Source: a virus. Taken from it: a stretch of DNA of 64,000 nucleotides. The translations under genes were made by a program, and so were the position numbers. Where the stretch lies: the IMG/VR virus record IMGVR_UViG_3300043446_000435, positions 1 through 64,000 of that record; one strand, written 5' to 3'. Below are positions 1-64,000 of this stretch, in pieces; the stretch's first letter is position 1; every line of letters starts with the position of its first letter. A model generated the notes under the pieces. The model searched no databases. It was given only the letters and a program-made list of their open reading frames with translations, and was not told the origin of the DNA.

Positions 1-87
1 GTTGGTATTGCTAACTTCCTACAAGATCGCATCGACATTCACGAAAAGCATGGTTGGATGTTGCGTTCTTATATTAAAGGCGAGTAA
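1..87 (+). CDS. dps: C-terminal fragment of Dps/ferritin-like DNA protection protein (5' end outside window)
   Basis: Frame 1 reads VGIANFLQDRIDIHEKHGWMLRSYIKGE*; HEKxxWML is the Dps C-terminal motif. Confidence 0.75.
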   Translation, partial: VGIANFLQDRIDIHEKHGWMLRSYIKGE

Positions 88-347
88 TGTCACAAGTTTA
101 TAAACCTCTATCGAATACGATATCTATTGTGGGTAATGGTGGAAACACTGTTTATGGCGCAAAGTTCGTATTCGTTCATAATAGAGGTAATCAATATGAG
201 ATTATCAATTTTAGACACGCTAATAATGTGTTGATTGGTAATCTTCCTATTGAACACGGAACTTATCTTGTCGTTCGAAAAGATCCTGATGATAAAGTCA
301 GCGGAAACAATCTTATTGCAACTTCGATAGCAATGCCTAACGGATAA
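87..347 (+). CDS. hypothetical protein
   Basis: ORF coupled to upstream stop (TAATG). Confidence 0.6.
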   Translation: MSQVYKPLSNTISIVGNGGNTVYGAKFVFVHNRGNQYEIINFRHANNVLIGNLPIEHGTYLVVRKDPDDKVSGNNLIATSIAMPNG

Positions 348-362
348 AGAAAGGTAAAGGAA

Positions 363-1091
363 ATGTCAATTGATCCAAAAAAGTTTGGTCTCAGCGATTC
401 GCTCGTCGGAGCTGTTAATGAAGCTCTGAAAGGCAAACAAGTAAAACTCGACAAGAATCATAACGGCAAGCTAGATGCGCAAGATTTCAAGATGCTGCGT
501 AAAGAAGATGCGAAGCCAGACTATCTGGATTTCGACAAGGATGGTAATAAGAAAGAGTCGATGAAGAAAGCCATCAAAGACAAGAAGATGAAAAGCGAAG
601 GTACTAAGGAACAGGAAGATGCTGTTGACGAACAGACTCCTGGCGATTATGATAAGGCTAACTTCAAGCATAAGATGATGAAAGAAGCAGCTCCAGCCGC
701 ATCGGGCGTAGCTGATCAGATGGCTGCTAAGAAAGACGCACTCAAGACACAGATTCAGCGCAAGATTGCACAGAAGCAGATGGACGTCATGAAGTCTAAG
801 GCCAATAAGCGTCTTAGCAGCATGAAAGAAGGAACTAAGTGCAGCTGCGGTGATACCAACGAATCTAAGATGAAGTGCGAAATGCACGGTGGTAAAGATA
901 AAGAAACAAAAGGCGGCCGCGAAGCTATCGTGATGAATCCACCACTGAAGGAAGCATCAAATCTTCCTAAGAAAGTTGTTTCTAAGGGACATGAAATTGC
1001 AAAGTCGCTTATCAAACATAAGTCGAAAGTTCGTGAGCCATATGCTGTAGGTATGGCAGCAGCTAAGAAATCGGCTGGCATCAAAGACTAA
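363..1091 (+). CDS. Lys/Glu-rich protein with EF-hand-like loops, possible internal head protein
   Basis: DKNHNGKLDAQD and DFDKDGNKKE loops; AAGGA RBS. Confidence 0.55.
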   Translation: MSIDPKKFGLSDSLVGAVNEALKGKQVKLDKNHNGKLDAQDFKMLRKEDAKPDYLDFDKDGNKKESMKKAIKDKKMKSEGTKEQEDAVDEQTPGDYDKANFKHKMMKEAAPAASGVADQMAAKKDALKTQIQRKIAQKQMDVMKSKANKRLSSMKEGTKCSCGDTNESKMKCEMHGGKDKETKGGREAIVMNPPLKEASNLPKKVVSKGHEIAKSLIKHKSKVREPYAVGMAAAKKSAGIKD

Positions 1092-1122
1092 ATAGCATAA
1101 CTTAAGAAAGGAGTGCAGGATT

Positions 1123-1455
1123 ATGGCACAATGGACAATGACAGATAACGCTAACGGAGCGCCAAGCTGGGCTAATACTACGCTCAACGTTCCAAAGAAT
1201 AAGGACGAGCTTTACGCTAACGTCACTATCGGTGCTGCTCGCGCAAACATCGCATACGGAACGTTTGGTGTTTCGACTTCAGAAATGGCATTTGCCAATA
1301 CATCTGAAGCTCGCAAGGTGACACACGCTGGTTGGACTCTTCGCACAGAAGGTCAGGGTGGTCGCGCTGGTCGTGTATTTTACGAAACTCTTGTTGCTGC
1401 TTCGTCAATTTCTGGCGACGGAAGCAATAAGGATGATTCTAAGCTTCCAGAATAA
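1123..1455 (+). CDS. putative virion structural protein
   Basis: AAGGAG RBS; HAGW..R...GRAGRV.YETLVA segment typical of T4-like structural hypotheticals. Confidence 0.5.
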   Translation: MAQWTMTDNANGAPSWANTTLNVPKNKDELYANVTIGAARANIAYGTFGVSTSEMAFANTSEARKVTHAGWTLRTEGQGGRAGRVFYETLVAASSISGDGSNKDDSKLPE

Positions 1456-1473
1456 CAGATTCGGAGTCGCTAG

Positions 1474-1854
1474 ATGGCTGATAAAAAGGTAACACAGCTT
1501 GCATCATTGACGACCACAGCGGCTCCTGATCTGCTGATGATCGTTGATGATCCAAACGGAACACCAGTATCGAAGAGTATTACTATCAAAAATCTTTTCG
1601 GTGCTGTTCCAGCTAATACAGTATTCAGTGCAAACGTAACTGTAAGCGGTAATCGCGCACAGTTCGCTTCAAACGTAAATATCACTAAAACTCTTACTGC
1701 AAATACAGTAAAGATTACATTTGGATCAACTCCTGGTTCAAACAATGCAACTGTTGTTGGAATGCAAGTAGGTGAAATGCGTTTCACAAACAATTATTTG
1801 TATATCGCAGTGAATGCAACAACAATCAAGAGGGTGGCTTTAAGCGTATTCTGA
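1474..1854 (+). CDS. putative virion/fibre protein
   Basis: MADKKVTQL N-terminus, beta-rich, GEMRFTNNYLYIA end. Confidence 0.45.
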   Translation: MADKKVTQLASLTTTAAPDLLMIVDDPNGTPVSKSITIKNLFGAVPANTVFSANVTVSGNRAQFASNVNITKTLTANTVKITFGSTPGSNNATVVGMQVGEMRFTNNYLYIAVNATTIKRVALSVF

Positions 1855-1855
1855 T

Positions 1856-2293
1856 ATGGATATCATTGACTTTCTTATTGATAATGGTGCCGACGAGAAT
1901 TCACATACTGGGAGAAATCTCATGGATCATCTCGTTGGCACAGCAGAATTACTTATGGGATGGGAGTGTGATAAAGACGTTGTTCTAGCTGGATTGTGTC
2001 ATTCAATCTACGGAACAGATTCTTATCATACTGTTACAGTTGATCCGTCGAAGCGTGAAGAAGTTCGTTCTTTGATTGGCGAAAAAGCAGAAGAGCTTGC
2101 ATGGCAATTTGGTAATCGTAAGAATCCTCGCATGCGCTCTTTCATTGAAAACGATGAAACAGAATTGGTTGTCATTGAGTGCGCGAATTTAATAGAGCAG
2201 AAAGTTGAACCAGCTTACTTAACTGCTGCTCTTGTTGCTAATCTACCGCAAACAGTTCGCGAAAGCGTAAAACAATATCTGGAAAGATACTAA
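1856..2293 (+). CDS. DUF6817-like HD-type protein
   Basis: HTGRNLMDHLVGT and AGLCHSIYGT motifs. Confidence 0.6.
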   Translation: MDIIDFLIDNGADENSHTGRNLMDHLVGTAELLMGWECDKDVVLAGLCHSIYGTDSYHTVTVDPSKREEVRSLIGEKAEELAWQFGNRKNPRMRSFIENDETELVVIECANLIEQKVEPAYLTAALVANLPQTVRESVKQYLERY

Positions 2294-2625
2294 TGTCAAT
2301 CGAAACTGCGTCACTCGTTACTGCTAAAGTTGCTTCTGCCACGGGCGGATTAGCTGGAGGCTTGACTATGTTTGCCTTCATGAAACCCAAAACAATTTTA
2401 GATGCTGTCATTCGTGGTGGCGTCTGCACTGGTTCTGCAATTATATTTGCTCCTATTATTTGCGAATATCTCGGCGCGACATTAGCAACAGATCATCTTC
2501 TTGCAGCAGGTGCTTCTATCGGATTCTTAGCATGGGGCGTGTTGTCTATGACAGCGCGCTTTTTCATTAAAGCAGATGCAGCAAACAAAGATATTGTAGA
2601 GGCTGCACAAGAACTAAAAAAGTGA
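2293..2625 (+). CDS. small membrane protein, holin-like
   Basis: Three hydrophobic segments, charged C-terminus, near spanins. Confidence 0.45.
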   Translation: MSIETASLVTAKVASATGGLAGGLTMFAFMKPKTILDAVIRGGVCTGSAIIFAPIICEYLGATLATDHLLAAGASIGFLAWGVLSMTARFFIKADAANKDIVEAAQELKK

Positions 2626-2626
2626 G

Positions 2627-3016
2627 ATGAAAGGTAAATTGGACGATTCGAATTTCTTTCTTTATGCTGCACATCATTATCTAAATCCATGTGTAGATCA
2701 ACAAGAGTTTCTTGATGATTTGGCTAGAATCAAAAATCTTCGCAGACTCTTTGGGCGTTATGAGAAACACGGTGAGCTTAAGGAAAGATTGATACTAAAT
2801 CATTTGATGGTTCTATACAATGTGTTTGAGCATAAAGCTCTCACGCGAATGTTAGTGTTCAAGTTGTATGACTATCTACATATACTGAAACCGTTTCTGA
2901 TGTTGCTAAACTATCTGCCAGAAGTTGTAGATAACATTGGACCAGATTCTGAAAATGTAAGAACCACTGATATTGTTATGGATATGCGGATTGTTGACGT
3001 TCTAAGGAAAATCTAA
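2627..3016 (+). CDS. conserved T4-like phage hypothetical protein
   Basis: ERLILNHL..LYNVF motif. Confidence 0.65.
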   Translation: MKGKLDDSNFFLYAAHHYLNPCVDQQEFLDDLARIKNLRRLFGRYEKHGELKERLILNHLMVLYNVFEHKALTRMLVFKLYDYLHILKPFLMLLNYLPEVVDNIGPDSENVRTTDIVMDMRIVDVLRKI

Positions 3017-3843
3017 TGCTCAACGAAGTATCTCCAGAACTTGTAGGTAAAGTCAACAAGGCTCGTTTGCTCAAGCCTGCTAAGAGCGCAGCTGCGCGTA
3101 AGACGCTCGACAAAGCAGTAAAGAAGGCTTGGCTTAAGAGTAAGGTCGGAACTATCAAAGAAGCAGTAAAAGCTGCTGGTAGACACGACAAGGGTCCGTT
3201 TGCTATTGCAACTAAAACTCGCGGTGGTGGTCTAAGAAGAGTTCCAGATACTCGTTTCGATACATGGGATAGCGCCAACAAGTATGGTCTGCAATACCAT
3301 ACAGATCGTTATGGCGCACAGATGTTCACAGTTATCCAGCATCCAGACGCAAAGAAAAGAATTCATGAGGATCTTGGTGGTGGACCAGGCGGACCAACAA
3401 CCGGCGGAATCGCAAATGTAGCGGGTGATGCTACAAGCACTGCAAATGTTCACTGGAGTAAGCGTCAACCAAACATCGGACCAAAGGGACCTAAAAAGAA
3501 ATACGGTCAGCCAATGATGTTCAAAGCAATCGTGCGCCGTATGACAGGAGAACAAACAGTATTTTATAAAGCACTTGGAAAGCGCGTCAAAGCAGTAAGT
3601 CGCACAAGTGCAATGGGAGGTGGTAGTGATGGATCAGGTGGAAACGGAAGCGAAAGTGTTCAACGCGAACACGCAAATGGAACTGCTACGTCAAATAGTG
3701 GATTCAAAGAACACATCGTCAAAGCCGATGGAGGTTATAGACTCGTCTCCAAAAAGACAGGAAAAAATCTCGGAACGTATCCTACGAGGGCGGGCGCAGA
3801 AAGAAGAGAACGCCAAGTCCAATACTTCAAACACAAGGGGTAA
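3016..3843 (+). CDS. basic Gly-rich hypothetical protein
   Basis: 275-aa ORF coupled to upstream stop. Confidence 0.6.
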   Translation: MLNEVSPELVGKVNKARLLKPAKSAAARKTLDKAVKKAWLKSKVGTIKEAVKAAGRHDKGPFAIATKTRGGGLRRVPDTRFDTWDSANKYGLQYHTDRYGAQMFTVIQHPDAKKRIHEDLGGGPGGPTTGGIANVAGDATSTANVHWSKRQPNIGPKGPKKKYGQPMMFKAIVRRMTGEQTVFYKALGKRVKAVSRTSAMGGGSDGSGGNGSESVQREHANGTATSNSGFKEHIVKADGGYRLVSKKTGKNLGTYPTRAGAERRERQVQYFKHKG

Positions 3844-3847
3844 GAAA

Positions 3848-4315
3848 ATGGGATTGGGTATTAAGATAGCGATTGCCGCCATTTTGTTTTCTGTTATTTC
3901 CGGTGGATATTTCTACATCGAAGCCCTTCAGGGTAAGCTAGAAGCAGCCAAAGAAGTTCAGATCCGTATGGAAGGTGTGATCACTCAGCAGAAGATGGTC
4001 ATGGAACAGCAACAGGCTGACATGAAAAAGATGCAGACCATCAACGCAGAGATCGCTGAAAAGGCACAGCAGGCTCAGAATGATGTTAACGCACTAAGTC
4101 GTAAGTTCCAGCAGCGCGATCTTGCTATGATGGCTGCTAAGAAACCAACAGAAGTCGAGACTCGTGCTAATCGCGGAACAAAGGACGCTCTGCGTTGCAA
4201 CGAGATCGTAACAGGTTCGCCTCTAACTCCAGACGAATTGAATGGTAAAGTGCGTAACAACATTTGCCAGGATGTAATTAGTTCAAAGATTCCTAAGAAG
4301 GAGGCTGCGAAGTGA
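3848..4315 (+). CDS. inner-membrane spanin (Rz-like)
   Basis: N-terminal TM helix plus coiled coil; overlaps downstream lipoprotein gene. Confidence 0.7.
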   Translation: MGLGIKIAIAAILFSVISGGYFYIEALQGKLEAAKEVQIRMEGVITQQKMVMEQQQADMKKMQTINAEIAEKAQQAQNDVNALSRKFQQRDLAMMAAKKPTEVETRANRGTKDALRCNEIVTGSPLTPDELNGKVRNNICQDVISSKIPKKEAAK

Positions 4316-4674
4316 AGAAAGTTTTTATTGCTTCATGCTGCGCTTTGCTCTTGACAGCTTGCACAGAAACGACTAAAGTATTAGATAAACCAGTTCTTGT
4401 TGAAAGGGCTGAGCTTATCGTTCCTCCAGTCCAACCAGTCATGCAAGCCGACATGAATTGGACTGTTATCACCCCAGAGAACTACGCGGCAAAGGCTGAA
4501 GAGCTTTCTACCAAAGGTAACGTAGTTCTGTTCGCTCTAACTCCACAGGGCTATCAGAATCTTAGTATGAACGTGGCTGAACTGCGTAAGTATATTCAGC
4601 AGCAGAATGCTGTGATCGCAGCCTATCAGGAATACTACAAGAACGAACAAAAACCTACACCGGAGAGTAAATAA
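4312..4674 (+). CDS. outer-membrane spanin lipoprotein (Rz1-like)
   Basis: Lipobox LLLTAC, Pro-rich stretch, follows i-spanin. Confidence 0.7.
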   Translation: MKKVFIASCCALLLTACTETTKVLDKPVLVERAELIVPPVQPVMQADMNWTVITPENYAAKAEELSTKGNVVLFALTPQGYQNLSMNVAELRKYIQQQNAVIAAYQEYYKNEQKPTPESK

Positions 4675-4677
4675 GTC

Positions 4678-4706
4678 TTGACAACGTTCCTTGAGCTTAT
4701 TATAAT
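4678..4706 (+). promoter_or_regulatory. sigma70-type promoter
   Basis: TTGACA-17nt-TATAAT upstream of primase. Confidence 0.8.
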
Positions 4707-4712
4707 GAATCT

Positions 4713-5720
4713 ATGTCTATTGTCATTGACCATAAGTATGCACAAATGATCTCGCACAAACTTCTGCTGTTCAAGCGGAAGTCTGAGCGAGTTTATAATT
4801 TCCGCTGTCCTTTCTGTGGCGACTCACAGAAGAACAAATTGAAGGCGAGAGGCTACCTGTTTGAGAAATCAGGTGGACTCATTTACAAGTGTCATAATTG
4901 CGATGTCGGTACTAATCTTGGTAAACTTGTTGAGCTCGTTGATCCTGGTCTGGCCAAAGCGTACCGACTAGAATCTTACAAAGATCGCGTAACAGCCAAC
5001 ACTGAAGTCGATACGTTCGTCATTCCTAAGACAGTGACGGAACGTCCGCCTATTATTCTAGATGAGATGCTTCCGCGTCTCGATCAACTTCCTTCACATC
5101 ATCGCGCAGTAGAATATGCAAAAGCACGTAACATTCCAAAAGAACGTTGGAATGATCTCTACTATGCGCGCGACTTCAAGCAGCTTGAAACGCTGAATCC
5201 AGCCTACGAGGGGCGTCTGGCATCAGACGAACGGCTCGTGATTCCGTTTCGTCGCGAGGATGGGTTACTCACTGGCGTTACAGGTCGCGCTATGGGTAAC
5301 TCATCCTTGCGTTACGTTACAATCAGAATTACTGATGATCCTTTGATCTACGGACTCGATCGTGTGGCTAGAGGGAAAACTATATACGTCGTGGAGGGTC
5401 CTATCGACAGTATGTTCCTTGATAACGCTATCGCAGCGGGAGGAACAGACTTTCAGCGTGCGCTCTATAATCTAACGGGAGAGAACGTCGTGCTTGTGTT
5501 CGATAATCAACCCCGTAACAAACAAGTTGTTAAGCGAGTAGAATCATTTGTTCAACGTGGATATACTATGGTTGTGTGGAATGCTAACTGGAATTACAAA
5601 GACATCAATGACGCTATTTTGTCAGGACTTAGTAGTTCACAGATTGAGCATATACTAAATAAATCCACGTTTAAGGGACTCGCTCTTAAGCTGGCAATCC
5701 GAGATTGGAAAAAGTGTTGA
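4713..5720 (+). CDS. gp61: DNA primase (T4 gp61-like)
   Basis: RCPFCGDS..CHNC Zn finger; TOPRIM VVEGPIDSMF, FDN, KDIND. Confidence 0.95.
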   Translation: MSIVIDHKYAQMISHKLLLFKRKSERVYNFRCPFCGDSQKNKLKARGYLFEKSGGLIYKCHNCDVGTNLGKLVELVDPGLAKAYRLESYKDRVTANTEVDTFVIPKTVTERPPIILDEMLPRLDQLPSHHRAVEYAKARNIPKERWNDLYYARDFKQLETLNPAYEGRLASDERLVIPFRREDGLLTGVTGRAMGNSSLRYVTIRITDDPLIYGLDRVARGKTIYVVEGPIDSMFLDNAIAAGGTDFQRALYNLTGENVVLVFDNQPRNKQVVKRVESFVQRGYTMVVWNANWNYKDINDAILSGLSSSQIEHILNKSTFKGLALKLAIRDWKKC

Positions 5721-5782
5721 CACAGGCGCAATGTCTGTGACAGGTATTATTTTGTCCGAAGATAAGAAGAAACGGAGTTACA

Positions 5783-7690
5783 ATGTCAAATTCTCTACCG
5801 ACCCTCTACCAACAGTTCATTCATCTTTCACGTTATTCAAGATTTTTATGGGATCAGGGTCGTAGAGAAAGTTGGCAAGAAACTATCGGACGTTTCTTCG
5901 ACTTCTTCGAAGGACATCTGAAGGAACAGCACAACTACGATATCAAGGAGTATCGTAAGGAACTCGAAGAGGCAGTTCTGTCGCAGAAAGTCATGCCTTC
6001 TATGCGTTGCGTTATGACTGCTGGTGAAGCACTCAAGCGCGAAAATGTCGCGGCTTATAATTGCTCATATGTTGCTGTCAATAGCCCACGTTCGTTTGAT
6101 GAAATTCTATACATCCTTATGAATGGAACCGGCGTAGGTTTCTCGGTAGAATCAAAAGACGTAGAACAGCTTCCAGTTATCGCAGAAGATTTCCATCCCT
6201 CAGACACAACTATCATGGTCGCCGACTCTAAGCTCGGTTGGGCTAAAGCTCTCAAAGAACTTATCCATCTCCTTTACTCCGGTCAGATTCCTCGCTGGGA
6301 TCTCAGCAAGATCCGTCCAGCAGGCGCACCACTTAAGACGTTTGGTGGACGTGCATCTGGTCCAGAACCGCTAGAAGCTCTTTTCAAGTTCTGCGTCGAT
6401 ACTTTCAAGAAAGCCGCTGGTCGTCGTCTAAACACATTGGAGTGTCATGACATTGTATGTAAGATCGCAGATATCGTAGTCGTTGGTGGCGTTCGTCGCT
6501 CTGCTCTTATCTCGCTTTCTGATCTGAACGATGATCGTATGCGCACAGCTAAGTCTGGTCAGTGGTGGCTTGACGAATCGCAGCGCGCACTTGCTAACAA
6601 CTCAGCGATCTATAAAGAAAAGCCTGATATGGGTCTGTTCATGGAAGAGTGGAAATCACTCTATGAATCAAAGTCTGGCGAACGTGGTATTTTCAATCGC
6701 GCGAGCGCGAAGGCTACTGTAGCAAAGCATGGTCGTCGTGATCCTAACTACGATTTCGGAACTAATCCATGTTCAGAAATTATTCTACGCGACAAAGAGT
6801 TCTGTAATCTATCAGAAGTTGTTGTTCGCGAAACAGACACGATGGAAACTCTGAAGGAAAAAGTCTACTGGGCTACTATCCTTGGAACATGGCAGTCAAC
6901 TCTGACTAACTTTAAGTATCTGTCGTCATCATGGAAAAAGAATTGCGAAGAAGAACGTCTACTTGGCGTTTCAATGACAGGAATTATGGATAATGACCTT
7001 ACAAACGGAAAAACTCCAGGGCTCGCAGACAGACTCGAACAACTGCGTAGAATCGCAGTTGAAACAAATAAGAAGTTCGCCAAGGATATGGGGATCCCAC
7101 AGTCTGCTGCTGTCACTTGTGTTAAGCCCTCTGGTACTGTTAGCCAGCTTACTGATGCTGCTTCTGGTATTCATGCACGCCACAATCCATACTATATTAG
7201 AACTGTTCGCGCGGATAAGAAAGACCCACTCGCACAACTCATGATCGACGCTGGTGTTCCAGTCGAAGATTGCGTGATGCGTCCGAATAATGTCTATGTG
7301 TTCTCGTTCCCAATGAAAGCTCCAGAGAACGCAGTGTTCCGTCAGGATATGTCTGCTATCGAACAGCTCGAACTCTGGGTCACTTATCAGGATCACTGGT
7401 GTGAACACAAACCATCGGTCACTATCTCCGTCAAGGAACACGAGTGGCTCGACGTTGGTGCATGGGTCTATAATCACTTCGACAAGATGTCTGGTGTTTC
7501 GTTCCTTCCATTCTCTGAGCATGTTTACAAACAAGCTCCTTACCAGGATTGCTCGAAGGAAGAATACGAAGCATTCGCAGCTAAGATGCCTAAATTCATT
7601 GACTGGAATAAGCTGAAAGACTACGAAAAGACGGACACGACAACCGGAGCACAAGAACTTGCTTGTGTCGCTGGTGGATGCGAGATCTAA
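5783..7690 (+). CDS. nrdJ: class II adenosylcobalamin-dependent ribonucleotide reductase
   Basis: YNCSY, VVVGGVRRSA, GTNPCSEI, CNLSE, TCVKPSGTVS, C-terminal CVAGGCEI. Confidence 0.92.
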   Translation: MSNSLPTLYQQFIHLSRYSRFLWDQGRRESWQETIGRFFDFFEGHLKEQHNYDIKEYRKELEEAVLSQKVMPSMRCVMTAGEALKRENVAAYNCSYVAVNSPRSFDEILYILMNGTGVGFSVESKDVEQLPVIAEDFHPSDTTIMVADSKLGWAKALKELIHLLYSGQIPRWDLSKIRPAGAPLKTFGGRASGPEPLEALFKFCVDTFKKAAGRRLNTLECHDIVCKIADIVVVGGVRRSALISLSDLNDDRMRTAKSGQWWLDESQRALANNSAIYKEKPDMGLFMEEWKSLYESKSGERGIFNRASAKATVAKHGRRDPNYDFGTNPCSEIILRDKEFCNLSEVVVRETDTMETLKEKVYWATILGTWQSTLTNFKYLSSSWKKNCEEERLLGVSMTGIMDNDLTNGKTPGLADRLEQLRRIAVETNKKFAKDMGIPQSAAVTCVKPSGTVSQLTDAASGIHARHNPYYIRTVRADKKDPLAQLMIDAGVPVEDCVMRPNNVYVFSFPMKAPENAVFRQDMSAIEQLELWVTYQDHWCEHKPSVTISVKEHEWLDVGAWVYNHFDKMSGVSFLPFSEHVYKQAPYQDCSKEEYEAFAAKMPKFIDWNKLKDYEKTDTTTGAQELACVAGGCEI

Positions 7691-7693
7691 GCG

Positions 7694-7852
7694 ATGCCAG
7701 ACAAAGAACTAACCTGCCCCTGTGGGGAACATGATTATGTTGTTTGCTATGAGCGTCGTGGTAAAAAAGAAGCTCCTTCATTCTGTCCCTTCTGTGGGGC
7801 AGACGGAGCTTCCGAAGGTATAGAACTTGAGGAAGATGAGGATGATGAATGA
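7694..7852 (+). CDS. small zinc-ribbon protein with acidic tail (not in ORF track)
   Basis: MPDKELTCPCG...FCPFCG...EEDEDDE*, 52 aa. Confidence 0.65.
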   Translation: MPDKELTCPCGEHDYVVCYERRGKKEAPSFCPFCGADGASEGIELEEDEDDE

Positions 7853-8039
7853 TTCACTGACTAGCATCAATGAGCGTTACAATCTAATACTCGACAAGAT
7901 TGATGCTATTCGTGCTAATATCCATTTGATCACAGCAGAAGAACTTGAGTTCGCTATGAAAGAAATGGAAAAGTATGAAAACATTCTGAAACAACTTGAA
8001 GATCTGTATCCTGAGGAGGTTTCAGGTCGCCCTATATAA
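7842..8039 (+). CDS. hypothetical coiled-coil protein
   Basis: ORF in operon. Confidence 0.45.
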   Translation: MMNDSLTSINERYNLILDKIDAIRANIHLITAEELEFAMKEMEKYENILKQLEDLYPEEVSGRPI

Positions 8040-8042
8040 AGT

Positions 8043-8504
8043 ATGGCGAGTTATGAAAATCCTTGGACATTCGACGGAAAAGAGTTTGAGAGTGAAGATA
8101 TCGGCGACTCCTACGGCTTTGTATATGTCATCACGACACCGGAAGGCCAGAAGTATATTGGACGTAAATACTTCTGGTCTATCCGTAAAGCCCGTGGAAA
8201 GAGTCGCCGCCAGCGATCCGAATCCGACTGGAAAACATACTATGGATCCAGTGAGCTACTCAAAGCTAAGATCAAAGATTCTGACAAATCCCTCTTCAGG
8301 CGAGAAATAATTTCTTTACACAGCACCAAAGGTCGTGTAAACTATGAAGAAGTGAAAGAGCAATTCGCTCATGGCGTTCTAGAGAACGACAATTACATCA
8401 ACGACAATATCAATGGGAAGTGGCATCGTGGACCAGAACACATCAGAAGTAAATCAAGATTCTCTACCCTCGCATCTAGGCGGGCATCTCAACAAGACGC
8501 ATAA
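8043..8504 (+). CDS. GIY-YIG nuclease family protein
   Basis: GFVYVIT..GQKYIGRK and WKTYYGSS. Confidence 0.75.
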   Translation: MASYENPWTFDGKEFESEDIGDSYGFVYVITTPEGQKYIGRKYFWSIRKARGKSRRQRSESDWKTYYGSSELLKAKIKDSDKSLFRREIISLHSTKGRVNYEEVKEQFAHGVLENDNYINDNINGKWHRGPEHIRSKSRFSTLASRRASQQDA

Positions 8505-9021
8505 TGATAGAGGGACCTTGACATTTCTTGTCAATGAGTATAATATAAAGTCATTCCTTGATATCGGATGCGGTCCAGGCGGAATGGTCCAACTGGCTAA
8601 GTGGCGTGGGCTTGATGCGATGGGAATCGACGGCGACTGGGAAGTTCGTAAGGAACAAGATGCGAAAGTTCTTATTCACGACTACACAACTGGTCCTGCG
8701 CCGCTTGAACAGGCTTCACTTCGCACAGAGTTTGATCTTGGTTGGTCTGTAGAGTTTCTTGAACACGTCGAAGAAAAGTATCTAGAAAACTATATGCAGG
8801 ACTTCGCTCGTTGTAAGTATGTTGTTTGCACTGCTGCTGGTCCTGGTGCTCCAGGTCATCATCATGTGAACTGTCAGCCAGAATCATATTGGCACGAAGT
8901 GTTTAATAAGTATGGTTTCGATTATGATGATGAAGTGACACAACGTATCCGCACACAAGAATCAACTATGCAAAAGCCGTTCATGCAACGCACAGGTATG
9001 TTCTTTAAGAGGAGACACTAA
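8413..9021 (+). CDS. class I SAM-dependent methyltransferase (start uncertain)
   Basis: FLDIGCGPG, FDL..SVEFLEHV, HHVNCQ. Confidence 0.8.
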   Translation: MGSGIVDQNTSEVNQDSLPSHLGGHLNKTHNDRGTLTFLVNEYNIKSFLDIGCGPGGMVQLAKWRGLDAMGIDGDWEVRKEQDAKVLIHDYTTGPAPLEQASLRTEFDLGWSVEFLEHVEEKYLENYMQDFARCKYVVCTAAGPGAPGHHHVNCQPESYWHEVFNKYGFDYDDEVTQRIRTQESTMQKPFMQRTGMFFKRRH

Positions 9022-9731
9022 TGCAAACAGAACTAGATCGTTATTTCTCAACAGCAGAAGCTCAGGCATACGACGAAGGTCTGCGTAGTTTCATGTTGCA
9101 GGTCTATAACTATATGACGGTCGCACTCGCACTCAGCGGCGCAACTGCTCTTGGTGTTTATATGGTTCCTGCCATCAGCGCAGCTATCTGGGGAACAGGG
9201 CTCAAGTGGGTTGTTGTGTTCCTGCCGCTAGTTCTTTCACTTGGATTTGCTTTCCTATTTGACAAGATGAGTTTGCAGCAGACTAAGATTGCGCTGCTTG
9301 TGTTTGCTGTCGCGATGGGCTTGTCGCTCTCGTCAATCTTCCTGATCTACAAGATGGGTAGTATCGCGCAGGTATTCTTTATTTCTGCGGCTACGTTTGG
9401 TGGCGCATCGCTCTATGGCTACACTACCAAAAAGGACTTGACAACCTTCGGTTCATTCCTTATGATGGGTGCTATTGGGCTTGTAATCGCTGGACTTGTG
9501 AACCTGTTTCTACAGAGTTCTATTCTTGCCTTTGCGATTAGCTGTATAGCAGTTCTTGTCTTTACTGGTCTGACAGCTTACGACACGCAGAATCTAAAAA
9601 CTACATACGACTACACTTCTGGTGAAGAACGCGAAAAGGCTGGTGTCTATGGTGCGCTTCAGCTTTATCTCGACTTCATCAATATCTTTGTGAGCTTGCT
9701 CCAACTTCTCGGAGACAAAAAGAATGATTGA
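9021..9731 (+). CDS. Bax inhibitor-1/YccA family membrane protein
   Basis: 7 TM; AYDTQ and ALQLYLDFINIF motifs. Confidence 0.9.
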   Translation: MQTELDRYFSTAEAQAYDEGLRSFMLQVYNYMTVALALSGATALGVYMVPAISAAIWGTGLKWVVVFLPLVLSLGFAFLFDKMSLQQTKIALLVFAVAMGLSLSSIFLIYKMGSIAQVFFISAATFGGASLYGYTTKKDLTTFGSFLMMGAIGLVIAGLVNLFLQSSILAFAISCIAVLVFTGLTAYDTQNLKTTYDYTSGEEREKAGVYGALQLYLDFINIFVSLLQLLGDKKND

Positions 9732-10458
9732 TCCTATTCGTATTTTCATCGGAACATCAGCAAACAATGAAGATGCCGATGCTGAAATGGTGCTTGAATA
9801 TACACTCCGTAAAAATGCAACTCTTCCGCTCGATATTCGATGGATGCGTCAGAACAGGGATGGAACTGGTTCAATCTGGGGTGGTTGGCAGACTCAACGC
9901 TGGTCGACGCCTTTTAGTGGATTCCGTTGGGCGATTCCAGAGGCGTGTGGATTCACTGGTCGCGCCATTTACATGGATGTGGACATGCTTAATCTGCGTG
10001 ATATTGCGGAACTGTATAGCATTGATCTTCAAGGTAAGCCTCTTGCTGCTCGCCGTGGTAAGCGTTTTGGAGGTCATGAGTTTTGTGTTATCGTTATGGA
10101 CTGCGAAAAGCTAGGCGATATGCTTATGCCAGTTTCGCGCATGAAAACTAATCCAGATGCCCATCATCGCTACATTGCTCAGTTCACAGGTAACGATAAT
10201 CTAGTGGCAGAAATGGATCCTCGTTGGAATTGTCATGACGGCGACGGAAGAAGTCTTGACGACATCTATCATTTACACTATACTGAAATGAGTACCCAAC
10301 CTTGGCAACCGGCTTGGTTCACTGGCGAGAAACGTGAACATCCACGTCAGGATCTAGTAAAGCTCTGGCAAGATACACGAGCTGAAGCAGTTCTTAATGG
10401 ATGGCATCCTAATCTTGTGAACGAAACATTCGGTGAATACTCTATCATTGGACGATAA
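9724..10458 (+). CDS. GT-A fold glycosyltransferase
   Basis: IRIFIG, TPFSGFRWAIP, AIYMDVD (DxD), PRWN, LHYT. Confidence 0.8.
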   Translation: MIDPIRIFIGTSANNEDADAEMVLEYTLRKNATLPLDIRWMRQNRDGTGSIWGGWQTQRWSTPFSGFRWAIPEACGFTGRAIYMDVDMLNLRDIAELYSIDLQGKPLAARRGKRFGGHEFCVIVMDCEKLGDMLMPVSRMKTNPDAHHRYIAQFTGNDNLVAEMDPRWNCHDGDGRSLDDIYHLHYTEMSTQPWQPAWFTGEKREHPRQDLVKLWQDTRAEAVLNGWHPNLVNETFGEYSIIGR

Positions 10459-11184
10459 ATGAAACTCTTTGCATCATGTGACTCTGGTTATCTTCGCGCG
10501 CACGCGCCCGCGCTCGTAGCTTCTGCTGCTTGTGCGGAAACCTCACTTCATCTTCATGTGATTGAACCACAAGATGATGACTTGGATTTCTTGGATCATC
10601 TCTCGTCGAGATACCACAAAATCGCTGGATGGCCACAGAGCGACTTCACGCATTCAACTGCTCCTATGTGGATGAGATATCCAGCAGTTCGTGATGATAC
10701 GATGCGAACGATATATGCTACAGATCGTTTCCTTTCTGTTATGACTCAGATGATTGCACGACCTGATCAGTATCTCATTATCGACACTGACTGTCTCATC
10801 ATGAAGCCTATCACAGAAAGCGACTTGCATGGTGACGTTGGTTTGTTCCTTCGTGAACCGTTGCCAGGAACTGTTGGATGGGAAGCACAAGGTACTCGTT
10901 GCGCAGCTGGTGCAGTTTACTATTCGTCTCGTGCGATGGACTTTGCTCAAGAAGTTGCAGCTCGTATTCGTAAAGGTCCGATCGCTTGGTTCCTAGATCA
11001 AGTTGCGATCAGTGAAACATACGAGAACATGAAAGATCGTTATAACTATCAATACTTCGATGCGAACTTTATGGATTGGGAGTTCAAGGAAGGAACGACG
11101 ATCTGGACTGGTAAGGGTCCGCGCAAGTATGACAATCCAACTTATCTTACAAAGAAAAACCACTTCGACAGGATGATTCGTTGA
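10459..11184 (+). CDS. nucleotide-diphospho-sugar transferase-like protein
   Basis: IIDTD (DxD), WFLDQ, IWTGKG. Confidence 0.65.
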   Translation: MKLFASCDSGYLRAHAPALVASAACAETSLHLHVIEPQDDDLDFLDHLSSRYHKIAGWPQSDFTHSTAPMWMRYPAVRDDTMRTIYATDRFLSVMTQMIARPDQYLIIDTDCLIMKPITESDLHGDVGLFLREPLPGTVGWEAQGTRCAAGAVYYSSRAMDFAQEVAARIRKGPIAWFLDQVAISETYENMKDRYNYQYFDANFMDWEFKEGTTIWTGKGPRKYDNPTYLTKKNHFDRMIR

Positions 11185-12137
11185 AAGTAGCTATTCTATT
11201 CCCACGCCTTGACGTTACATTCAAGGAAGGACCAGTTCCTGAAGCTCGCGGAGCAATCCCACCTATTCGTGTTCACTGGCAGCGTATGGGTGATCGTTTG
11301 CTTACTGCGCATAGAGTCAAGGGTGATACCGTTGACTTTATTGAAAAGCCACTCTGGCAGTTTACTCCAGAGTTCGTAGAGTCGCTTGATGCAGATATCG
11401 TTTACATTCCGCATAAGTCGACGGATACGTTCCCAGTCTTTAATAAGGAAGTCCGTTATTATATGCAATCAGTGTTCCCGTGGCAGTTCTACATCGACTC
11501 TAAGGGATTTGCTGGCGGCGCTTCGTTCTATCCGCTTACGATTGATCGCGAGCGTGAGATTCCTGCGGGAAGTTTCTACTCTCAGATGCAAGCTCGAGCA
11601 GCTCTTGGGGAAAGTAAGTTTGAACAGCCGCCTAGTCAGAAACTGAATCTACCTGATGAGTTTTTCTTCTTTCCGTGTCAGATACCACACGATGAAACGA
11701 TCAAATATCACTCAGATGTATCAGTTTTAGATGCTCTTGTTGCTACCTGTAGAGCCACCGAAAGACTAAATAAGATACTAATCGTAAAAGGCCATCCCGT
11801 GAATCCTGGTAGTATGGCCCCGCTGTATCAAGCAGCAACCCAGTTTAAGAATGTTATCTGGGTAAACGACATTTCCATCCACGACCTAATCCCCCATGCA
11901 AAAGCTGTAATCGTTGTTAATTCGGGAACGGGTATGGAAACAATGCTACATAAGACACCGATTGTTACATTCGGTAGATGTGAGTATGATTGTGTGAGTA
12001 ATAAAGCTACGACTGATAACATCGTCGATATCCTACAGGATCCTAAGTTCGACGAGAAAGCTGTACGAGCGTTTTTCGAGTCATGGTATGAAATTACCTA
12101 CGACACAAGAAGCAGTAAATCTTTCGAACGACTTTAG
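11181..12137 (+). CDS. KpsS/KpsC-like capsule polysaccharide (beta-Kdo transferase-like) protein
   Basis: FPCQIPHD, VKGHP, VIVVNSGTGMET, PIVTFG motifs. Confidence 0.7.
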   Translation: MKVAILFPRLDVTFKEGPVPEARGAIPPIRVHWQRMGDRLLTAHRVKGDTVDFIEKPLWQFTPEFVESLDADIVYIPHKSTDTFPVFNKEVRYYMQSVFPWQFYIDSKGFAGGASFYPLTIDREREIPAGSFYSQMQARAALGESKFEQPPSQKLNLPDEFFFFPCQIPHDETIKYHSDVSVLDALVATCRATERLNKILIVKGHPVNPGSMAPLYQAATQFKNVIWVNDISIHDLIPHAKAVIVVNSGTGMETMLHKTPIVTFGRCEYDCVSNKATTDNIVDILQDPKFDEKAVRAFFESWYEITYDTRSSKSFERL

Positions 12138-12146
12138 GAGAATGAA

Positions 12147-12512
12147 ATGGCATATTGGGGTTATCACTTAATTCTTGATTGCGCAGAACTTGATGGTCGC
12201 GCGATCACCGACTACGATACGATTTATCGTTTCACGAAGCAGCTAGTCGCAGACATCGACATGGTTGCTTACGGCGAACCCCAGATCGTAAACTTTGGAT
12301 CTGGTAACAAGGCTGGATATACTCTTGTTCAGCTGATTGAAACGTCAAACATCTGCGCTCACTTTGTGCCAGATGACGGTATGGGTGGCAACGCAATGTA
12401 TCTTGACGTTTTCTCTTGTAAGGAGTATGATGATCAGGTTGTTATCAATCTGGTTAAGCAATACTTTGGCGCTAAGTATGTGCGCCCGAACTATCTAACT
12501 CGACAAGCCTAA
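12147..12512 (+). CDS. speD: S-adenosylmethionine decarboxylase proenzyme
   Basis: GYHLILD, LIETSNICAHF, YLDVFSCK. Confidence 0.85.
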   Translation: MAYWGYHLILDCAELDGRAITDYDTIYRFTKQLVADIDMVAYGEPQIVNFGSGNKAGYTLVQLIETSNICAHFVPDDGMGGNAMYLDVFSCKEYDDQVVINLVKQYFGAKYVRPNYLTRQA

Positions 12513-12524
12513 TAGGAGTGAATA

Positions 12525-13136
12525 GTGATTATGTCAGCTGATGATTTTGACGATTACGATAATTGGGAAGTTAAGCAACACGCTCGCGTGAGCAAGAAGA
12601 GGATCGGTTCAATTGTTCCTGCTGTTTCGTTTAAGATCCGCGTTCGCGACGACAGTATCGAGGGACCCAATCCTTATCGTTGGGATGATCTGACTTCTTA
12701 TCAGATCTTCGGCGGTAAGCGTGTGATTGTGTTCTCGCTTCCTGGCGCGTTTACGCCAACCTGTTCGACGATGCAGCTGCCTGGATTCGAAACGATGTAT
12801 GACGAGTTCAAGCAGAAGCACAGCATCGACGAAATCTATTGTTTGTCTGTGAATGATGCGTTCACGATGAATGCTTGGGCTAAAGCTCAGGGAATCAAGA
12901 ACGTAAAGGTTATTCCAGACGGCAATCTTGAGTTCACGCAGAAGATGCGTATGAGCGTAGACAAGAGTAATCTTGGCTTTGGTGATCGTAGCTGGCGTTA
13001 TGCTATGATTGTCAACGATGGAAAAGTTGAAGCTTGGTTCGAAGAGCCTGGATTCAGCAACAACTGCGAGACTGATCCTTATGGTGAAACGTCTCCAGAA
13101 AATATCATGAACTGGCTTGACAGTCAGGGTAGTTGA
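12525..13136 (+). CDS. peroxiredoxin (Prx5-type)
   Basis: FSLPGAFTPTCS, SVNDAF, RSWRYAMIV. Confidence 0.92.
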   Translation: MIMSADDFDDYDNWEVKQHARVSKKRIGSIVPAVSFKIRVRDDSIEGPNPYRWDDLTSYQIFGGKRVIVFSLPGAFTPTCSTMQLPGFETMYDEFKQKHSIDEIYCLSVNDAFTMNAWAKAQGIKNVKVIPDGNLEFTQKMRMSVDKSNLGFGDRSWRYAMIVNDGKVEAWFEEPGFSNNCETDPYGETSPENIMNWLDSQGS

Positions 13137-13145
13137 TAGTATAAT
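13117..13145 (+). promoter_or_regulatory. sigma70-type promoter for tRNA-Gly
   Basis: TTGACA-17nt-TATAAT. Confidence 0.75.
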
Positions 13146-13159
13146 GAAAAATAGGAATT

Positions 13160-13234
13160 GCGGGTATAACTCAGGGGTAGAGTGTCAGCCTTCCAAGCTG
13201 TTCGTCGCAGGTTCGAATCCTGTTGCCCGCTCCA
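13160..13234 (+). tRNA. tRNA-Gly(TCC)
   Basis: Cloverleaf, loop CTTCCAA, GTTCGAATC, CCA. Confidence 0.95.
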
Positions 13235-13347
13235 AACTTCACGAATGGTGGGAAATCATCGTGGCCATAGCCATCTGTAATTGGATGGCATTGACTGCAG
13301 GCATCGTCCTGTTACTGTATAATGTGCTAACCAACTAAGGAGTAAAA

Positions 13348-14718
13348 ATGAAAAATACACTTACAGCTCTGGCGCTTCTTGCCTCGACCAGCCTCGCTGG
13401 TGCGGTAGATCTGCCATCTGGAAAGGCTCAACCACAAGCACCAGCAAATTATGTTAAGGTGTGTGATGCTTATGGTTCTGGCTTTTTCTATATTCCTGGA
13501 ACTGATTCATGCTTGCGTGTTGGCGGTATGGTTCGACAGGATTTTGCTTATGTCCCTGCGGGTGACACATATAAGGTAACAGCTGGTGCTCGTGCTATCA
13601 ACACATACGGCGCTGGTCAGAATACAACGGGATGGGAAACTCGTGGTCGTATTGATCTCGATGCTCGCACTCCAACCGACTTCGGCACTGTAAGAACTGC
13701 TGCTGGTATTCGTTTCTCGCGTTCATCAGGCACTCTTGCTGACGTAGCAAATCCATCAGGTGCTTCGCAGTCTGCAACGACTACGACTCCTATCATGGAA
13801 TATGCTTACATCCAGTTCGCTGGTATCACTGCTGGTGCTGCACGAGACAACTTCTCGTTCATGCCTTCAGCTGTTTACTCAGCACAGCACTGGGCTTCGT
13901 TCATCATCAATCCTAAGCAGCTTTCTTATACTGCCATTCTTGGTGGCGGTCTGAGTGCAACAGTTGCTGTTCAGGATGCTACTGATACAGCGATTGCTCC
14001 AGTCGATGGCGTAAATGCTACGACGACTTACTATGCTCCACAGAACGAAAAGAATCTTACTCTCGTAGGTAATCTCCGTTGGGATCAGCCTTGGGGTCAG
14101 GTTCAGGTTATGGGTGCTGGTCGTCAGGCACAAGTTCTTGACACAACTGGTCTAACATACAATCAGACAAAGAGCGTATGGGCAGCTGGCGGTGGTCTCA
14201 AGATCAACACTCCATTCACTGGTAATCAGCAGAACGCTCTGTGGCTTACAGCAGCTTATGCCGACGGTATGACTGAATACACTACAGCATACGGTTCGAA
14301 CAAGATTGCTAACTGGAAGCGTGATCTCAATGGTTGGCAGATGAATCAGCCTTCGATCATTGCTTACAGCACTGGTATCGAGTCTGTTAAGTCTTGGAAC
14401 GCTGCTGCTCTGTATCAGCATTGGCTGACTGACAAGTATCGTATCAATGCGTTTGGTTCATACGGTCAGATTCAGGCTCCAGAATCAGCTAAGGCTTTGG
14501 TGTTCGACGCTAAGAAGGGCTTCGGTGACGCTACTGTTTGGTCAGTCGGTTCAAACTTCGCTTGGCTTCCTACAAAGGACTTCGAGCTTGGCATTGAAGG
14601 TATCTACTCAAACATGAAGCAAGACATCCGTTATACACTCGCTTCTTCAACGAATAAGGTTGAAAGAGAAAGCGATAATAACTGGACGATGCGTCTTCGT
14701 GCTGAACGTCGCTTCTAA
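13348..14718 (+). CDS. alphaproteobacterial porin (Omp2b/RopA family)
   Basis: Signal peptide; YVKVCDAYGSGFFYIPGTDSCLRVGG; C-terminal ERRF. Confidence 0.9.
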   Translation: MKNTLTALALLASTSLAGAVDLPSGKAQPQAPANYVKVCDAYGSGFFYIPGTDSCLRVGGMVRQDFAYVPAGDTYKVTAGARAINTYGAGQNTTGWETRGRIDLDARTPTDFGTVRTAAGIRFSRSSGTLADVANPSGASQSATTTTPIMEYAYIQFAGITAGAARDNFSFMPSAVYSAQHWASFIINPKQLSYTAILGGGLSATVAVQDATDTAIAPVDGVNATTTYYAPQNEKNLTLVGNLRWDQPWGQVQVMGAGRQAQVLDTTGLTYNQTKSVWAAGGGLKINTPFTGNQQNALWLTAAYADGMTEYTTAYGSNKIANWKRDLNGWQMNQPSIIAYSTGIESVKSWNAAALYQHWLTDKYRINAFGSYGQIQAPESAKALVFDAKKGFGDATVWSVGSNFAWLPTKDFELGIEGIYSNMKQDIRYTLASSTNKVERESDNNWTMRLRAERRF

Positions 14719-14841
14719 TGGTTAGAGCTGCATACGTTATTGCAGCTCTTTCATTCTTAATGGCTGGATTGTTGCTTTGGATAGCATACGGTCCAGCCAT
14801 TTTCTTTGCAATGCAAACCCTATATACTATGTGCTTCTAAT

Positions 14842-14918
14842 GCCCGTGTAACCCAATCGGCAGAGGTACGAGACTTAAAATCTTGACAGTGTGGGTTCAA
14901 GTCCCACCACGGGTACCA
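14842..14918 (+). tRNA. tRNA-Leu(TAA), short variable loop
   Basis: Loop CTTAAAA, GGTTCAAGTCC, CCA. Confidence 0.9.
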
Positions 14919-14926
14919 ATTTAACA

Positions 14927-16039
14927 ATGATTACATTCAATCCTAACAAGTTTGGTTATTACGAAGTAGACGGCCGCCCAACATACAGTAAGCTAGAAGC
15001 TGCTGAATGGGCTAAGTTCAACAAGTCAACTATTCGTTGGGACTTCAATGATGATGTGTTCACCAAGATAGACTGGACTGTTGAACCTCCGAATAGCTTA
15101 TGGGATCTCTATAAAGCAAGAGCGAGGCAAATCCGTGAAGCATACGATTATGTTGTATTATGGTATTCTGGCGGTAGCGATAGTCATAATATGCTCCTCG
15201 CCTGGATTGACGCTGGTCTCAAGATTGATGAGATAGCTACCACGTGGAACTACGAAACGACTGGCGATGCGCTCAATCACTACAACGCAGAAATTACCAA
15301 TGTCGTCATTCCAGACGTTAAGAAACTACAAGAATCTGGATTAGAGTTCAACTTCCGTATCATTGATATGGCTGAGCCATCGCTCAAGCTATTCGACGTG
15401 TGGGGTACGAACTTTGAATATAACATCAACTGTCACTTCAGCCCAAACAATCCAGCTCGTTCTATGCTCCGCGAAACGATTCCTGAGTATAAGAACATGA
15501 TTGCTGCTGGTAAGAAAGTCTGTTTCGTTTGGGGTAAAGAAAAGCCATATCTTGGTTTCGATCAGATAACAAGAAAACACTATTTCCACTTCTTTGATAA
15601 CGGCGATAACTGCGTTAGCCCATACGTTCAGCAAAAGTATTATGAAGGATGGTATGATGAGTTCTTTTACTGGACTCCCGACTTTCCATTGATTCCAGTC
15701 AAGCAAGCACACGTTATCAAGAACTTCTTAGAACACGCGACTAACGATTCTTTGTTCTGTGATCTAAGTCATAACGGCTACTCAGTCAAGACGGGTAAAT
15801 ATCTGAAGGATCGTATCATTAAGATGATCCTGTATCCCAAGTGGAACAACGATATCTTCAGTAATGGTAAGACGAGCTCGTTCACATACTCTATGCGCGA
15901 CGACTGGTTTTTCCTAGGCAATATAGATCAGAAGAAACGATTCATTGAGATAACGAATTCCTATTTCAATAGAATCGATCCAACCAACAAAGAACGCATC
16001 AGCGTCTCACCTATGTTCAGCAGGAAGTATATGATATGA
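14927..16039 (+). CDS. PP-loop/adenine nucleotide alpha hydrolase-like protein
   Basis: VVLWYSGGSDS motif. Confidence 0.6.
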   Translation: MITFNPNKFGYYEVDGRPTYSKLEAAEWAKFNKSTIRWDFNDDVFTKIDWTVEPPNSLWDLYKARARQIREAYDYVVLWYSGGSDSHNMLLAWIDAGLKIDEIATTWNYETTGDALNHYNAEITNVVIPDVKKLQESGLEFNFRIIDMAEPSLKLFDVWGTNFEYNINCHFSPNNPARSMLRETIPEYKNMIAAGKKVCFVWGKEKPYLGFDQITRKHYFHFFDNGDNCVSPYVQQKYYEGWYDEFFYWTPDFPLIPVKQAHVIKNFLEHATNDSLFCDLSHNGYSVKTGKYLKDRIIKMILYPKWNNDIFSNGKTSSFTYSMRDDWFFLGNIDQKKRFIEITNSYFNRIDPTNKERISVSPMFSRKYMI

Positions 16040-16479
16040 GTTTCACAGAATCACACACACGTTCCGTAGCAAAAACGCTGACTGTTCGCGTCTGTTTCAC
16101 GCTCAGTCATATTCTAAACGGATGGATTGTGACTGGCTCGTGGATGACTGGTGTTACTATTGCCAGCTTCGCAGTCTTAATCAATATGCTCCTGTTCTGG
16201 GGACACGAGCGCGTCTGGAACTGGGTGCAGTGGAATCGTAAGCCAAAAGATAATATGTTCTTTGTCGATGGGCATCCACGCACAATCAGTAAGTCTGTTA
16301 CTTGGCGAGCAATCATCACACTCAATAACTTCCTGATCCCATTCATTACGACAGGATCATGGCAAGTCGCGCTTGCGTTTCTAACTGTAGCAACGTTCCT
16401 AAACATTGTGGTCTACTACACGCATGAGCGTGTGTGGAACATGATCAAGTGGGGTAAGAATGCTACCGACGAGCAGTAA
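16036..16479 (+). CDS. tandem DUF2061 membrane protein
   Basis: Two copies of RSxxK..T.R...HERVWN. Confidence 0.8.
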   Translation: MSFTESHTRSVAKTLTVRVCFTLSHILNGWIVTGSWMTGVTIASFAVLINMLLFWGHERVWNWVQWNRKPKDNMFFVDGHPRTISKSVTWRAIITLNNFLIPFITTGSWQVALAFLTVATFLNIVVYYTHERVWNMIKWGKNATDEQ

Positions 16480-17713
16480 CACATACTGCGTTTCTGCTTG
16501 GAGTGATGTTGTTATTGAAACCAACGGAAACTTTAGGGTTTGCTGTTTGGAAGAAGTGAAAGGCGATCAAGATTATTGCGTTGACGATAGTGGTGCTATC
16601 ATGAACGTGATGACACATTCTATTCGACAGGCTATCAATAGCGTTAATCACAAAAATCTCAGACTAGCACAACTGAATAACGTGCAACATCGTATGTGTA
16701 ATGTCTGCTGGAAACGTGAAATAACTGACAAGAATGTGCCGTCTATTCGTAAGTTCAGAAACAATAATCGAAACTTCGAAGTCGTCAACGAATGTGACAC
16801 AGATGGTTTTATATCCGCACTACCTATCAGTCTTGACTTGAGACTTAGCAATCTGTGTAATGCTAAATGTATTGCGTGTGGTCCTAGATACAGCTCGTTG
16901 TGGTATGAAGATCATGTTCTGTTGATGGACTACAATGGATTCATGATAGGAACAGACGAATACAGGATCACAAAAGAAAACAACAGATACACTTCTAATC
17001 TACCTAAATGGTATGAATCTGAAACGTGGTGGCAGCAGTTTGACGAAGTCGCACCTACTCTGAGACAGATATCATTCACCGGCGGCGAGCCGTTCGTTCA
17101 ACCAGCACACGAAACGATCATAAATAATCTAATAGAACGTGGATATGCTCAGAACATCCAGCTTCGATACGTTTCTAACTTCCTGGCTATCAATCCAAAG
17201 ATCTTAGAAAAGTTAGACAAGTTCAAGAAAGTGAATATTGTTGCGAGTGTAGATGATGTTCATGAACGTCATAATTTAATCAGATATCCTAGCAACTTCG
17301 AAAGAGTCGTTAAGAATATAGATCTGATGAAAGAACGTTTCAATATACAGCTAGACTTTATCAACACGACTGTTGGGATATATAACATACTATCTCCGAT
17401 CAGACTGTGGGAGTTCTTTGGTTCTGATAGAATGTATGTTGGTCTCATAAGAAATCCTAGCTGCTATGATATCAAATACAGTCCGAAAGCATTACGCGAA
17501 TTCGTTTGCGAAGAATATGATAAGTCTGACGTCCCAGATAAGTATAAGAAACAGATCATAGGATATCTTAACAACAACATTCCGCTCGAAATAGAACAGA
17601 ATTTTCAGATTGAGAAGTTCATCGAGCGTATGGACAAGCTAGATAGTATTAGATCAACAGATTGGAAAAAGACGTTTCCTGAGATAGCTAAGAGGGTAAT
17701 TGATGTTTACTAA
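16460..17713 (+). CDS. radical SAM protein with N-terminal SPASM/twitch-like Cys domain
   Basis: CNAKCIAC, FTGGEPF, N-terminal C..W...CC...CxxC. Confidence 0.85.
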   Translation: MLPTSSNTYCVSAWSDVVIETNGNFRVCCLEEVKGDQDYCVDDSGAIMNVMTHSIRQAINSVNHKNLRLAQLNNVQHRMCNVCWKREITDKNVPSIRKFRNNNRNFEVVNECDTDGFISALPISLDLRLSNLCNAKCIACGPRYSSLWYEDHVLLMDYNGFMIGTDEYRITKENNRYTSNLPKWYESETWWQQFDEVAPTLRQISFTGGEPFVQPAHETIINNLIERGYAQNIQLRYVSNFLAINPKILEKLDKFKKVNIVASVDDVHERHNLIRYPSNFERVVKNIDLMKERFNIQLDFINTTVGIYNILSPIRLWEFFGSDRMYVGLIRNPSCYDIKYSPKALREFVCEEYDKSDVPDKYKKQIIGYLNNNIPLEIEQNFQIEKFIERMDKLDSIRSTDWKKTFPEIAKRVIDVY

Positions 17714-19106
17714 AGAAACATTCTGCACGATGCCTTGGTCATCAATCTTGATTCTTCCTTCAGGAGATTTCAAGATTTGCTGCTTTACAGGGCAAGAACT
17801 TCCTAACGGCGGCGACTCGCATGGTATTGCGTTCGCTGAAGATGGAACAACGATGAACGTTCTGACGCATTCTATCAAAGAAGCTATGAACTCAGTTTAT
17901 CACAAAGAAATCCGCGCTGCACAAGCTAGAGGCGAGCGTCATATCGCATGTAAGGTTTGCTGGGATCGAGACGATGCAGCTACACGTCAGGGAGTAAAGC
18001 CCACATCACTGCGCGTCGTTCGCACCTTCGATCAGAACGTCGAAGGAACACAGAAGATCAATCGCGAGTGGGGTCGCGTTGGTGGACAACCGATGGTTGG
18101 ATCTGCTATCCCAGAGAACGCGACACAGTGGTTGCTTGATCCTACTCTTACGACAGATGGTACGATGAAAGACATCATGCCAGTTTCACTCGACATTCGC
18201 TTCAGCAATCTGTGTAATGCTAAGTGCATCATGTGCGAGCCGCTCTATTCGACTCTTTGGTACGAAGATTACGAAAGGCTTACAGGTAATCAATTCTTCA
18301 ACAGCGGCATGAAACGATACAATATCATCAAGACTCCTAAGGTGTCTGGTGGCAATGTGTATTCGTCGGATATGCCAGAATGGCGTGACGATCCACGTTG
18401 GTGGAAACAGCTCGACGAGCTCGCACCGCATCTTCAGCACGTCTACATCACAGGCGGCGAGCCATTCTTGCAACCACAGCATGACAAGTTCCTAGATCGT
18501 CTGATCGAAGCTGGATATGCTAAGAACATCGTTCTGGAATACGACACAAATCTGAGCGTCATGAATACCAAGATTCTTGATCGCCTGACGAAGTTCAAAG
18601 ACATCATTCTACGTATCTCGACCGACGACGTTGGTGCTCGCTACGAACTGATTCGTCATCCGCTCAAGTTCAATAACTTGCTCGACAATATGGCAAAGCT
18701 CAAAGACTACGGTCTGGACAAGAAGATCGACACGATCACAACTTGCATCGGTATCTACTCGATGTATGCTCCGATGAGAATGTGGGAAACGTTCGCGCCG
18801 TTGGGATACGAGAAGTATTTCATTCGCATCCTCGTTTCGCCTAAAGCTGTGGACATGGCTTACCTTCCTCGCAAGATCAAGGAGAAGGTAATCAACGACT
18901 ACGACGGTAACAATGCGCTTCCGCATTTCCACAAGACCCACGTCGCTGGTTATCTCAAGAACAACTTCGATCTTGTGGACGACGACAAAGCTCGACTGCA
19001 TCTCAATTCGTTCGTTCGCTATATGGAAGGGTTAGATCGCATCCGCAAGACGGACTGGAAATCGACATTCCCAGAAGTCGTCGATTTGCTGAAACTAGCC
19101 TACTGA
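17700..19106 (+). CDS. radical SAM protein with N-terminal SPASM/twitch-like Cys domain (paralogue)
   Basis: CNAKCIMC, ITGGEPF, YDTN. Confidence 0.85.
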   Translation: MMFTKETFCTMPWSSILILPSGDFKICCFTGQELPNGGDSHGIAFAEDGTTMNVLTHSIKEAMNSVYHKEIRAAQARGERHIACKVCWDRDDAATRQGVKPTSLRVVRTFDQNVEGTQKINREWGRVGGQPMVGSAIPENATQWLLDPTLTTDGTMKDIMPVSLDIRFSNLCNAKCIMCEPLYSTLWYEDYERLTGNQFFNSGMKRYNIIKTPKVSGGNVYSSDMPEWRDDPRWWKQLDELAPHLQHVYITGGEPFLQPQHDKFLDRLIEAGYAKNIVLEYDTNLSVMNTKILDRLTKFKDIILRISTDDVGARYELIRHPLKFNNLLDNMAKLKDYGLDKKIDTITTCIGIYSMYAPMRMWETFAPLGYEKYFIRILVSPKAVDMAYLPRKIKEKVINDYDGNNALPHFHKTHVAGYLKNNFDLVDDDKARLHLNSFVRYMEGLDRIRKTDWKSTFPEVVDLLKLAY

Positions 19107-19110
19107 GCTG

Positions 19111-19129
19111 TGTAACTGTCCCTGATACA
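19111..19129. promoter_or_regulatory. palindromic operator-like site YGTAWC-N7-GWTACR (also 19332-19350, 19423-19441, 45291-45309)
   Basis: Four copies with identical spacing read directly. Confidence 0.55.
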
Positions 19130-19133
19130 AAAG

Positions 19134-19149
19134 TTAACAGAATTTTAAC
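19134..19149 (+). promoter_or_regulatory. CtrA-type box
   Basis: TTAA-CAGAATT-TTAAC matches TTAA-N7-TTAAC. Confidence 0.4.
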
Positions 19150-19152
19150 AAA

Positions 19153-19178
19153 AAAACCGCCGGTTTTCTGGCGGTTTT
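19153..19178. terminator. intrinsic terminator, possibly bidirectional
   Basis: AAAACCGCCGG-TTTT-CTGGCGGTTTT. Confidence 0.7.
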
Positions 19179-19192
19179 GCCGTTTTTAGCCC

Positions 19193-19221
19193 TTGACAAT
19201 TAACCCCATTCGTGATACAGT
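19193..19221 (+). promoter_or_regulatory. early sigma70-type promoter
   Basis: CCCTTGACA-17nt-TACAGT. Confidence 0.65.
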
Positions 19222-19287
19222 TAAAAGATAGGGGGAGCGCCCCCTACCACCCGCCCTAGCTAGGGCTTAACTGTAAAAGGGTTAAAA

Positions 19288-19437
19288 ATGGATTTAACGT
19301 CAATTTTCCGTGATTTCCGCGCTCTTGAAACCGTAACAGAAAAGGTTACGTTCCTTAAGTCGCTGGCTACGCTAAACCTGCCTTACGATATTCATTACGA
19401 AGCGCTCATTGCCGCTTGGGAACGTATCGAAAATTGA
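19288..19437 (+). CDS. small hypothetical early protein, 49 aa (not in ORF track)
   Basis: AAAGGG RBS; MDLTSIFRDF...WERIEN*. Confidence 0.55.
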   Translation: MDLTSIFRDFRALETVTEKVTFLKSLATLNLPYDIHYEALIAAWERIEN

Positions 19438-19461
19438 TACAAAAAAGTTTGGTAGGGGCCC

Positions 19462-19490
19462 TTGACAACTGGCCCCTACCGTAGTAGAAT
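19462..19490 (+). promoter_or_regulatory. early sigma70-type promoter
   Basis: TTGACA-17nt-TAGAAT. Confidence 0.8.
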
Positions 19491-19522
19491 GAAAAAGTAG
19501 GGTAAATCAAGGAGTTAGCTAT

Positions 19523-19621
19523 ATGTCCGCCGAGTTCATCATTTTCGCGCCGTTCCTCTCGCTCGTCGCGCTCATGCTAGTCGCTTTCGGAATCGTTCAC
19601 TATCTTGACCAACGCCCTTGA
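19523..19621 (+). CDS. 32-aa single-TM peptide (not in ORF track)
   Basis: AAGGAG RBS; MSAEFIIFAPFLSLVALMLVAFGIVHYLDQRP*. Confidence 0.6.
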   Translation: MSAEFIIFAPFLSLVALMLVAFGIVHYLDQRP

Positions 19622-19646
19622 CAATCGTGATAGCACCAGCTATCAT
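19618..19646 (+). promoter_or_regulatory. early sigma70-type promoter, near-identical to 45678-45706
   Basis: TTGACA-17nt-TATCAT. Confidence 0.8.
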
Positions 19647-19678
19647 TCAATATGTAACCACTTGGAGACCTGTATATC

Positions 19679-20284
19679 ATGACTATCAAACTCAATCCCA
19701 CTAAAGCGAATATCGTTGTCGATTTGCTCCGCGCGAACGGCAACTCATTTACCTCTGCTCAGTTGCTCAAGTCTGCTGGCAACGATCGTCGCGCTCGTTC
19801 TGCGCTGAGTCATGCTCGCATGGCTGGCATCAAGCTCGAGCCTGTTCGTGACGGCAAGACTGTCACTTCGTATCGCACGACTTCGACTCCCGCTCCTATT
19901 GCTGGTGCGACGTCGACTCGCAAAGCATCCAAGGCAGCAACTCCTAAAGCTGCTGCTACGGCGAAAGTGACTAAGGGTTCGCTCGAGTCTGCTGTTCGCA
20001 AGATCAATGCTTCGTCAAAGGTCAAGAAACAGCTTGCGACTGCTAAGACTGACGAAGATATCGCTGCGATCAAGGCAAAGAATCTCGCTACGATCAAGGC
20101 TGTCGGTGCGAAGCTCAATCAGGATGTTCATCCTGTGACTAAGCGCCCGATCACTTCGGAGCAGAAAGCTGTGCTCGACGAGTTCGCACAGATGGAGCGT
20201 GAAGCGGAAGCTGAGCGCGAAGATCGCGAGTTCGCCCGCGCTTCCGTGCGCGAGTATCTCACGAAGGAAGTCTACGCGGAATAA
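19679..20284 (+). CDS. putative DNA-binding protein (wHTH-like N-terminus, Ala/Lys-rich linker)
   Basis: Composition and helix pattern only. Confidence 0.45.
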   Translation: MTIKLNPTKANIVVDLLRANGNSFTSAQLLKSAGNDRRARSALSHARMAGIKLEPVRDGKTVTSYRTTSTPAPIAGATSTRKASKAATPKAAATAKVTKGSLESAVRKINASSKVKKQLATAKTDEDIAAIKAKNLATIKAVGAKLNQDVHPVTKRPITSEQKAVLDEFAQMEREAEAEREDREFARASVREYLTKEVYAE

Positions 20285-20312
20285 TCCGCTTGATTTAAAG
20301 TACCACGGGCCC

Positions 20313-20341
20313 TTGACAATCATGTCTGTCCGTGGTATCAT
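20313..20341 (+). promoter_or_regulatory. early sigma70-type promoter
   Basis: TTGACA-17nt-TATCAT. Confidence 0.8.
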
Positions 20342-20369
20342 TAAGTCAAGATGATAAGGAAAGCTCGTC

Positions 20370-21011
20370 ATGATTAAATTGTCCAAGGCATCCAAGATGC
20401 CAGCTAAGTCGTGGTCACTGCAAGCTCGCAAAACCTGCCCAGGATCTATTGATCCTAATACGAAGCAGCCTGTTGCGGTTTGTGCCGGATGCTATGCTGC
20501 CGAGGGTTTCTATCAGATGCCCGACGCGATTAAAGTCCGTGAGCACAATCGCGAGGACTGGAAGCGAGCTGAGTGGGTCGACGATATGGTCGCTGAGTTG
20601 AAGCGACAGAAGTTCTTCCGCTGGTTCGACTCGGGTGACGTATATCATCCGGCTCTTGCCTTCAAGATCTTCCTCGTGATGCAGAAAACGCCTCACGTCA
20701 AGCATTGGCTTCCTACGAAGTCCTACAAGATTGCACGTATCCGTGCAGTGCTTGAGCGTATGAAGTCACTGCCCAACGCAGTCGTTCGCTACTCGTCAGA
20801 TTCTATGACGGGCGACTTCGACGCTGATCACGGCTCGACGGTTATCCCGTTCGCTGACAGCGACACGAAAGCGAGCAAGGTGTGTGATGCGTATGAGCGT
20901 TCTGGTAAGTGTGGCGATTGTCGCGCCTGTTGGAGCAAAGAAGTTGCAGTCGTGGCGTATCCCGCTCACGGTCGCCGTATGGGTAAACTCGTGAAGGAGC
21001 TCGCTGCGTGA
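20370..21011 (+). CDS. phage Gp88-like Cys-rich (Fe-S) protein
   Basis: SKMP, TCPG, CAGCYA, FRWFDSGD, HWLPT, CGDCRACW. Confidence 0.75.
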   Translation: MIKLSKASKMPAKSWSLQARKTCPGSIDPNTKQPVAVCAGCYAAEGFYQMPDAIKVREHNREDWKRAEWVDDMVAELKRQKFFRWFDSGDVYHPALAFKIFLVMQKTPHVKHWLPTKSYKIARIRAVLERMKSLPNAVVRYSSDSMTGDFDADHGSTVIPFADSDTKASKVCDAYERSGKCGDCRACWSKEVAVVAYPAHGRRMGKLVKELAA

Positions 21012-21226
21012 AGTATATCGCCAAGCCGTATCTAAATAAGAATGTAGGAATGAAAGAATTCGACGACATCGAAAAGGCTGTTCTGTATCTTGAAGAGTTT
21101 ACAGGTCATAAGATGTCGTATGAAAAGAATCGAAAGACAAAGGAAAAGACTTATGACTGGGAACTCGTCGGTAAGCTCATCCGCGTCAAAGAGAAATCTG
21201 ATGGCGCGAGAAGTGCGCACAGCTAA
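21008..21226 (+). CDS. hypothetical protein
   Basis: AAGGAG RBS, overlap with upstream stop. Confidence 0.55.
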   Translation: MKYIAKPYLNKNVGMKEFDDIEKAVLYLEEFTGHKMSYEKNRKTKEKTYDWELVGKLIRVKEKSDGARSAHS

Positions 21227-21272
21227 ATATCGCGCTCGTGTGATTCGTTCACGCAAGCTCTATAAACGAAAA

Positions 21273-21349
21273 GGTCGCGTAGCTCAGCAGGATAGAGCAA
21301 CAGCCTTCTAAGCTGTGGGTCATAGGTTCGAATCCTATCGCGATCGCCA
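21273..21349 (+). tRNA. tRNA-Arg(TCT)
   Basis: Loop CTTCTAA, CCA. Confidence 0.95.
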
Positions 21350-21362
21350 TAAGGAGAGTAAC

Positions 21363-21659
21363 ATGAAAGTCGTAGCATTAGCCACTGTTGCCATGATTGC
21401 ATTGACTTCTGTCGCAGAAGCGCAGCATCGTCGTGATCATCGTCATGGATATCGCGCTCCCGCTCCGCGACACTATGTTGCTCCGCGTCCGCGCCATAAT
21501 AACTGGGTACCGTATGCGTTGGGTGGTCTCGCGCTGGGTGCTCTAGGTGCTGGCACATACTATTACAATCGTCCGGCTATCTGCTGGAACGAACCAGTCT
21601 ACGAATACGATAGATATGGCAGACGCTATATCTTAGGCTACGAAAAAATCTGTGAATGA
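21363..21659 (+). CDS. secreted His/Arg/Pro-rich protein (BA14K-like architecture)
   Basis: Signal peptide, glycine-zipper segment. Confidence 0.5.
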   Translation: MKVVALATVAMIALTSVAEAQHRRDHRHGYRAPAPRHYVAPRPRHNNWVPYALGGLALGALGAGTYYYNRPAICWNEPVYEYDRYGRRYILGYEKICE

Positions 21660-21662
21660 CCC

Positions 21663-21965
21663 TTGACAATGGAGCCGAATGTGACTAAGATAGTATATAA
21701 TGCTTGCTTCGGTGGGTTTGGTCTTTCCGATCAAGCGATGGCACGATATCATGAACTTGGCGGAACGGCAAAAAGCCGTTACGACATCCAACGCAGTGAT
21801 CCTGCGCTTGTGCAAGTCGTAGAAGAATTGGGTGACGAAGCAAACACGCGATTTTCTGATTTGCGTATCACAGATCTCCCTGCGGGGACTAAATACCGTA
21901 TCGACGAATACGATGGAAATGAATCCGTCTGTACCATCGACGACTATGAATGGAGTGTAGCATGA
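21663..21965 (+). CDS. conserved phage hypothetical protein
   Basis: YNACFGGFGLS, R.DP.LVQVVEELG, IDEYDG.E. Confidence 0.65.
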   Translation: MTMEPNVTKIVYNACFGGFGLSDQAMARYHELGGTAKSRYDIQRSDPALVQVVEELGDEANTRFSDLRITDLPAGTKYRIDEYDGNESVCTIDDYEWSVA

Positions 21966-22192
21966 AACGAATTATGGCAGTCTCAGTTCTCGCGCTTGGT
22001 CTCGCAGGCTGCAACGCGACTGTGTATGATACTGGCTATCGTCGCCCTTATCCGGTGATTGATCTTCAGACTCCAGTCTATGCTGCACCACGACCGGTTG
22101 TCGTCGAGCGACGTCCACGTTGTGCTACGGTCTGGGACCGCACACCTTACGGTTACGTCGAGCGTCGTATCTGCGGAAATCACATTCCGTAA
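21962..22192 (+). CDS. small lipoprotein
   Basis: Lipobox LAGC. Confidence 0.6.
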   Translation: MKRIMAVSVLALGLAGCNATVYDTGYRRPYPVIDLQTPVYAAPRPVVVERRPRCATVWDRTPYGYVERRICGNHIP

Positions 22193-22216
22193 GTCGCGCG
22201 GACCGATTCTACCTCT

Positions 22217-22293
22217 GGACTCTTAGCTCAGTAGGTTAGAGCAGCGGTCTTTTAAACCGAAGGTCCTGGGTTCGAGTCCCAGAGAGTCCACCA
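22217..22293 (+). tRNA. tRNA-Lys(TTT)
   Basis: Loop CTTTTAA, CCA. Confidence 0.93.
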
Positions 22294-22298
22294 ATTTC

Positions 22299-22372
22299 CC
22301 TCCGATAGCTCAAAGGTAGAGCACACGACTGATAATCGTGCGACCAAGGATCGTTACCTTGTCGGAGGACCA
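22299..22372 (+). tRNA. tRNA-Ile(GAT)
   Basis: Loop CTGATAA, atypical T-loop ATCGTTA, CCA. Confidence 0.88.
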
Positions 22373-22377
22373 ATTTA

Positions 22378-22455
22378 CCCGTGTTAGTGTAGCGAGCAAA
22401 CATACCCGCCTTTCAAGCGTGGAGATCATGGGTTTGAATCCCATACACGGGACCA
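22378..22455 (+). tRNA. tRNA-Glu(TTC)
   Basis: Loop CTTTCAA, CCA. Confidence 0.85.
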
Positions 22456-22465
22456 AAAAAATGAG

Positions 22466-22522
22466 TTGACAACCATGTACCAACGTGGTATGATACTAAA
22501 TATGCTGATTCGCTGTTTGACA
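22466..22522 (+). promoter_or_regulatory. sigma70 promoter followed by rrn boxA-like element
   Basis: TTGACA-17nt-TATGAT then CGCTGTTTGACAAT. Confidence 0.65.
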
Positions 22523-22592
22523 ATCTAATCTGGTAGGAACAATCGAAAGGTTGTTTCTTCATGGAGGCATCTAGGTGCTTCTTTGTAGAAAC

Positions 22593-22790
22593 AACTGATT
22601 AGGTGTGGTGTTATGGAAAATCTCAGTGTTCCTGGGTAAGCGCACAGTCTATGGGTCCTCTGTCTGCAGGCACGGCCAATGCTGAGTTGTAACTGAAATA
22701 GGAGTCATGACCTGAAATAAGGTTACAGATTAAAGCGAACGGTATGGCGGTCTATCCATATCCATAACATAACATCACTCCTAATCAGTT
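22593..22790 (+). ncRNA. unassigned structured RNA (~200 nt)
   Basis: AACTGATTAGG pairs with CCTAATCAGTT; GTGGTGTTATG with CATAACATCAC; internal stems. Confidence 0.6.
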
Positions 22791-22791
22791 A

Positions 22792-22868
<77 letters not shown>

Positions 22869-22957
22869 ATTAGGCGCAGGGGCGTAGGTATTGAAAGAGA
22901 TACATAGAGCTCTGCTGAAAAGAAGATCGACGGACGTATCTTCTCCTAAACATATTT

Positions 22958-23032
22958 GCGGGGTTAGCTCAGCGGAAGAGCGGCTGCTTTACACGCAGCG
23001 GGTCGGGAGTTCGATCCTCTCACCCCGCACCA
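22958..23032 (+). tRNA. tRNA-Val(TAC)
   Basis: Loop TTTACAC, CCA. Confidence 0.95.
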
Positions 23033-23034
23033 GT

Positions 23035-23136
23035 TGCCAGCAGCAGATTCCGGTAGTCTGCTGTGTCGTTGGTCTAATAGGATACGATTTCCTGCACGTG
23101 CGGGAAGACGTGGGTTCGAATCCCACACGACAGGCA
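23035..23136 (+). ncRNA. tRNA-like RNA with extra hairpin and no anticodon loop or CCA
   Basis: Intact T-arm GTGGG-TTCGAAT-CCCAC; 4-nt loop in place of anticodon loop. Confidence 0.55.
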
Positions 23137-23146
23137 TATCATTCAT

Positions 23147-23222
23147 GGACTGTTAGCTCAGTTGGTAGAGCGAGTGACTCTTAATCACCAGGTCGGGGGT
23201 TCGAATCCCTCACAGTCTACCA
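23147..23222 (+). tRNA. tRNA-Lys(CTT)
   Basis: Loop CTCTTAA, CCA. Confidence 0.93.
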
Positions 23223-23238
23223 TATATAGAAAGTTCAT

Positions 23239-23314
23239 TTCGCGATAGCTCAGATGGTAGAGCAGCTGACTGTTAATCAGCGGGTCCCTGGTTCGAGCCC
23301 AGGTCGCGGAGCCA
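23239..23314 (+). tRNA. tRNA-Asn(GTT)
   Basis: Loop CTGTTAA, CCA. Confidence 0.95.
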
Positions 23315-23321
23315 ATTCGTG

Positions 23322-23478
23322 CGCCGTATGAAACAAGAATAAAGAAAGCATGGTTAGTCATTGCTGGAGATTATTCGGGAAGACTTACGCCCTCTGGTGT
23401 TGATAGACTGTCAACATTCGCAGGTCTGAGGGGAGCTGTGACCGAGCAGCAGGGAAGGGTAGGACATACCCATCGGCG
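23322..23478 (+). ncRNA. unassigned rod-like structured RNA
   Basis: Nested pairs CGCCG/CGGCG, TGCTG/CAGCA, CCCTC/GAGGG, TGTTGA/TCAACA. Confidence 0.45.
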
Positions 23479-23484
23479 AAATTT

Positions 23485-23568
23485 GGAGGATGCGGTTGCT
23501 GGGCAACAACTGGTCTTGAAAACCGGCGCACCGAAAGGTTGATGGTTCGATTCCTTCATCCTCCGCCA
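23485..23568 (+). tRNA. tRNA-Ser(TGA), probable 8/4 fold
   Basis: Loop CTTGAAA, long V-arm, GGAGGATG/CATCCTCC acceptor. Confidence 0.85.
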
Positions 23569-23573
23569 TTCTT

Positions 23574-23649
23574 GGGGGTATAGCTCAGTTGGGAGAGCGT
23601 CTGCTTTGCAAGCAGAATGTCGGCGGTTCGATTCCGTCTACCTCCACCA
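23574..23649 (+). tRNA. tRNA-Ala(TGC)
   Basis: Loop TTTGCAA, G3:U70, CCA. Confidence 0.95.
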
Positions 23650-23781
23650 AGACGGTTGGACGCGGTAAATAGTCCCGCGAGGAGCCACGGTTAGCTCCTC
23701 ATCTAACACATGGAGCTTGCCTAGAGGGGAAACGTGGAGCTGTAAGATCCACTTCGAAGGCGTTTCCCCTCATTCAGTTTC

Positions 23782-23857
<76 letters not shown>

Positions 23858-23863
23858 TTTTAT

Positions 23864-23938
23864 GTCGGGGTGGAGCAGTAGTAGCTCGCTTGGCTCATAA
23901 CCAAGAGGTCGGAGGTGCGATTCCTTCCCCCGCAACCA
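23864..23938 (+). tRNA. tRNA-Met(CAT), initiator-like
   Basis: CGGGGTGGAGCAG D-arm, loop CTCATAA, CCCCGCAACCA end. Confidence 0.85.
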
Positions 23939-24161
23939 ATTCACAGGAGATGGGAACCTGTGCGTCACCAATCGTGTAATCGCGCGCTGCTGCCACGATT
24001 GGATATAGTGACTAGCCACTGAGGTCTAGAAGAGCAGCCGTCTTTTCCCGATACAACCTGTCACGCGAAAAGGTGACGCTGGATGGCAGTAACCAGCGGA
24101 TTTCGATGTGTTATAAAACGGCTAATAGTAAGATGACACAGTAGCCATTTCATAACACATT

Positions 24162-24237
24162 GGCTTCGTAGCTCAGTTGGGAGAGCGCCGGCCTGTCACG
24201 CCGGAGGTCGCGGGATCGAGACCCGTCGAAGTCGCCA
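24162..24237 (+). tRNA. tRNA-Asp(GTC)
   Basis: Loop CTGTCAC, CCA. Confidence 0.95.
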
Positions 24238-24238
24238 T

Positions 24239-24314
24239 TGGGGATTAGTTCAGTTGGTAGAACGCCAGACTCTGAATCTGGATGTCCGAGGTTCGAGTCC
24301 TTGATCCCCAGCCA
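24239..24314 (+). tRNA. tRNA-Gln(CTG)
   Basis: Loop CTCTGAA, CCA. Confidence 0.93.
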
Positions 24315-24316
24315 AT

Positions 24317-24391
24317 GTTCCCTGAGCAAGACGGTAATGCGCGGGACTGCAAATCCTTGAGAATCCAGTTCGACTCTGGAAGGGAACTCCA
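24317..24391 (+). tRNA. tRNA-Cys(GCA)
   Basis: Loop CTGCAAA, U73, CCA. Confidence 0.9.
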
Positions 24392-24396
24392 AGTTT

Positions 24397-24473
24397 GGTC
24401 GGGTAGCTCAACCGAATAGAGCATCGGTCTACGAAACCGAAGGTTGAAGGTTTGACTCCTTCCCCGATCGCCA
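24397..24473 (+). tRNA. tRNA-Arg(ACG)
   Basis: Loop CTACGAA, CCA. Confidence 0.92.
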
Positions 24474-24479
24474 TATTAT

Positions 24480-24554
24480 GCGGAGGTAGCTCAGTGGTAG
24501 AGCTTCTCGTTGCCAACGAGACGGTCGTGGGTTCGAATCCCATTCTCCGCTCCA
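24480..24554 (+). tRNA. tRNA-Gly(GCC)
   Basis: Loop TTGCCAA, CCA. Confidence 0.95.
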
Positions 24555-24555
24555 T

Positions 24556-24632
24556 GCCCTATTAGCCCAACTGGTAGAGGTGTCGGTCTTAGAAACCGAA
24601 GGTTGTAAGTTCGAATCTTACATAGGGCACCA
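24556..24632 (+). tRNA. tRNA-Leu(TAG), short variable loop
   Basis: Loop CTTAGAA, CCA. Confidence 0.9.
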
Positions 24633-24637
24633 GTTTC

Positions 24638-24713
24638 GTCGGAATAGCTCAGATGGTAGAGCAGTGGTCTCATACGCCGCGCGTCGCAAGTTCGATCCTT
24701 GCTTCCGACACCA
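24638..24713 (+). tRNA. tRNA(CAT), elongator Met or Ile2
   Basis: Loop CTCATAC, CCA. Confidence 0.88.
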
Positions 24714-24717
24714 ATAT

Positions 24718-24788
24718 GCTACAGTCGGTGTTGTTGGGAAACACAGATCGACAAGACTAGGACGCCGTTCGAATCGGAGCTGTAGCAC
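24718..24788 (+). ncRNA. degenerate tRNA-like element
   Basis: GCTACAG/CTGTAGC acceptor, D-like stem, CCG-TTCGAAT-CGG; no anticodon stem or CCA. Confidence 0.45.
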
Positions 24789-24804
24789 TTCATAAATAAG
24801 ATCA

Positions 24805-25452
24805 ATGAAAACGATTGCGTTGTTCAATCATCATCCCGAATGCTCAGATCAATCGTGTCTAGGCATAACAAACGCATTATCCCCGAAATATCGTGTTAAG
24901 TGGTTTGGTCTTCGTGACGATTTAGATATGGTGCTAAATGAAGTGGATGGAATTATTTTCCCTGGCGGCATTGGTGACAGTGACAGTTATCACGATTTCT
25001 TTACACGCACTAAAGCTAACAAGATCGCAGCGTTTCTTGCTCGAGGCGGTAGGTATCTCGGCATTTGCATGGGTGCTTATTGGGCTGGCTCTCGATATTT
25101 TGATTTCCTTGATGGAGTAGATGCAGTCCAATATATAAAGCGACCAACGACTGAGATACGTCGAAGCTACGGCACAGTTGCAAACGTCGAATGGTTGGGT
25201 CAATCAGAAAAGATGTTTTTCTATGATGGGTGCACATTCGTCGGAAACGGAAACTATGATACGATTGCTAAGTATGCTAACGATGAGCCAATGGCTATCA
25301 TACAAGGCAACATTGGTTTGATTGGTGCTCATCCAGAAAGCGAACTGCTGTGGTATGAAAAACCATATTGTCCATACATAAGAAAAGATTGGCACGATGG
25401 TCGTCATCACGATCTTCTGCTTGGATTTGTAGATAGACTTTTCCTAACTTAG
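24805..25452 (+). CDS. BPL_N-like class I glutamine amidotransferase-fold protein
   Basis: FPGG, GGRYLGICMGAY, GAHPE. Confidence 0.8.
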   Translation: MKTIALFNHHPECSDQSCLGITNALSPKYRVKWFGLRDDLDMVLNEVDGIIFPGGIGDSDSYHDFFTRTKANKIAAFLARGGRYLGICMGAYWAGSRYFDFLDGVDAVQYIKRPTTEIRRSYGTVANVEWLGQSEKMFFYDGCTFVGNGNYDTIAKYANDEPMAIIQGNIGLIGAHPESELLWYEKPYCPYIRKDWHDGRHHDLLLGFVDRLFLT

Positions 25453-25518
25453 TGTTGTTGGTCAGCACGGATGATTGTGGATCATCAAGACTAGGTTCGA
25501 ATCCTAGAGTTAGGACCA
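25443..25518 (+). tRNA. tRNA-His(GTG), no G-1, A73
   Basis: Loop TTGTGGA; CCTAACT/AGTTAGG-A-CCA. Confidence 0.9.
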
Positions 25519-25519
25519 T

Positions 25520-25610
25520 AGGAGGGCTGCAGAGACGGTGGTTCTGCGACGGACTGTAAATCCGTTCCTTATAGGTAACATTGGGGGTTCGAATCCCTCC
25601 CCTCCTACCA
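25520..25610 (+). tRNA. tRNA-Tyr(GTA)
   Basis: Loop CTGTAAA, long V-arm, CCA. Confidence 0.9.
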
Positions 25611-25631
25611 TATATAATCATGAGGTGTCAA

Positions 25632-25871
25632 ATGGAAAAACGAGCAAAACGTCTCCTTCAAAAAGAACGCCACATTGAACGCCAGAAACGTATCCTAAAA
25701 GATATTAGCATCTGGAAAGAAACAATCGACCAGCCACATCGTTTACATAAGACACACGCACTCAACTGCGGTAAGCCTACTTGTGTTTGGTGTATGAATC
25801 CTCGCAAAGCATTTGGGTCAAAGACAATGCAGGAGCGTAGATTCGAAGCAGTTGGCGTCGACGAAGAATAG
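25632..25871 (+). CDS. conserved basic phage protein with CxxxxCxxC
   Basis: CGKPTCVWCMNPR..T.QERR. Confidence 0.6.
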   Translation: MEKRAKRLLQKERHIERQKRILKDISIWKETIDQPHRLHKTHALNCGKPTCVWCMNPRKAFGSKTMQERRFEAVGVDEE

Positions 25872-25947
25872 GCTTCGGTAGCTCAGTTGGTAGAGCATTG
25901 GTCTGAAGAACCAAGTGTCGGCGGTTCGATCCCGTCCTGAAGCACCA
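25872..25947 (+). tRNA. tRNA-Phe(GAA)
   Basis: Loop CTGAAGA, CCA. Confidence 0.95.
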
Positions 25948-25952
25948 CTTAC

Positions 25953-26042
25953 GGAAGGTTGGCTGAGTGGTCGAAAGCAGCGGTTTGCTAAATCGTCCTA
26001 CCTTTATCGGTAGCATAGGTTCGAATCCTATACCTTCCGCCA
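25953..26042 (+). tRNA. tRNA-Ser(GCT)
   Basis: Loop TTGCTAA, long V-arm, CCA. Confidence 0.93.
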
Positions 26043-26050
26043 TATAAATA
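26043..26050 (+). promoter_or_regulatory. T4-type late promoter
   Basis: TATAAATA upstream of dctP-like gene. Confidence 0.55.
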
Positions 26051-26077
26051 GGAGTAGAATCCACTAGGAGAACTTCT

Positions 26078-27097
26078 ATGTCAGAATTTCCAATTAAAAT
26101 CCGTTGGCTTATTGCGCATGATCCAGAGTATCTGTTCATCCGAACAGCTCAAGCATTTGCAGCAGAAGTCGACAGAGTTCTTCCTGGTCAGTTCGACTTC
26201 GAAATCTTAACTCCTGGATACTATAACAAGAAGTATGGAGACATTCCAGAACTGGGATGGGCTCCTGCTCGCGTTCCTGGAGTTGAGCTAGAACCAGCTG
26301 AAGGAACTGTAATCGTTCCTTGGGATGAAGATGTAAGTCGCATTTCTCGTGCATGGATGAAAGCTATGGATGATGGCAAGATCCACATGAGTCAGACTCA
26401 GATCACAGTCATCGGTGGATTCTATCGTCCATTCCACACTCTCGATCTTCCGTTCCTATTCAATGGTCACGAACACGTTTCTCGCGTTCTTGACGGAAAA
26501 ATTGGCGATGAGCTCTGTGAAGAACTGAGCAAGAACACACAAGCTCGTGGTCTTGGATTTACATACTCTGGTGGCTATCGTATCGTAGGTTCAAACGAAC
26601 CAATCGAAAGCCTAGAAGATCTGAACGAGATGGACATCACGACAGTTCCTTCGACGAGTAAGTTCTTTAGTGTTCTTGCTGAAAACGCTAAGACTCGTGA
26701 CTCACAGACTCAAGAAGAAATGATCGATTCGATTAAAAAAGGTAACGCGATCGAAACGACATATCTCAGATTCAAAGGCAAGAACATCCTTAAGACAAAT
26801 CACAGCATGTTCATGACGACGATTCTGATTAGCAACAAGCTATTCGATTCGCTGACTCCTGAACAACAGAAAGTGTTCCGTCGTGCGGCTAAGGAAGTTG
26901 CAAAGTTAGAACGTAAGTGGTCGGTTGATGATGCCGAGCAGTATGAAGTAAATGCTAAAGAAAACGGAATTACGATCAAAGAAGTAAGTAAAGAAGAAAA
27001 GATTAAGATGTTCGACGCTGCTGTTCCACAGTATCGTCTTGCGAATAAGCTGTTCCCAGGTTCTAGAGAACTGGTAGCCAAAATCAAAACTAGCTAA
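26078..27097 (+). CDS. TRAP transporter substrate-binding protein (DctP-like)
   Basis: LDLPFLF..HEHV.RVLDG.IG, GGYR, PIESLEDL, FDSLTPEQQ. Confidence 0.85.
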   Translation: MSEFPIKIRWLIAHDPEYLFIRTAQAFAAEVDRVLPGQFDFEILTPGYYNKKYGDIPELGWAPARVPGVELEPAEGTVIVPWDEDVSRISRAWMKAMDDGKIHMSQTQITVIGGFYRPFHTLDLPFLFNGHEHVSRVLDGKIGDELCEELSKNTQARGLGFTYSGGYRIVGSNEPIESLEDLNEMDITTVPSTSKFFSVLAENAKTRDSQTQEEMIDSIKKGNAIETTYLRFKGKNILKTNHSMFMTTILISNKLFDSLTPEQQKVFRRAAKEVAKLERKWSVDDAEQYEVNAKENGITIKEVSKEEKIKMFDAAVPQYRLANKLFPGSRELVAKIKTS

Positions 27098-27161
27098 TTG
27101 CTCTGATTGACTTCGCTATGATGTTGATGAAATAAAGTTCGTCTACACATAGGGAGGTCAA

Positions 27162-28997
27162 ATGAAAAAGATTCTAGCTGCTCTGGCGGCTCTGTTTGCG
27201 TTTGCAGAAATATCACTCGCACAAGATTACTCACTGAGCGCCAGCGGTTGGACTAATGGTCCTGCTGGCACAACGACCGCCACAGGAACACAAAACATCC
27301 AAGCTGGACCTAATGCTTGGGCGATTAGCCCATACACAGGTTCCACGATGGTTGGTCTAACACCAACATCTCCGACAGCAACTTATAGCAACATGACGTC
27401 TGCACTTGGTATGAGCGCAGCGTCTGTATCTGCTTTGTCTGCTGAGATCGCTGCACAGAATCCGCAAGGCGGCGGTAATATCACGAACGCAGCTTGGATC
27501 TACAAAGATTTCCCACTCGCAGCTGCTACGAAGTTCTCAATGTATTGGGTCTATACGTCAACAGACTATGTTCCGTTCAACGATGGATCTATCACGACTT
27601 TCGTGAACACAGGTAACGCAGCAGCACTTGGTAAGATCAACAACGTTCTTACACAATACATTCTGCTCGGTGCGACAAATCCAGGCACAGGTAACTATTC
27701 AACTGGCTCATACGGTTCGACTGGTTGGCAGATCGTCAATTACGAAGCAGTAGATGCCGGAACGTATCGTCTTGGCTTCGCTTCATTCAATCAGGGTGAC
27801 ACTGCACTTTCTCCAGTTCTGTATGTGAATGATGGTCTAGGAACAGTAACAAAGAATGGGCAGACGTTTGGTGCTGTTGCTCCTAACGATCCAAACATGC
27901 CTACTGTGAATCCAACTCCGTCTGCTCCAACAGTTGTAAGCACAACGCCAACAAATCCAGTTGTCACTTCCTCAACGACATACGGAACGCCAACAACTGC
28001 TAATCTCGTGACTGTAGGAAGCACAAACACAGGATCTCTGTTCAATGTAACAAAGACAACAACTCCTGTAACTGCTACGCCATACACGATCACGACTGTG
28101 TCTACTCCAAAGGTCATTCAGACGTGGAGTGACAACACAACTACGACGATCACTGATCCAAACAATCCTGCGACTACAACGACGCAGAACGGAACAGCTT
28201 ATCAGACAGGAGCATCATCTTCTGATACGAAGTCTGTTTCGTCAGCTGGATCAAAGAACGCGATCAAATATACAAACATGAATCTGTTCCTTACAGATCC
28301 GCTCGCACACAATGATGGTGTATGGGCTGCTCCTATGGGTAGCAAAGGCGGAAAGTTTTCTGCTGGCGGTGGAGCTATGGGTTATCAGAATACAGTTGAC
28401 GGAAACACATACGGATTTGCATTTAGCTATACTGAAGGAACGTCGAAGGATACAGGATCGAAGACTGTGTCAGATTCTACAGCAGCTAACGCATACATCC
28501 TGAGCCGTCAGCCATATCTGTGGTTCAAAGCGAACGTTGGATATAGCTCAAGCAATCATCAGACAAATGTTGCGATTCCTGAGTTCAATCTAGCGAACAA
28601 CTCAAAGATTCGTCAGAACAATGTCTATGGTGACATTGGTGTTTATTCGCCAGTGACGTTTGCTGGATTCCGCCCACTTGCTGGCGTTCTGTTCAACACA
28701 TGGAGCATCAACGGAAGCGAAACTGGTTCACCACTGCTTTCAAGTGTTCCTCCTAATGGTAGTGCTTCGAAAGCAAGCCCATACGTTGGCGCTCGTTACG
28801 AAGTAGGCAAGAAAACAGCTATCGAGACTAAGATCGTGACGAACACAGAACAGAAAACGATTATAAGTAATAAGGTCACTGTCGCCGAAGAAATCTTTGA
28901 TGGCGTGGCTGTAACTGCGACGTTAGGGTTTGACAAAGGCGTAGAACAGAAGTATAATAATGTTTATGGTCTAGTAGGATTAAAGTGGACGTTCTAA
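27162..28997 (+). CDS. secreted autotransporter-like outer-membrane protein
   Basis: Signal peptide, Thr/Pro-rich stalk, beta-barrel-like C-terminus ending KWTF. Confidence 0.65.
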   Translation: MKKILAALAALFAFAEISLAQDYSLSASGWTNGPAGTTTATGTQNIQAGPNAWAISPYTGSTMVGLTPTSPTATYSNMTSALGMSAASVSALSAEIAAQNPQGGGNITNAAWIYKDFPLAAATKFSMYWVYTSTDYVPFNDGSITTFVNTGNAAALGKINNVLTQYILLGATNPGTGNYSTGSYGSTGWQIVNYEAVDAGTYRLGFASFNQGDTALSPVLYVNDGLGTVTKNGQTFGAVAPNDPNMPTVNPTPSAPTVVSTTPTNPVVTSSTTYGTPTTANLVTVGSTNTGSLFNVTKTTTPVTATPYTITTVSTPKVIQTWSDNTTTTITDPNNPATTTTQNGTAYQTGASSSDTKSVSSAGSKNAIKYTNMNLFLTDPLAHNDGVWAAPMGSKGGKFSAGGGAMGYQNTVDGNTYGFAFSYTEGTSKDTGSKTVSDSTAANAYILSRQPYLWFKANVGYSSSNHQTNVAIPEFNLANNSKIRQNNVYGDIGVYSPVTFAGFRPLAGVLFNTWSINGSETGSPLLSSVPPNGSASKASPYVGARYEVGKKTAIETKIVTNTEQKTIISNKVTVAEEIFDGVAVTATLGFDKGVEQKYNNVYGLVGLKWTF

Positions 28998-29399
28998 ATG
29001 CTTGAATGTTTAATCATAGGCGACAGCATTGGGGTCGGAGTAAGCCAATTCCGACCTGAATGCAAAGCATATGTTCAGTCTGGTATAACTAGCTCAGGCT
29101 GGATACAGAAATGGGGTGAGAAGCCAGAAGATGCAAAGATAGTAATCATTAGTCTTGGTGCCAATGATTACAGCGTGGATACAATGACACATATCAAACG
29201 TATCCGCAAGAATATCGAAGCACAAAGAGTTATCTGGCTTCTACCTCGAGCTGATAGAGTACCAATCGCAGTAAACGCAGTCTACGAAGTTGCTAGACAG
29301 TATAATGATGTTATTCTAGATAGACCTAAAGATGTTAGTCCCGATGGGATTCATCCGACTGCTAAGGGATATAAAGAGTTAGCGGATAAGACAAGATAG
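28998..29399 (+). CDS. SGNH/GDSL hydrolase
   Basis: GDS, GAND, DGIHP. Confidence 0.85.
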   Translation: MLECLIIGDSIGVGVSQFRPECKAYVQSGITSSGWIQKWGEKPEDAKIVIISLGANDYSVDTMTHIKRIRKNIEAQRVIWLLPRADRVPIAVNAVYEVARQYNDVILDRPKDVSPDGIHPTAKGYKELADKTR

Positions 29400-29402
29400 T
29401 AT

Positions 29403-29476
29403 ATCGGTGAAGTGTTACGGTAGCACATCGGTCTCCAAAACCGAGGGCGTGGGTTCGACTCCTACCACCGGTGCCA
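29403..29476 (+). tRNA. tRNA-Trp(CCA)
   Basis: Loop CTCCAAA, CCA. Confidence 0.93.
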
Positions 29477-30419
29477 TCTTAAATCCGCCTTCAGGAATCA
29501 GCTTCTTCACGATTTCTTCAACAGAAAGAATTTCGTTGATGTGCTGAATTCCCTGACCAATGAACAAATGACCACCTGTTCCCGTGACTCCAGCTTCTAA
29601 TCCTCTAGAGTTGTTATCGTTGTCCCACTCTTCAATTTCTTGGAATACGATTCCGTTCTGCGGGAGACCGTTCGTAACAATATGAACGATTTCTTTGTCA
29701 GCCAAAACTCTAGCTTTGCTTTCTATGTTGATCTTGCATTCCTTTGACATAGCAAACACAGTTCCTAATCCCACCGCAGTTGCGCCACAATTAAGAGCTT
29801 CTTGAATATCTCTAGAAGTAGCAATACCACCACTGGCTATGATATCTACTTCAGGATACAGGAATTTGGCTTTACTGATTAGCTTGTAGATGTTAGGCGT
29901 CGAGTAGTGAACCATACCAGCTCCCTTATTCGACTTGACGATAATCGCGTCGATGATTCTATGCTTAATCATCTTCTGCGCAACTTCTTCGACAGGAACA
30001 AACAAACACTTAACAAAAATCTTGACGCCTTTGTTCTTTAGCTTTATGACATACTCAAGATACGTTTCTAGCTTGAAGCTGTTTTCTTTGCTACCGCCGT
30101 AATAAGGAACGATCTCAATATGACGAAGACCAAACATTTCTACCAGTTCAGAAATCTGCTCGAAGTGAGTCATCAGAAAAAAATCTGTCATGCTCAAAAG
30201 AACTCGACAACTTCCTGTTTCTTTCATTAGAAGCAACATATCACTACGAAACTTATCGTAGTAAAAAATCTTACCCCAGCTATGACTATAAGATGACATA
30301 ACTAGGCTAGGAAAACATCCAGCTTTACTAACTGCAATTGCAAGGTGAATATCTGAAGTCCTATTCATAGGCAAACAGATAATTGGATGTTCAGAATCAA
30401 CAATATCCCTATGGCTCAT
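29415..30419 (-). CDS. nitronate monooxygenase-like FMN TIM-barrel enzyme
   Basis: PIICLPM, LAIAVSKAG, IIASGGI, GATAVGLGT.F, GQGI..I.EILSVEEI. Confidence 0.8.
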   Translation of the reverse strand: MSHRDIVDSEHPIICLPMNRTSDIHLAIAVSKAGCFPSLVMSSYSHSWGKIFYYDKFRSDMLLLMKETGSCRVLLSMTDFFLMTHFEQISELVEMFGLRHIEIVPYYGGSKENSFKLETYLEYVIKLKNKGVKIFVKCLFVPVEEVAQKMIKHRIIDAIIVKSNKGAGMVHYSTPNIYKLISKAKFLYPEVDIIASGGIATSRDIQEALNCGATAVGLGTVFAMSKECKINIESKARVLADKEIVHIVTNGLPQNGIVFQEIEEWDNDNNSRGLEAGVTGTGGHLFIGQGIQHINEILSVEEIVKKLIPEGGFKMAPVVGVEPTPSVLETDVLP

Positions 30420-30438
30420 ACAACTATATAGCAATGAT

Positions 30439-30915
30439 ATGATTAAGAATATGAACATCGACGAAGTCCGCGAATTCATTCGTAACACATCTGACAATAC
30501 CTGCATTTACATTGGTGCGGATAGCGAACGATATTGCGGCAAAGACAATCTGTGGTATGCCGACTACACTCTTGCTGTTGTGATTCACTATGAAGGATCA
30601 AAAGGCTGTAAGGTGTTCGGACGCATGGAAACAGAACGCGACTTTGATCAGCGCATGGATCGCCCAGCGTTTCGTCTGATGAACGAAGTGTATAAAGTCG
30701 CGCAGCTGTATATGGATCTGGCTGAAGCGATTGGAGACCGCCATGCTGAAGTCCATCTTGATATTAACCCTGACATTATCCACGGTTCTAGCTGTGTTGT
30801 TCAGCAGGCGGTCGGCTACATTAGGGGAACGTGCAACGTGGTGCCTCGTGTCAAGCCTGATGCTTTTGCCGCTTCTTATGCTGCTGATAGGCTGAAGGAG
30901 ATTCTAGCTGCGTAA
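30439..30915 (+). CDS. RNase H-like YkuK family protein
   Basis: IYIGADS, RLMNEV, EVHLDIN, KPDAFAASYAAD. Confidence 0.85.
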   Translation: MIKNMNIDEVREFIRNTSDNTCIYIGADSERYCGKDNLWYADYTLAVVIHYEGSKGCKVFGRMETERDFDQRMDRPAFRLMNEVYKVAQLYMDLAEAIGDRHAEVHLDINPDIIHGSSCVVQQAVGYIRGTCNVVPRVKPDAFAASYAADRLKEILAA

Positions 30916-30970
30916 GCGAGTCCTACTGTTTTCCAACTTCTATGATGGGTTCCTAAAGAACGCATCTTCC

Positions 30971-32431
30971 ATGAGACTTGGAAATGAACTGCGAAAAGAT
31001 GGATTTGAAGTAAAGCAGATCCATCACTTTGTCAAGTTCAGCGACGACGAACTTCGACTTATCATCGAAGATTTCTGTAAAGATCAAGACGCCGTTGTAT
31101 GTATTAGCACATCGTTTCTGTCTGAAGAAGAGAATCGTAACGAAAACGAAAATCCTACCTGGGGCTACGACGATGACGGAACAGACGTATTCCTTAAGAT
31201 ACTGTTCGTTTGTTTGGCTGCTAAGGTAGAATTCAAAGCCAAAGTTATGATTGGTGGCTGGATCATCGATCGCAGAAAGTTTCTAGATATAAACAGAAAG
31301 AAAGACTGGAAACTTCACTATCTTGAGAAGTATGTTGATTACTTCGTTGAAGGAATGGGTGCCAGTGCTATCAAGAAACTATTCAACAACGAACCACAGA
31401 AAATCATAACGAATAAGCTAGTTCTAAGTGATGATATCTTAGACTATTCAGACGTTTCAACTGCTCCTACCAAAGACGACTACATCAATCCAAAAGAAGC
31501 TCTATACTTTGAGATCGCATCCGGCTGTATCTTTAGTTGTCACTTCTGCAACTTCGGATCGCTAGGTAAAAAGAAACATGAGTATATGCGTTCTTACGAT
31601 AGCTTGAAGAACGAGATCGTAAGCAACTACGAAAACTTCGGAACTCGCATTTATCACGTCACAGATAACATCGTAAATGACTACCAAGAAAAGCTGAAAA
31701 TGCTTATCAAGATTCGTAACGAAACTGGTATCGACTTGAAGTGGACTGGATACGTTCGACTCGACACGATCAAGACGAAAGAGCAGGCTGATCTGCTTTT
31801 AGAATCTGGTATGGTGGGTGCTCTTATGGGCATCGAATCATTCAATCCATCGACAGGTAGATATATCGGTAAGATGACTGACGGTAAGCGTCTGATCGAA
31901 ACGCTGCAACTATGCAGAGAATCGTGGAAAGACAATGTTATTATTTCCAGCACATTCATTGCAGGTTTGCCCACAGAAACATATGAAACACTAGGTGAGA
32001 CTTTCGAGTTTCTGATTTCCGATGAAGGATATTATCTTATCGACACATTTCGATTCAACAAGTTTCATGTGACGAAAGAGTTCGACGATAAGAACGACAT
32101 CAACAGAGCGCGCAATTCGCCGTTCAAAGACTACGTTATGACTTCTGGTTCTTACTTCGGCACTGATTGGACTAGTCTCTGGACTAACTCTAAGGACATC
32201 GAAAAGCTGGTCATGAAGTTCAATAACATGATCCATCGTAAGACGATCGTAAACTCACAGAACATTGCCCAAATCTGTAATCTTGGCTACGAGCCAGAAG
32301 AAGTCGTAAAGATGGGCAGACTGGGCATAAAGAAGTATGAAGTGCAGTTTGATACCAAGACGGATCAGCTAATCAAGGAATATAAAGAAAAAGTCTTGGC
32401 AGACATAAAAGCCTTGACAACCGTAGATTGA
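30971..32431 (+). CDS. B12-binding-type radical SAM protein
   Basis: EIASGCIFSCHFC, GIESF, FIAGLPTET. Confidence 0.75.
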   Translation: MRLGNELRKDGFEVKQIHHFVKFSDDELRLIIEDFCKDQDAVVCISTSFLSEEENRNENENPTWGYDDDGTDVFLKILFVCLAAKVEFKAKVMIGGWIIDRRKFLDINRKKDWKLHYLEKYVDYFVEGMGASAIKKLFNNEPQKIITNKLVLSDDILDYSDVSTAPTKDDYINPKEALYFEIASGCIFSCHFCNFGSLGKKKHEYMRSYDSLKNEIVSNYENFGTRIYHVTDNIVNDYQEKLKMLIKIRNETGIDLKWTGYVRLDTIKTKEQADLLLESGMVGALMGIESFNPSTGRYIGKMTDGKRLIETLQLCRESWKDNVIISSTFIAGLPTETYETLGETFEFLISDEGYYLIDTFRFNKFHVTKEFDDKNDINRARNSPFKDYVMTSGSYFGTDWTSLWTNSKDIEKLVMKFNNMIHRKTIVNSQNIAQICNLGYEPEEVVKMGRLGIKKYEVQFDTKTDQLIKEYKEKVLADIKALTTVD

Positions 32432-32442
32432 TAGCATATAAT
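32414..32442 (+). promoter_or_regulatory. sigma70-type promoter
   Basis: TTGACA-17nt-TATAAT. Confidence 0.8.
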
Positions 32443-32468
32443 GAATACTGTGATGAGGGGTCAATATC

Positions 32469-32864
32469 ATGCCTATCTTGCCAATCTACTACAACACAAC
32501 CAACTTCCGTAAACGTAAAGCTCGTAAGCCAACTCAGGCTATGATCGAGTCACAACGACTGACCAACGAGCTGCTTGAGAAAGTAGGTTACTTCAAGCCA
32601 CGCACTACTCAGTCCAAGAAGTTTTCCTACTCACTTGCTGTAGAGTCTAATGCTGCTCCGCTCTCTAATACAATTCCTGGTGGCGCTGCTGCTAAACGCG
32701 ATATTCGCACTGATCATAAGTGGAAGCGAGATCGTGAAGAAAAGCCAGAAACGATTGAAGCAATTGAAAAGAAAGCTATGCGGGTAGCACCTGCCTACAA
32801 TAAAGGTGCTGTGCAATATATTACCGATGAAACTGATGCTAAGTATCTTGGGAGAAAGATATGA
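32469..32864 (+). CDS. conserved phage hypothetical protein
   Basis: APAYNKG.VQYI motif. Confidence 0.65.
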   Translation: MPILPIYYNTTNFRKRKARKPTQAMIESQRLTNELLEKVGYFKPRTTQSKKFSYSLAVESNAAPLSNTIPGGAAAKRDIRTDHKWKRDREEKPETIEAIEKKAMRVAPAYNKGAVQYITDETDAKYLGRKI

Positions 32865-33115
32865 TCTGGTCTAAACCTGAATTGGCTGAAATGTTGCGTT
32901 CTAGTGTTCTTGAGGTATCGTTCACTAAGAAAGATGGCTCAGGGCGTGTTATGAACTGCACGTTGCAGGAAAAGTATCTGCCACCGCTTATGGAAGATAC
33001 GGAAGTCGCTACCAAGGATAATCCAAATGTGCTTGCTGTTTGGGATATAGATAATAGTGGATGGCGTTCATTCCGTATCAATTCTATTGTTGACGTGAGG
33101 ATTGTAAATGACTAA
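32861..33115 (+). CDS. SH3/WYL-like fold protein
   Basis: FTKKDG..R.M.CTL ... WD....GWRSFR. Confidence 0.7.
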   Translation: MIWSKPELAEMLRSSVLEVSFTKKDGSGRVMNCTLQEKYLPPLMEDTEVATKDNPNVLAVWDIDNSGWRSFRINSIVDVRIVND

Positions 33116-34106
33116 ACTGAATATCACTGGGTTGAAAGAATCATCTCAGTCGCTCGAGCCGAAGGATCTTGATCCTGCTAACAATGGCACATACGAGCAT
33201 ATTGGTTCGCAGGGTGGAACTGAACAGATGGTAGCTGGACTGCGTCAGCGTCTGCCAGCAGATCTGCTTGATAAGTTCAATATCATCTGCTCGCGCGTGC
33301 GTGACGAAAATATCAGCAAGACTAAGAAAAACATTCTGTGGTTGCACGATACCTGGGATGATCCAGAGTCGCAGCATCTGAGGGATAAGAAATCGCTAGA
33401 GCGTTTTGAGAAGTTGATTTTCGTGTCGAACTATCAGCAGTCGACATATAACATTGGGCTCGACGTTCCCTACGACAAGGGTATCGTGATGCAGAATGCA
33501 ATCGTTCCTATTGAGCAGCATCAAAAGCCAAAGGGCACGATCAACATTATCTATCATACGACACCACATCGTGGGCTTGAAATTCTTATTCCTGTCTGTG
33601 AGTTTCTTGCTAATCGTGGTTTAGATTTTCATCTCGACGTTTACTCGTCATTTGGTATCTACGGTTGGCCGCAGCGCGATCTACCTTATCAGTCAATGTT
33701 CGAGAAGATCAAGAATCATCCCAACATGACTTATCATGGATGGCAGCCGAACTCTGTCATTCGCGAAGCTCTGAAGAAAGCTCACATCTATGCGTATCCG
33801 AGCATCTGGCCAGAGACTTCAGGTATCTCAGTCATCGAAGCTATGAGCGCTGGTTGTAATGTGATTTGTCCTTCATTGGCTGCATTGCCTGAGACTTGTG
33901 CGAACTTCGCAGTCATGTATGGCTGGACTGAAAACAATAACAAACACGCCAATCAGTTTGCTGGTCTGCTGAATATGGTGATCGAGCAATACTGGGCAGA
34001 GTTCAATCAGGAACGACTCAAGTTCCAAAAAGCCTATTTCGACACCTTCTATAATTGGGATATGCGAGCCCGCCAATGGGAAGATCTGTTGACTTCGATG
34101 GCTTGA
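33108..34106 (+). CDS. GT-B glycosyltransferase (GT4-like)
   Basis: GGTE, WLHD, P.RGL, YPSIWPET..IS.IEAMSAG. Confidence 0.85.
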   Translation: MTKLNITGLKESSQSLEPKDLDPANNGTYEHIGSQGGTEQMVAGLRQRLPADLLDKFNIICSRVRDENISKTKKNILWLHDTWDDPESQHLRDKKSLERFEKLIFVSNYQQSTYNIGLDVPYDKGIVMQNAIVPIEQHQKPKGTINIIYHTTPHRGLEILIPVCEFLANRGLDFHLDVYSSFGIYGWPQRDLPYQSMFEKIKNHPNMTYHGWQPNSVIREALKKAHIYAYPSIWPETSGISVIEAMSAGCNVICPSLAALPETCANFAVMYGWTENNNKHANQFAGLLNMVIEQYWAEFNQERLKFQKAYFDTFYNWDMRARQWEDLLTSMA

Positions 34107-34154
34107 CAACTACCCGCCACTGTGATATACTAATCATAGTGAAAGGAGCAACGT

Positions 34155-35291
34155 ATGGCAAAGAATCTGCTCAAAATTGCGCCAAAGAAAAAGCGCACGA
34201 TTACGCCACGTGGGCTTGACGCCAAGCATTTTGGTGAAGAGCCCACTTGGGATGATCAGCAATGGCTTAGTGAAAGTGAACTCCAGTCTCGTTTAGGTAA
34301 AGCCTACAACTGGTACAATTATTTCTACGAAGCCAAAGACGGTCGCAAGTATCTGCTAGACTATATGGCAGAACAAGACTTTTCCAAATCGGCTCAGAAT
34401 ATGCTCAATCGTATATCTGATGCCAAGCTAAACAGCACCATGTGCAACACAGCTCGTATGTTCTCTATGGGCTTGATGCACAGTAGTCTGCGCGATCGTC
34501 TTGATACCTACATCGCAAAGCTCGTAGAAGAAGGCGTAGAGCTGACAAAGAAAGATAAGGCTGCCGCTGCGGCTGTAGCCAATCTTCCTGAGATCACAAC
34601 TAATCCTGCTGGTGCTCTGATCGCCGACATCGAAGATATGCTCGACAATGAAGCATCGTTCGACGACTTCTATAAGTGGCTCAAGGGCAAGAACGTCAAG
34701 CCTGCGCAAGCTCGCGCGATCGCTGATTACTATACGCCGTGGGCTGAAGAGCTGGAAGAAGCACAGAAAACCAAGGACGCTGACCTCAAGTATGCGTATC
34801 GTCATCTGAGCAAGAAAGAGCTGACTGCACGTATCGCTACGATGCGTGGTATTATCAACGACTGCGAATCACTCGTCTCGAACAATCGTAAGTCTGTTGT
34901 GCGCAAGCCGCGCAAGACTAAGCCAAAGTCTGCTGACAAGCTCGTGTCCAAGATGAAGTTCCAGAAGGAATCGAACGAGCTTAAGATCGTATCTATTGAT
35001 CCAACAAAGATCGTTGGTGCGAAAGAGCTTTGGACGTTCAACACTAAATACAACGTCTTGGCTCACTACTGGTCAGAACAAGGTTTGTCCGTTAAGGGCA
35101 CAACGCTCCAAGGTGTTGATCCTGGGCGTTCTTTCCAGAAGAAGCTGCGTAAACCAGCAGATGTTCTCCCATCCATCACGGGTAGTACCTCAAAGGCTGC
35201 CGAACGTGCATTCGATGCCCTCAAGACGAAAGAAGCTACTCCCAATGGAAGAATCAATGAGTTCACGATCATCCTCAGGGCAATCAAATAA
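34155..35291 (+). CDS. conserved T4-like phage hypothetical protein
   Basis: 378 aa; own promoter at 34103-34131 (TTGACA-17-TATACT). Confidence 0.7.
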   Translation: MAKNLLKIAPKKKRTITPRGLDAKHFGEEPTWDDQQWLSESELQSRLGKAYNWYNYFYEAKDGRKYLLDYMAEQDFSKSAQNMLNRISDAKLNSTMCNTARMFSMGLMHSSLRDRLDTYIAKLVEEGVELTKKDKAAAAAVANLPEITTNPAGALIADIEDMLDNEASFDDFYKWLKGKNVKPAQARAIADYYTPWAEELEEAQKTKDADLKYAYRHLSKKELTARIATMRGIINDCESLVSNNRKSVVRKPRKTKPKSADKLVSKMKFQKESNELKIVSIDPTKIVGAKELWTFNTKYNVLAHYWSEQGLSVKGTTLQGVDPGRSFQKKLRKPADVLPSITGSTSKAAERAFDALKTKEATPNGRINEFTIILRAIK

Positions 35292-35619
35292 TAACGTCAT
35301 TAGATTTCCTAAGGCAAACATCCGTGTCGTTCCGCCTGCAGAAGATGATGCTGCGCGCGAAGCTACGAAACGTGCATACGTCGATGAAGTCGTCGAAGCC
35401 TATGCTGCACACATAGCCAACAAACTGGCGCAGCAAGGCTTTGACGTATTCAACAAACAGTTCGACAAGCATTATGGCTTTACAGTCGAAGCCTTACGTT
35501 CAACATTGCTTATGACGATGGGGCTAAAGCATCCGTTTCAGGAAGTCGTTGAACACACTGTAAAAAGCCTAGCTGAAATGAACGACAACGATGAAGATGA
35601 TGATTACGATCCGGCTTGA
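35257..35619 (+). CDS. hypothetical protein
   Basis: NVIRFP motif, acidic tail. Confidence 0.55.
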   Translation: MSSRSSSGQSNNNVIRFPKANIRVVPPAEDDAAREATKRAYVDEVVEAYAAHIANKLAQQGFDVFNKQFDKHYGFTVEALRSTLLMTMGLKHPFQEVVEHTVKSLAEMNDNDEDDDYDPA

Positions 35620-35667
35620 CAATCGCGCATGATTGATATATGATAATATCATGCAATGGAGTAGATT

Positions 35668-36528
35668 ATGATTCTCGTGGATTTTAGCCAAGTCATGATT
35701 TCTAACATCATGATGCAACTAGCCAACAACGAAAGTAAACTCGACGAAGATATGGTAAGACACATGGTTCTTGCCAGTCTTCGACTATACAAGCGCAAGT
35801 TTGGCTCAGAGTATGGCGAACTCGTTATCTGTGCTGACGGTCCAAATTGTTGGCGCAAAGAAGTATTCCCTCACTACAAGGCTGGCAGACGTAAGGCTCG
35901 TGAGAAATCGCAGCATGACTGGTCGACGATCTTCAATGCGCTGCACAAGATTCGCGATGAGATCGCTGATAATATGCCGTATCCTGTTCTGCGCTTCGAA
36001 CGTGCGGAAGCTGACGACATCATTGGTGCTCTGTGTCATGCGTTTGGTCAGCACGGCGTAGTCACAGAAAAGATTCTGATTGTGTCCGGCGACAAAGATT
36101 TCGTTCAGTTGCAGAAGTATGATAACGTCAATCAGTATTCGCCAATCATGAAGAAGTTCGTGACTCCTGACGTTAATCCTGAGCGGTTCAAGCAGTATCA
36201 CATTCTGCAAGGCGATAGTGGTGACGGTGTGCCTAACTTCTTGTCGGCTGACGACACATTTGTGTCTGGTAGTCGTCAGAAACCACTCCCTAAGAAAAAG
36301 CTCGAAGAGTGGACTCTGCTTCAGCCTGAAGACTACTGTCAGGGTGAGATGCTTCGCAACTATCATCGCAACAAGATGATGGTTGATCTAGACTGCATCC
36401 CAGATTCATTGCAGAACGAGATTGTGTCTAAATACAACGAGTATGAACGTAATCCTCGTAACAAGATTTTCAACTATTTCGTTCAGCATAAGCTGCGTCA
36501 GCTGACAGAAGCTATCTCGGAATTCTAA
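35668..36528 (+). CDS. rnh: T4-type RNase H (5'-3' exonuclease)
   Basis: ILVDFSQ, YKAGR, AEADDII, SGDKDF.QL, GDSGDGVPN. Confidence 0.93.
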   Translation: MILVDFSQVMISNIMMQLANNESKLDEDMVRHMVLASLRLYKRKFGSEYGELVICADGPNCWRKEVFPHYKAGRRKAREKSQHDWSTIFNALHKIRDEIADNMPYPVLRFERAEADDIIGALCHAFGQHGVVTEKILIVSGDKDFVQLQKYDNVNQYSPIMKKFVTPDVNPERFKQYHILQGDSGDGVPNFLSADDTFVSGSRQKPLPKKKLEEWTLLQPEDYCQGEMLRNYHRNKMMVDLDCIPDSLQNEIVSKYNEYERNPRNKIFNYFVQHKLRQLTEAISEF

Positions 36529-37118
36529 TGATAACATGGAGCAGAAACTACGACGAGTATGTTATCGAGAAGTATGGTAAAGAATATCTTGACGCTATTC
36601 GAACGCCAGCTCGATATCAATTTCCAACGAAAGAAGGGATGAGATACTTTCCGTATTTCTGCTATCGTTTTAACATCAACTCTGTTATAGACTATGGTGC
36701 TGGATACCATCGTATGATGGAAGTTCCGAGCGATGTTTCCGTGGTCTATTACGATCCTTATATTAAAGACATAAGTAGAAGACCAGAACAATCTGCGGAT
36801 GCTATCATTCTGTATAATGTTATCAATGGTATTGAGCCAGATTTCATTGAAGAATTCCTAGATGACGTTCGTAAACTGTGTAACGAATATGTGTTCTGTG
36901 TCTTGAGAACTCCTGGTTTATATGGTACTACGATCGAAACGTATCGTGAGAAATTCGTAAAGCGAGGATTCATCATATTCGAAGAACATCTTCAAACTCT
37001 AGATGAGTTCTATGAAAAAACTGAAAACAGTAACTTCGATGCCCTTTTCAAAAAAAGAGGTGCTCGTATTAAGAATGAAATGTATTTCGCCATACTAAAG
37101 AAAGATCCAAACTTCTGA
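36528..37118 (+). CDS. methyltransferase-fold protein
   Basis: VIDYGAG, YDPY. Confidence 0.5.
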   Translation: MITWSRNYDEYVIEKYGKEYLDAIRTPARYQFPTKEGMRYFPYFCYRFNINSVIDYGAGYHRMMEVPSDVSVVYYDPYIKDISRRPEQSADAIILYNVINGIEPDFIEEFLDDVRKLCNEYVFCVLRTPGLYGTTIETYREKFVKRGFIIFEEHLQTLDEFYEKTENSNFDALFKKRGARIKNEMYFAILKKDPNF

Positions 37119-37125
37119 GGCTCAA

Positions 37126-37326
37126 ATGACAATACACATGGCTATCCAAATCCTGCTTACGATTTTTGTTACAGGTACTTGCACATTACTGGCTATCAAC
37201 TTTATCACAATCGCGAAAGATCAGATTAAGCTGCAGAAGTGGTTTACTCTGACAGCACGATCATTGTTCGTGTTTCACATGATTGCAATTCCTGCTGCTA
37301 TTATCAATCTTATCTGGAGTTTCTAA
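37126..37326 (+). CDS. small 2-TM membrane protein
   Basis: Hydrophobicity, GAGG RBS. Confidence 0.5.
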   Translation: MTIHMAIQILLTIFVTGTCTLLAINFITIAKDQIKLQKWFTLTARSLFVFHMIAIPAAIINLIWSF

Positions 37327-37733
37327 TGATCGATCTGAATAAGTATGCCGACTTTGTTATGGCTGTTACGAGTAAGGAAAGCCGTGAAGTCGAACAGTTC
37401 ATCGAACGACTCAAAGAAGTTCATTACGGAAACAGCACTCTGAATGGTTCTCTTCTCCTGACCGCCATGATCGGTATGACGAGTGAAGCGGGCGAAGCGC
37501 AGGAAATCATCAAGAAAGTTCTGTTCCAGGGCAAACCATTCACAGATGAAACTCGCGCGCACTTGAGCAAAGAACTTGGTGACGTCATTTGGTATTGGGT
37601 CAATGCTTGTAATGCTCTTGGTCTGAATCCAAACGAAGTTGTTCAGCAGAACGTAGAAAAGCTGCAAGCTCGTTATCCAGGCGGAACGTTCAACGCCCAC
37701 TATTCTGAAAATCGCAGAGAAGGTGATATCTAA
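37326..37733 (+). CDS. mazG: MazG-like NTP pyrophosphohydrolase
   Basis: SEAGE..EIIKK, KELGDVIWY, N..KL..RYP. Confidence 0.9.
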   Translation: MIDLNKYADFVMAVTSKESREVEQFIERLKEVHYGNSTLNGSLLLTAMIGMTSEAGEAQEIIKKVLFQGKPFTDETRAHLSKELGDVIWYWVNACNALGLNPNEVVQQNVEKLQARYPGGTFNAHYSENRREGDI

Positions 37734-38044
37734 TGTCTAAGCTCGTAATGGTTGATGTTTTGTCATCGTTCCGTATGCGTTATGTCGTTCAGGTGGAAGA
37801 TGATATTCGTGATGCGCTCGATGAAGTAACATGGCGCGAAACTGATGGTTCGTTCAAAGAATTCAGTCAGAAACATATTGATCCTACCGCGATCATTGAC
37901 TATCGCGAGATTACAGAAGAAGAATATCTCAAGCTCTTTGATCAAGACAACGATTATCTTGCTGGCTGGTCTGACGAACAGAAGAAATCTTTTATAAATG
38001 TAATTGAGTATAAAGAACACGAGGAGATTGACGATGGCGCTTGA
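37733..38044 (+). CDS. hypothetical protein
   Basis: Coupled ORF. Confidence 0.6.
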   Translation: MSKLVMVDVLSSFRMRYVVQVEDDIRDALDEVTWRETDGSFKEFSQKHIDPTAIIDYREITEEEYLKLFDQDNDYLAGWSDEQKKSFINVIEYKEHEEIDDGA

Positions 38045-38615
38045 TACAAACAAATGTATGGCTACGATTGTAGAAAAGATTGAAGCACAAACCACAAAAG
38101 AACGACAAGTCGACTTTCTAAAGCTGCATAGTTCTTATGCTCTTAAGGCTGTTCTCGGCTATGGTATGGATCCAGGCGTGAAGTGGTTGCTTCCAGATGG
38201 CGATCCGCCGTATCGTCCACTTTTCGATGCTTCAGACCAGGAAGGTCGTTTCTATGTCGAATGTAAGAAACTGATTTACTTCGTTGATAGCCCAGAAGGA
38301 CGTGAAGTAAAGCAATTGAAGCGTGAACAGCTGTTCATTCAAGTTCTCGAGTCGATTGATGCGCGCGATGCAAAGCTGCTTCTTCGTATGAAAAATCGTC
38401 AGATTAAGATTATGCCAGAAGCCATCGCAGAAGCGTTTCCTAATCTATGGGAAGCATGGGGTCGGAACGTGGCAAAGCCTGTCGCTCCGCTTCCTCCAGT
38501 AGTGCAGGAGGTAGAACTTGACGACTCTACGTTTCCGGAATATAATGAATCTCAAGTTCCTGTCAAACGTGGGCGCGGTCGTCCGAAAGGTTCTACTAAG
38601 AAGGCGGTAGCATGA
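38034..38615 (+). CDS. conserved T4-like protein with C-terminal AT-hook
   Basis: LPDGDPPY, KREQLFIQ.LE; KRGRGRPKGS. Confidence 0.65.
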   Translation: MALDTNKCMATIVEKIEAQTTKERQVDFLKLHSSYALKAVLGYGMDPGVKWLLPDGDPPYRPLFDASDQEGRFYVECKKLIYFVDSPEGREVKQLKREQLFIQVLESIDARDAKLLLRMKNRQIKIMPEAIAEAFPNLWEAWGRNVAKPVAPLPPVVQEVELDDSTFPEYNESQVPVKRGRGRPKGSTKKAVA

Positions 38616-39190
38616 ATACGGCATTTATCATTGGTAACGGTACGAGCCGCAAAGGCTTTGATCTTACTCGTCTGAAACAATACGGCACGGTGTTTGGTTG
38701 CAATGCGCTTTATCGTGATTTCCCTGATTACTCTCTTCCTGATTTCCTCGTTAGTATTGATGACGGTATTATTGCAGAAATAGAATCGTCATCATTCCCT
38801 TCCAAGCGTTTCATCGTTCCGCCTATCGAAGAACGATGGGAGCCTGCTGAAGCCAATCCTCGTCGTCCTCGTAGCAACGCTGGTATCAATGCTATGCGTG
38901 AAGCGATCAAGATGGGATACAATCAGCTGATTTGTCTTGGTTTTGATTTCATGGTTCATGATGCGAAACAGTCTGTTTCTAACGTCTATGACGGTACAGA
39001 TAACTACGGCATGGAAGTTCGTGCGCGAGCGGAGGATAATCCTGGGCGTGTGAACTATCTTCAGTGGCTTGTTGCAAGTAATCCTAGCGTAGACTTTATC
39101 TTTATCTTCCCAGAAGATGTGACTGTTTCGACACTCATTGGAAAAAACGTATTCGTGAACTCCTATGAGAATCTCCTAAAGCATACATAG
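38612..39190 (+). CDS. DUF115/sialyltransferase-like fold protein
   Basis: AFIIGNGTSR, GCNA.YRD, LGFD. Confidence 0.55.
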   Translation: MNTAFIIGNGTSRKGFDLTRLKQYGTVFGCNALYRDFPDYSLPDFLVSIDDGIIAEIESSSFPSKRFIVPPIEERWEPAEANPRRPRSNAGINAMREAIKMGYNQLICLGFDFMVHDAKQSVSNVYDGTDNYGMEVRARAEDNPGRVNYLQWLVASNPSVDFIFIFPEDVTVSTLIGKNVFVNSYENLLKHT

Positions 39191-39209
39191 TAGCAGAAGG
39201 AGGATATCC

Positions 39210-40595
39210 ATGGTTAAACAGATTTTTCTCGAACGTTCTGATGTAGGTAAGATGGAGCATGTTCTAGGTAAGTTCCTGGATCATGACTGCTACGACATCG
39301 TTCTTAATGAAGATACAGATGTCTATGAGCCACTGACTCCATTGCAGATTGCTATGGGTGAAACTCATAGTGAAAAGAACATCCTTTGCAAGTTTCGCAA
39401 GAATGTGTTCCCTAAAGAAATGACAGACGCAGCCTATGTCGCGCTTCGTTCTGGCGCTCTTATGTCGGACAATCGCGGGCTTGCTGCTGGTATTGAACGC
39501 GACACAGAGTTCCAGAAACTACCAGACGGTCAAGGTTCTCGTCGTTGGGTTACACAGCGCGAAAAGGCTATCTTGCAGTATATCATGGACGGTAGTCCTA
39601 AGTCGATTACTGGTGAAGATAGACTTCTTGAGATCTACGAAACTACGCCAAACAAACCATTGCAAGGTCGTGGCTCTGGAGCCAACAAAGCTGTAGCTGA
39701 AATTGGTGCTGGTGCTATCTGGATCGTTCACAAGACTACAGAGTTCAACTTCGACGATTGGTTCTTTAGCATTAAAGATCTTGACGCTGACGGACGTAGA
39801 GATAAAGCGCAGTATGTTCTTGACGAGTTGATTTCTGCTTCTACATATGCTAACGGTGTTCGTTCTGGTGTCGGTGGATTCATGGATCGTTATCCACGTA
39901 TCCCATTCTGTCGTGAAACTGGCTGGAGTGCGAATCATAAGCATCTATACGAAGATGCTCTTCCATTGTTCCAAGCTGCTGCTAATGTGTTCAAGAACGA
40001 GCTTCCTACACGATACATTGGTCAGATGGAAGCTATGGAAAAGCTAGGATCAGATTGGCAAATTGGTAATACGCCTTACACAACTTTGACGATCAATCGC
40101 GACTTCCGCACAGCAGCGCATCGTGACGTTGGTGATCTATGTGAGTCATGGGAGTCGCACGAAAACCCACGTGGCTTTTCGAATCTGCTTGTGTTAGATA
40201 ATGGTAAAGAATATGATGGTTTCTATCTGTGTTTCCCCGAGTTTCGCGTAGCAGCTAACATTCGTGCTGGTGATATGATTCTCATGAACGCTCATAGAAT
40301 CCACAGCAACTCACCTTCGTTCAATTACGAAGAAGGGTTCGAGCGTATGTCAGTCGTGATGTATTTCCGTGAGTCTATGCTTGAGTGTGGCTCTAAGAAA
40401 TATGAAGAAACTCGTAAGAACTTTGTCTATATGCGCCGTGACGATAAAACTCATCCTCTGTGGCATAGTGGATGGAACGGCGTATCGCCTGGAATGTGGG
40501 ATACTGAAGAGTGGGCGAACTATCTTGGTCACAACGGATTCCACGAAGAAGCAAATGAGTTGCTACATAAGTTAGGGCTTGAGCCAACACACTAA
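39210..40595 (+). CDS. TET/JBP-family 2OG-Fe(II) dioxygenase
   Basis: TINRDFRTAAHRDVGD (HxD), H.HSNS, ERMSVVMYFRE. Confidence 0.85.
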   Translation: MVKQIFLERSDVGKMEHVLGKFLDHDCYDIVLNEDTDVYEPLTPLQIAMGETHSEKNILCKFRKNVFPKEMTDAAYVALRSGALMSDNRGLAAGIERDTEFQKLPDGQGSRRWVTQREKAILQYIMDGSPKSITGEDRLLEIYETTPNKPLQGRGSGANKAVAEIGAGAIWIVHKTTEFNFDDWFFSIKDLDADGRRDKAQYVLDELISASTYANGVRSGVGGFMDRYPRIPFCRETGWSANHKHLYEDALPLFQAAANVFKNELPTRYIGQMEAMEKLGSDWQIGNTPYTTLTINRDFRTAAHRDVGDLCESWESHENPRGFSNLLVLDNGKEYDGFYLCFPEFRVAANIRAGDMILMNAHRIHSNSPSFNYEEGFERMSVVMYFRESMLECGSKKYEETRKNFVYMRRDDKTHPLWHSGWNGVSPGMWDTEEWANYLGHNGFHEEANELLHKLGLEPTH

Positions 40596-40609
40596 CATAA
40601 GGATTCGTC

Positions 40610-42172
40610 ATGTATTGTGTGATTCCTGCGGCAGGACGCGGTGTTCGTTTCAACGAACTAGGTAAAAACTATCCTAAATGCGTCCTGCCGTATCAGGACA
40701 TTCCGATCATTGTTCACAACATTCGTCTTGCGCTCGAGAGCGGTGCTCGTGAAGTTGCTATCGTGGTTGGACATCAGGCTAACAAGATTCGCGAGATCGT
40801 TGGGATGTATTTTCCTGACGATCCGCGCATTCGTTTCGCAGACTACCAACAGGCTGCTGGAAAAGATGGTCCTGGTGTTTCGATCTATTGTGGTATACCT
40901 AACGATATCGGCGAAGAGCCAATTCTAGTTCTGCTTTCAGATATCGTTGTTCATAATGTCGTTTGCTTTGCTGACATGAGAACATCTTGGATAACAACAC
41001 AGAAAGTTCCTGATTGGGAACGCTGGTGTATGGTAGAAACGAAAGATGGAACTGTCGTAGAGTTTCATGATAAGCCTCGCGATATGCCTCCGACTAATCT
41101 TGCAGTTAGCGGAGTCTATTATTTCACAGATGCGTCTTGGTTTCGCAGCTGTATGATTGATGCGATTCACGGGACACGTCAAGGCGAAGTTCAAATCTCT
41201 TCTGCGATGTCGCGTTACATGAAAAAGAACTCGATCTATACGAAGTCAGTCAAGATTGTTGACTTTGGTACTTTGCAGGAGTATCTTGAGAATCGTGGTG
41301 TGAAGAACTCGCGTTCGTTCAATACGCTGTTTCCATCTCCAGACGGCTCGACGATTACCAAAACTTCTGTCGTGCAGCCTGAGAAAATTCATGCTGAAGC
41401 GAACTGGTACGACAATCTTCCGACTCCTATCAAAGTGATGACGCCACGTATCTTTGACAAAAAGCTGTATGGTGATCGTCCGACTTATACGATGGAACGT
41501 GTTGATAGCCCTACTCTGCGTGAGCTTTATCTGTATCTAGAATCTGATCCTATCTTCTGGGCTGAGATTTACACGAAGCTGTTCCAGCTGACGGATAAGT
41601 TCAAGTTCTACTTCAAGCCTGGAAAACCTCAGTTCTTTAATCAAGTCGTCAAGAAAACGTTCGACAGATACGATGCGATTCGTGATGGTATTCTAGAAGA
41701 TGAAGATTACGACTTCATTGATAAGTTTGCTCGTATGGTAAGAGCAAGCGAGTTTGAAGTTTTCCCCGATTCACTATATCATGGTGATCTTTGCTTCTCA
41801 AACATTTTCTATCATCCAGGAAGCAAGCAGATCAAGATGATTGATCCTCGTGGCGAAGCGTATGGTAACATTCTGTATGACTTGGCTAAGATTACTCACT
41901 CTGCCTACTATCCATACGATTATGTTGATGCCGAGCTGTATCTCACCAAAGATGGGCAAACTATCTACTTCGATGCTGGCAAAGAACAAGCCCGCCACGC
42001 ATATAAGACTCTTTTTGTAGATAAATATGGCGAAGAAACGTGGCGTCTAACTTTGTTCTTGACAGCTTCGCTTTTTTTGAGTATGATACCTTTACATGAT
42101 CACAATGAAAGGAATCAGGAGTTATATTATGCCCTCTATCGTAAGGCGCGCTCAGACGCCGGATTTGTTTGA
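40610..42172 (+). CDS. sugar nucleotidyltransferase fused to APH/choline-kinase-like kinase
   Basis: IPAAGRGVRF...PKC, DFGT; HGDLCFSNI, MIDPRG, YDLAK. Confidence 0.85.
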   Translation: MYCVIPAAGRGVRFNELGKNYPKCVLPYQDIPIIVHNIRLALESGAREVAIVVGHQANKIREIVGMYFPDDPRIRFADYQQAAGKDGPGVSIYCGIPNDIGEEPILVLLSDIVVHNVVCFADMRTSWITTQKVPDWERWCMVETKDGTVVEFHDKPRDMPPTNLAVSGVYYFTDASWFRSCMIDAIHGTRQGEVQISSAMSRYMKKNSIYTKSVKIVDFGTLQEYLENRGVKNSRSFNTLFPSPDGSTITKTSVVQPEKIHAEANWYDNLPTPIKVMTPRIFDKKLYGDRPTYTMERVDSPTLRELYLYLESDPIFWAEIYTKLFQLTDKFKFYFKPGKPQFFNQVVKKTFDRYDAIRDGILEDEDYDFIDKFARMVRASEFEVFPDSLYHGDLCFSNIFYHPGSKQIKMIDPRGEAYGNILYDLAKITHSAYYPYDYVDAELYLTKDGQTIYFDAGKEQARHAYKTLFVDKYGEETWRLTLFLTASLFLSMIPLHDHNERNQELYYALYRKARSDAGFV

Positions 42173-42521
42173 AAACAGCCTCGTCGTCGACTTGGATCAC
42201 ACGCTCTGCGTTGGTGATCTAGGTATCGAAAGTTCTCTCATCCGCTACGCAACTGCAAAACCAATCCCAGAAACTATTCAGAAACTCCGCGAAGCTCACA
42301 AGAAAGGATGGTATATCACTATCCTTACTGCGCGTCATATGCGTTCTTGTAACAACGATGCAGAGTTTGCTTTCAACAAGCTCGGTCAGGTCACTGCTGA
42401 CTGGCTGGATCAACACAATGTTCCCTTCGATCAGCTAGTCTTTGGTAAGCCATATGGTATGTGGTATATCGACGATAAGGCAATGACCTTGGATATGTTC
42501 CTCAATGACTTCACCGCTTAA
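42129..42521 (+). CDS. HAD phosphatase (capsule-biosynthesis phosphatase type)
   Basis: DLDHTL, TAR.M, GKP, YIDDKA. Confidence 0.85.
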   Translation: MPSIVRRAQTPDLFENSLVVDLDHTLCVGDLGIESSLIRYATAKPIPETIQKLREAHKKGWYITILTARHMRSCNNDAEFAFNKLGQVTADWLDQHNVPFDQLVFGKPYGMWYIDDKAMTLDMFLNDFTA

Positions 42522-43341
42522 GATTATCATCACTACGTTCATGCGCGAGCAGCAACAGAGGGCTATCCATCAGATCCCGAAGTCGTTGCACGATCGCGTG
42601 TATATGTTCACGCGAGAAGATCGCGTAGAGGAGCTCCGTAAGCATGTTCCAGACACGATCAATATCATCGGCAATCCTATGGACATTGATGGGATTGCTG
42701 ATATCCGTCAGCGTTGCATTGATCATCCGCTAGTAGGTAAAGGTAAGGTCTGGTTCATTGACGATCTAGTCACGTTTGGCTGGCGCAACGAACAGATGAA
42801 ACAGTTCAACGGAATGGAAGAAACCGAATGGTTGAAAATGTATCAGATGGTCGAGACGCTGCTCGACGACTATATGCAAGTGGGCTTTTCTGCTCGTGGT
42901 GGAAACAATCACGTCGAGGAAGATACGAAAGAAGTCGGGAGAGCCTACACGACTTACGGGCTTCGCACAGACTTGATGCTGAAAGAGGGAATTCGCTTCG
43001 ACGGTATGTATCAGCTAAATAAAGAAGTCAAGCTCTACGAAGATTACTGGATCACACTACGGATGCTGACCAGCGGTTTCAAGAACTGCATCATCTATAA
43101 GTATTTCTTCAACTACACCCACAACAACGCGGGCGGTAACTCTACGTTCCGAACACTAGAGCTTCAGGAACAAGCCGCCCTCGAACTCAAGAAACATTTC
43201 CCACAATTCGTAACAGTAGAAACCAAGGAAGGTGCTTGGGGTAAGATGGGTATGGAGAATCGTAAAGAAGTTCGTATCCAATGGTTGAAGGCGTATCAAA
43301 GTTCTCAGTTTACAAACAATCTCGAAGAGTTCTTCGGATAA
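42505..43341 (+). CDS. TET-associated (TAGT/GREB1-like) glycosyltransferase
   Basis: I..IRQ, WFIDD, YED..TLR.L..G.KN, GGNS..RT. Confidence 0.75.
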   Translation: MTSPLKIIITTFMREQQQRAIHQIPKSLHDRVYMFTREDRVEELRKHVPDTINIIGNPMDIDGIADIRQRCIDHPLVGKGKVWFIDDLVTFGWRNEQMKQFNGMEETEWLKMYQMVETLLDDYMQVGFSARGGNNHVEEDTKEVGRAYTTYGLRTDLMLKEGIRFDGMYQLNKEVKLYEDYWITLRMLTSGFKNCIIYKYFFNYTHNNAGGNSTFRTLELQEQAALELKKHFPQFVTVETKEGAWGKMGMENRKEVRIQWLKAYQSSQFTNNLEEFFG

Positions 43342-43354
43342 GAAGGGAAAGCAT

Positions 43355-43702
43355 ATGGACTATACTCAATATATCGTCAACATCGCAGTGGTTGCTTCTA
43401 GCTGGATGATAGGTATATTTCTTGCACGTTTCGTTCTGCGTCGTTTCTTTGGTGTAAATCCAGAAGGTCCAGAAATGATGGGTGGTGGCGTAACGACGGA
43501 TGACGTTCTTGCTATCGACAAAGCAGAAATGCCATACATTCCTGTTAAGATCACTAAAGAACATGGTATCTACTATGCTTGGTTCACGAACAATGACAAG
43601 TTTATCGGACAAGCAGAAAAGGTAGAAGAACTTGAAATGATGGCTTATCGTCATCTCATGAAGCTCGTGAATCTTCGTATGGAAATCAAGGTGGATGAGT
43701 AA
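43355..43702 (+). CDS. membrane-anchored hypothetical protein
   Basis: N-terminal TM. Confidence 0.55.
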   Translation: MDYTQYIVNIAVVASSWMIGIFLARFVLRRFFGVNPEGPEMMGGGVTTDDVLAIDKAEMPYIPVKITKEHGIYYAWFTNNDKFIGQAEKVEELEMMAYRHLMKLVNLRMEIKVDE

Positions 43703-44354
43703 AGTAGCAATTATCACAGGCGCAACTAGCTGGATGGCTCTTGCGACTCATTACAAGCTGACAGACATGGGCTGGACTACAGTTCTCTGTTCGCATCAAG
43801 ATATGGATGTTGATAATCCCGAAGCAGTTTATGAATACTTCGACAAGCAGATCAAGTTCTATGGTCAGATCCACGCGGTAGTCAACATCGCAGGTAAGTC
43901 TTTAGAAAAGATGTTTCATGAAACGACTCCAGAAGAATTCGACGATATCCTCGGCGCAAATTTTAGAGGCGTTATCAATACGACTCGCGCGATCCTTCCG
44001 CACTTCATGGAGAACTATGAAGGCAATATCGTAGGCATCGTTTCTAAAGGAGCATACTGTGGGTTCCCACGAAAAAGCGCATACTCAACCGCAAAAGCAG
44101 CAATCAATATCTTCATCAAAAGTATTGCGCAGGAATACGGCTCATACAACATTCGTGCCAACACTATCTTGCCAGGATACACTAAAAATAAACGTCACTC
44201 GAAACCCAACCCGTCTTTCAGTCATGCTTCCCCGCTAGGACGTATCACTTATCCAGAAGATGTAGGTAAAGCTGTTGGATTCTTGTTATCTGACGATGCA
44301 TCGCACATCACTGGTTCGTGCTTGGACATCTCAGGCGGAACTGCACTACACTAG
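43695..44354 (+). CDS. short-chain dehydrogenase/reductase
   Basis: ITGA, VNIAG, YSTAK, IRAN.I.PG, PLGR. Confidence 0.88.
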   Translation: MSKVAIITGATSWMALATHYKLTDMGWTTVLCSHQDMDVDNPEAVYEYFDKQIKFYGQIHAVVNIAGKSLEKMFHETTPEEFDDILGANFRGVINTTRAILPHFMENYEGNIVGIVSKGAYCGFPRKSAYSTAKAAINIFIKSIAQEYGSYNIRANTILPGYTKNKRHSKPNPSFSHASPLGRITYPEDVGKAVGFLLSDDASHITGSCLDISGGTALH

Positions 44355-44363
44355 GAGAAAGAA

Positions 44364-44948
44364 ATGAAAGAACGTTATATGAAGCTATGGGCTACGCCTG
44401 TCGCTATCTTCAAGCATCCAGACTACAAAGCCCTCAACGCAGAGCTGATGTCAGCCGAGCAGGTGAAGAAACTTCGTGGTATGAACTTCATGAGCAAGCG
44501 AGACGCATGGGATCTTGTTGATGAGATTCCTGCCATGAAAGAACTGCATCGCTGGAAGCTAGAGTGCGCAGCCAAGTATGCGTCGAAGTGTTTCAACGTA
44601 GAATATAAGCCAGACTACTTCTTTCACACGCATGGCTCGATCAATTTCCGTGGTAAGGATGAAGAAGCGCCACTTCATACACATCGCCTGACGACTATCG
44701 TGACGACATACTATGTGGACGTCTTTGACGACTGCGGCGACATTCGACTCATCGATCCGCGCAGCACACTAGGCTGGATCAGTTTGGACAAGAAGGGATA
44801 CAACCAGTATACCCACAGCCCATCGAACGGCGAGATGATCATGTTCCCAGGCTGGGTGACTCATGCCGTGCTACACAACAAGACGGACAGGGAACGAGTG
44901 GCGCTTACCGGCAACATTCGGCTCAAGCCCGAGTTCGAGGTATTCTAA
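44364..44948 (+). CDS. 2OG-Fe(II) oxygenase-like (TIGR02466-type)
   Basis: HTH, DPR, MFPGW..HAV, RVA..GN. Confidence 0.8.
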   Translation: MKERYMKLWATPVAIFKHPDYKALNAELMSAEQVKKLRGMNFMSKRDAWDLVDEIPAMKELHRWKLECAAKYASKCFNVEYKPDYFFHTHGSINFRGKDEEAPLHTHRLTTIVTTYYVDVFDDCGDIRLIDPRSTLGWISLDKKGYNQYTHSPSNGEMIMFPGWVTHAVLHNKTDRERVALTGNIRLKPEFEVF

Positions 44949-44956
44949 GGGGGCCC

Positions 44957-44985
44957 TTGACAATCGCTCGAGAACCAGCTATGAT
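44957..44985 (+). promoter_or_regulatory. early sigma70 promoter; further copies at 45399-45427, 45678-45706, 46042-46070, 48761-48789
   Basis: TTGACA-17nt-TATGAT here; TAGAAT, TATCAT, TAGAAT, TATAAT in the others. Confidence 0.8.
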
Positions 44986-45010
44986 TAAGAGTTAGCTCGG
45001 AGATTGTCAA

Positions 45011-45295
45011 ATGTCTAAAGTAAACGCTCTACTCACGAAGTATAATCGCCCCAAAGACAAGAAGAAGTTCCGTAAAGTCAAGTTTAGTCCAAATAAAAAA
45101 TGGGTCGAGTATAGTTTAGATTTGATCGAAGCTAAGTCAATGTTGCAAGCAGTTGATTTTGTTACACGTTTCGATTTGTTGAAAGTTGTAAACAAAATCG
45201 AAAGTAAGATATACTTCCACGAAAATCATGCTGATTTTGACTTACGAACCGCTACAAACGATTTACGTTTAGCACGAAAGCTGTTACGCCTGTAA
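45011..45295 (+). CDS. hypothetical early protein
   Basis: GGAG RBS after promoter. Confidence 0.6.
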   Translation: MSKVNALLTKYNRPKDKKKFRKVKFSPNKKWVEYSLDLIEAKSMLQAVDFVTRFDLLKVVNKIESKIYFHENHADFDLRTATNDLRLARKLLRL

Positions 45296-45318
45296 CAGAA
45301 ATTGATACAAAAATTATT

Positions 45319-45385
45319 CTCCAGTAATTTCAGTCACTTAGCTGTCCCGTATCGCTAAGTTATTGGATTTGCTGGAGTTTTTTTT
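45319..45385 (+). terminator. long imperfect hairpin with T-run
   Basis: CTCCAG...ACTTAGC/GCTAAGT...CTGGAG followed by T8. Confidence 0.55.
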
Positions 45386-45455
45386 GGAGATTTAGCCCTT
45401 GACAACTAGCTCAAAACGAGCTAGAATTAGTATATAAGTTGGAAAGGAAGCTCAA

Positions 45456-45671
45456 ATGTCGTTCGTTATTAATCCCAATGCAAAGTCTGAAACTCGCAAT
45501 GCGCTCCAGTCCCTCGTCGATAGCTATATCGCTCAGGGGAACTCTGTAGTCGTCTGCCCCACCTACGCGAGCAAGAAACCCAAGACGTTTCGCTCGTCCT
45601 ACGGAGCTTGGGGACGTGGAGCGAAAGCTGTCACGCTCCGTAACTCTGGAGTCGCCAAGGGACGCGGATAA
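45456..45671 (+). CDS. hypothetical early protein
   Basis: AAGGA RBS after promoter. Confidence 0.6.
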   Translation: MSFVINPNAKSETRNALQSLVDSYIAQGNSVVVCPTYASKKPKTFRSSYGAWGRGAKAVTLRNSGVAKGRG

Positions 45672-45712
45672 GCGCCCTTGACAATCACGATAGCACCAGC
45701 TATCATAGCTAT

Positions 45713-45925
45713 ATGATGAAAGGAAACAAAATGACTGAACGTGAAGAGCTTATTGCTGCGGTTGAGCTTTACGAAATCCTCCTCGGGAACTATGAGCTCC
45801 AGCCCGACAACCACTCCTCGAAAGCGCTCAAGGAATTCCTCCGCGAGTGGCCCAATATCGCGAACTACGATTCCAAGGGTAACTTTATTGGAAACGTTCG
45901 TAACGAAAATGGCTGGACGCCATAA
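45713..45925 (+). CDS. hypothetical early protein
   Basis: After promoter; true start probably 45731. Confidence 0.55.
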   Translation: MMKGNKMTEREELIAAVELYEILLGNYELQPDNHSSKALKEFLREWPNIANYDSKGNFIGNVRNENGWTP

Positions 45926-46076
45926 TGAAAGGAAAGGCAATGACCAAAGACAACAAGATTGAATTCGCTCTGTTCGTTATCAATTGGCTGGCAGGATTTG
46001 GAATGGGTTTGACTGTTGCTCAGATGTTGGCAAAGTAACCCTTGACAACTGTGCGCCAACCCGCTAGAATGAATAT

Positions 46077-46316
46077 ATGATGAAAGGATGTGAAATGATT
46101 ACTGAAGCTCAAGTTCTCCGCCTCGCTGCTACGAATACGTTCCGTCCGTTCGACGATTTCGACTGGAATCAGTGGGCTGGATGTATGACTGACAATCCGA
46201 TGATCTGCGAAACTGATAAGTTCGTTATGATTATCGACGGTTCAACTCTTTCCTACGTCACGTATCCTTTCGGAGATCCAGAAGAAGTTGTGTTCCATCT
46301 TTGCGAACAGGAATAA
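46077..46316 (+). CDS. hypothetical early protein
   Basis: After promoter. Confidence 0.55.
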   Translation: MMKGCEMITEAQVLRLAATNTFRPFDDFDWNQWAGCMTDNPMICETDKFVMIIDGSTLSYVTYPFGDPEEVVFHLCEQE

Positions 46317-46321
46317 TGATT

Positions 46322-46846
46322 ATGAGCAAGAATCAATCCATGCTTAACGAAATCATCGTTAAGTATTTCCCGAAGTATAAAGGCTCAGACGCGAACGATC
46401 TCAACATCGAACGATTGATTGAGAAATGTATCGCCAAAGAATCTGGACTGACTTGGGTTGGTGATGACGGTCTTCCGTGGGATTTTGACGAAGATCAGTC
46501 TGATGCTAAGACAGGCACTTGTCGCGTCTATCTGACCAAGAAAGGGTATGACGCATGCTGCGGTGAAATATCTAGCGTCGATTCTAAGATGGGTGACTTG
46601 CGTGTCGTTATCTACAACGACTATAAGAACTCATGCGATTATTTCCTAATCCCAAACAAAGCAATCAAATCTATCGCTTCTCAGAATTACGGTAAAAACA
46701 TTAAGAAGATGCGTATTCTGTTTTCATATTCTACGAGAAACGACACATACAGTAACGGACTCGAAGTCTTTCGTAAAGATACGTTCAAAGAAATCTGTGA
46801 TAATCGTATCAAGGCGCGCCGTCAGGCTCGTCTTTGGCACAAGTGA
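46322..46846 (+). CDS. hypothetical protein, possibly PD-(D/E)xK nuclease-like
   Basis: PWDF...SDAK. Confidence 0.4.
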   Translation: MSKNQSMLNEIIVKYFPKYKGSDANDLNIERLIEKCIAKESGLTWVGDDGLPWDFDEDQSDAKTGTCRVYLTKKGYDACCGEISSVDSKMGDLRVVIYNDYKNSCDYFLIPNKAIKSIASQNYGKNIKKMRILFSYSTRNDTYSNGLEVFRKDTFKEICDNRIKARRQARLWHK

Positions 46847-46857
46847 AAGGAAATGAA

Positions 46858-47055
46858 ATGTCTATCACTGAACTCGAAGATATCGCTACTCGTATCGCTC
46901 AACTCGTAACCGACGCAGTTGAACTTGGTAAGCCGCGTCATCTGATTCTCGCAGAGTTCGAGGATTTCAGTAACGAGTTGCTCGACGAGCGCGATAATAT
47001 CGTTGCCCAAATGGAAAGAGAGTTATTCGATGACAGATACGTTTCTTCACGCTGA
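46858..47055 (+). CDS. hypothetical protein
   Basis: AAGGA RBS. Confidence 0.5.
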   Translation: MSITELEDIATRIAQLVTDAVELGKPRHLILAEFEDFSNELLDERDNIVAQMERELFDDRYVSSR

Positions 47056-47233
47056 TCCCGAACTACAAAGATTGCAGCTCGTTCAGGAATTGTATAGACG
47101 CCTGCACGATGTTCGTCGCGCGAGCGCTGTTCAGATTCCTGTCGAAGATGAATTTGAACTTGGTATCAACTGTCGTCTAGCCAACGAAGCTGAGTGGCTG
47201 GAAGATCTGCTGGATAAGATTGAGAGGAGCTGA
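47030..47233 (+). CDS. hypothetical protein
   Basis: ORF in operon. Confidence 0.5.
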   Translation: MTDTFLHADPELQRLQLVQELYRRLHDVRRASAVQIPVEDEFELGINCRLANEAEWLEDLLDKIERS

Positions 47234-47235
47234 CT

Positions 47236-47718
47236 ATGCCTAACTGGTGTTCTAACTCGTTTACCGTATCGCATGAAGATCCTGCGATGATTACCAAGTT
47301 CATCGAGTGCGTTCGTGCTGGTAATCTGTTCGAGACGTTCGTTCCGCTTTCATCTGGCGAGTGGGATTACAGTACCGCTGTCGATGAATGGAGCACGAAA
47401 TGGGATATCACCGAAGGTGATGCTCAGCTTGGATCGGAAGATGGTAAGTCATGCTATGGCTGGTTCGAGACTGCGTGGGGTCCTGGCATCCGCGCATACG
47501 AAAAGCTGAGCGAACTTGGTTTCGACGTTGATATCACTTATCTTGAGACTGGCATGTGCTTCGCTGGTCGTTTCACGTCTCCTGACGAAGACTATTGTGT
47601 CGAATACAACTTCGAAGACGAGAACTGGCGTGATGCTATCGAAGACGAAGAAGTCCTTGAGATGCTCGAAAGCGAATATGATTCTTGGAAAGAATGGCAA
47701 GAAGAGGAAGCTCAGTGA
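47236..47718 (+). CDS. DUF1281/YubB ferredoxin-like phage protein
   Basis: MPNWCSN, W.TKWD, FETAWGP, Y.E.GM.FAG. Confidence 0.75.
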   Translation: MPNWCSNSFTVSHEDPAMITKFIECVRAGNLFETFVPLSSGEWDYSTAVDEWSTKWDITEGDAQLGSEDGKSCYGWFETAWGPGIRAYEKLSELGFDVDITYLETGMCFAGRFTSPDEDYCVEYNFEDENWRDAIEDEEVLEMLESEYDSWKEWQEEEAQ

Positions 47719-47960
47719 TGGCTTACGTTGAAGTTGATCTCGACGATTTTGACGACGAAGATCTTATCGAAGAACTGAAGTATCGCGGATACTCTATTTC
47801 TAAACGTCAAAAAGATTCTTCTTGGAACAGACCTTCGCTTGCGAATGATGAACTGGATGAAGTTTTATGGAAGCTGCGTGAAGCCTATATACTTGAGGGC
47901 GGTGATCATTTTCACGATTCGTTCAAGAAGCTTCTAGCAGAATACGGATACCATGTATGA
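47718..47960 (+). CDS. hypothetical protein
   Basis: DFDDEDLIEELK.RG. Confidence 0.55.
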   Translation: MAYVEVDLDDFDDEDLIEELKYRGYSISKRQKDSSWNRPSLANDELDEVLWKLREAYILEGGDHFHDSFKKLLAEYGYHV

Positions 47961-48199
47961 CAGAACGCGATCTAATCAAAACAAGATTCCTCGACTTCGT
48001 GTTTCAGAACGTCGATTCTTTACGAATTAACAATCCTGAGATGAGTGAAGTTGAAGCCGCGAAACTTGTGATGGGTGTTGCGTTCGATACATTGACTAAG
48101 ACGTGGGGTGACGCATATGGTCCACGTTACATGGCAGAATATTTCTATCGCGTAGCCGATGGATTTGTCGATCAATCTAACAAGGAAAAAGCGAAGTGA
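47957..48199 (+). CDS. hypothetical protein
   Basis: Coupled ORF. Confidence 0.5.
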   Translation: MTERDLIKTRFLDFVFQNVDSLRINNPEMSEVEAAKLVMGVAFDTLTKTWGDAYGPRYMAEYFYRVADGFVDQSNKEKAK

Positions 48200-48783
48200 A
48201 ACTCATTGGATTATGTGGTCTCATCAGTTCTGGCAAAGGAACTGTTGCCGATCATCTCATGGAAGAACATGATTATATTGGTGCATCGTTTGCAGAAACG
48301 CTGAAAGATGCAGCAGCCTGTATCTTTGGCTGGGATCGCGATATGCTTGAAGGCTCAGACTCGCAAGCTCGCGCTGAACGTGAACTGAAAGACGAGTGGT
48401 GGAGCGAGCGACTAGGCTTTGATGTGTCGCCGCGATATATGCTACAGTTCATGGGAACAGAAGTGATGCGTGGTCATCTGCACTCAGACATCTGGGCTAT
48501 TGCTACTGAAAAGCGTATCCTAGAAATGTCGCGAGACTATCCTTGGGCTAACTTCGTTATCAGCGATGTTCGTTTCCCGAATGAGTTTCAGATGATTCGT
48601 CGCCTTGGTGGAGAGATTTGGCATATTCAGCGCGGCGAGCTTCCCGACTGGTTTGGCAAGAATCCCTCGCATATTCACGCCAGCGAAACTGCGTGGAACA
48701 ATGAGCGATTTGATGTTACCTTCCACAATGACAAGGATATCTCTGGGCTAAAACTAGCCGTTGACAACTATCTCGCGAAGTGA
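48196..48783 (+). CDS. deoxynucleoside monophosphate kinase (T4 gp1-like)
   Basis: GLISSGKGT, FA..LK, LQFMGTE..R, SDVRFPNE, HASE. Confidence 0.92.
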   Translation: MKLIGLCGLISSGKGTVADHLMEEHDYIGASFAETLKDAAACIFGWDRDMLEGSDSQARAERELKDEWWSERLGFDVSPRYMLQFMGTEVMRGHLHSDIWAIATEKRILEMSRDYPWANFVISDVRFPNEFQMIRRLGGEIWHIQRGELPDWFGKNPSHIHASETAWNNERFDVTFHNDKDISGLKLAVDNYLAK

Positions 48784-48813
48784 TATAATAGTATTATATG
48801 ATGGAGTTTGGCT

Positions 48814-49185
48814 ATGAACGTTGGCGAGAATGTTACTATCCGTGTGCGCGATGCGCGCAATCCTGCTGTGTTCGCGTCTGGTGTTATTCGCGAGTTCAAT
48901 GAATACTCAGGCAAGATTTTGCCCAATCCTAAGTGGGTATCGTCCGACTCCATCTGTATCTCTACTGGCGATACTCATTTCCCCTTCCGTATCATCGATC
49001 GTGAACGTATCGTAGGCTTGGGCGAAGCTGCTCCCGTTGCTGCTCCGCGAAGCGAGACGTTCATCGTTCAGGGTTCAAAGCCTGGAACGACATATACTGT
49101 CACTCGTGATGGTTCTCACTGGAGCTGCACTTGTGTTGGCTTCGGTTTCCGCAAAGACTGCAAGCACGTCAGGGAGTGCAAGTGA
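48814..49185 (+). CDS. SWIM zinc-finger protein
   Basis: WSCTCVGF..RKDCKH. Confidence 0.75.
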   Translation: MNVGENVTIRVRDARNPAVFASGVIREFNEYSGKILPNPKWVSSDSICISTGDTHFPFRIIDRERIVGLGEAAPVAAPRSETFIVQGSKPGTTYTVTRDGSHWSCTCVGFGFRKDCKHVRECK

Positions 49186-49469
49186 TGCCGAGATATTCGT
49201 TAATCCGTGACAGCGATGGTGCTGGTGACTCTGGTCCCATGTGTCAGATTCTAGACGAAGAAAGCTATCAGCCTATCCCCAACGAAACGTATCCGCGAGT
49301 AGGTTGTGGTGTTCGCGTCGGCTCACCGTATGCCCGCACATATTCTGCGCAGGATTATTGGCAGACTACTCCCGTCACAGAAATCATTGAGGAGTCTATC
49401 AACGATGAAGGATATTGGACTGTGAAGTTCAAGACCAAGAACTCGTCTTACACATGGAAGGAATTCTGA
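49185..49469 (+). CDS. hypothetical protein
   Basis: WQTTPVTEI, F.TKNS.Y. Confidence 0.55.
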   Translation: MPRYSLIRDSDGAGDSGPMCQILDEESYQPIPNETYPRVGCGVRVGSPYARTYSAQDYWQTTPVTEIIEESINDEGYWTVKFKTKNSSYTWKEF

Positions 49470-49678
49470 TGGACACAGTTCGTATTGAAATGATGATATG
49501 CAATGCGCAAGGGAGTGTCATACAGAACTGGACTACGATGCAAGGTAGTATTGAGAACAATCCGCAAATATATGTGCCTAGAGCTACAGCCCTGCAAGAT
49601 TCACAATCAGGAACGAATTATGCTCGAGTGCGCGTAGTCAGTGAACAAACCAATCGAATCGTGGATATATTTACATGA
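49469..49678 (+). CDS. hypothetical protein
   Basis: Coupled ORF. Confidence 0.45.
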   Translation: MDTVRIEMMICNAQGSVIQNWTTMQGSIENNPQIYVPRATALQDSQSGTNYARVRVVSEQTNRIVDIFT

Positions 49679-50157
49679 GTGAAGACATGAAAGATTTCTG
49701 GGAAAGCATTGAACGCATTCAGAAAGCGTTCAAAGAAATCGACGCAGAGCACGCCAAGATGGCAGATGAATGCGATCCAGAACTCAAGCTTGCTGTGACT
49801 AAATGGGTGATGAAGCATATCGTCGAGCATGCGCGCGAGGGAGGCAGCTATCGCTATCTCATCTATGATCGACTAGGCTTTGGTCCAGAAGCATACGCTC
49901 CGCTCTGCTCTGATGGTATGACTATCAGCAACGAGTTTGATCTTAATACGGTTCCTGACGCTCGCGAAGCACTAGCGGCTGGCGATCACGAAAAGCTGAA
50001 GGAAGTATTGAGTTGCTGCGACGAGCCAGGATGCTACAATCAAATCAGCGCTGGTTTTCCGACTGACAATGGATATCGTCGCACCTGCGGTGAACACTAC
50101 AGAATGTATAGCGAAAAACATCAGGAGAGAAAGAATGGCAATGCATCTGAGTCTTGA
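49675..50157 (+). CDS. hypothetical protein with Cys/His cluster
   Basis: CDEPGC...CGEH. Confidence 0.55.
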   Translation: MSEDMKDFWESIERIQKAFKEIDAEHAKMADECDPELKLAVTKWVMKHIVEHAREGGSYRYLIYDRLGFGPEAYAPLCSDGMTISNEFDLNTVPDAREALAAGDHEKLKEVLSCCDEPGCYNQISAGFPTDNGYRRTCGEHYRMYSEKHQERKNGNASES

Positions 50158-50374
50158 TATTGATTACGAACTTGCTGATCGGATTACTGTAGCCAATCTA
50201 AAAGATTGCTATCAGCGTCTTGGTAATGAAATCAAAGACGTAAAGGCGATTGAGAACAAAGAAAGATGGCATCTTGAAGATCTTGAGGACTTTAAGAGAA
50301 ACCGTAAGGCTATCAAAAAGACGCTGAGATATTTCTTGACGGCTCAAGAAGCGAAGGAGTTTTTTAATGAGTGA
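50135..50374 (+). CDS. hypothetical protein
   Basis: AGGAG RBS. Confidence 0.5.
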   Translation: MAMHLSLDIDYELADRITVANLKDCYQRLGNEIKDVKAIENKERWHLEDLEDFKRNRKAIKKTLRYFLTAQEAKEFFNE

Positions 50375-50990
50375 TGATAAGTTTTTTGTTGTTGATGATG
50401 TGCTACCAGCTGCGCAGCACGAAAGACTATATCATTCTCTGCGAAAGTTGCCGTGGACTTCTGAATGGTCTTCTGCAATCGGTCGACTAGATTTTGCTTG
50501 GCATTGGAATCATACGTTCCACGAGTCGCGTCAGAATATGCCTGCCATGTCAGATGCAGAATATGAAGCGCTGAAAGTTCGATATCCGCTTATCGCTCCT
50601 CTGTGGGATAGAGCGAAAGAAATCGTAAAACAAAACATGGGTAAGTATGATATCCTTCGTTTCTATACCAACTGCAATCCCTATGGAACGAACGCATACA
50701 TCCACACAGATGATGGCGACTACACCATGATCTATTATCCTGCGCTGGAATGGAATCCGGAGTGGGAAGGTGGAACTTGTTTCTACAAGAAAGATGAGAA
50801 TGGAAATCACGACGCGATCAAATATGTTTCGTATAAGCCAAATCGTCTCGTTCTATTCCCTGCAAAGATTCCTCATCGAGGAATGCCTGTCGATAGGCAA
50901 TGCACCGCGCCGCGTTATGTTATCGCAATGAAACTGCAACGTGACGTTAACGATCCAAGCTATATGCGCGAATACTACAATAGAGGTTGA
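50367..50990 (+). CDS. 2OG-Fe(II) oxygenase (prolyl-hydroxylase-like)
   Basis: HTDD, W..EWEGGT, PNRLVLF...IPH, R..IA.K. Confidence 0.85.
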   Translation: MSDDKFFVVDDVLPAAQHERLYHSLRKLPWTSEWSSAIGRLDFAWHWNHTFHESRQNMPAMSDAEYEALKVRYPLIAPLWDRAKEIVKQNMGKYDILRFYTNCNPYGTNAYIHTDDGDYTMIYYPALEWNPEWEGGTCFYKKDENGNHDAIKYVSYKPNRLVLFPAKIPHRGMPVDRQCTAPRYVIAMKLQRDVNDPSYMREYYNRG

Positions 50991-51196
50991 TCATGGCTAA
51001 GAAAACTACGAATGAAGGATTCAACGTCAGTTATTACTGTCGCGATAAGAACACCAGCGACGATATCAAGAACGTCTCAATGAGTTGGGATAATCGTTCT
51101 ATTGACGAAATCCGCGAGAATCTTAACACATGGCTTATTGCTACTGGATATGGTGATTTGGTGGTTGTGCAGCAGGTGACAAAAGATGCAAAGTGA
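50987..51196 (+). CDS. hypothetical protein
   Basis: Coupled ORF. Confidence 0.5.
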   Translation: MIMAKKTTNEGFNVSYYCRDKNTSDDIKNVSMSWDNRSIDEIRENLNTWLIATGYGDLVVVQQVTKDAK

Positions 51197-51437
51197 TCTC
51201 GAACTCCTTGTAGAATACGATATGTTCGTAAACGGTTTCGATCCCGCTAACAAGGACGACATCATTGCGTATTGGGCTGCACTTCTTCAGTAAGTTTTGG
51301 CGTCTGTGGGCTAAAGCTCTCGGCAGAAAAGAAGGTATCACTGATAAAGAGTCGGATAGGGTTGCCCTTATCCGCACTCTAATCGTGCTATCGTATATCA
51401 TCACAAACATCTTTATCATAGCAGGCGTGATACGACA

Positions 51438-51677
51438 TTGGTAAGCAAGAAAGCAGAGTGGTGGTTTGAGTGGGGTTCAACAGCGATCCTCATTGTTGGC
51501 GTAGCTCTGACTGCGTGGAACATCTATCCGCTCAACGTCTGGTTCTCGCTCGCTGGTAACTTTGGCTGGTTCGTAGTGGGTTGGCTTTGGCGTAAGTGGT
51601 CACTCTTGACAATTCAGATCATAGTGAGTATAATATATCTAATGGGTCTAGCACAACACTATGGAGTATGGCTGTGA
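51438..51677 (+). CDS. small PnuC-like membrane protein
   Basis: 3 TM, IYPLN..F...GN.GW. Confidence 0.5.
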   Translation: MVSKKAEWWFEWGSTAILIVGVALTAWNIYPLNVWFSLAGNFGWFVVGWLWRKWSLLTIQIIVSIIYLMGLAQHYGVWL

Positions 51678-52354
51678 AAATTGGCATCATGTCAGACCTT
51701 CACATGTATAAGACTGTTCTGACTGAAGAGACGCCTTGGGATTTCGAGCCAGAGCCCGATGTGTTCTATATCTGCGCTGGTGATATCTGCGAAGATGACG
51801 ATGCTCGCGCTCGTTTTGTTCAGAAGCACTACGATCATATGTTTGCTATCAACGGCAATCACGATTACTATGGCGGATATTTCAGCGACGCTATCTATCA
51901 CACGCTCACGCGCGAAGTGAATGGTATCAAGATCGCTGGCGCAACGCTATGGACTGACTTATCAAAGTTTCTCGATTGGGTAATGTATGAGAACGGTCTC
52001 ATCGACTCTCGATATATCTCAGGAGTGACACATCAGCGTATGATGGAAACGCACAACGCACACAAGTATTTCTTGCTCAACAGCGAAGCTGATATCATTG
52101 TGTCGCATCACACTCCTTCATATCAATCTGTTCATGAGAAGTATCGTGGTAGCCCGTTCAATTCATCGTTCTCTAATAACATGGACGAGCAGATCCTTGC
52201 TATGAAGAAGCCGCCCAAGCTGTGGATTCACGGACATACTCACGATGAATTCGATTATATGATCGGCGAGACTCGTGTGATCTGCTGGCCTCGCGGCTAC
52301 AAGAACGAGCGCGACAACTATTGGAACTACAAACCAAAGATCGTGGAGATTTGA
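51674..52354 (+). CDS. calcineurin-like metallophosphoesterase
   Basis: SDLH, AGD, GNHD, SHH.P, WIHGHTH. Confidence 0.9.
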   Translation: MKIGIMSDLHMYKTVLTEETPWDFEPEPDVFYICAGDICEDDDARARFVQKHYDHMFAINGNHDYYGGYFSDAIYHTLTREVNGIKIAGATLWTDLSKFLDWVMYENGLIDSRYISGVTHQRMMETHNAHKYFLLNSEADIIVSHHTPSYQSVHEKYRGSPFNSSFSNNMDEQILAMKKPPKLWIHGHTHDEFDYMIGETRVICWPRGYKNERDNYWNYKPKIVEI

Positions 52355-52355
52355 T

Positions 52356-52940
52356 ATGAACAGATTTATCCTTGACAAAGATCCGCAAACTGCCGCAGAG
52401 TATCATTGCGACAAACACGTTGTCAAAATGATCCTCGAAGAATGTCAGATGCTTTGCACTGCGCATCGTATTCTTGACGGCGTAGAAACTTTGGGTAAGT
52501 CCAAAACTAATCGTAATGTCAAGCGTTGGATTCTTCCAGACGAACGCGAAACAGCTCTGTATCACGCCACTCATGTCAATCATCCTTGCACTCAGTGGTC
52601 GATGTTCACAACGAACAATTATACTTGGTCGGTATCATTGCTGCGTTGTTTGCTTGACGAGTATAAGTTTCGCTACAAGAAAGAGCATAAGTGCGAACAG
52701 CTATATCCGCTTCTCCAGCGGCTGCCGCACAATATCAAGTCTGGTCCGCTGACTCTATTTCCACAGGCTATGCCTGATGAATGTAAGCGCGAGCATCCAG
52801 TAGAAGGCTATCGTCAATACTATATAGATCACAAGGCGCGATTCGCAAAATGGACGGATCGGCCTGTACCGGAGTGGTTCACTTGTTCATCAAACTCACA
52901 AACACATCCGGCGACCACGCCGGAGAAAGTATATGGATAA
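52356..52940 (+). CDS. pyrimidine-dimer DNA glycosylase/endonuclease V-like
   Basis: DKHVVKMILE, HVNHPC..W, PQAMP, YRQYY. Confidence 0.8.
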   Translation: MNRFILDKDPQTAAEYHCDKHVVKMILEECQMLCTAHRILDGVETLGKSKTNRNVKRWILPDERETALYHATHVNHPCTQWSMFTTNNYTWSVSLLRCLLDEYKFRYKKEHKCEQLYPLLQRLPHNIKSGPLTLFPQAMPDECKREHPVEGYRQYYIDHKARFAKWTDRPVPEWFTCSSNSQTHPATTPEKVYG

Positions 52941-53119
52941 ACGTAGATCACATCACAGCAGTCTACGATCACCCTAAAGTTGCTGGTGGCGGGATTACTA
53001 CGTTCGTTCACGGACGAGTAGGTGCTCCAATCACTTGGGAAGTCGAAGAGTCTACATCGCAGGTTATGAAACTGATTGAGGAAGCAAATGCAAAGCGTGA
53101 AGGTTGTAGCTGTAAGTAA
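52850..53119 (+). CDS. FlbD-like small protein (start uncertain)
   Basis: IKLT...IWINVDHI...V.ES..QV. Confidence 0.45.
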   Translation: MDGSACTGVVHLFIKLTNTSGDHAGESIWINVDHITAVYDHPKVAGGGITTFVHGRVGAPITWEVEESTSQVMKLIEEANAKREGCSCK

Positions 53120-53768
53120 GCCAACGATTAGTGATCCTATCACTGGTTACATTGTTGGTACCGATGAGTTCATTGCTTATGTTGCTCGTGTAAGTAATCC
53201 ATCTAATCAAATGAATACGGAGACGGCTCCTAAGCTGCTTCGTTATCTCGCTAAGAACGCGCATTGGTCTCCATTCGAAATGGTTTCTATTTGCATGGAA
53301 ATCGACACGACTCGCGACATCGCTCGACAGATCCTCCGTCACCGTTCATTTTCTTTCCAAGAGTTCTCGCAGCGTTATGCTGATCCTACAAAAGATCTTG
53401 GGTTCGTTACTCGCGAAGCTCGTCTGCAGGATACTAAGAATCGTCAGAATAGCATCGAGACCGAAGACGAACAGCTTCAGCGCGATTGGAATCAGATCCA
53501 AAGCAACATGCAGGATATGGCTAGAGGCGCATATAAGTGGGCTATCGAAAATAATATCGCCAAGGAACAGGCTCGAGCTGTGCTTCCCGAAGGACTAATT
53601 CAGTCGCGTATGTATATGAACGGGACGCTTCGTAGCTGGATTCACTACTGCGAACTGCGTATGGCAAACGGCACTCAGAAAGAGCATCGTGAGATTGCTA
53701 CTATGGCATGGAACGAAATCACAAAGATTTTCCCTTCCCTCGCTGACATTCTGTCAGATACTAAATAA
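53088..53768 (+). CDS. thyX: FAD-dependent thymidylate synthase
   Basis: HWSPFE, RHRSFSFQEFSQRY, ARAVLP, Q.EHR. Confidence 0.95.
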   Translation: MQSVKVVAVSKPTISDPITGYIVGTDEFIAYVARVSNPSNQMNTETAPKLLRYLAKNAHWSPFEMVSICMEIDTTRDIARQILRHRSFSFQEFSQRYADPTKDLGFVTREARLQDTKNRQNSIETEDEQLQRDWNQIQSNMQDMARGAYKWAIENNIAKEQARAVLPEGLIQSRMYMNGTLRSWIHYCELRMANGTQKEHREIATMAWNEITKIFPSLADILSDTK

Positions 53769-53776
53769 TAGGTACG

Positions 53777-54010
53777 ATGCCTTCATACACTATTGAAAAC
53801 ACACAGACCGGCGAAGTCACTACCGAGATCATGTCTTGGGACTCGCTAGAACAGCATCTCGCAGCAAATCCCCACCTAAAGCAAATCATCGGTGCGCCGC
53901 CAATCGTCAGCGGCGTATCGGCTGGACGCAACAAACCTGACAGCGGCTTTCGCGATATCCTAAAGACTATCAAGAAACGCCATCCAGGTTCAACTGTCAA
54001 CACATTCTAA
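53777..54010 (+). CDS. FmdB-like small phage protein
   Basis: MPSY......TGE...KPDSGF.D.L..IK..HPGS. Confidence 0.55.
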   Translation: MPSYTIENTQTGEVTTEIMSWDSLEQHLAANPHLKQIIGAPPIVSGVSAGRNKPDSGFRDILKTIKKRHPGSTVNTF

Positions 54011-54080
54011 GGAGGACCGCACGACACAGAACTCGTTCTAGTTCGTTATGATTCCCTATAACCATAACATCGGAGCAGAC

Positions 54081-54851
54081 ATGAAGCCTGCAATCATAGA
54101 CGAAGCATTTCTTGAAGCCGAAGCAAGTAAGTATTTGACGAGAAAAGAACGAAAACAAAAGAAGAGAGCTAAGGGAACAGGTTATCGACAACCTGTGATT
54201 CCGAGCTTGTGTCGTGTATCCCCCAAAACAGCAGCGCAACGACTCGTCGTCGAAGCATTCAATTCAGACAAGAATATTATCATGCACGGATGCGCGGGAA
54301 CTGGTAAGACGTTTCTTGCCGTTTGGTTATCAATGAATTCCGTGCTAGAAGGTGAAGCACCGCGCCCAATCGTAATCCTACGCAGCGTGGTTCCTACACG
54401 CGATATTGGTTTTTTACCAGGATCTGCTAAGGACAAAGCCGCAGTTTACGAAGCTCCGTATTCGGGAATCGTTTCTGAGATTTGTGATAAGAATTACGAC
54501 TGGCTCAAGCAAAACGGCTACATTCAATTTGACACAACGTCATTCCTGCGTGGTATGACATTCCGTGATAACATCATCATCGTTGATGAGTGTCAGAATT
54601 TATCCGATCACGAAATCCATACTATCATGACTCGCGTGGGTGAGGGATGTCGTGTTATTTTCTGTGGCGACTTTACGCAGAAAGACTATATCCGTGAAGG
54701 CTCGGGAATGAACAATCTACTCAAGATTGCTAGTGAAATGCGTTCGTTCGAAATTGTGAAGTTTCATAAGGAGGATGTCGTTCGTTCGGGGTTTGTGCGC
54801 GAATATATACTAACACGCACAGAACTTGAAGAACGTGGAATGATAACTTGA
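54081..54851 (+). CDS. phoH: PhoH-like ATPase
   Basis: GCAGTGKT, IGFLPG, LRGMTF, VDECQN, GD..Q.D. Confidence 0.92.
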   Translation: MKPAIIDEAFLEAEASKYLTRKERKQKKRAKGTGYRQPVIPSLCRVSPKTAAQRLVVEAFNSDKNIIMHGCAGTGKTFLAVWLSMNSVLEGEAPRPIVILRSVVPTRDIGFLPGSAKDKAAVYEAPYSGIVSEICDKNYDWLKQNGYIQFDTTSFLRGMTFRDNIIIVDECQNLSDHEIHTIMTRVGEGCRVIFCGDFTQKDYIREGSGMNNLLKIASEMRSFEIVKFHKEDVVRSGFVREYILTRTELEERGMIT

Positions 54852-55543
54852 GATTTGATCATAGTCCTTACATAGATTTACCAAGAGCAAAACAAATCAA
54901 CACACCATCGGGGCGTCGCTATCAGACCCCCGATGGAAACGTGTATCCTTCCATCACCACAGTTCTGGGCGATCAGCCGGAGAAGAAGAAAGCCATTGCT
55001 GAGTGGCGTGCTCGTGTTGGTGAAGCCGAAGCAAACAAAATCAGCTCGCAAGCCGCTCGTCGTGGTACCGATCTCCACAACCTTATGGAAACCTACATTT
55101 TAGGAGACGAGATTGATGCAAAGAAAATCATGCCCGCGACACTCGCACGTTTTCGTCCTGTTCAGAAATGTCTGGATGAGAATCTACAACTTGTTTATGC
55201 GTCTGAAACACCAATGTTCTCAGACATCCTCCGCATCGCAGGGACCGCAGACTTAATCTGCGAATGGAATGGCGAAGTGACTGTGATTGATTTTAAGACG
55301 GCTGCAAGAATGAAGACAGCCGATATGATTACCGACTACTTCCTACAAGCCACAGCCTACTCGATCATGTTCGAGGAGCATACTGGTATCGAATGTCATC
55401 ACTTTGCCATTCTCATGGTTTCTGACGAAGGCGAGTTCCAAGTATTCTCAGGCAAACGCAATGACTACGTCCGCCAATTGATTCGTGTAAGAGATCAATA
55501 TGAGTGGAGGAAAAGTCTTGACGAACACAGGCAAACCGCTTAA
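54848..55543 (+). CDS. PD-(D/E)xK exonuclease
   Basis: YPSITTVL, RGT.LH, AGTAD, IDFKT, Q..AY. Confidence 0.85.
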   Translation: MRFDHSPYIDLPRAKQINTPSGRRYQTPDGNVYPSITTVLGDQPEKKKAIAEWRARVGEAEANKISSQAARRGTDLHNLMETYILGDEIDAKKIMPATLARFRPVQKCLDENLQLVYASETPMFSDILRIAGTADLICEWNGEVTVIDFKTAARMKTADMITDYFLQATAYSIMFEEHTGIECHHFAILMVSDEGEFQVFSGKRNDYVRQLIRVRDQYEWRKSLDEHRQTA

Positions 55544-55551
55544 TATAAATA
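55544..55551 (+). promoter_or_regulatory. T4-type late promoter upstream of tmRNA
   Basis: TATAAATA. Confidence 0.6.
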
Positions 55552-55555
55552 TCAC

Positions 55556-55858
55556 GCTGAGGTCGTTGAGGCGTATGGAATAAGCGTTTCGGACGCGGGT
55601 GCGATACCCGCCGCCTCCACCATAAACACAAGCGTCCTGCGAGAGAGTTGCTTTAGGGTAGGACGACAGGAAATAGAACAGCAACTAATACCTGTTCCAC
55701 TTGTGTTTATGATGGGGGCGAAATAGGTTCGACGGGATGCAGTAAAGATGCGAAGAGACCAAAAGCACGTTCTAGATGCAAACGACAATGCACCTGTAGC
55801 TATGGCACTCGCTGCCTAAGCATGAGCTCGGGAGGAGCTTGGAAACAGAATCCTCCCA
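55556..55858 (+). ncRNA. ssrA: circularly permuted two-piece tmRNA, tag ANDNAPVAMALAA (outer ends approximate)
   Basis: Acceptor piece ends CGCCTCCACCA (55622); coding piece starts GGGGGCGAAATAGG (55714); tag 55778-55819. Confidence 0.92.
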
Positions 55859-55881
55859 CTTCCCACACATCGAGGTAGATT

Positions 55882-56109
55882 ATGTCTGATTCTAATGATA
55901 AGCGTCTCCGCTACGAAGTTCTTTGCACCGCAATTGGTTTAGTAGATCAAGAACTCTACTGGCGAAAAGAAAGTGGTGAGACTGTGACTGCTCCTCCTAC
56001 AGAAACATACATCAACAAAGCTAAAGAGCTGATGACATTCGTTGATGATATCGCTGATCCAACTGTAAAGACTGTCACTCAGCTTCTGACAGAACACATG
56101 GGTAAGTGA
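55882..56109 (+). CDS. hypothetical protein
   Basis: GAGG RBS. Confidence 0.55.
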   Translation: MSDSNDKRLRYEVLCTAIGLVDQELYWRKESGETVTAPPTETYINKAKELMTFVDDIADPTVKTVTQLLTEHMGK

Positions 56110-56113
56110 TCAT

Positions 56114-56189
56114 TCGGGGTTAGTTCAATCGGTAGAACTGCGGGTTTTGAGTCCGCGTGTTGGTGGTTCGAGTCCATCACCCCGAACCA
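56114..56189 (+). tRNA. tRNA-Gln(TTG)
   Basis: Loop TTTTGAG, CCA. Confidence 0.9.
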
Positions 56190-56204
56190 ACTTAGGATTA
56201 TATC

Positions 56205-56399
56205 ATGCAACGTAGACTTACAATCAGCCCTAAAGAACTCGAAACTCTTACAGAGTGGATCAAAGATATGGATCCACAACCACACAAAATCTCTTTGTTC
56301 AGTGAAAGCACAGGAATCGGCTGCTGCATTCGTGCAGAAATCGAGACAGCTGAAGGCGAAGGTGTGTGGAAAGATATCACAGACTATGATAATTGGTGA
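56205..56399 (+). CDS. hypothetical protein
   Basis: GIG...DITDY..W. Confidence 0.55.
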   Translation: MQRRLTISPKELETLTEWIKDMDPQPHKISLFSESTGIGCCIRAEIETAEGEGVWKDITDYDNW

Positions 56400-56402
56400 C
56401 AC

Positions 56403-56993
56403 ATGAAAGTCTATATTGGTCCTTATACAAACTGGGTTGGTCCTTATCAGATCGCTGATTTCATTTTCTTCTGGGTCAACAAGAACGGGATCTACGCTGA
56501 TGATCCTCCGATCTTTAGTCGTTGGGACTACAAGCTCCATGAAAAGGTTGGCGATTGGCTTGCTGACATCGAATGGCTGAATAAACTATGCAGCTGGATT
56601 GAGTCAAAGAAAGAGCGCAAGATCAAGATTCGTATTGACAAATATGATACTTGGTCACTGGATCATACGCTCGCGCTCATCGTTCATCCGATGCTTGTTC
56701 AGCTCCGCGAGTGCAATCACGGCTATTTCACTTCAGATCCAGACGACGCTCCGCATATTGGTAAGGGTGATGAAGTCGACTTTGGTCATAACGATTCGCT
56801 CGCGTATGATCGCTACAAGTGGATTATGGATGAACTGATCTGGACGTTCGAACAGCTGAAGAACGACAACGACTACGATTTGTTCTATAACAAAGAAACT
56901 GGTTGGGATTTCGAAGCTACCAAAGCGCACAATGATCGTATTGCGAATGGACTTCGTCTCTTTGGTAAGTATTATCGTTCGCTGTGGGACTAA
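56403..56993 (+). CDS. conserved phage hypothetical protein
   Basis: DTWSLDHTLA, GLRLFGKYY..LWD. Confidence 0.7.
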   Translation: MKVYIGPYTNWVGPYQIADFIFFWVNKNGIYADDPPIFSRWDYKLHEKVGDWLADIEWLNKLCSWIESKKERKIKIRIDKYDTWSLDHTLALIVHPMLVQLRECNHGYFTSDPDDAPHIGKGDEVDFGHNDSLAYDRYKWIMDELIWTFEQLKNDNDYDLFYNKETGWDFEATKAHNDRIANGLRLFGKYYRSLWD

Positions 56994-56995
56994 GA

Positions 56996-57622
56996 ATGAA
57001 TATCGCTTTTGCTGGATGCAGCTACACGACAGGTACTGAGTTAGATAATCCAGAAAAAGACAGATGGTCTAAAGTCTTGTGCGACGAGATCGGTGCTACA
57101 GAATATAACTTTGGCAAGTCTGGTTCTTCGAACGAAATGATCTGTATGTCTGTGTTCGAGGATATTCTGTCTAAGCCAGATATAGATTTCCTGGTTGTTC
57201 AGTTTACTTCGTGTCTAAGATTCAGTATGGCAACAGACGATCTGATTCTTTCGGTCGGTCCGAATCAACGAGGCAGAAACACTACAGAAGAACTGATCTG
57301 TAAGATACTGTATTCGGATGGAGAGTTTGGTAACACGAATTGGTATAAACTATTCAGATGGAAAGCTGTTGCTCTACATCATCTACTGAACGAAAGAAAC
57401 ATGAATCATATGTTTTTGTTCATGTTAGATAATGAGTCCAAGAAAATGAAAAACGATAAAATGGTTCCACAATCGTTTCGAGATCGCAGCCTGTTCATAG
57501 GCATGAGGGAATACTGCATACACAATGATCTTAAACTTGGAGCCAAACGTCATCCATTAGAAAAGGCAAGTTCTGCTCTTGCCAAAGATCTAATCTTACC
57601 TAAGATGAAAGAATTACTATGA
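56996..57622 (+). CDS. SGNH-like protein
   Basis: GCSYT.G, N.G..GSSN, HP. Confidence 0.6.
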   Translation: MNIAFAGCSYTTGTELDNPEKDRWSKVLCDEIGATEYNFGKSGSSNEMICMSVFEDILSKPDIDFLVVQFTSCLRFSMATDDLILSVGPNQRGRNTTEELICKILYSDGEFGNTNWYKLFRWKAVALHHLLNERNMNHMFLFMLDNESKKMKNDKMVPQSFRDRSLFIGMREYCIHNDLKLGAKRHPLEKASSALAKDLILPKMKELL

Positions 57623-57732
57623 TTTGGTTCTTAGTCAAATACTACGCCAGCAGAGTATGGTACAAGATCACATTCCGTGAACATCCAATCGAGAAAGCTC
57701 GTAAGCAGGATCCGTTTATCTATGAAGAATAA
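57619..57732 (+). CDS. small peptide of the type found beside carbamoyltransferases (not in ORF track)
   Basis: MIWFLV...RKQDPFIYEE*. Confidence 0.45.
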   Translation: MIWFLVKYYASRVWYKITFREHPIEKARKQDPFIYEE

Positions 57733-58573
57733 GTATGTGGGCTTCACTCAGGGATTCCACACAGAATCCCTTGCCATAATTGATGAAGATGGGAACTGCG
57801 AGTTTCATCCTCGCGGCTTTGATCCCTCGATTGTAGATACAGATAACATCGCGTTCTTCGAACGTCCATATCTCAAGAAAACGCGACAGCTATTCGCTGG
57901 ACAATATAAGTCAGCGCTGGCTCCGCTCAATCTAAAGCTCAAGCCAAAGAAATACTTCGCGCATCATTTGTGTCATGCTGCGAATGCGTTTCAGCAATCC
58001 AACTACACGAGCGCAAGAGTTGTTGTAGCAGATTCTATTGGTGAGTGGGATACAGTTAGCATTTGGGATGCTCACTACGATCATTATGGTTACGCACAAT
58101 ACGAAAAGATCCTTTCATACAAATATCCTTTCAGCGTTGGTCTTTTCTATAGCTCTATCACACAGCTATGCGGATTCAAGCCAAACGCTGAAGAAGGAAA
58201 GTTGATGGAGCTTTCCAAGCTAGGAAAGTTGAGTGAAGATCTTAATGATCTCATGTTCAAGCAGCTATACGAAATGAATAATCATCGTGGTTGTTCTGGT
58301 ATGTATCCTTACTATAGCAAAGAAGATATCGCAGCCGGCGCACAACACACAATAGAAAAGTTTTTGAGATCCTTCTTCAAGGATTCTAAGAATTGTTGTT
58401 TCGCTGGCGGAGTTGCGCTCAACAAATTATTCGTTGACAAGTTGCAAACTATGCACTATAATATATTCGTACCTGAAAATCCTGGTGATCCTGGCTCTGC
58501 GATTGGTGCGGCTGCTTTGCTTTATGGGAGAAAGATATGTTCTATGAAAACTGTGGAAACGACAAGCCACTAA
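57722..58573 (+). CDS. carbamoyltransferase (NodU/CmcH) N-terminal Kae1-like domain only
   Basis: HHLCHAA, DSIGEW, GLFYS, EGKLM, GGVALN, GD.G.AIGAA. Confidence 0.8.
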   Translation: MKNKYVGFTQGFHTESLAIIDEDGNCEFHPRGFDPSIVDTDNIAFFERPYLKKTRQLFAGQYKSALAPLNLKLKPKKYFAHHLCHAANAFQQSNYTSARVVVADSIGEWDTVSIWDAHYDHYGYAQYEKILSYKYPFSVGLFYSSITQLCGFKPNAEEGKLMELSKLGKLSEDLNDLMFKQLYEMNNHRGCSGMYPYYSKEDIAAGAQHTIEKFLRSFFKDSKNCCFAGGVALNKLFVDKLQTMHYNIFVPENPGDPGSAIGAAALLYGRKICSMKTVETTSH

Positions 58574-59361
58574 GCATTATCGCTGGTCCGTGTGTGTTTG
58601 AATCTAAGGATCATGCTGTAGAAACTGCGCTCGCGCTACGCGAAGCCTGTATCAGAGTCGGGCATAAGTTCGACAGAGAAATCAACTTCATTTATAAGAC
58701 CTCTTTCGATAAGGCTAATCGAAGCTCTGCTGATAGTTACAGAAGTGCAGGATTCGACGAAGCCTTTTACGGAATGGAGGCCGTCCGTGGTCGAGGAATC
58801 GAAGTTCTCACGGACGTTCACGATGCGTGGCAATGTGAACAGGTGCAAGCTGATATCCTACAGATCCCTGCATTCCTTTGCCGACAGACTGATCTTATTC
58901 GCGCAGCAGCAGAAAGTGGTAAGCCTGTGAACGTGAAGAAAGGTCAGTTCTTATCTCCGTGGGAAATGAAGAACGTTGCTGAGAAGCTGCGGAAGTTTGG
59001 CTGTGACAAGTATATGTTCACGGAGCGTGGTACGACGTTTGGTTATAATAATCTAGTCGTCGATATGCGTTCGCTTGAAGTGATGAAGCAATATACCAAA
59101 GCTGTCGTTATGGACTGCACTCACGCAGTGCAGCTCCCAGGCGGTAATGGCACTAGCTCTGGTGGTCAGCGTCAGTATGTTTCAACTATGGCTCGCGCTG
59201 CTGTTGCTGTTGGTGTAGCTGCATTGTTCATGGAAGTTCATGAATCGCCAGACAATGCGCCTTCTGATGGTCCGAACATGATTTACCTTGACAGCTTCGA
59301 GCAAATGATATATGATTTAATAGAATTGGATTATATCTCAAAGCGGAGCTTGAGGAGATGA
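58537..59361 (+). CDS. kdsA: Kdo-8-phosphate synthase
   Basis: IAGPCV.E, SFDKANRSS, QIPAFLCRQTDL, NVKKGQF, ERG..FGY, D.THAVQ.PG. Confidence 0.95.
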   Translation: MFYENCGNDKPLSIIAGPCVFESKDHAVETALALREACIRVGHKFDREINFIYKTSFDKANRSSADSYRSAGFDEAFYGMEAVRGRGIEVLTDVHDAWQCEQVQADILQIPAFLCRQTDLIRAAAESGKPVNVKKGQFLSPWEMKNVAEKLRKFGCDKYMFTERGTTFGYNNLVVDMRSLEVMKQYTKAVVMDCTHAVQLPGGNGTSSGGQRQYVSTMARAAVAVGVAALFMEVHESPDNAPSDGPNMIYLDSFEQMIYDLIELDYISKRSLRR

Positions 59362-59792
59362 ATCGACGTGGTGTTCTTGGTATGCTTGGTCTTGGCGCAG
59401 CTGCTGGTCCTGCCGTTGCAAAAGAGGTGATCTATCAAACATCGTATCCATCACCAGGATTATCTACGCCTGCAATCCTATCAACTGCTGCAGATTCACC
59501 CATTCCGTGGGATCCAGTCGAAAGTCTTGCGCGAGCAAAAGCAGAATACGAAATGGTGACTAGTGATCCTTCTGCTTGGATTGCTGATTATATTGCTCGC
59601 GAATACGAAGATTATGTAAGCGGATATTCTTCTATTCGTTTAGATAGCATCGATCCAGATATTCGCAATATGAAGTCAATATCGGAATCAGCAAAGATTC
59701 GGATGTGGATCACTCGTAAGGCTCAACGTCGTTATGAAGCAAACAAAAATAGTCTGTTCATGCGTATTCAAGAATTGTTGAAGGAAGTCTGA
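59358..59792 (+). CDS. hypothetical protein with twin-arginine-like signal
   Basis: MNRRGVLGMLGLGAAAGPAVA. Confidence 0.55.
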   Translation: MNRRGVLGMLGLGAAAGPAVAKEVIYQTSYPSPGLSTPAILSTAADSPIPWDPVESLARAKAEYEMVTSDPSAWIADYIAREYEDYVSGYSSIRLDSIDPDIRNMKSISESAKIRMWITRKAQRRYEANKNSLFMRIQELLKEV

Positions 59793-60328
59793 TGGGAAAT
59801 ATCGTAGGTAAGGTTTGGGGTGACACGAGCGTTCTTATTCAGAATCCGCTTGTTGAGCTTCATAGAATCAATACAAAAGCTGGCTACAAATGTTCGGAGC
59901 ATAAGCATGCACACAAATGGAACGGATTCTACGTCATCTCAGGAACCATGGAAATCCATGTTCGAAAAGGTGATTACGATCTCACCGACGTTACTGTTCT
60001 CAGAGCAGGTGACTTTACCACTGTTCGTCCTGGCGAGTATCATTGGTTCAGCAGCATCACAGATTGCGCTGCGCTAGAACTCTACTATCCAGAGACTTTG
60101 TCTGAAGATATCCAGCGCAAGAGCGTTGGTGGTCTTGATACTAGTCCTATTTCTATTCATCAGCGGAAACATCAGTATTACGAAAAGTTGAAGGAAACAA
60201 AATCTCCTTGCGTTTCTATCTGTAAACTTGATGAAGTGACAGGTAAGTGTGTCGGATGCGGTCGCACTATCGAAGAAATCCAGGATGCTGGTCTCCGCGA
60301 TGTTCCATATGAAGGATATGATAAATGA
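59792..60328 (+). CDS. cupin (sugar isomerase-like) fused to DUF1289-like Cys domain
   Basis: K.WG, SEHKH..K, PGEYH.F; SPCVSIC...CVGCGRT. Confidence 0.7.
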   Translation: MGNIVGKVWGDTSVLIQNPLVELHRINTKAGYKCSEHKHAHKWNGFYVISGTMEIHVRKGDYDLTDVTVLRAGDFTTVRPGEYHWFSSITDCAALELYYPETLSEDIQRKSVGGLDTSPISIHQRKHQYYEKLKETKSPCVSICKLDEVTGKCVGCGRTIEEIQDAGLRDVPYEGYDK

Positions 60329-60564
60329 CAGATACAGTCGTTGCTAGTATTATGAGCTCTAATACGTTCATTGCGTTGGTAGAGCAGCGTATCTCCGACA
60401 AAGGCATGAGCTATCTTGAAGCCATCACTGACGTCTGTGAAAAGACTGGGCTTGAGTTTGAGAACGTATCCAAGCTCATGACACCATCTATGCGAAAGCT
60501 GCTGCAAGCTGAAGCTATGTCACTCAATATGATTAAACGCACTGGATCAAGATTGCCAATCTAA
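60325..60564 (+). CDS. gp33: late transcription coactivator
   Basis: SYLEAI...CE...E.E...KL, EA..LN; synteny. Confidence 0.85.
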   Translation: MTDTVVASIMSSNTFIALVEQRISDKGMSYLEAITDVCEKTGLEFENVSKLMTPSMRKLLQAEAMSLNMIKRTGSRLPI

Positions 60565-61844
60565 TGACTGCGAATCTTGAAGAATTTGGTGAATTGGTGA
60601 AGCAGAGTATGAACATGCCATACGGAAAAACAAACTACACAGTTAGAGATCTTATGGACTGGATCAGATCTATCAATCTGACTGATGTTAAAATTGAACA
60701 TGTGATGTGGGAAGATTGTTTCCTCATTGGAAATATGAAGAACGGCCAGACATATAAGATTTCGCGATTTCAACTTGAAGATTCTGCGACTCCGAGAATC
60801 GAATTCATCAAAGGTATTGCAGCTGTTCTTAATCTAACGCATCAAGAAGTTGTTGAGATGATTCGAGTGAACGAAAGGGAAAAAATCATGGCCGATACTT
60901 GGAGTAAGGTCTTCGGTAAAGATTATCACACTGCAATCCTCGATGATGCGTCTGAGTCTGTTTCCGCTGGTCCTATTACAGGCGCAACATATATTGCTCC
61001 TGTTCCTGCTAACAGCTGGGTTACTATAGGTAACGGTGGAAGCGGTGGAGCAGGTGGAGCAGTAGGTGCTTTGAATAATTGGATGCACACTAACTATAAT
61101 TTAGACGGAACTATCATGCACGATATGCCAGAACTTGAAGCTGAAGCAGAACAGCAACTTCAAAGAGATCTTATGAGGAATCGTTTGTTCAATAAGCAAG
61201 AACGAGAAGAGCTGGAAAAAGTCAAACAGAAAGTCCTTTGGCATTTCAAGCAGTTTCGTCTCAATGAAGAAATGTCTATCCCATTCAAGTTTAATAAACT
61301 GATTATCGCTGGTGGTTGTTTCGCTTCGTTTCTGAACGGCGAAGAGCCAAGAGACTTTGACGTATTCCTGCTCGAAGATGAGTATAATCGCAAACTCGCT
61401 AAGGGTGTTGCAGATAGTTATAAATCAGAAGATCCTATTCAGATTCCGATCTCAAAGGTTCCAGTCAATCCTCCAGGCGCAAATACGATTGCTGGTTATA
61501 TCTCGCTGGGTCCGAAGAAAAACGATCGCGTGAGAGTTGGTAATTCTAACTACATGCAAAACGACAAGATCGAGCAGACTGTGTTCTTTCAAGATAGCAA
61601 GTTCCAATACATCACGACTCAGTATAAGACTCGTGAAGAACTGATCGGTCACTTCGATTTCAAACATTGCTGCGTGTCGTATAGCTTTGCTACAGATAAG
61701 CTCTACATCACACGCGAAGTTTACGATCTCATCAAGTCTAAGAAACTCGTTCAGAACGGCGACAGAATCCCAGCTGGTTGGCGTTTCGATAAATTCCAAG
61801 AGCGCGGCTGGAAACACGAGCCTCTTGACGTAATGTTTCTCTGA
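60564..61844 (+). CDS. multi-domain protein with nucleotidyltransferase-like C-terminal part
   Basis: IAGG..AS...PRDFDVF, FDF.HC. Confidence 0.55.
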   Translation: MTANLEEFGELVKQSMNMPYGKTNYTVRDLMDWIRSINLTDVKIEHVMWEDCFLIGNMKNGQTYKISRFQLEDSATPRIEFIKGIAAVLNLTHQEVVEMIRVNEREKIMADTWSKVFGKDYHTAILDDASESVSAGPITGATYIAPVPANSWVTIGNGGSGGAGGAVGALNNWMHTNYNLDGTIMHDMPELEAEAEQQLQRDLMRNRLFNKQEREELEKVKQKVLWHFKQFRLNEEMSIPFKFNKLIIAGGCFASFLNGEEPRDFDVFLLEDEYNRKLAKGVADSYKSEDPIQIPISKVPVNPPGANTIAGYISLGPKKNDRVRVGNSNYMQNDKIEQTVFFQDSKFQYITTQYKTREELIGHFDFKHCCVSYSFATDKLYITREVYDLIKSKKLVQNGDRIPAGWRFDKFQERGWKHEPLDVMFL

Positions 61845-62440
61845 TGGAAGGGATGAAAGCATACAGTCGCTATCAAGCACTCAAGCTGCACTTTACTAGC
61901 GACTATGACTTTGTAAAGTATTCTGGTAAGATCCGCAAGATCAGTGAAGAATCGTTCCTGAAGCGCAAAGATCAGTATCTCTTTCGCAAACTGGAACGTA
62001 AGTATGACGACGAAGGACTCACAGATTTCTTTGTCGCCAACTTTGTCTCCAACGCAGGAGTTCGTTGGGTTGGAGAAATGAATGGTCCTGAGTCTGAGAA
62101 GATATATCTTAACTGGCAGAAACGTATGGAAGCTTTTTCATACTATCTGAAGCAAGACTTGGAAACCATTCTGGATGAATGCAATAACAGCGTAAGCCGT
62201 ATTCTACTGGTTGAATCAACACATCCAGTTCTATTGAAGATGTATATGGCGGGAAAGATTGCAGCTGAAACTGTTATCGCGTTCGACATAGCCTTTGACG
62301 TTCTTGACAAATGGAACAACGAGATTACTGACACGATCGTATGGCCAGAGCTATACCTTCAACTCAGTAAGTATCGACCATTCGTTAGAGTCGATAAGTC
62401 TGTGATAAAAAAAGTGATGCGTGAAGTGTTTTCGTCTTGA
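61844..62440 (+). CDS. gp59: helicase loader
   Basis: Y.ALKLHFT..YDF.KY.GK, F.KRKD; synteny with gp32. Confidence 0.88.
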   Translation: MEGMKAYSRYQALKLHFTSDYDFVKYSGKIRKISEESFLKRKDQYLFRKLERKYDDEGLTDFFVANFVSNAGVRWVGEMNGPESEKIYLNWQKRMEAFSYYLKQDLETILDECNNSVSRILLVESTHPVLLKMYMAGKIAAETVIAFDIAFDVLDKWNNEITDTIVWPELYLQLSKYRPFVRVDKSVIKKVMREVFSS

Positions 62441-62514
62441 CGACACGCTATATAATACTATATCATGATTAAGTGGATAAGACGTTATACAACACATACA
62501 ACGGAGACATACAT

Positions 62515-63420
62515 ATGAACGAATCTTTTTCTGCCCTCAAGCGTCAGCGCAATTCTTCGCTGGAGCGTCTCACCAAAGAAATCAATAAGCTCGCCAACAA
62601 GGAACAAGGTTCCAAGGAGGACGATCGTTATTGGCAGCCTGAAGTTGATAAGGCTGGTAATGGTTACGCTATCATTCGCTTCCTTCCTGCTCCACAGAAT
62701 GAAGAACTTCCTTGGGTCCGTATCTGGAATCATGGTTTCCAGGGTCCCGGTGGCTGGTACATTGAGAACTCACTGACGACTCTCAATCAGCCTGATCCTG
62801 TTGCTGAAATGAATTCCAAGCTCTGGAATTCTGGCAACGACAAGGATAAGGAAATTGCTCGTGCGCGCAAGCGCCGTCTGAGCTACATCGCAAACATCTA
62901 CGTTGTCAAGGATCCTGCTCATCCTGAGAACGAAGGTAAGGTATTCCTCTACAAGTTCGGTAAGAAGATCTTTGATAAGATCAACGAAAAGATGAATCCT
63001 GAGTTTGACGATGAAAAGCCACTCAATCCTTTTGATCTGTGGGCTGGTGCTAACTTCAAGCTGAAGATCCGTAAAGTCGAAGGCTATCGCAATTACGATA
63101 AGTCTGAGTTCGAAGAGCCGGCTCCGCTGCTCGACGATGATGATGACATGGAAGCAGTTTGGAAGTCACAGCATTCTTTGGCAGAACTGGTATCTGCTGA
63201 TAAGTTCAAGAGCTATGATGAACTGAAGCGTCGTTTGGAAAAGGTTCTGTCCGAACCAAACGCTCGTAAGTCTGAGGATGACGAAGTCCCTTTTGAGCGT
63301 TCAGCTCCGCGTCCGTCTGCGGCTGCTGCTGTTGGTAAGACGGCTGCTCCTAAGAAACTCAAGACTGACGATGATGATGACTTGGAGTTCTTCAACAAGC
63401 TCGCTGAGGATGACGAATAA
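62515..63420 (+). CDS. gp32: single-stranded DNA-binding protein
   Basis: DKAGNGYAIIRFLP, WYIENS, FGKKIFDKI, GANFKLK, NYDKSEF, acidic tail. Confidence 0.96.
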   Translation: MNESFSALKRQRNSSLERLTKEINKLANKEQGSKEDDRYWQPEVDKAGNGYAIIRFLPAPQNEELPWVRIWNHGFQGPGGWYIENSLTTLNQPDPVAEMNSKLWNSGNDKDKEIARARKRRLSYIANIYVVKDPAHPENEGKVFLYKFGKKIFDKINEKMNPEFDDEKPLNPFDLWAGANFKLKIRKVEGYRNYDKSEFEEPAPLLDDDDDMEAVWKSQHSLAELVSADKFKSYDELKRRLEKVLSEPNARKSEDDEVPFERSAPRPSAAAAVGKTAAPKKLKTDDDDDLEFFNKLAEDDE

Positions 63421-63455
63421 TCACAGGGCTTATTCCTTTCACCTGTGATTGAACT

Positions 63456-63481
63456 GGGAGAGCTTCGGCTCTCCCTTTTTT
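63456..63481 (+). terminator. intrinsic terminator
   Basis: GGGAGAGC-TTCG-GCTCTCCC-T6. Confidence 0.9.
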
Positions 63482-64000
63482 ATTGATACTCCATCGTTTG
63501 CTTCGCAAGATACTCTTTAATCTTATCGTTCTGCGCATTCATTGGTAAGTTTTGTCCAGACATCACACTCGTTTCACCAGGAGTTGAACTACCAATATTC
63601 TGTGTTGAAGAGTTACTCATAACGATAGGACCTGCGTCTCCTGCAGAAGCTTCTGGTGTAGGAGGTGGAGCGGGAGGAGTAGATGGAGCTGGAGGTGCAG
63701 CTTCTGGTGTTCCTGTTCCTGATGGCGATCCAGTCATTCCTTCTGCAGAGCCAGCTGTTGCAGTCGCTGCCGGTGCTGATGGCATAGTCGTGGCTGCAGG
63801 AGTTCCTGTCGATTCCCCTCCGCCAGTTGGCGCAGCAGCAGTAGGAGCTGGCGCAGGAGCAGCAGTAGGCGTACCAGCAGCCGATTCTCCTCCTCCTGTT
63901 CCTGCTCCTCCTCCGCTAGGAGCTTTCTCAGGAGTACCGGCACCCTCAGTACCACCAGAAGGCGCAACTGGAGCTTGTTGCTGCTGTTTCTGCTCGGGTC
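63480..64000 (-). CDS. C-terminal Pro/Ala/Gly/Thr-rich part of a protein starting beyond the window (possibly tail/baseplate associated)
   Basis: Open frame continues from window end to stop at 63480. Confidence 0.6.
   Translation of the reverse strand, partial: PEQKQQQQAPVAPSGGTEGAGTPEKAPSGGGAGTGGGESAAGTPTAAPAPAPTAAAPTGGGESTGTPAATTMPSAPAATATAGSAEGMTGSPSGTGTPEAAPPAPSTPPAPPPTPEASAGDAGPIVMSNSSTQNIGSSTPGETSVMSGQNLPMNAQNDKIKEYLAKQTMEYQ

Follow-up and report, generated by a model that had tools for sequence, protein, structure and literature searches.

Gene content of the locus

We analysed a stretch of 64,000 nucleotides (the window) from the genome of a T4-like phage. The source record is 85,440 bp long, with a CheckV completeness of 52%, about half a genome; relative to the related genome G001, it covers only positions 86,083-157,580 and 1-3,129. 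A string of five open reading frames on the plus strand, already delineated in the initial annotation, was confirmed at the following positions:

g1, 38612..39190, plus strand: 192 aa, putative DUF115/MptE-like (GT42-like) fold protein, conserved neighbour upstream of the oxygenase
g2, 39210..40595, plus strand: 461 aa, long-form TET/JBP-family (5mYOX) Fe(II)/2-oxoglutarate dioxygenase
g3, 40610..42172, plus strand: 520 aa, bifunctional protein with an N-terminal sugar-1-phosphate nucleotidyltransferase and a C-terminal APH-fold small-molecule kinase, AfhE-like
g4, 42129..42521, plus strand: ~130 aa, small HAD-type phosphatase, AfhF-like, overlapping the 3' end of g3
g5, 42505..43341, plus strand: 278 aa, TET-associated glycosyltransferase (TAGT), predicted DNA glycosyltransferase

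Neighbouring reading frames are spaced by 14-19 nt or overlap. For g4, the ATG at 42129, with AGGAG 7 nt upstream, is a likelier start than the alternative at 42096, which would give a protein of 141 aa. Comparison of loci showed the cluster region to be a clear swap hotspot. A gene for a GT1 glycosyltransferase is located 5 kb upstream.

The assignment of g2 to the TET/JBP dioxygenases was upheld. The protein matches Pfam Tet_JBP (PF12851) with 53.8 bits, for a curated cut-off of 34.9, and phrog_24024 with an E-value of 5e-103. Residues H304, D306, H365 and R379 are invariant across 39 family members and align with the HRD, H and R-x-S (RISLV) motifs of human TET2 (family profile E 4e-9); the HxD...H iron triad and the 2-oxoglutarate-binding arginine of the R-x-S motif are thus present. 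The family comprises 1111 cluster representatives at E<=1e-3. Its DLP_6 and Cr30 members are labelled 'SNF2 DNA repair protein' in GenBank, presumably because of similarity to JBP2. The core of g2 spans residues ~200-405; it is preceded by an N-terminal extension of ~200 aa and followed by a C-terminal tail of ~55 aa. Neither residues 1-200 nor the final 70 residues have a Pfam match. These terminal regions, together with the inactivity in E. coli that PMC8256090 describes for some clade C1/D enzymes, would fit an oxygenase that acts on RNA or free nucleotides rather than DNA, or an inactive cluster. We consider this extremely unlikely in view of the invariant catalytic residues, the large conserved family and the neighbouring modules, which are all DNA-directed.

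The g5 product scores 36.4 bits against Pfam TAGT (PF20691, cut-off 27.5) and matches phrog_842 (E 1e-43); no PDB relative was found by sequence. Its gene belongs to the same string and follows g2 at a distance of ~1.9 kb, in agreement with the TET-associated glycosyltransferase of the initial annotation.

The DUF115/sialyltransferase-like fold suggested for g1 is supported, but weakly, by fold matches. In Pfam, CST-I gave no significant match (E 0.022, 14.7 bits for a cut-off of 25, over 32 residues only), and no Pfam domain was found in the best 120 homologues (0/120). The AlphaFold (AF2) model of g1 (pLDDT 89.5) has the sialyltransferase CST-II as its best PDB match (Foldseek E 6e-3, prob 0.96, TMq 0.48) and also matches viral BFVD entries whose names are DUF115 or MptE-like (E 4e-5 to 7e-5). 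In the nearest named protein-atlas cluster (score 0.91), 34% of the members carry PF01973.

The predicted g3-g4 sugar-activation pair

Both halves of the predicted nucleotidyltransferase-kinase fusion were recovered in g3. Residues 1 to ~230 match Pfam NTP_transferase with 40.2 bits (cut-off 21.2), and PDB matches of this domain are to RmlA/GalU. The Pfam APH score was only 16.6 bits (cut-off 23.2); here the confirmation came from the fold, the AlphaFold model of residues 232-520 (pLDDT 93.9) resembling kinases of the APH and choline/ethanolamine types (Foldseek E 1e-6, prob 1.0, TMq 0.5-0.6). In the case of g4, the Pfam match is weak and the TIGR01689 match (E 5e-17) falls under the curated cut-off of that family. 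The expected HAD phosphatase was nevertheless identified by a match to PDB 1xpj (E 7.5e-14), and g4 also matches phrog_1238 (E 5.5e-21).

Both proteins are homologous to proteins of Acinetobacter phage DLP3. The alignment of g3 with DLP3 gp82 extends over 397 columns and both domains (hhalign probability 99.5%, E 3e-22), with an identity of only 24%, and g4 is 29% identical to gp81 (E 2e-9). As described in PMC13326640 (NAR 2026), gp82 and gp81 are equated with AfhE and AfhF of phage HY126, which make UDP-D-arabinose for DNA arabinosylation. This phage pathway is a closer precedent for the pair than the capsule and O-antigen loci with which the initial annotation had compared it. Because identity to gp82 is just 24%, its sugar specificity is not transferable to g3. 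Unlike in DLP3 and RB69, no phage-encoded isomerase for arabinose-5-phosphate or of the GmhA type was found: SIS and SIS_2 gave nothing over cut-off in G000, SIS had no match in G001, G004 and DLP_6, and a homologue of DLP3 gp83 was absent from all loci searched. A pentose and a heptose are the candidate sugars.

The same pairing is seen in other genomes. A HAD gene lies within 3.5 kb in 46 of the 65 distinct homologues of the g3 kinase domain. Among loci that have the fused nucleotidyltransferase-kinase and no TET gene, 20 contain a thymidylate-synthase-family gene (Pfam 78 bits for the one in L057), and elsewhere the nucleotidyltransferase-kinase/HAD pair adjoins pyrimidine-modifying genes of this family. 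This neighbourhood and the homology to sugar-activation genes of an arabinosylating phage support the NDP-sugar pathway proposed for the module.

Cassette exchange and the candidate substrate base

Oxygenase, sugar pathway and TET-associated glycosyltransferase had been read as one module, and the set indeed recurs: TAGT, HAD, nucleotidyltransferase-kinase and TET genes are found together, though arranged differently, in the cultured phage DLP_6 and six further loci (L064-L067, L074 and L076). Sister phages retain the oxygenase and exchange the cassette, either for an epimerase and a TAGT or for an amino acid:DNA transferase (ADDT) and a P-loop kinase. As an example, relatives that are 75% identical (L018) carry ADDT (Pfam, 74.6 bits) and P-loop kinase (Ploopntkinase3, 46.2 bits) genes in place of the sugar genes. 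In a quick, unfinished tree search, oxygenases with different cassette types are intermingled, and the well-supported clade of 16 to which the window belongs contains 10 nucleotidyltransferase-kinase, 4 epimerase and 2 ADDT rows. The sugar module is one interchangeable cassette behind a conserved oxygenase. The g1 gene behaves differently from the cassette. It lies upstream of the oxygenase in 26 of 28 close loci, with sugar-type and amino-acid-type cassettes alike, and is absent from DLP_6-type clusters. Since it accompanies the oxygenase whatever the cassette, the role in the sugar pathway first attributed to it is not supported.

We also considered a target other than DNA, namely a host envelope glycan or virion proteins, the closeness to the oxygenase being a coincidence within a variable region. 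Bacterial capsule loci do contain kinase/nucleotidyltransferase/HAD sets, as well as members of TIGR01689 ('capsule biosynthesis phosphatase'), the GT1 gene is not far away, and genes are evidently swapped in this region. However, a coincidence would have to account for the four genes being together in two lineages with differing gene orders, and for a glycosyltransferase family defined, as its Pfam name states, by TET association. Moreover, the fused nucleotidyltransferase-kinase adjoins thymidylate-synthase-family genes elsewhere and is homologous to the DLP3 DNA-arabinosylation enzymes, and the other cassettes found at this site modify DNA (ADDT). We therefore regard a non-DNA target as very unlikely.

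The initial annotation kept thymine as a possible substrate on the ground that no C5-methyltransferase was visible. Indeed, none is visible in the window or elsewhere in the 85,440-bp record. As an argument, however, this absence fails, because half of the genome is missing from the record and a search of relatives located the gene in that half: G001 (90% complete) and G004 (78%), the two longest relatives with the sugar cassette, each carry a PF00145 C5-methyltransferase gene (176.9 and 174.1 bits, respectively) with intact-looking motifs, ~65 kb from the oxygenase in G001. By analogy, the window's own genome probably also carries a C5-methyltransferase, and 5-methylcytosine (5mC) would therefore be available in principle. 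This opens a cytosine route, in which the distant methyltransferase would make 5mC, g2 would oxidise it to 5hmC and g5 would glycosylate the product, as in clade A/B TET systems. Such a route would be in line with the sugar products reported on 5hmC in 10.1101/2023.12.21.572611 and with the description in PMC13229309 of phage T-dioxygenases that can also oxidise 5mC.

Gene context nevertheless points to thymine. A C5-methyltransferase within 6 kb was found for none of 85 distinct long-form (~440-480 aa) oxygenases (search seeded with one methyltransferase of the lineage, 3 jackhmmer rounds), whereas an adjacent cognate methyltransferase is a trait of clade A/B 5mC-dioxygenases (Burke 2021). 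The methyltransferase of the lineage belongs to a conserved gp46-deformylase locus, and the complete relative G009 has this gp46-def-C5MT locus and no oxygenase (positive controls included). The complete genome of DLP_6, with the same four genes, has no PF00145 or PF00303 match; a review tabulates its DNA as restriction-enzyme resistant (PMC8228603). Finally, 16 of the 50 long-form oxygenases with at least 3 kb of flank on both sides are accompanied by ADDT and/or P-loop kinase genes, and PMC13229309, where phage T-dioxygenases are shown, associates T hypermodification with P-loop kinases and AADTs. This last point is not airtight, as P-loop kinases might act on 5hmC too, according to a suggestion of Burke et al. 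(PMC8256090). On these four lines of evidence, thymine is the likelier substrate predicted for g2, over 5mC, and the cytosine route appears improbable, with perhaps a modest chance of being correct. Thymine thus stays in favour, on grounds other than the original one.

Predicted pathway and relation to known systems

By homology and gene context, on which all steps are based, the cluster probably encodes a post-replicative DNA hypermodification module that would place a phage-made sugar on an oxidised pyrimidine by means of the TAGT. In this scheme, g2 would hydroxylate a pyrimidine of the phage DNA at its C5-methyl group, thymine (giving 5-hydroxymethyluracil, 5hmU) being likelier than 5mC. 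The g3 kinase domain would phosphorylate C1 of a host sugar phosphate, with D-arabinose-5-phosphate (as AfhE) or a heptose-7-phosphate as candidates. The g4 phosphatase would then remove the distal phosphate from the bisphosphate, and the g3 nucleotidyltransferase domain would produce the NDP-sugar. Transfer of the sugar onto the new hydroxymethyl group would be performed by g5, and the sugar-bearing DNA would be shielded from host nucleases.

The cluster most likely belongs to the known phage pathways that combine a TET/JBP oxygenase (5mYOX) with a glycosyltransferase, a kind of system already described. As presented by Burke 2021 (PMC8256090) and Pyle 2023 (10.1101/2023.12.21.572611), such clusters share with this one a post-replicative oxygenase, a phage-encoded kinase/phosphatase/nucleotidyltransferase trio for the donor sugar and a glycosyltransferase acting on DNA, and APH and HAD are among the domains listed as co-occurring with 5mYOX in PMC13229309 (Fig. 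9 legend). Here, in contrast, no C5-methyltransferase is adjacent, and the oxygenase has 461 aa instead of the ~290-300 aa given for characterised enzymes. The closest of them is 'contig 53', for which heptose is described as being put on 5hmC in E. coli by a HAD-APH enzyme together with a cytidylyltransferase and a glycosyltransferase (Pyle 2023). By that description, contig 53 fuses HAD to APH, with a separate nucleotidyltransferase and a GT-B fold glycosyltransferase, whereas our cluster has a nucleotidyltransferase-kinase fusion, a separate HAD and a TAGT.

The phage T-dioxygenases described by O'Toole 2026 (PMC13229309), C1 (ParB-dependent) and C2 (ParB-independent), likewise have no neighbouring C5-methyltransferase. 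As characterised there, C2 shares with our cluster the association with a glycosyltransferase, and C1 shares with g2 a C-terminal extension past the last conserved motif; the C1 linkage to P-loop kinase and AADT is seen in L018 and the 16 of 50 loci, not in the window itself. Compared with both, g2 has an extra N-terminal region of ~200 aa, and ParB_N (PF02195) had no match in the five genomes searched (G000, G001, G004, DLP_6 and Cr30), published ParBs being divergent enough that they could escape the search. With no ParB_N match in these genomes, g2 may fit neither subclass cleanly.

The AfhE/AfhF pathway of HY126, RB69 and DLP3 (arabinosylated 5-hydroxycytosine, PMC13326640) resembles g3-g4 in its N-terminal nucleotidyltransferase, C-terminal kinase and adjacent 1xpj-like HAD. 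In that account, the base is made by a thymidylate-synthase-like dCMP hydroxylase and the transferases are modelled on GT-B-type structures, as opposed to the DNA-level oxygenase and the TAGT found here. Gene order (nucleotidyltransferase-kinase, then HAD) is the same and homology spans both domains, but identity is only 24-29% and the phage isomerase was not found here.

In kinetoplastids, base J is made by JBP1/2 and a glucosyltransferase, with conversion of T to 5hmU in DNA followed by O-glycosylation. The logic would be identical if thymine is the substrate of g2, the differences being a bacterial host, a probably non-glucose, phage-made sugar and the lack of an SNF2 domain. Restriction enzymes and some CRISPR nucleases fail against hypermodified phage DNA, which is also a source of new DNA-modifying enzymes.

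A more specific reading, which we put forward tentatively and hold at somewhat less than even chances, is that thymine becomes 5hmU glycosylated with a phage-made pentose (arabinofuranose) or heptose, and that in this group of T4-like phages one long-form oxygenase is a fixed platform behind which sugar-type and amino-acid-type cassettes are swapped like serotype genes. The literature cited here contains no instance of 5hmU carrying such a pentose or heptose. If correct, bacterial viruses would have their own equivalent of base J, built with a sugar other than glucose, and a single 5hmU handle would give chemically different genomes among near-identical phages. The cluster joins a DNA-level TET/JBP oxygenase to an AfhE/AfhF-type pair, a combination not found in the cited literature, where PMC13326640 describes the pair from pre-replicative 5-hydroxycytosine systems. 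The cultured phage DLP_6, with the same four genes and DNA listed in a review as restriction-resistant, offers a concrete experimental handle on both base and sugar. By swapping cassettes behind a conserved oxygenase, phages may be able to diversify the chemistry of their DNA quickly.

A five-gene cluster with a long-form oxygenase

The window covers the initial 64 kb of G000, an IMG/VR virus record of 85,440 bp with a CheckV completeness of 52%. The interval 38612-43341 is filled by five open reading frames (g1 to g5), all on the + strand, which overlap or are spaced by 14-19 nt:

g1, + strand: no significant family match (CST-I, E 0.022)
g2, + strand, 461 aa: oxygenase; Pfam Tet_JBP, 53.8 bits (cut-off 34.9)
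g3, + strand, 520 aa: nucleotidyltransferase-kinase fusion; NTP_transferase above cut-off (residues 4-227), APH below cut-off (residues 258-429)
g4, + strand: HAD phosphatase; weak in Pfam, TIGR01689 E 5e-17, PDB 1xpj E 7.5e-14
g5, + strand, 278 aa: TET-associated glycosyltransferase (TAGT), 36.4 bits (cut-off 27.5)

The five-gene cluster proposed in the initial annotation is borne out by these reading frames, profile scores and fold matches, with the weakest support for g1. A megablast search of GenBank phages with the 4.7-kb interval gave zero matches, single-sequence searches with g2 and g5 gave no PDB match, and nothing was found in the literature on PDB code 9IQW.

In the oxygenase family alignment (39 members), H304, D306, H365 and R379 of g2 are invariant, and a family profile alignment (E 4e-9) pairs them with the motifs HRD, H and RISLV in human TET2. 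Residues ~200-405 form the core that can be aligned to the usual 300-aa phage enzymes. The protein is a long form, with about 200 additional N-terminal and 55 additional C-terminal residues that are conserved in the phages DLP_6 and Cr30 and in many contigs, and that matched no Pfam family. The possibility that the N-terminal 200 aa represent a fused ParB-like activator was unsupported (no Pfam match at E<=10), and a profile search of five genomes found no ParB_N gene. g2 thus mixes traits of the two published clades of phage T-dioxygenases: a C-terminal extension and kinase/AADT neighbours as in C1, glycosyltransferase neighbours and no ParB found as in C2. The homologue in the Caulobacter phage Cr30 (L002, locus 6962-13435) is annotated as 'SNF2 DNA repair protein' and is followed by homologues of an amino acid:DNA transferase (ADDT) and a TAGT, and by a gene annotated as inositol-1-phosphate synthase, which hints at further modification chemistry in a cultured phage.

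For the AlphaFold model of g1 (pLDDT 89.5), the top-ranked PDB structure is the sialyltransferase CST-II (E 6e-3); viral proteins with the names DUF115 or MptE-like are matched as well. Of 28 close loci, 26 have the gene upstream of the oxygenase, and the other two start inside the oxygenase gene. It also occurs in the group at 54% identity that carries ADDT cassettes. DLP_6-type loci lack it, as do all more distant ones. Of its earlier description as a DUF115/sialyltransferase-like part of the operon, the fold is supported, weakly, and membership of the sugar pathway is not, as nothing ties g1 to the sugar. g1 may be an accessory of the oxygenase or a mere syntenic neighbour.

Sugar genes and recurrence of the module

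Residues 232-520 of g3 (AlphaFold pLDDT 93.9) match aminoglycoside phosphotransferases and choline/ethanolamine kinases with E about 1e-6, and the kinase-domain profile gave only marginal matches to PDB sequences (best E 0.0012). The modelled kinase is thus of the APH/choline-kinase class, a fold that does not point to a specific sugar kinase. Closer counterparts come from DNA arabinosylation. In the consulted part of a recent study (NAR 2026, PMC13326640), phages HY126, RB69 and DLP3 share a three-part pathway that converts ribulose-5-phosphate to UDP-arabinose by means of AfhE (DLP3 gp82; N-terminal NDP-sugar pyrophosphorylase, C-terminal kinase), AfhF (DLP3 gp81; a small HAD phosphatase with 1xpj as best structural match) and a phage arabinose-5-phosphate isomerase. 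g3 shares the two-domain make-up of AfhE, and g4 is a 1xpj-like HAD protein as is AfhF. DLP3 gp82 aligns with the g3 family profile over 397 columns spanning both domains (hhalign 99.5%, E 3e-22; BLASTP identity to g3 24%), and g4 shares 29% identity with gp81 (E 2e-9). By this homology, the g3 kinase would phosphorylate C1 of a sugar phosphate, the distal phosphate would then be removed, and nucleotidyl transfer would come last.

The two pathways differ in that no arabinose-5-phosphate isomerase or GmhA-type isomerase was found encoded in G000, in its relatives G001 and G004, or in DLP_6. The host must therefore supply the starting sugar phosphate, and the sugar itself may be a pentose or a heptose. 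Calculated from standard masses, pentosyl-5hmdU would have about 390 Da, heptosyl-5hmdU about 450 Da, pentosyl-5hmdC about 389 Da and heptosyl-5hmdC about 449 Da, the last in agreement with the 2023 preprint. A HAD-APH enzyme, a cytidylyltransferase and a glycosyltransferase put heptose onto 5hmC in E. coli, according to the part consulted of the Pyle preprint (10.1101/2023.12.21.572611); with arabinose, the family thus handles at least two sugars.

Close relatives (oxygenase 62-89% identical) retain the gene arrangement, and the same four genes recur in the reverse order, TAGT-HAD-NTase-kinase-TET, in DLP_6, a cultured Stenotrophomonas phage, and in the loci L064-L067, L074 and L076. Among 65 distinct kinase-domain homologues on viral contigs, 46 have a HAD gene within 3.5 kb and 22 a long-form oxygenase in the locus. 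A thymidylate-synthase-family gene, which also connects to DLP3 gp80, was found in 20 of the TET-less loci (PF00303, 78 bits, in L057). The sugar pair thus adjoins one or other type of pyrimidine C5-modifying enzyme. Three lines of sequence comparison, namely the kept arrangement, the recurrence in reverse order and the pyrimidine-modifying neighbours, say that the module would act on DNA. The view that oxygenase, sugar genes and TAGT form one DNA module is upheld by this recurrence in relatives and DLP_6.

Other gene strings were seen around these homologues. On a 205-kb viral contig (L057:6445-13463), the thymidylate-synthase-family gene, a 181-aa gene, HAD and a fused NTase-kinase follow in that order, continued by two proteins without assignment (466 and 408 aa) and a weak DNA_methylase-family protein (43 bits). 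This set recurs in about 15 loci and appears to be related to the arabinosylation clusters, as a pre-replicative form. The viral contig L094 (4045-11942) has a sugar cluster of another kind, with no oxygenase nearby. Its NTase is joined to a DHBP-synthase (RibB-like) domain, and the g3 kinase has a free-standing homologue there; the remaining genes encode a methyltransferase, the small HAD, a GT1, an epimerase and a transaldolase/FSA-like protein. In DLP_6, the homologue of g3 is AAY80_029 (L001, locus 5235-6926), a hypothetical protein in GenBank that is named as the ADP-ribosyltransferase ModA in the part consulted of the 2017 DLP6 paper; one of these two assignments is probably wrong.

Exchange of cassettes behind the oxygenase

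Relatives with an oxygenase 75-79% identical to that of the window have other genes in place of the three that follow it. The replacement consists of an NAD epimerase with one or two TAGTs in L011 and L027. In L018 (11379-13805; oxygenase 75% identical) it consists of a 257-aa protein without family, an ADDT (74.6 bits) and a Ploopntkinase3 protein (46.2 bits), which predicts an amino-acid-type base modification for this near-identical phage. We took a census of 85 distinct long-form oxygenases and counted the 50 that are flanked by 3 kb or more on each side.

Cassette types beside long-form oxygenases
ADDT and/or P-loop kinase: 15/50
TAGT + NTase-kinase + HAD (one also with epimerase): 12/50
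TAGT only: 8/50
TAGT + epimerase: 6/50
Epimerase only: 3/50
ADDT + TAGT (Cr30): 1/50
No listed cassette gene: 5/50

In a quick maximum-likelihood tree of the oxygenases the cassette types interleave, and the clade to which the window's oxygenase belongs (16 members, support 100) contains 10 NTase-kinase, 4 epimerase and 2 ADDT rows.

Two further loci of the window lie near this site:

43695-44948: SDR (FabG-like, 219 aa) and 2OG-FeII_Oxy_5 (194 aa), only in some relatives (L018-L020, L028)
33108-34106: GT1-family glycosyltransferase, 332 aa, 5 kb upstream

The first pair was rejected as part of the cassette; it occurs with ADDT-type relatives and is missing from most window-type ones. The GT1 is kept in relatives of any cassette type and therefore probably lies outside the variable module.

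The substrate base and the product

Thymine had been considered as substrate because no C5-methyltransferase was visible in the window. This argument fails, since G000 is partial, corresponding to G001:86,083-157,580 plus 1-3,129, and both G001 (90% complete; PF00145 gene at 51,010-52,053, 176.9 bits) and G004 (78% complete) carry such a gene in the missing part. The window's phage probably has one too. 5-methylcytosine would hence be available in the lineage and could be the base that g2 oxidises; in the consulted parts of the literature, phage T-dioxygenases also oxidise 5mC (PMC13229309), and Burke et al. suggest 5hmC as a possible further substrate of P-loop kinases (PMC8256090). Against this route, a C5-methyltransferase lies within 6 kb of none of the 85 long-form oxygenases, and the complete genome of DLP_6 carries the four genes with no PF00145 or PF00303 match; its DNA is given as restriction-enzyme resistant in a review table (PMC8228603, consulted in part). 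The methyltransferase locus (gp46-deformylase-methyltransferase-methyltransferase) also occurs in G009, a relative whose 155-kb genome is complete and has terminal repeats, and in which no oxygenase was found by a search that detected the positive controls G000 and G001. Methyltransferase and oxygenase thus occur independently. Moreover, ADDT/P-loop-kinase genes, which take the place of the sugar cassette beside some long-form oxygenases, are called known T-hypermodification machinery in the portion consulted of PMC13229309. Provided that the pathway is real, we consider thymine the probable substrate of g2, and 5mC supplied by the lineage's own methyltransferase is less favoured.

The methyltransferase string, in L031:3-3260 (G001:49510-52770) and also in L197 and L201, encodes a gp46-like recombination nuclease, a peptide deformylase, a 379-aa C5-cytosine methyltransferase and a further SAM-methyltransferase-like protein of 227 aa. 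Relatives with and without oxygenase carry this string.

Clusters of phage TET/JBP-family dioxygenases (5mYOX) and glycosyltransferases are already known (PMC8256090, 10.1101/2023.12.21.572611 and PMC13229309, each consulted in part), and APH and HAD are among the domains recorded to co-occur with 5mYOX (Fig. 9 of PMC13229309). Sugar activation of the AfhE/AfhF type is likewise known (PMC13326640). The window shares with them the TET/JBP oxygenase, the glycosyltransferase and APH/HAD-type genes. In the consulted portions of the 5mYOX and AfhE-AfhF literature we found neither the combination of a DNA-level oxygenase, an AfhE/AfhF-type pair and a TAGT, nor a description of the long-form oxygenase or of one-site cassette exchange in near-identical T4-like phages. 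The contig or cluster may already be listed in Dataset S10 of PMC13229309 or in the contig tables of the 2023 preprint. The kind of system is known; the product that this module is predicted to leave on DNA may be a new base.
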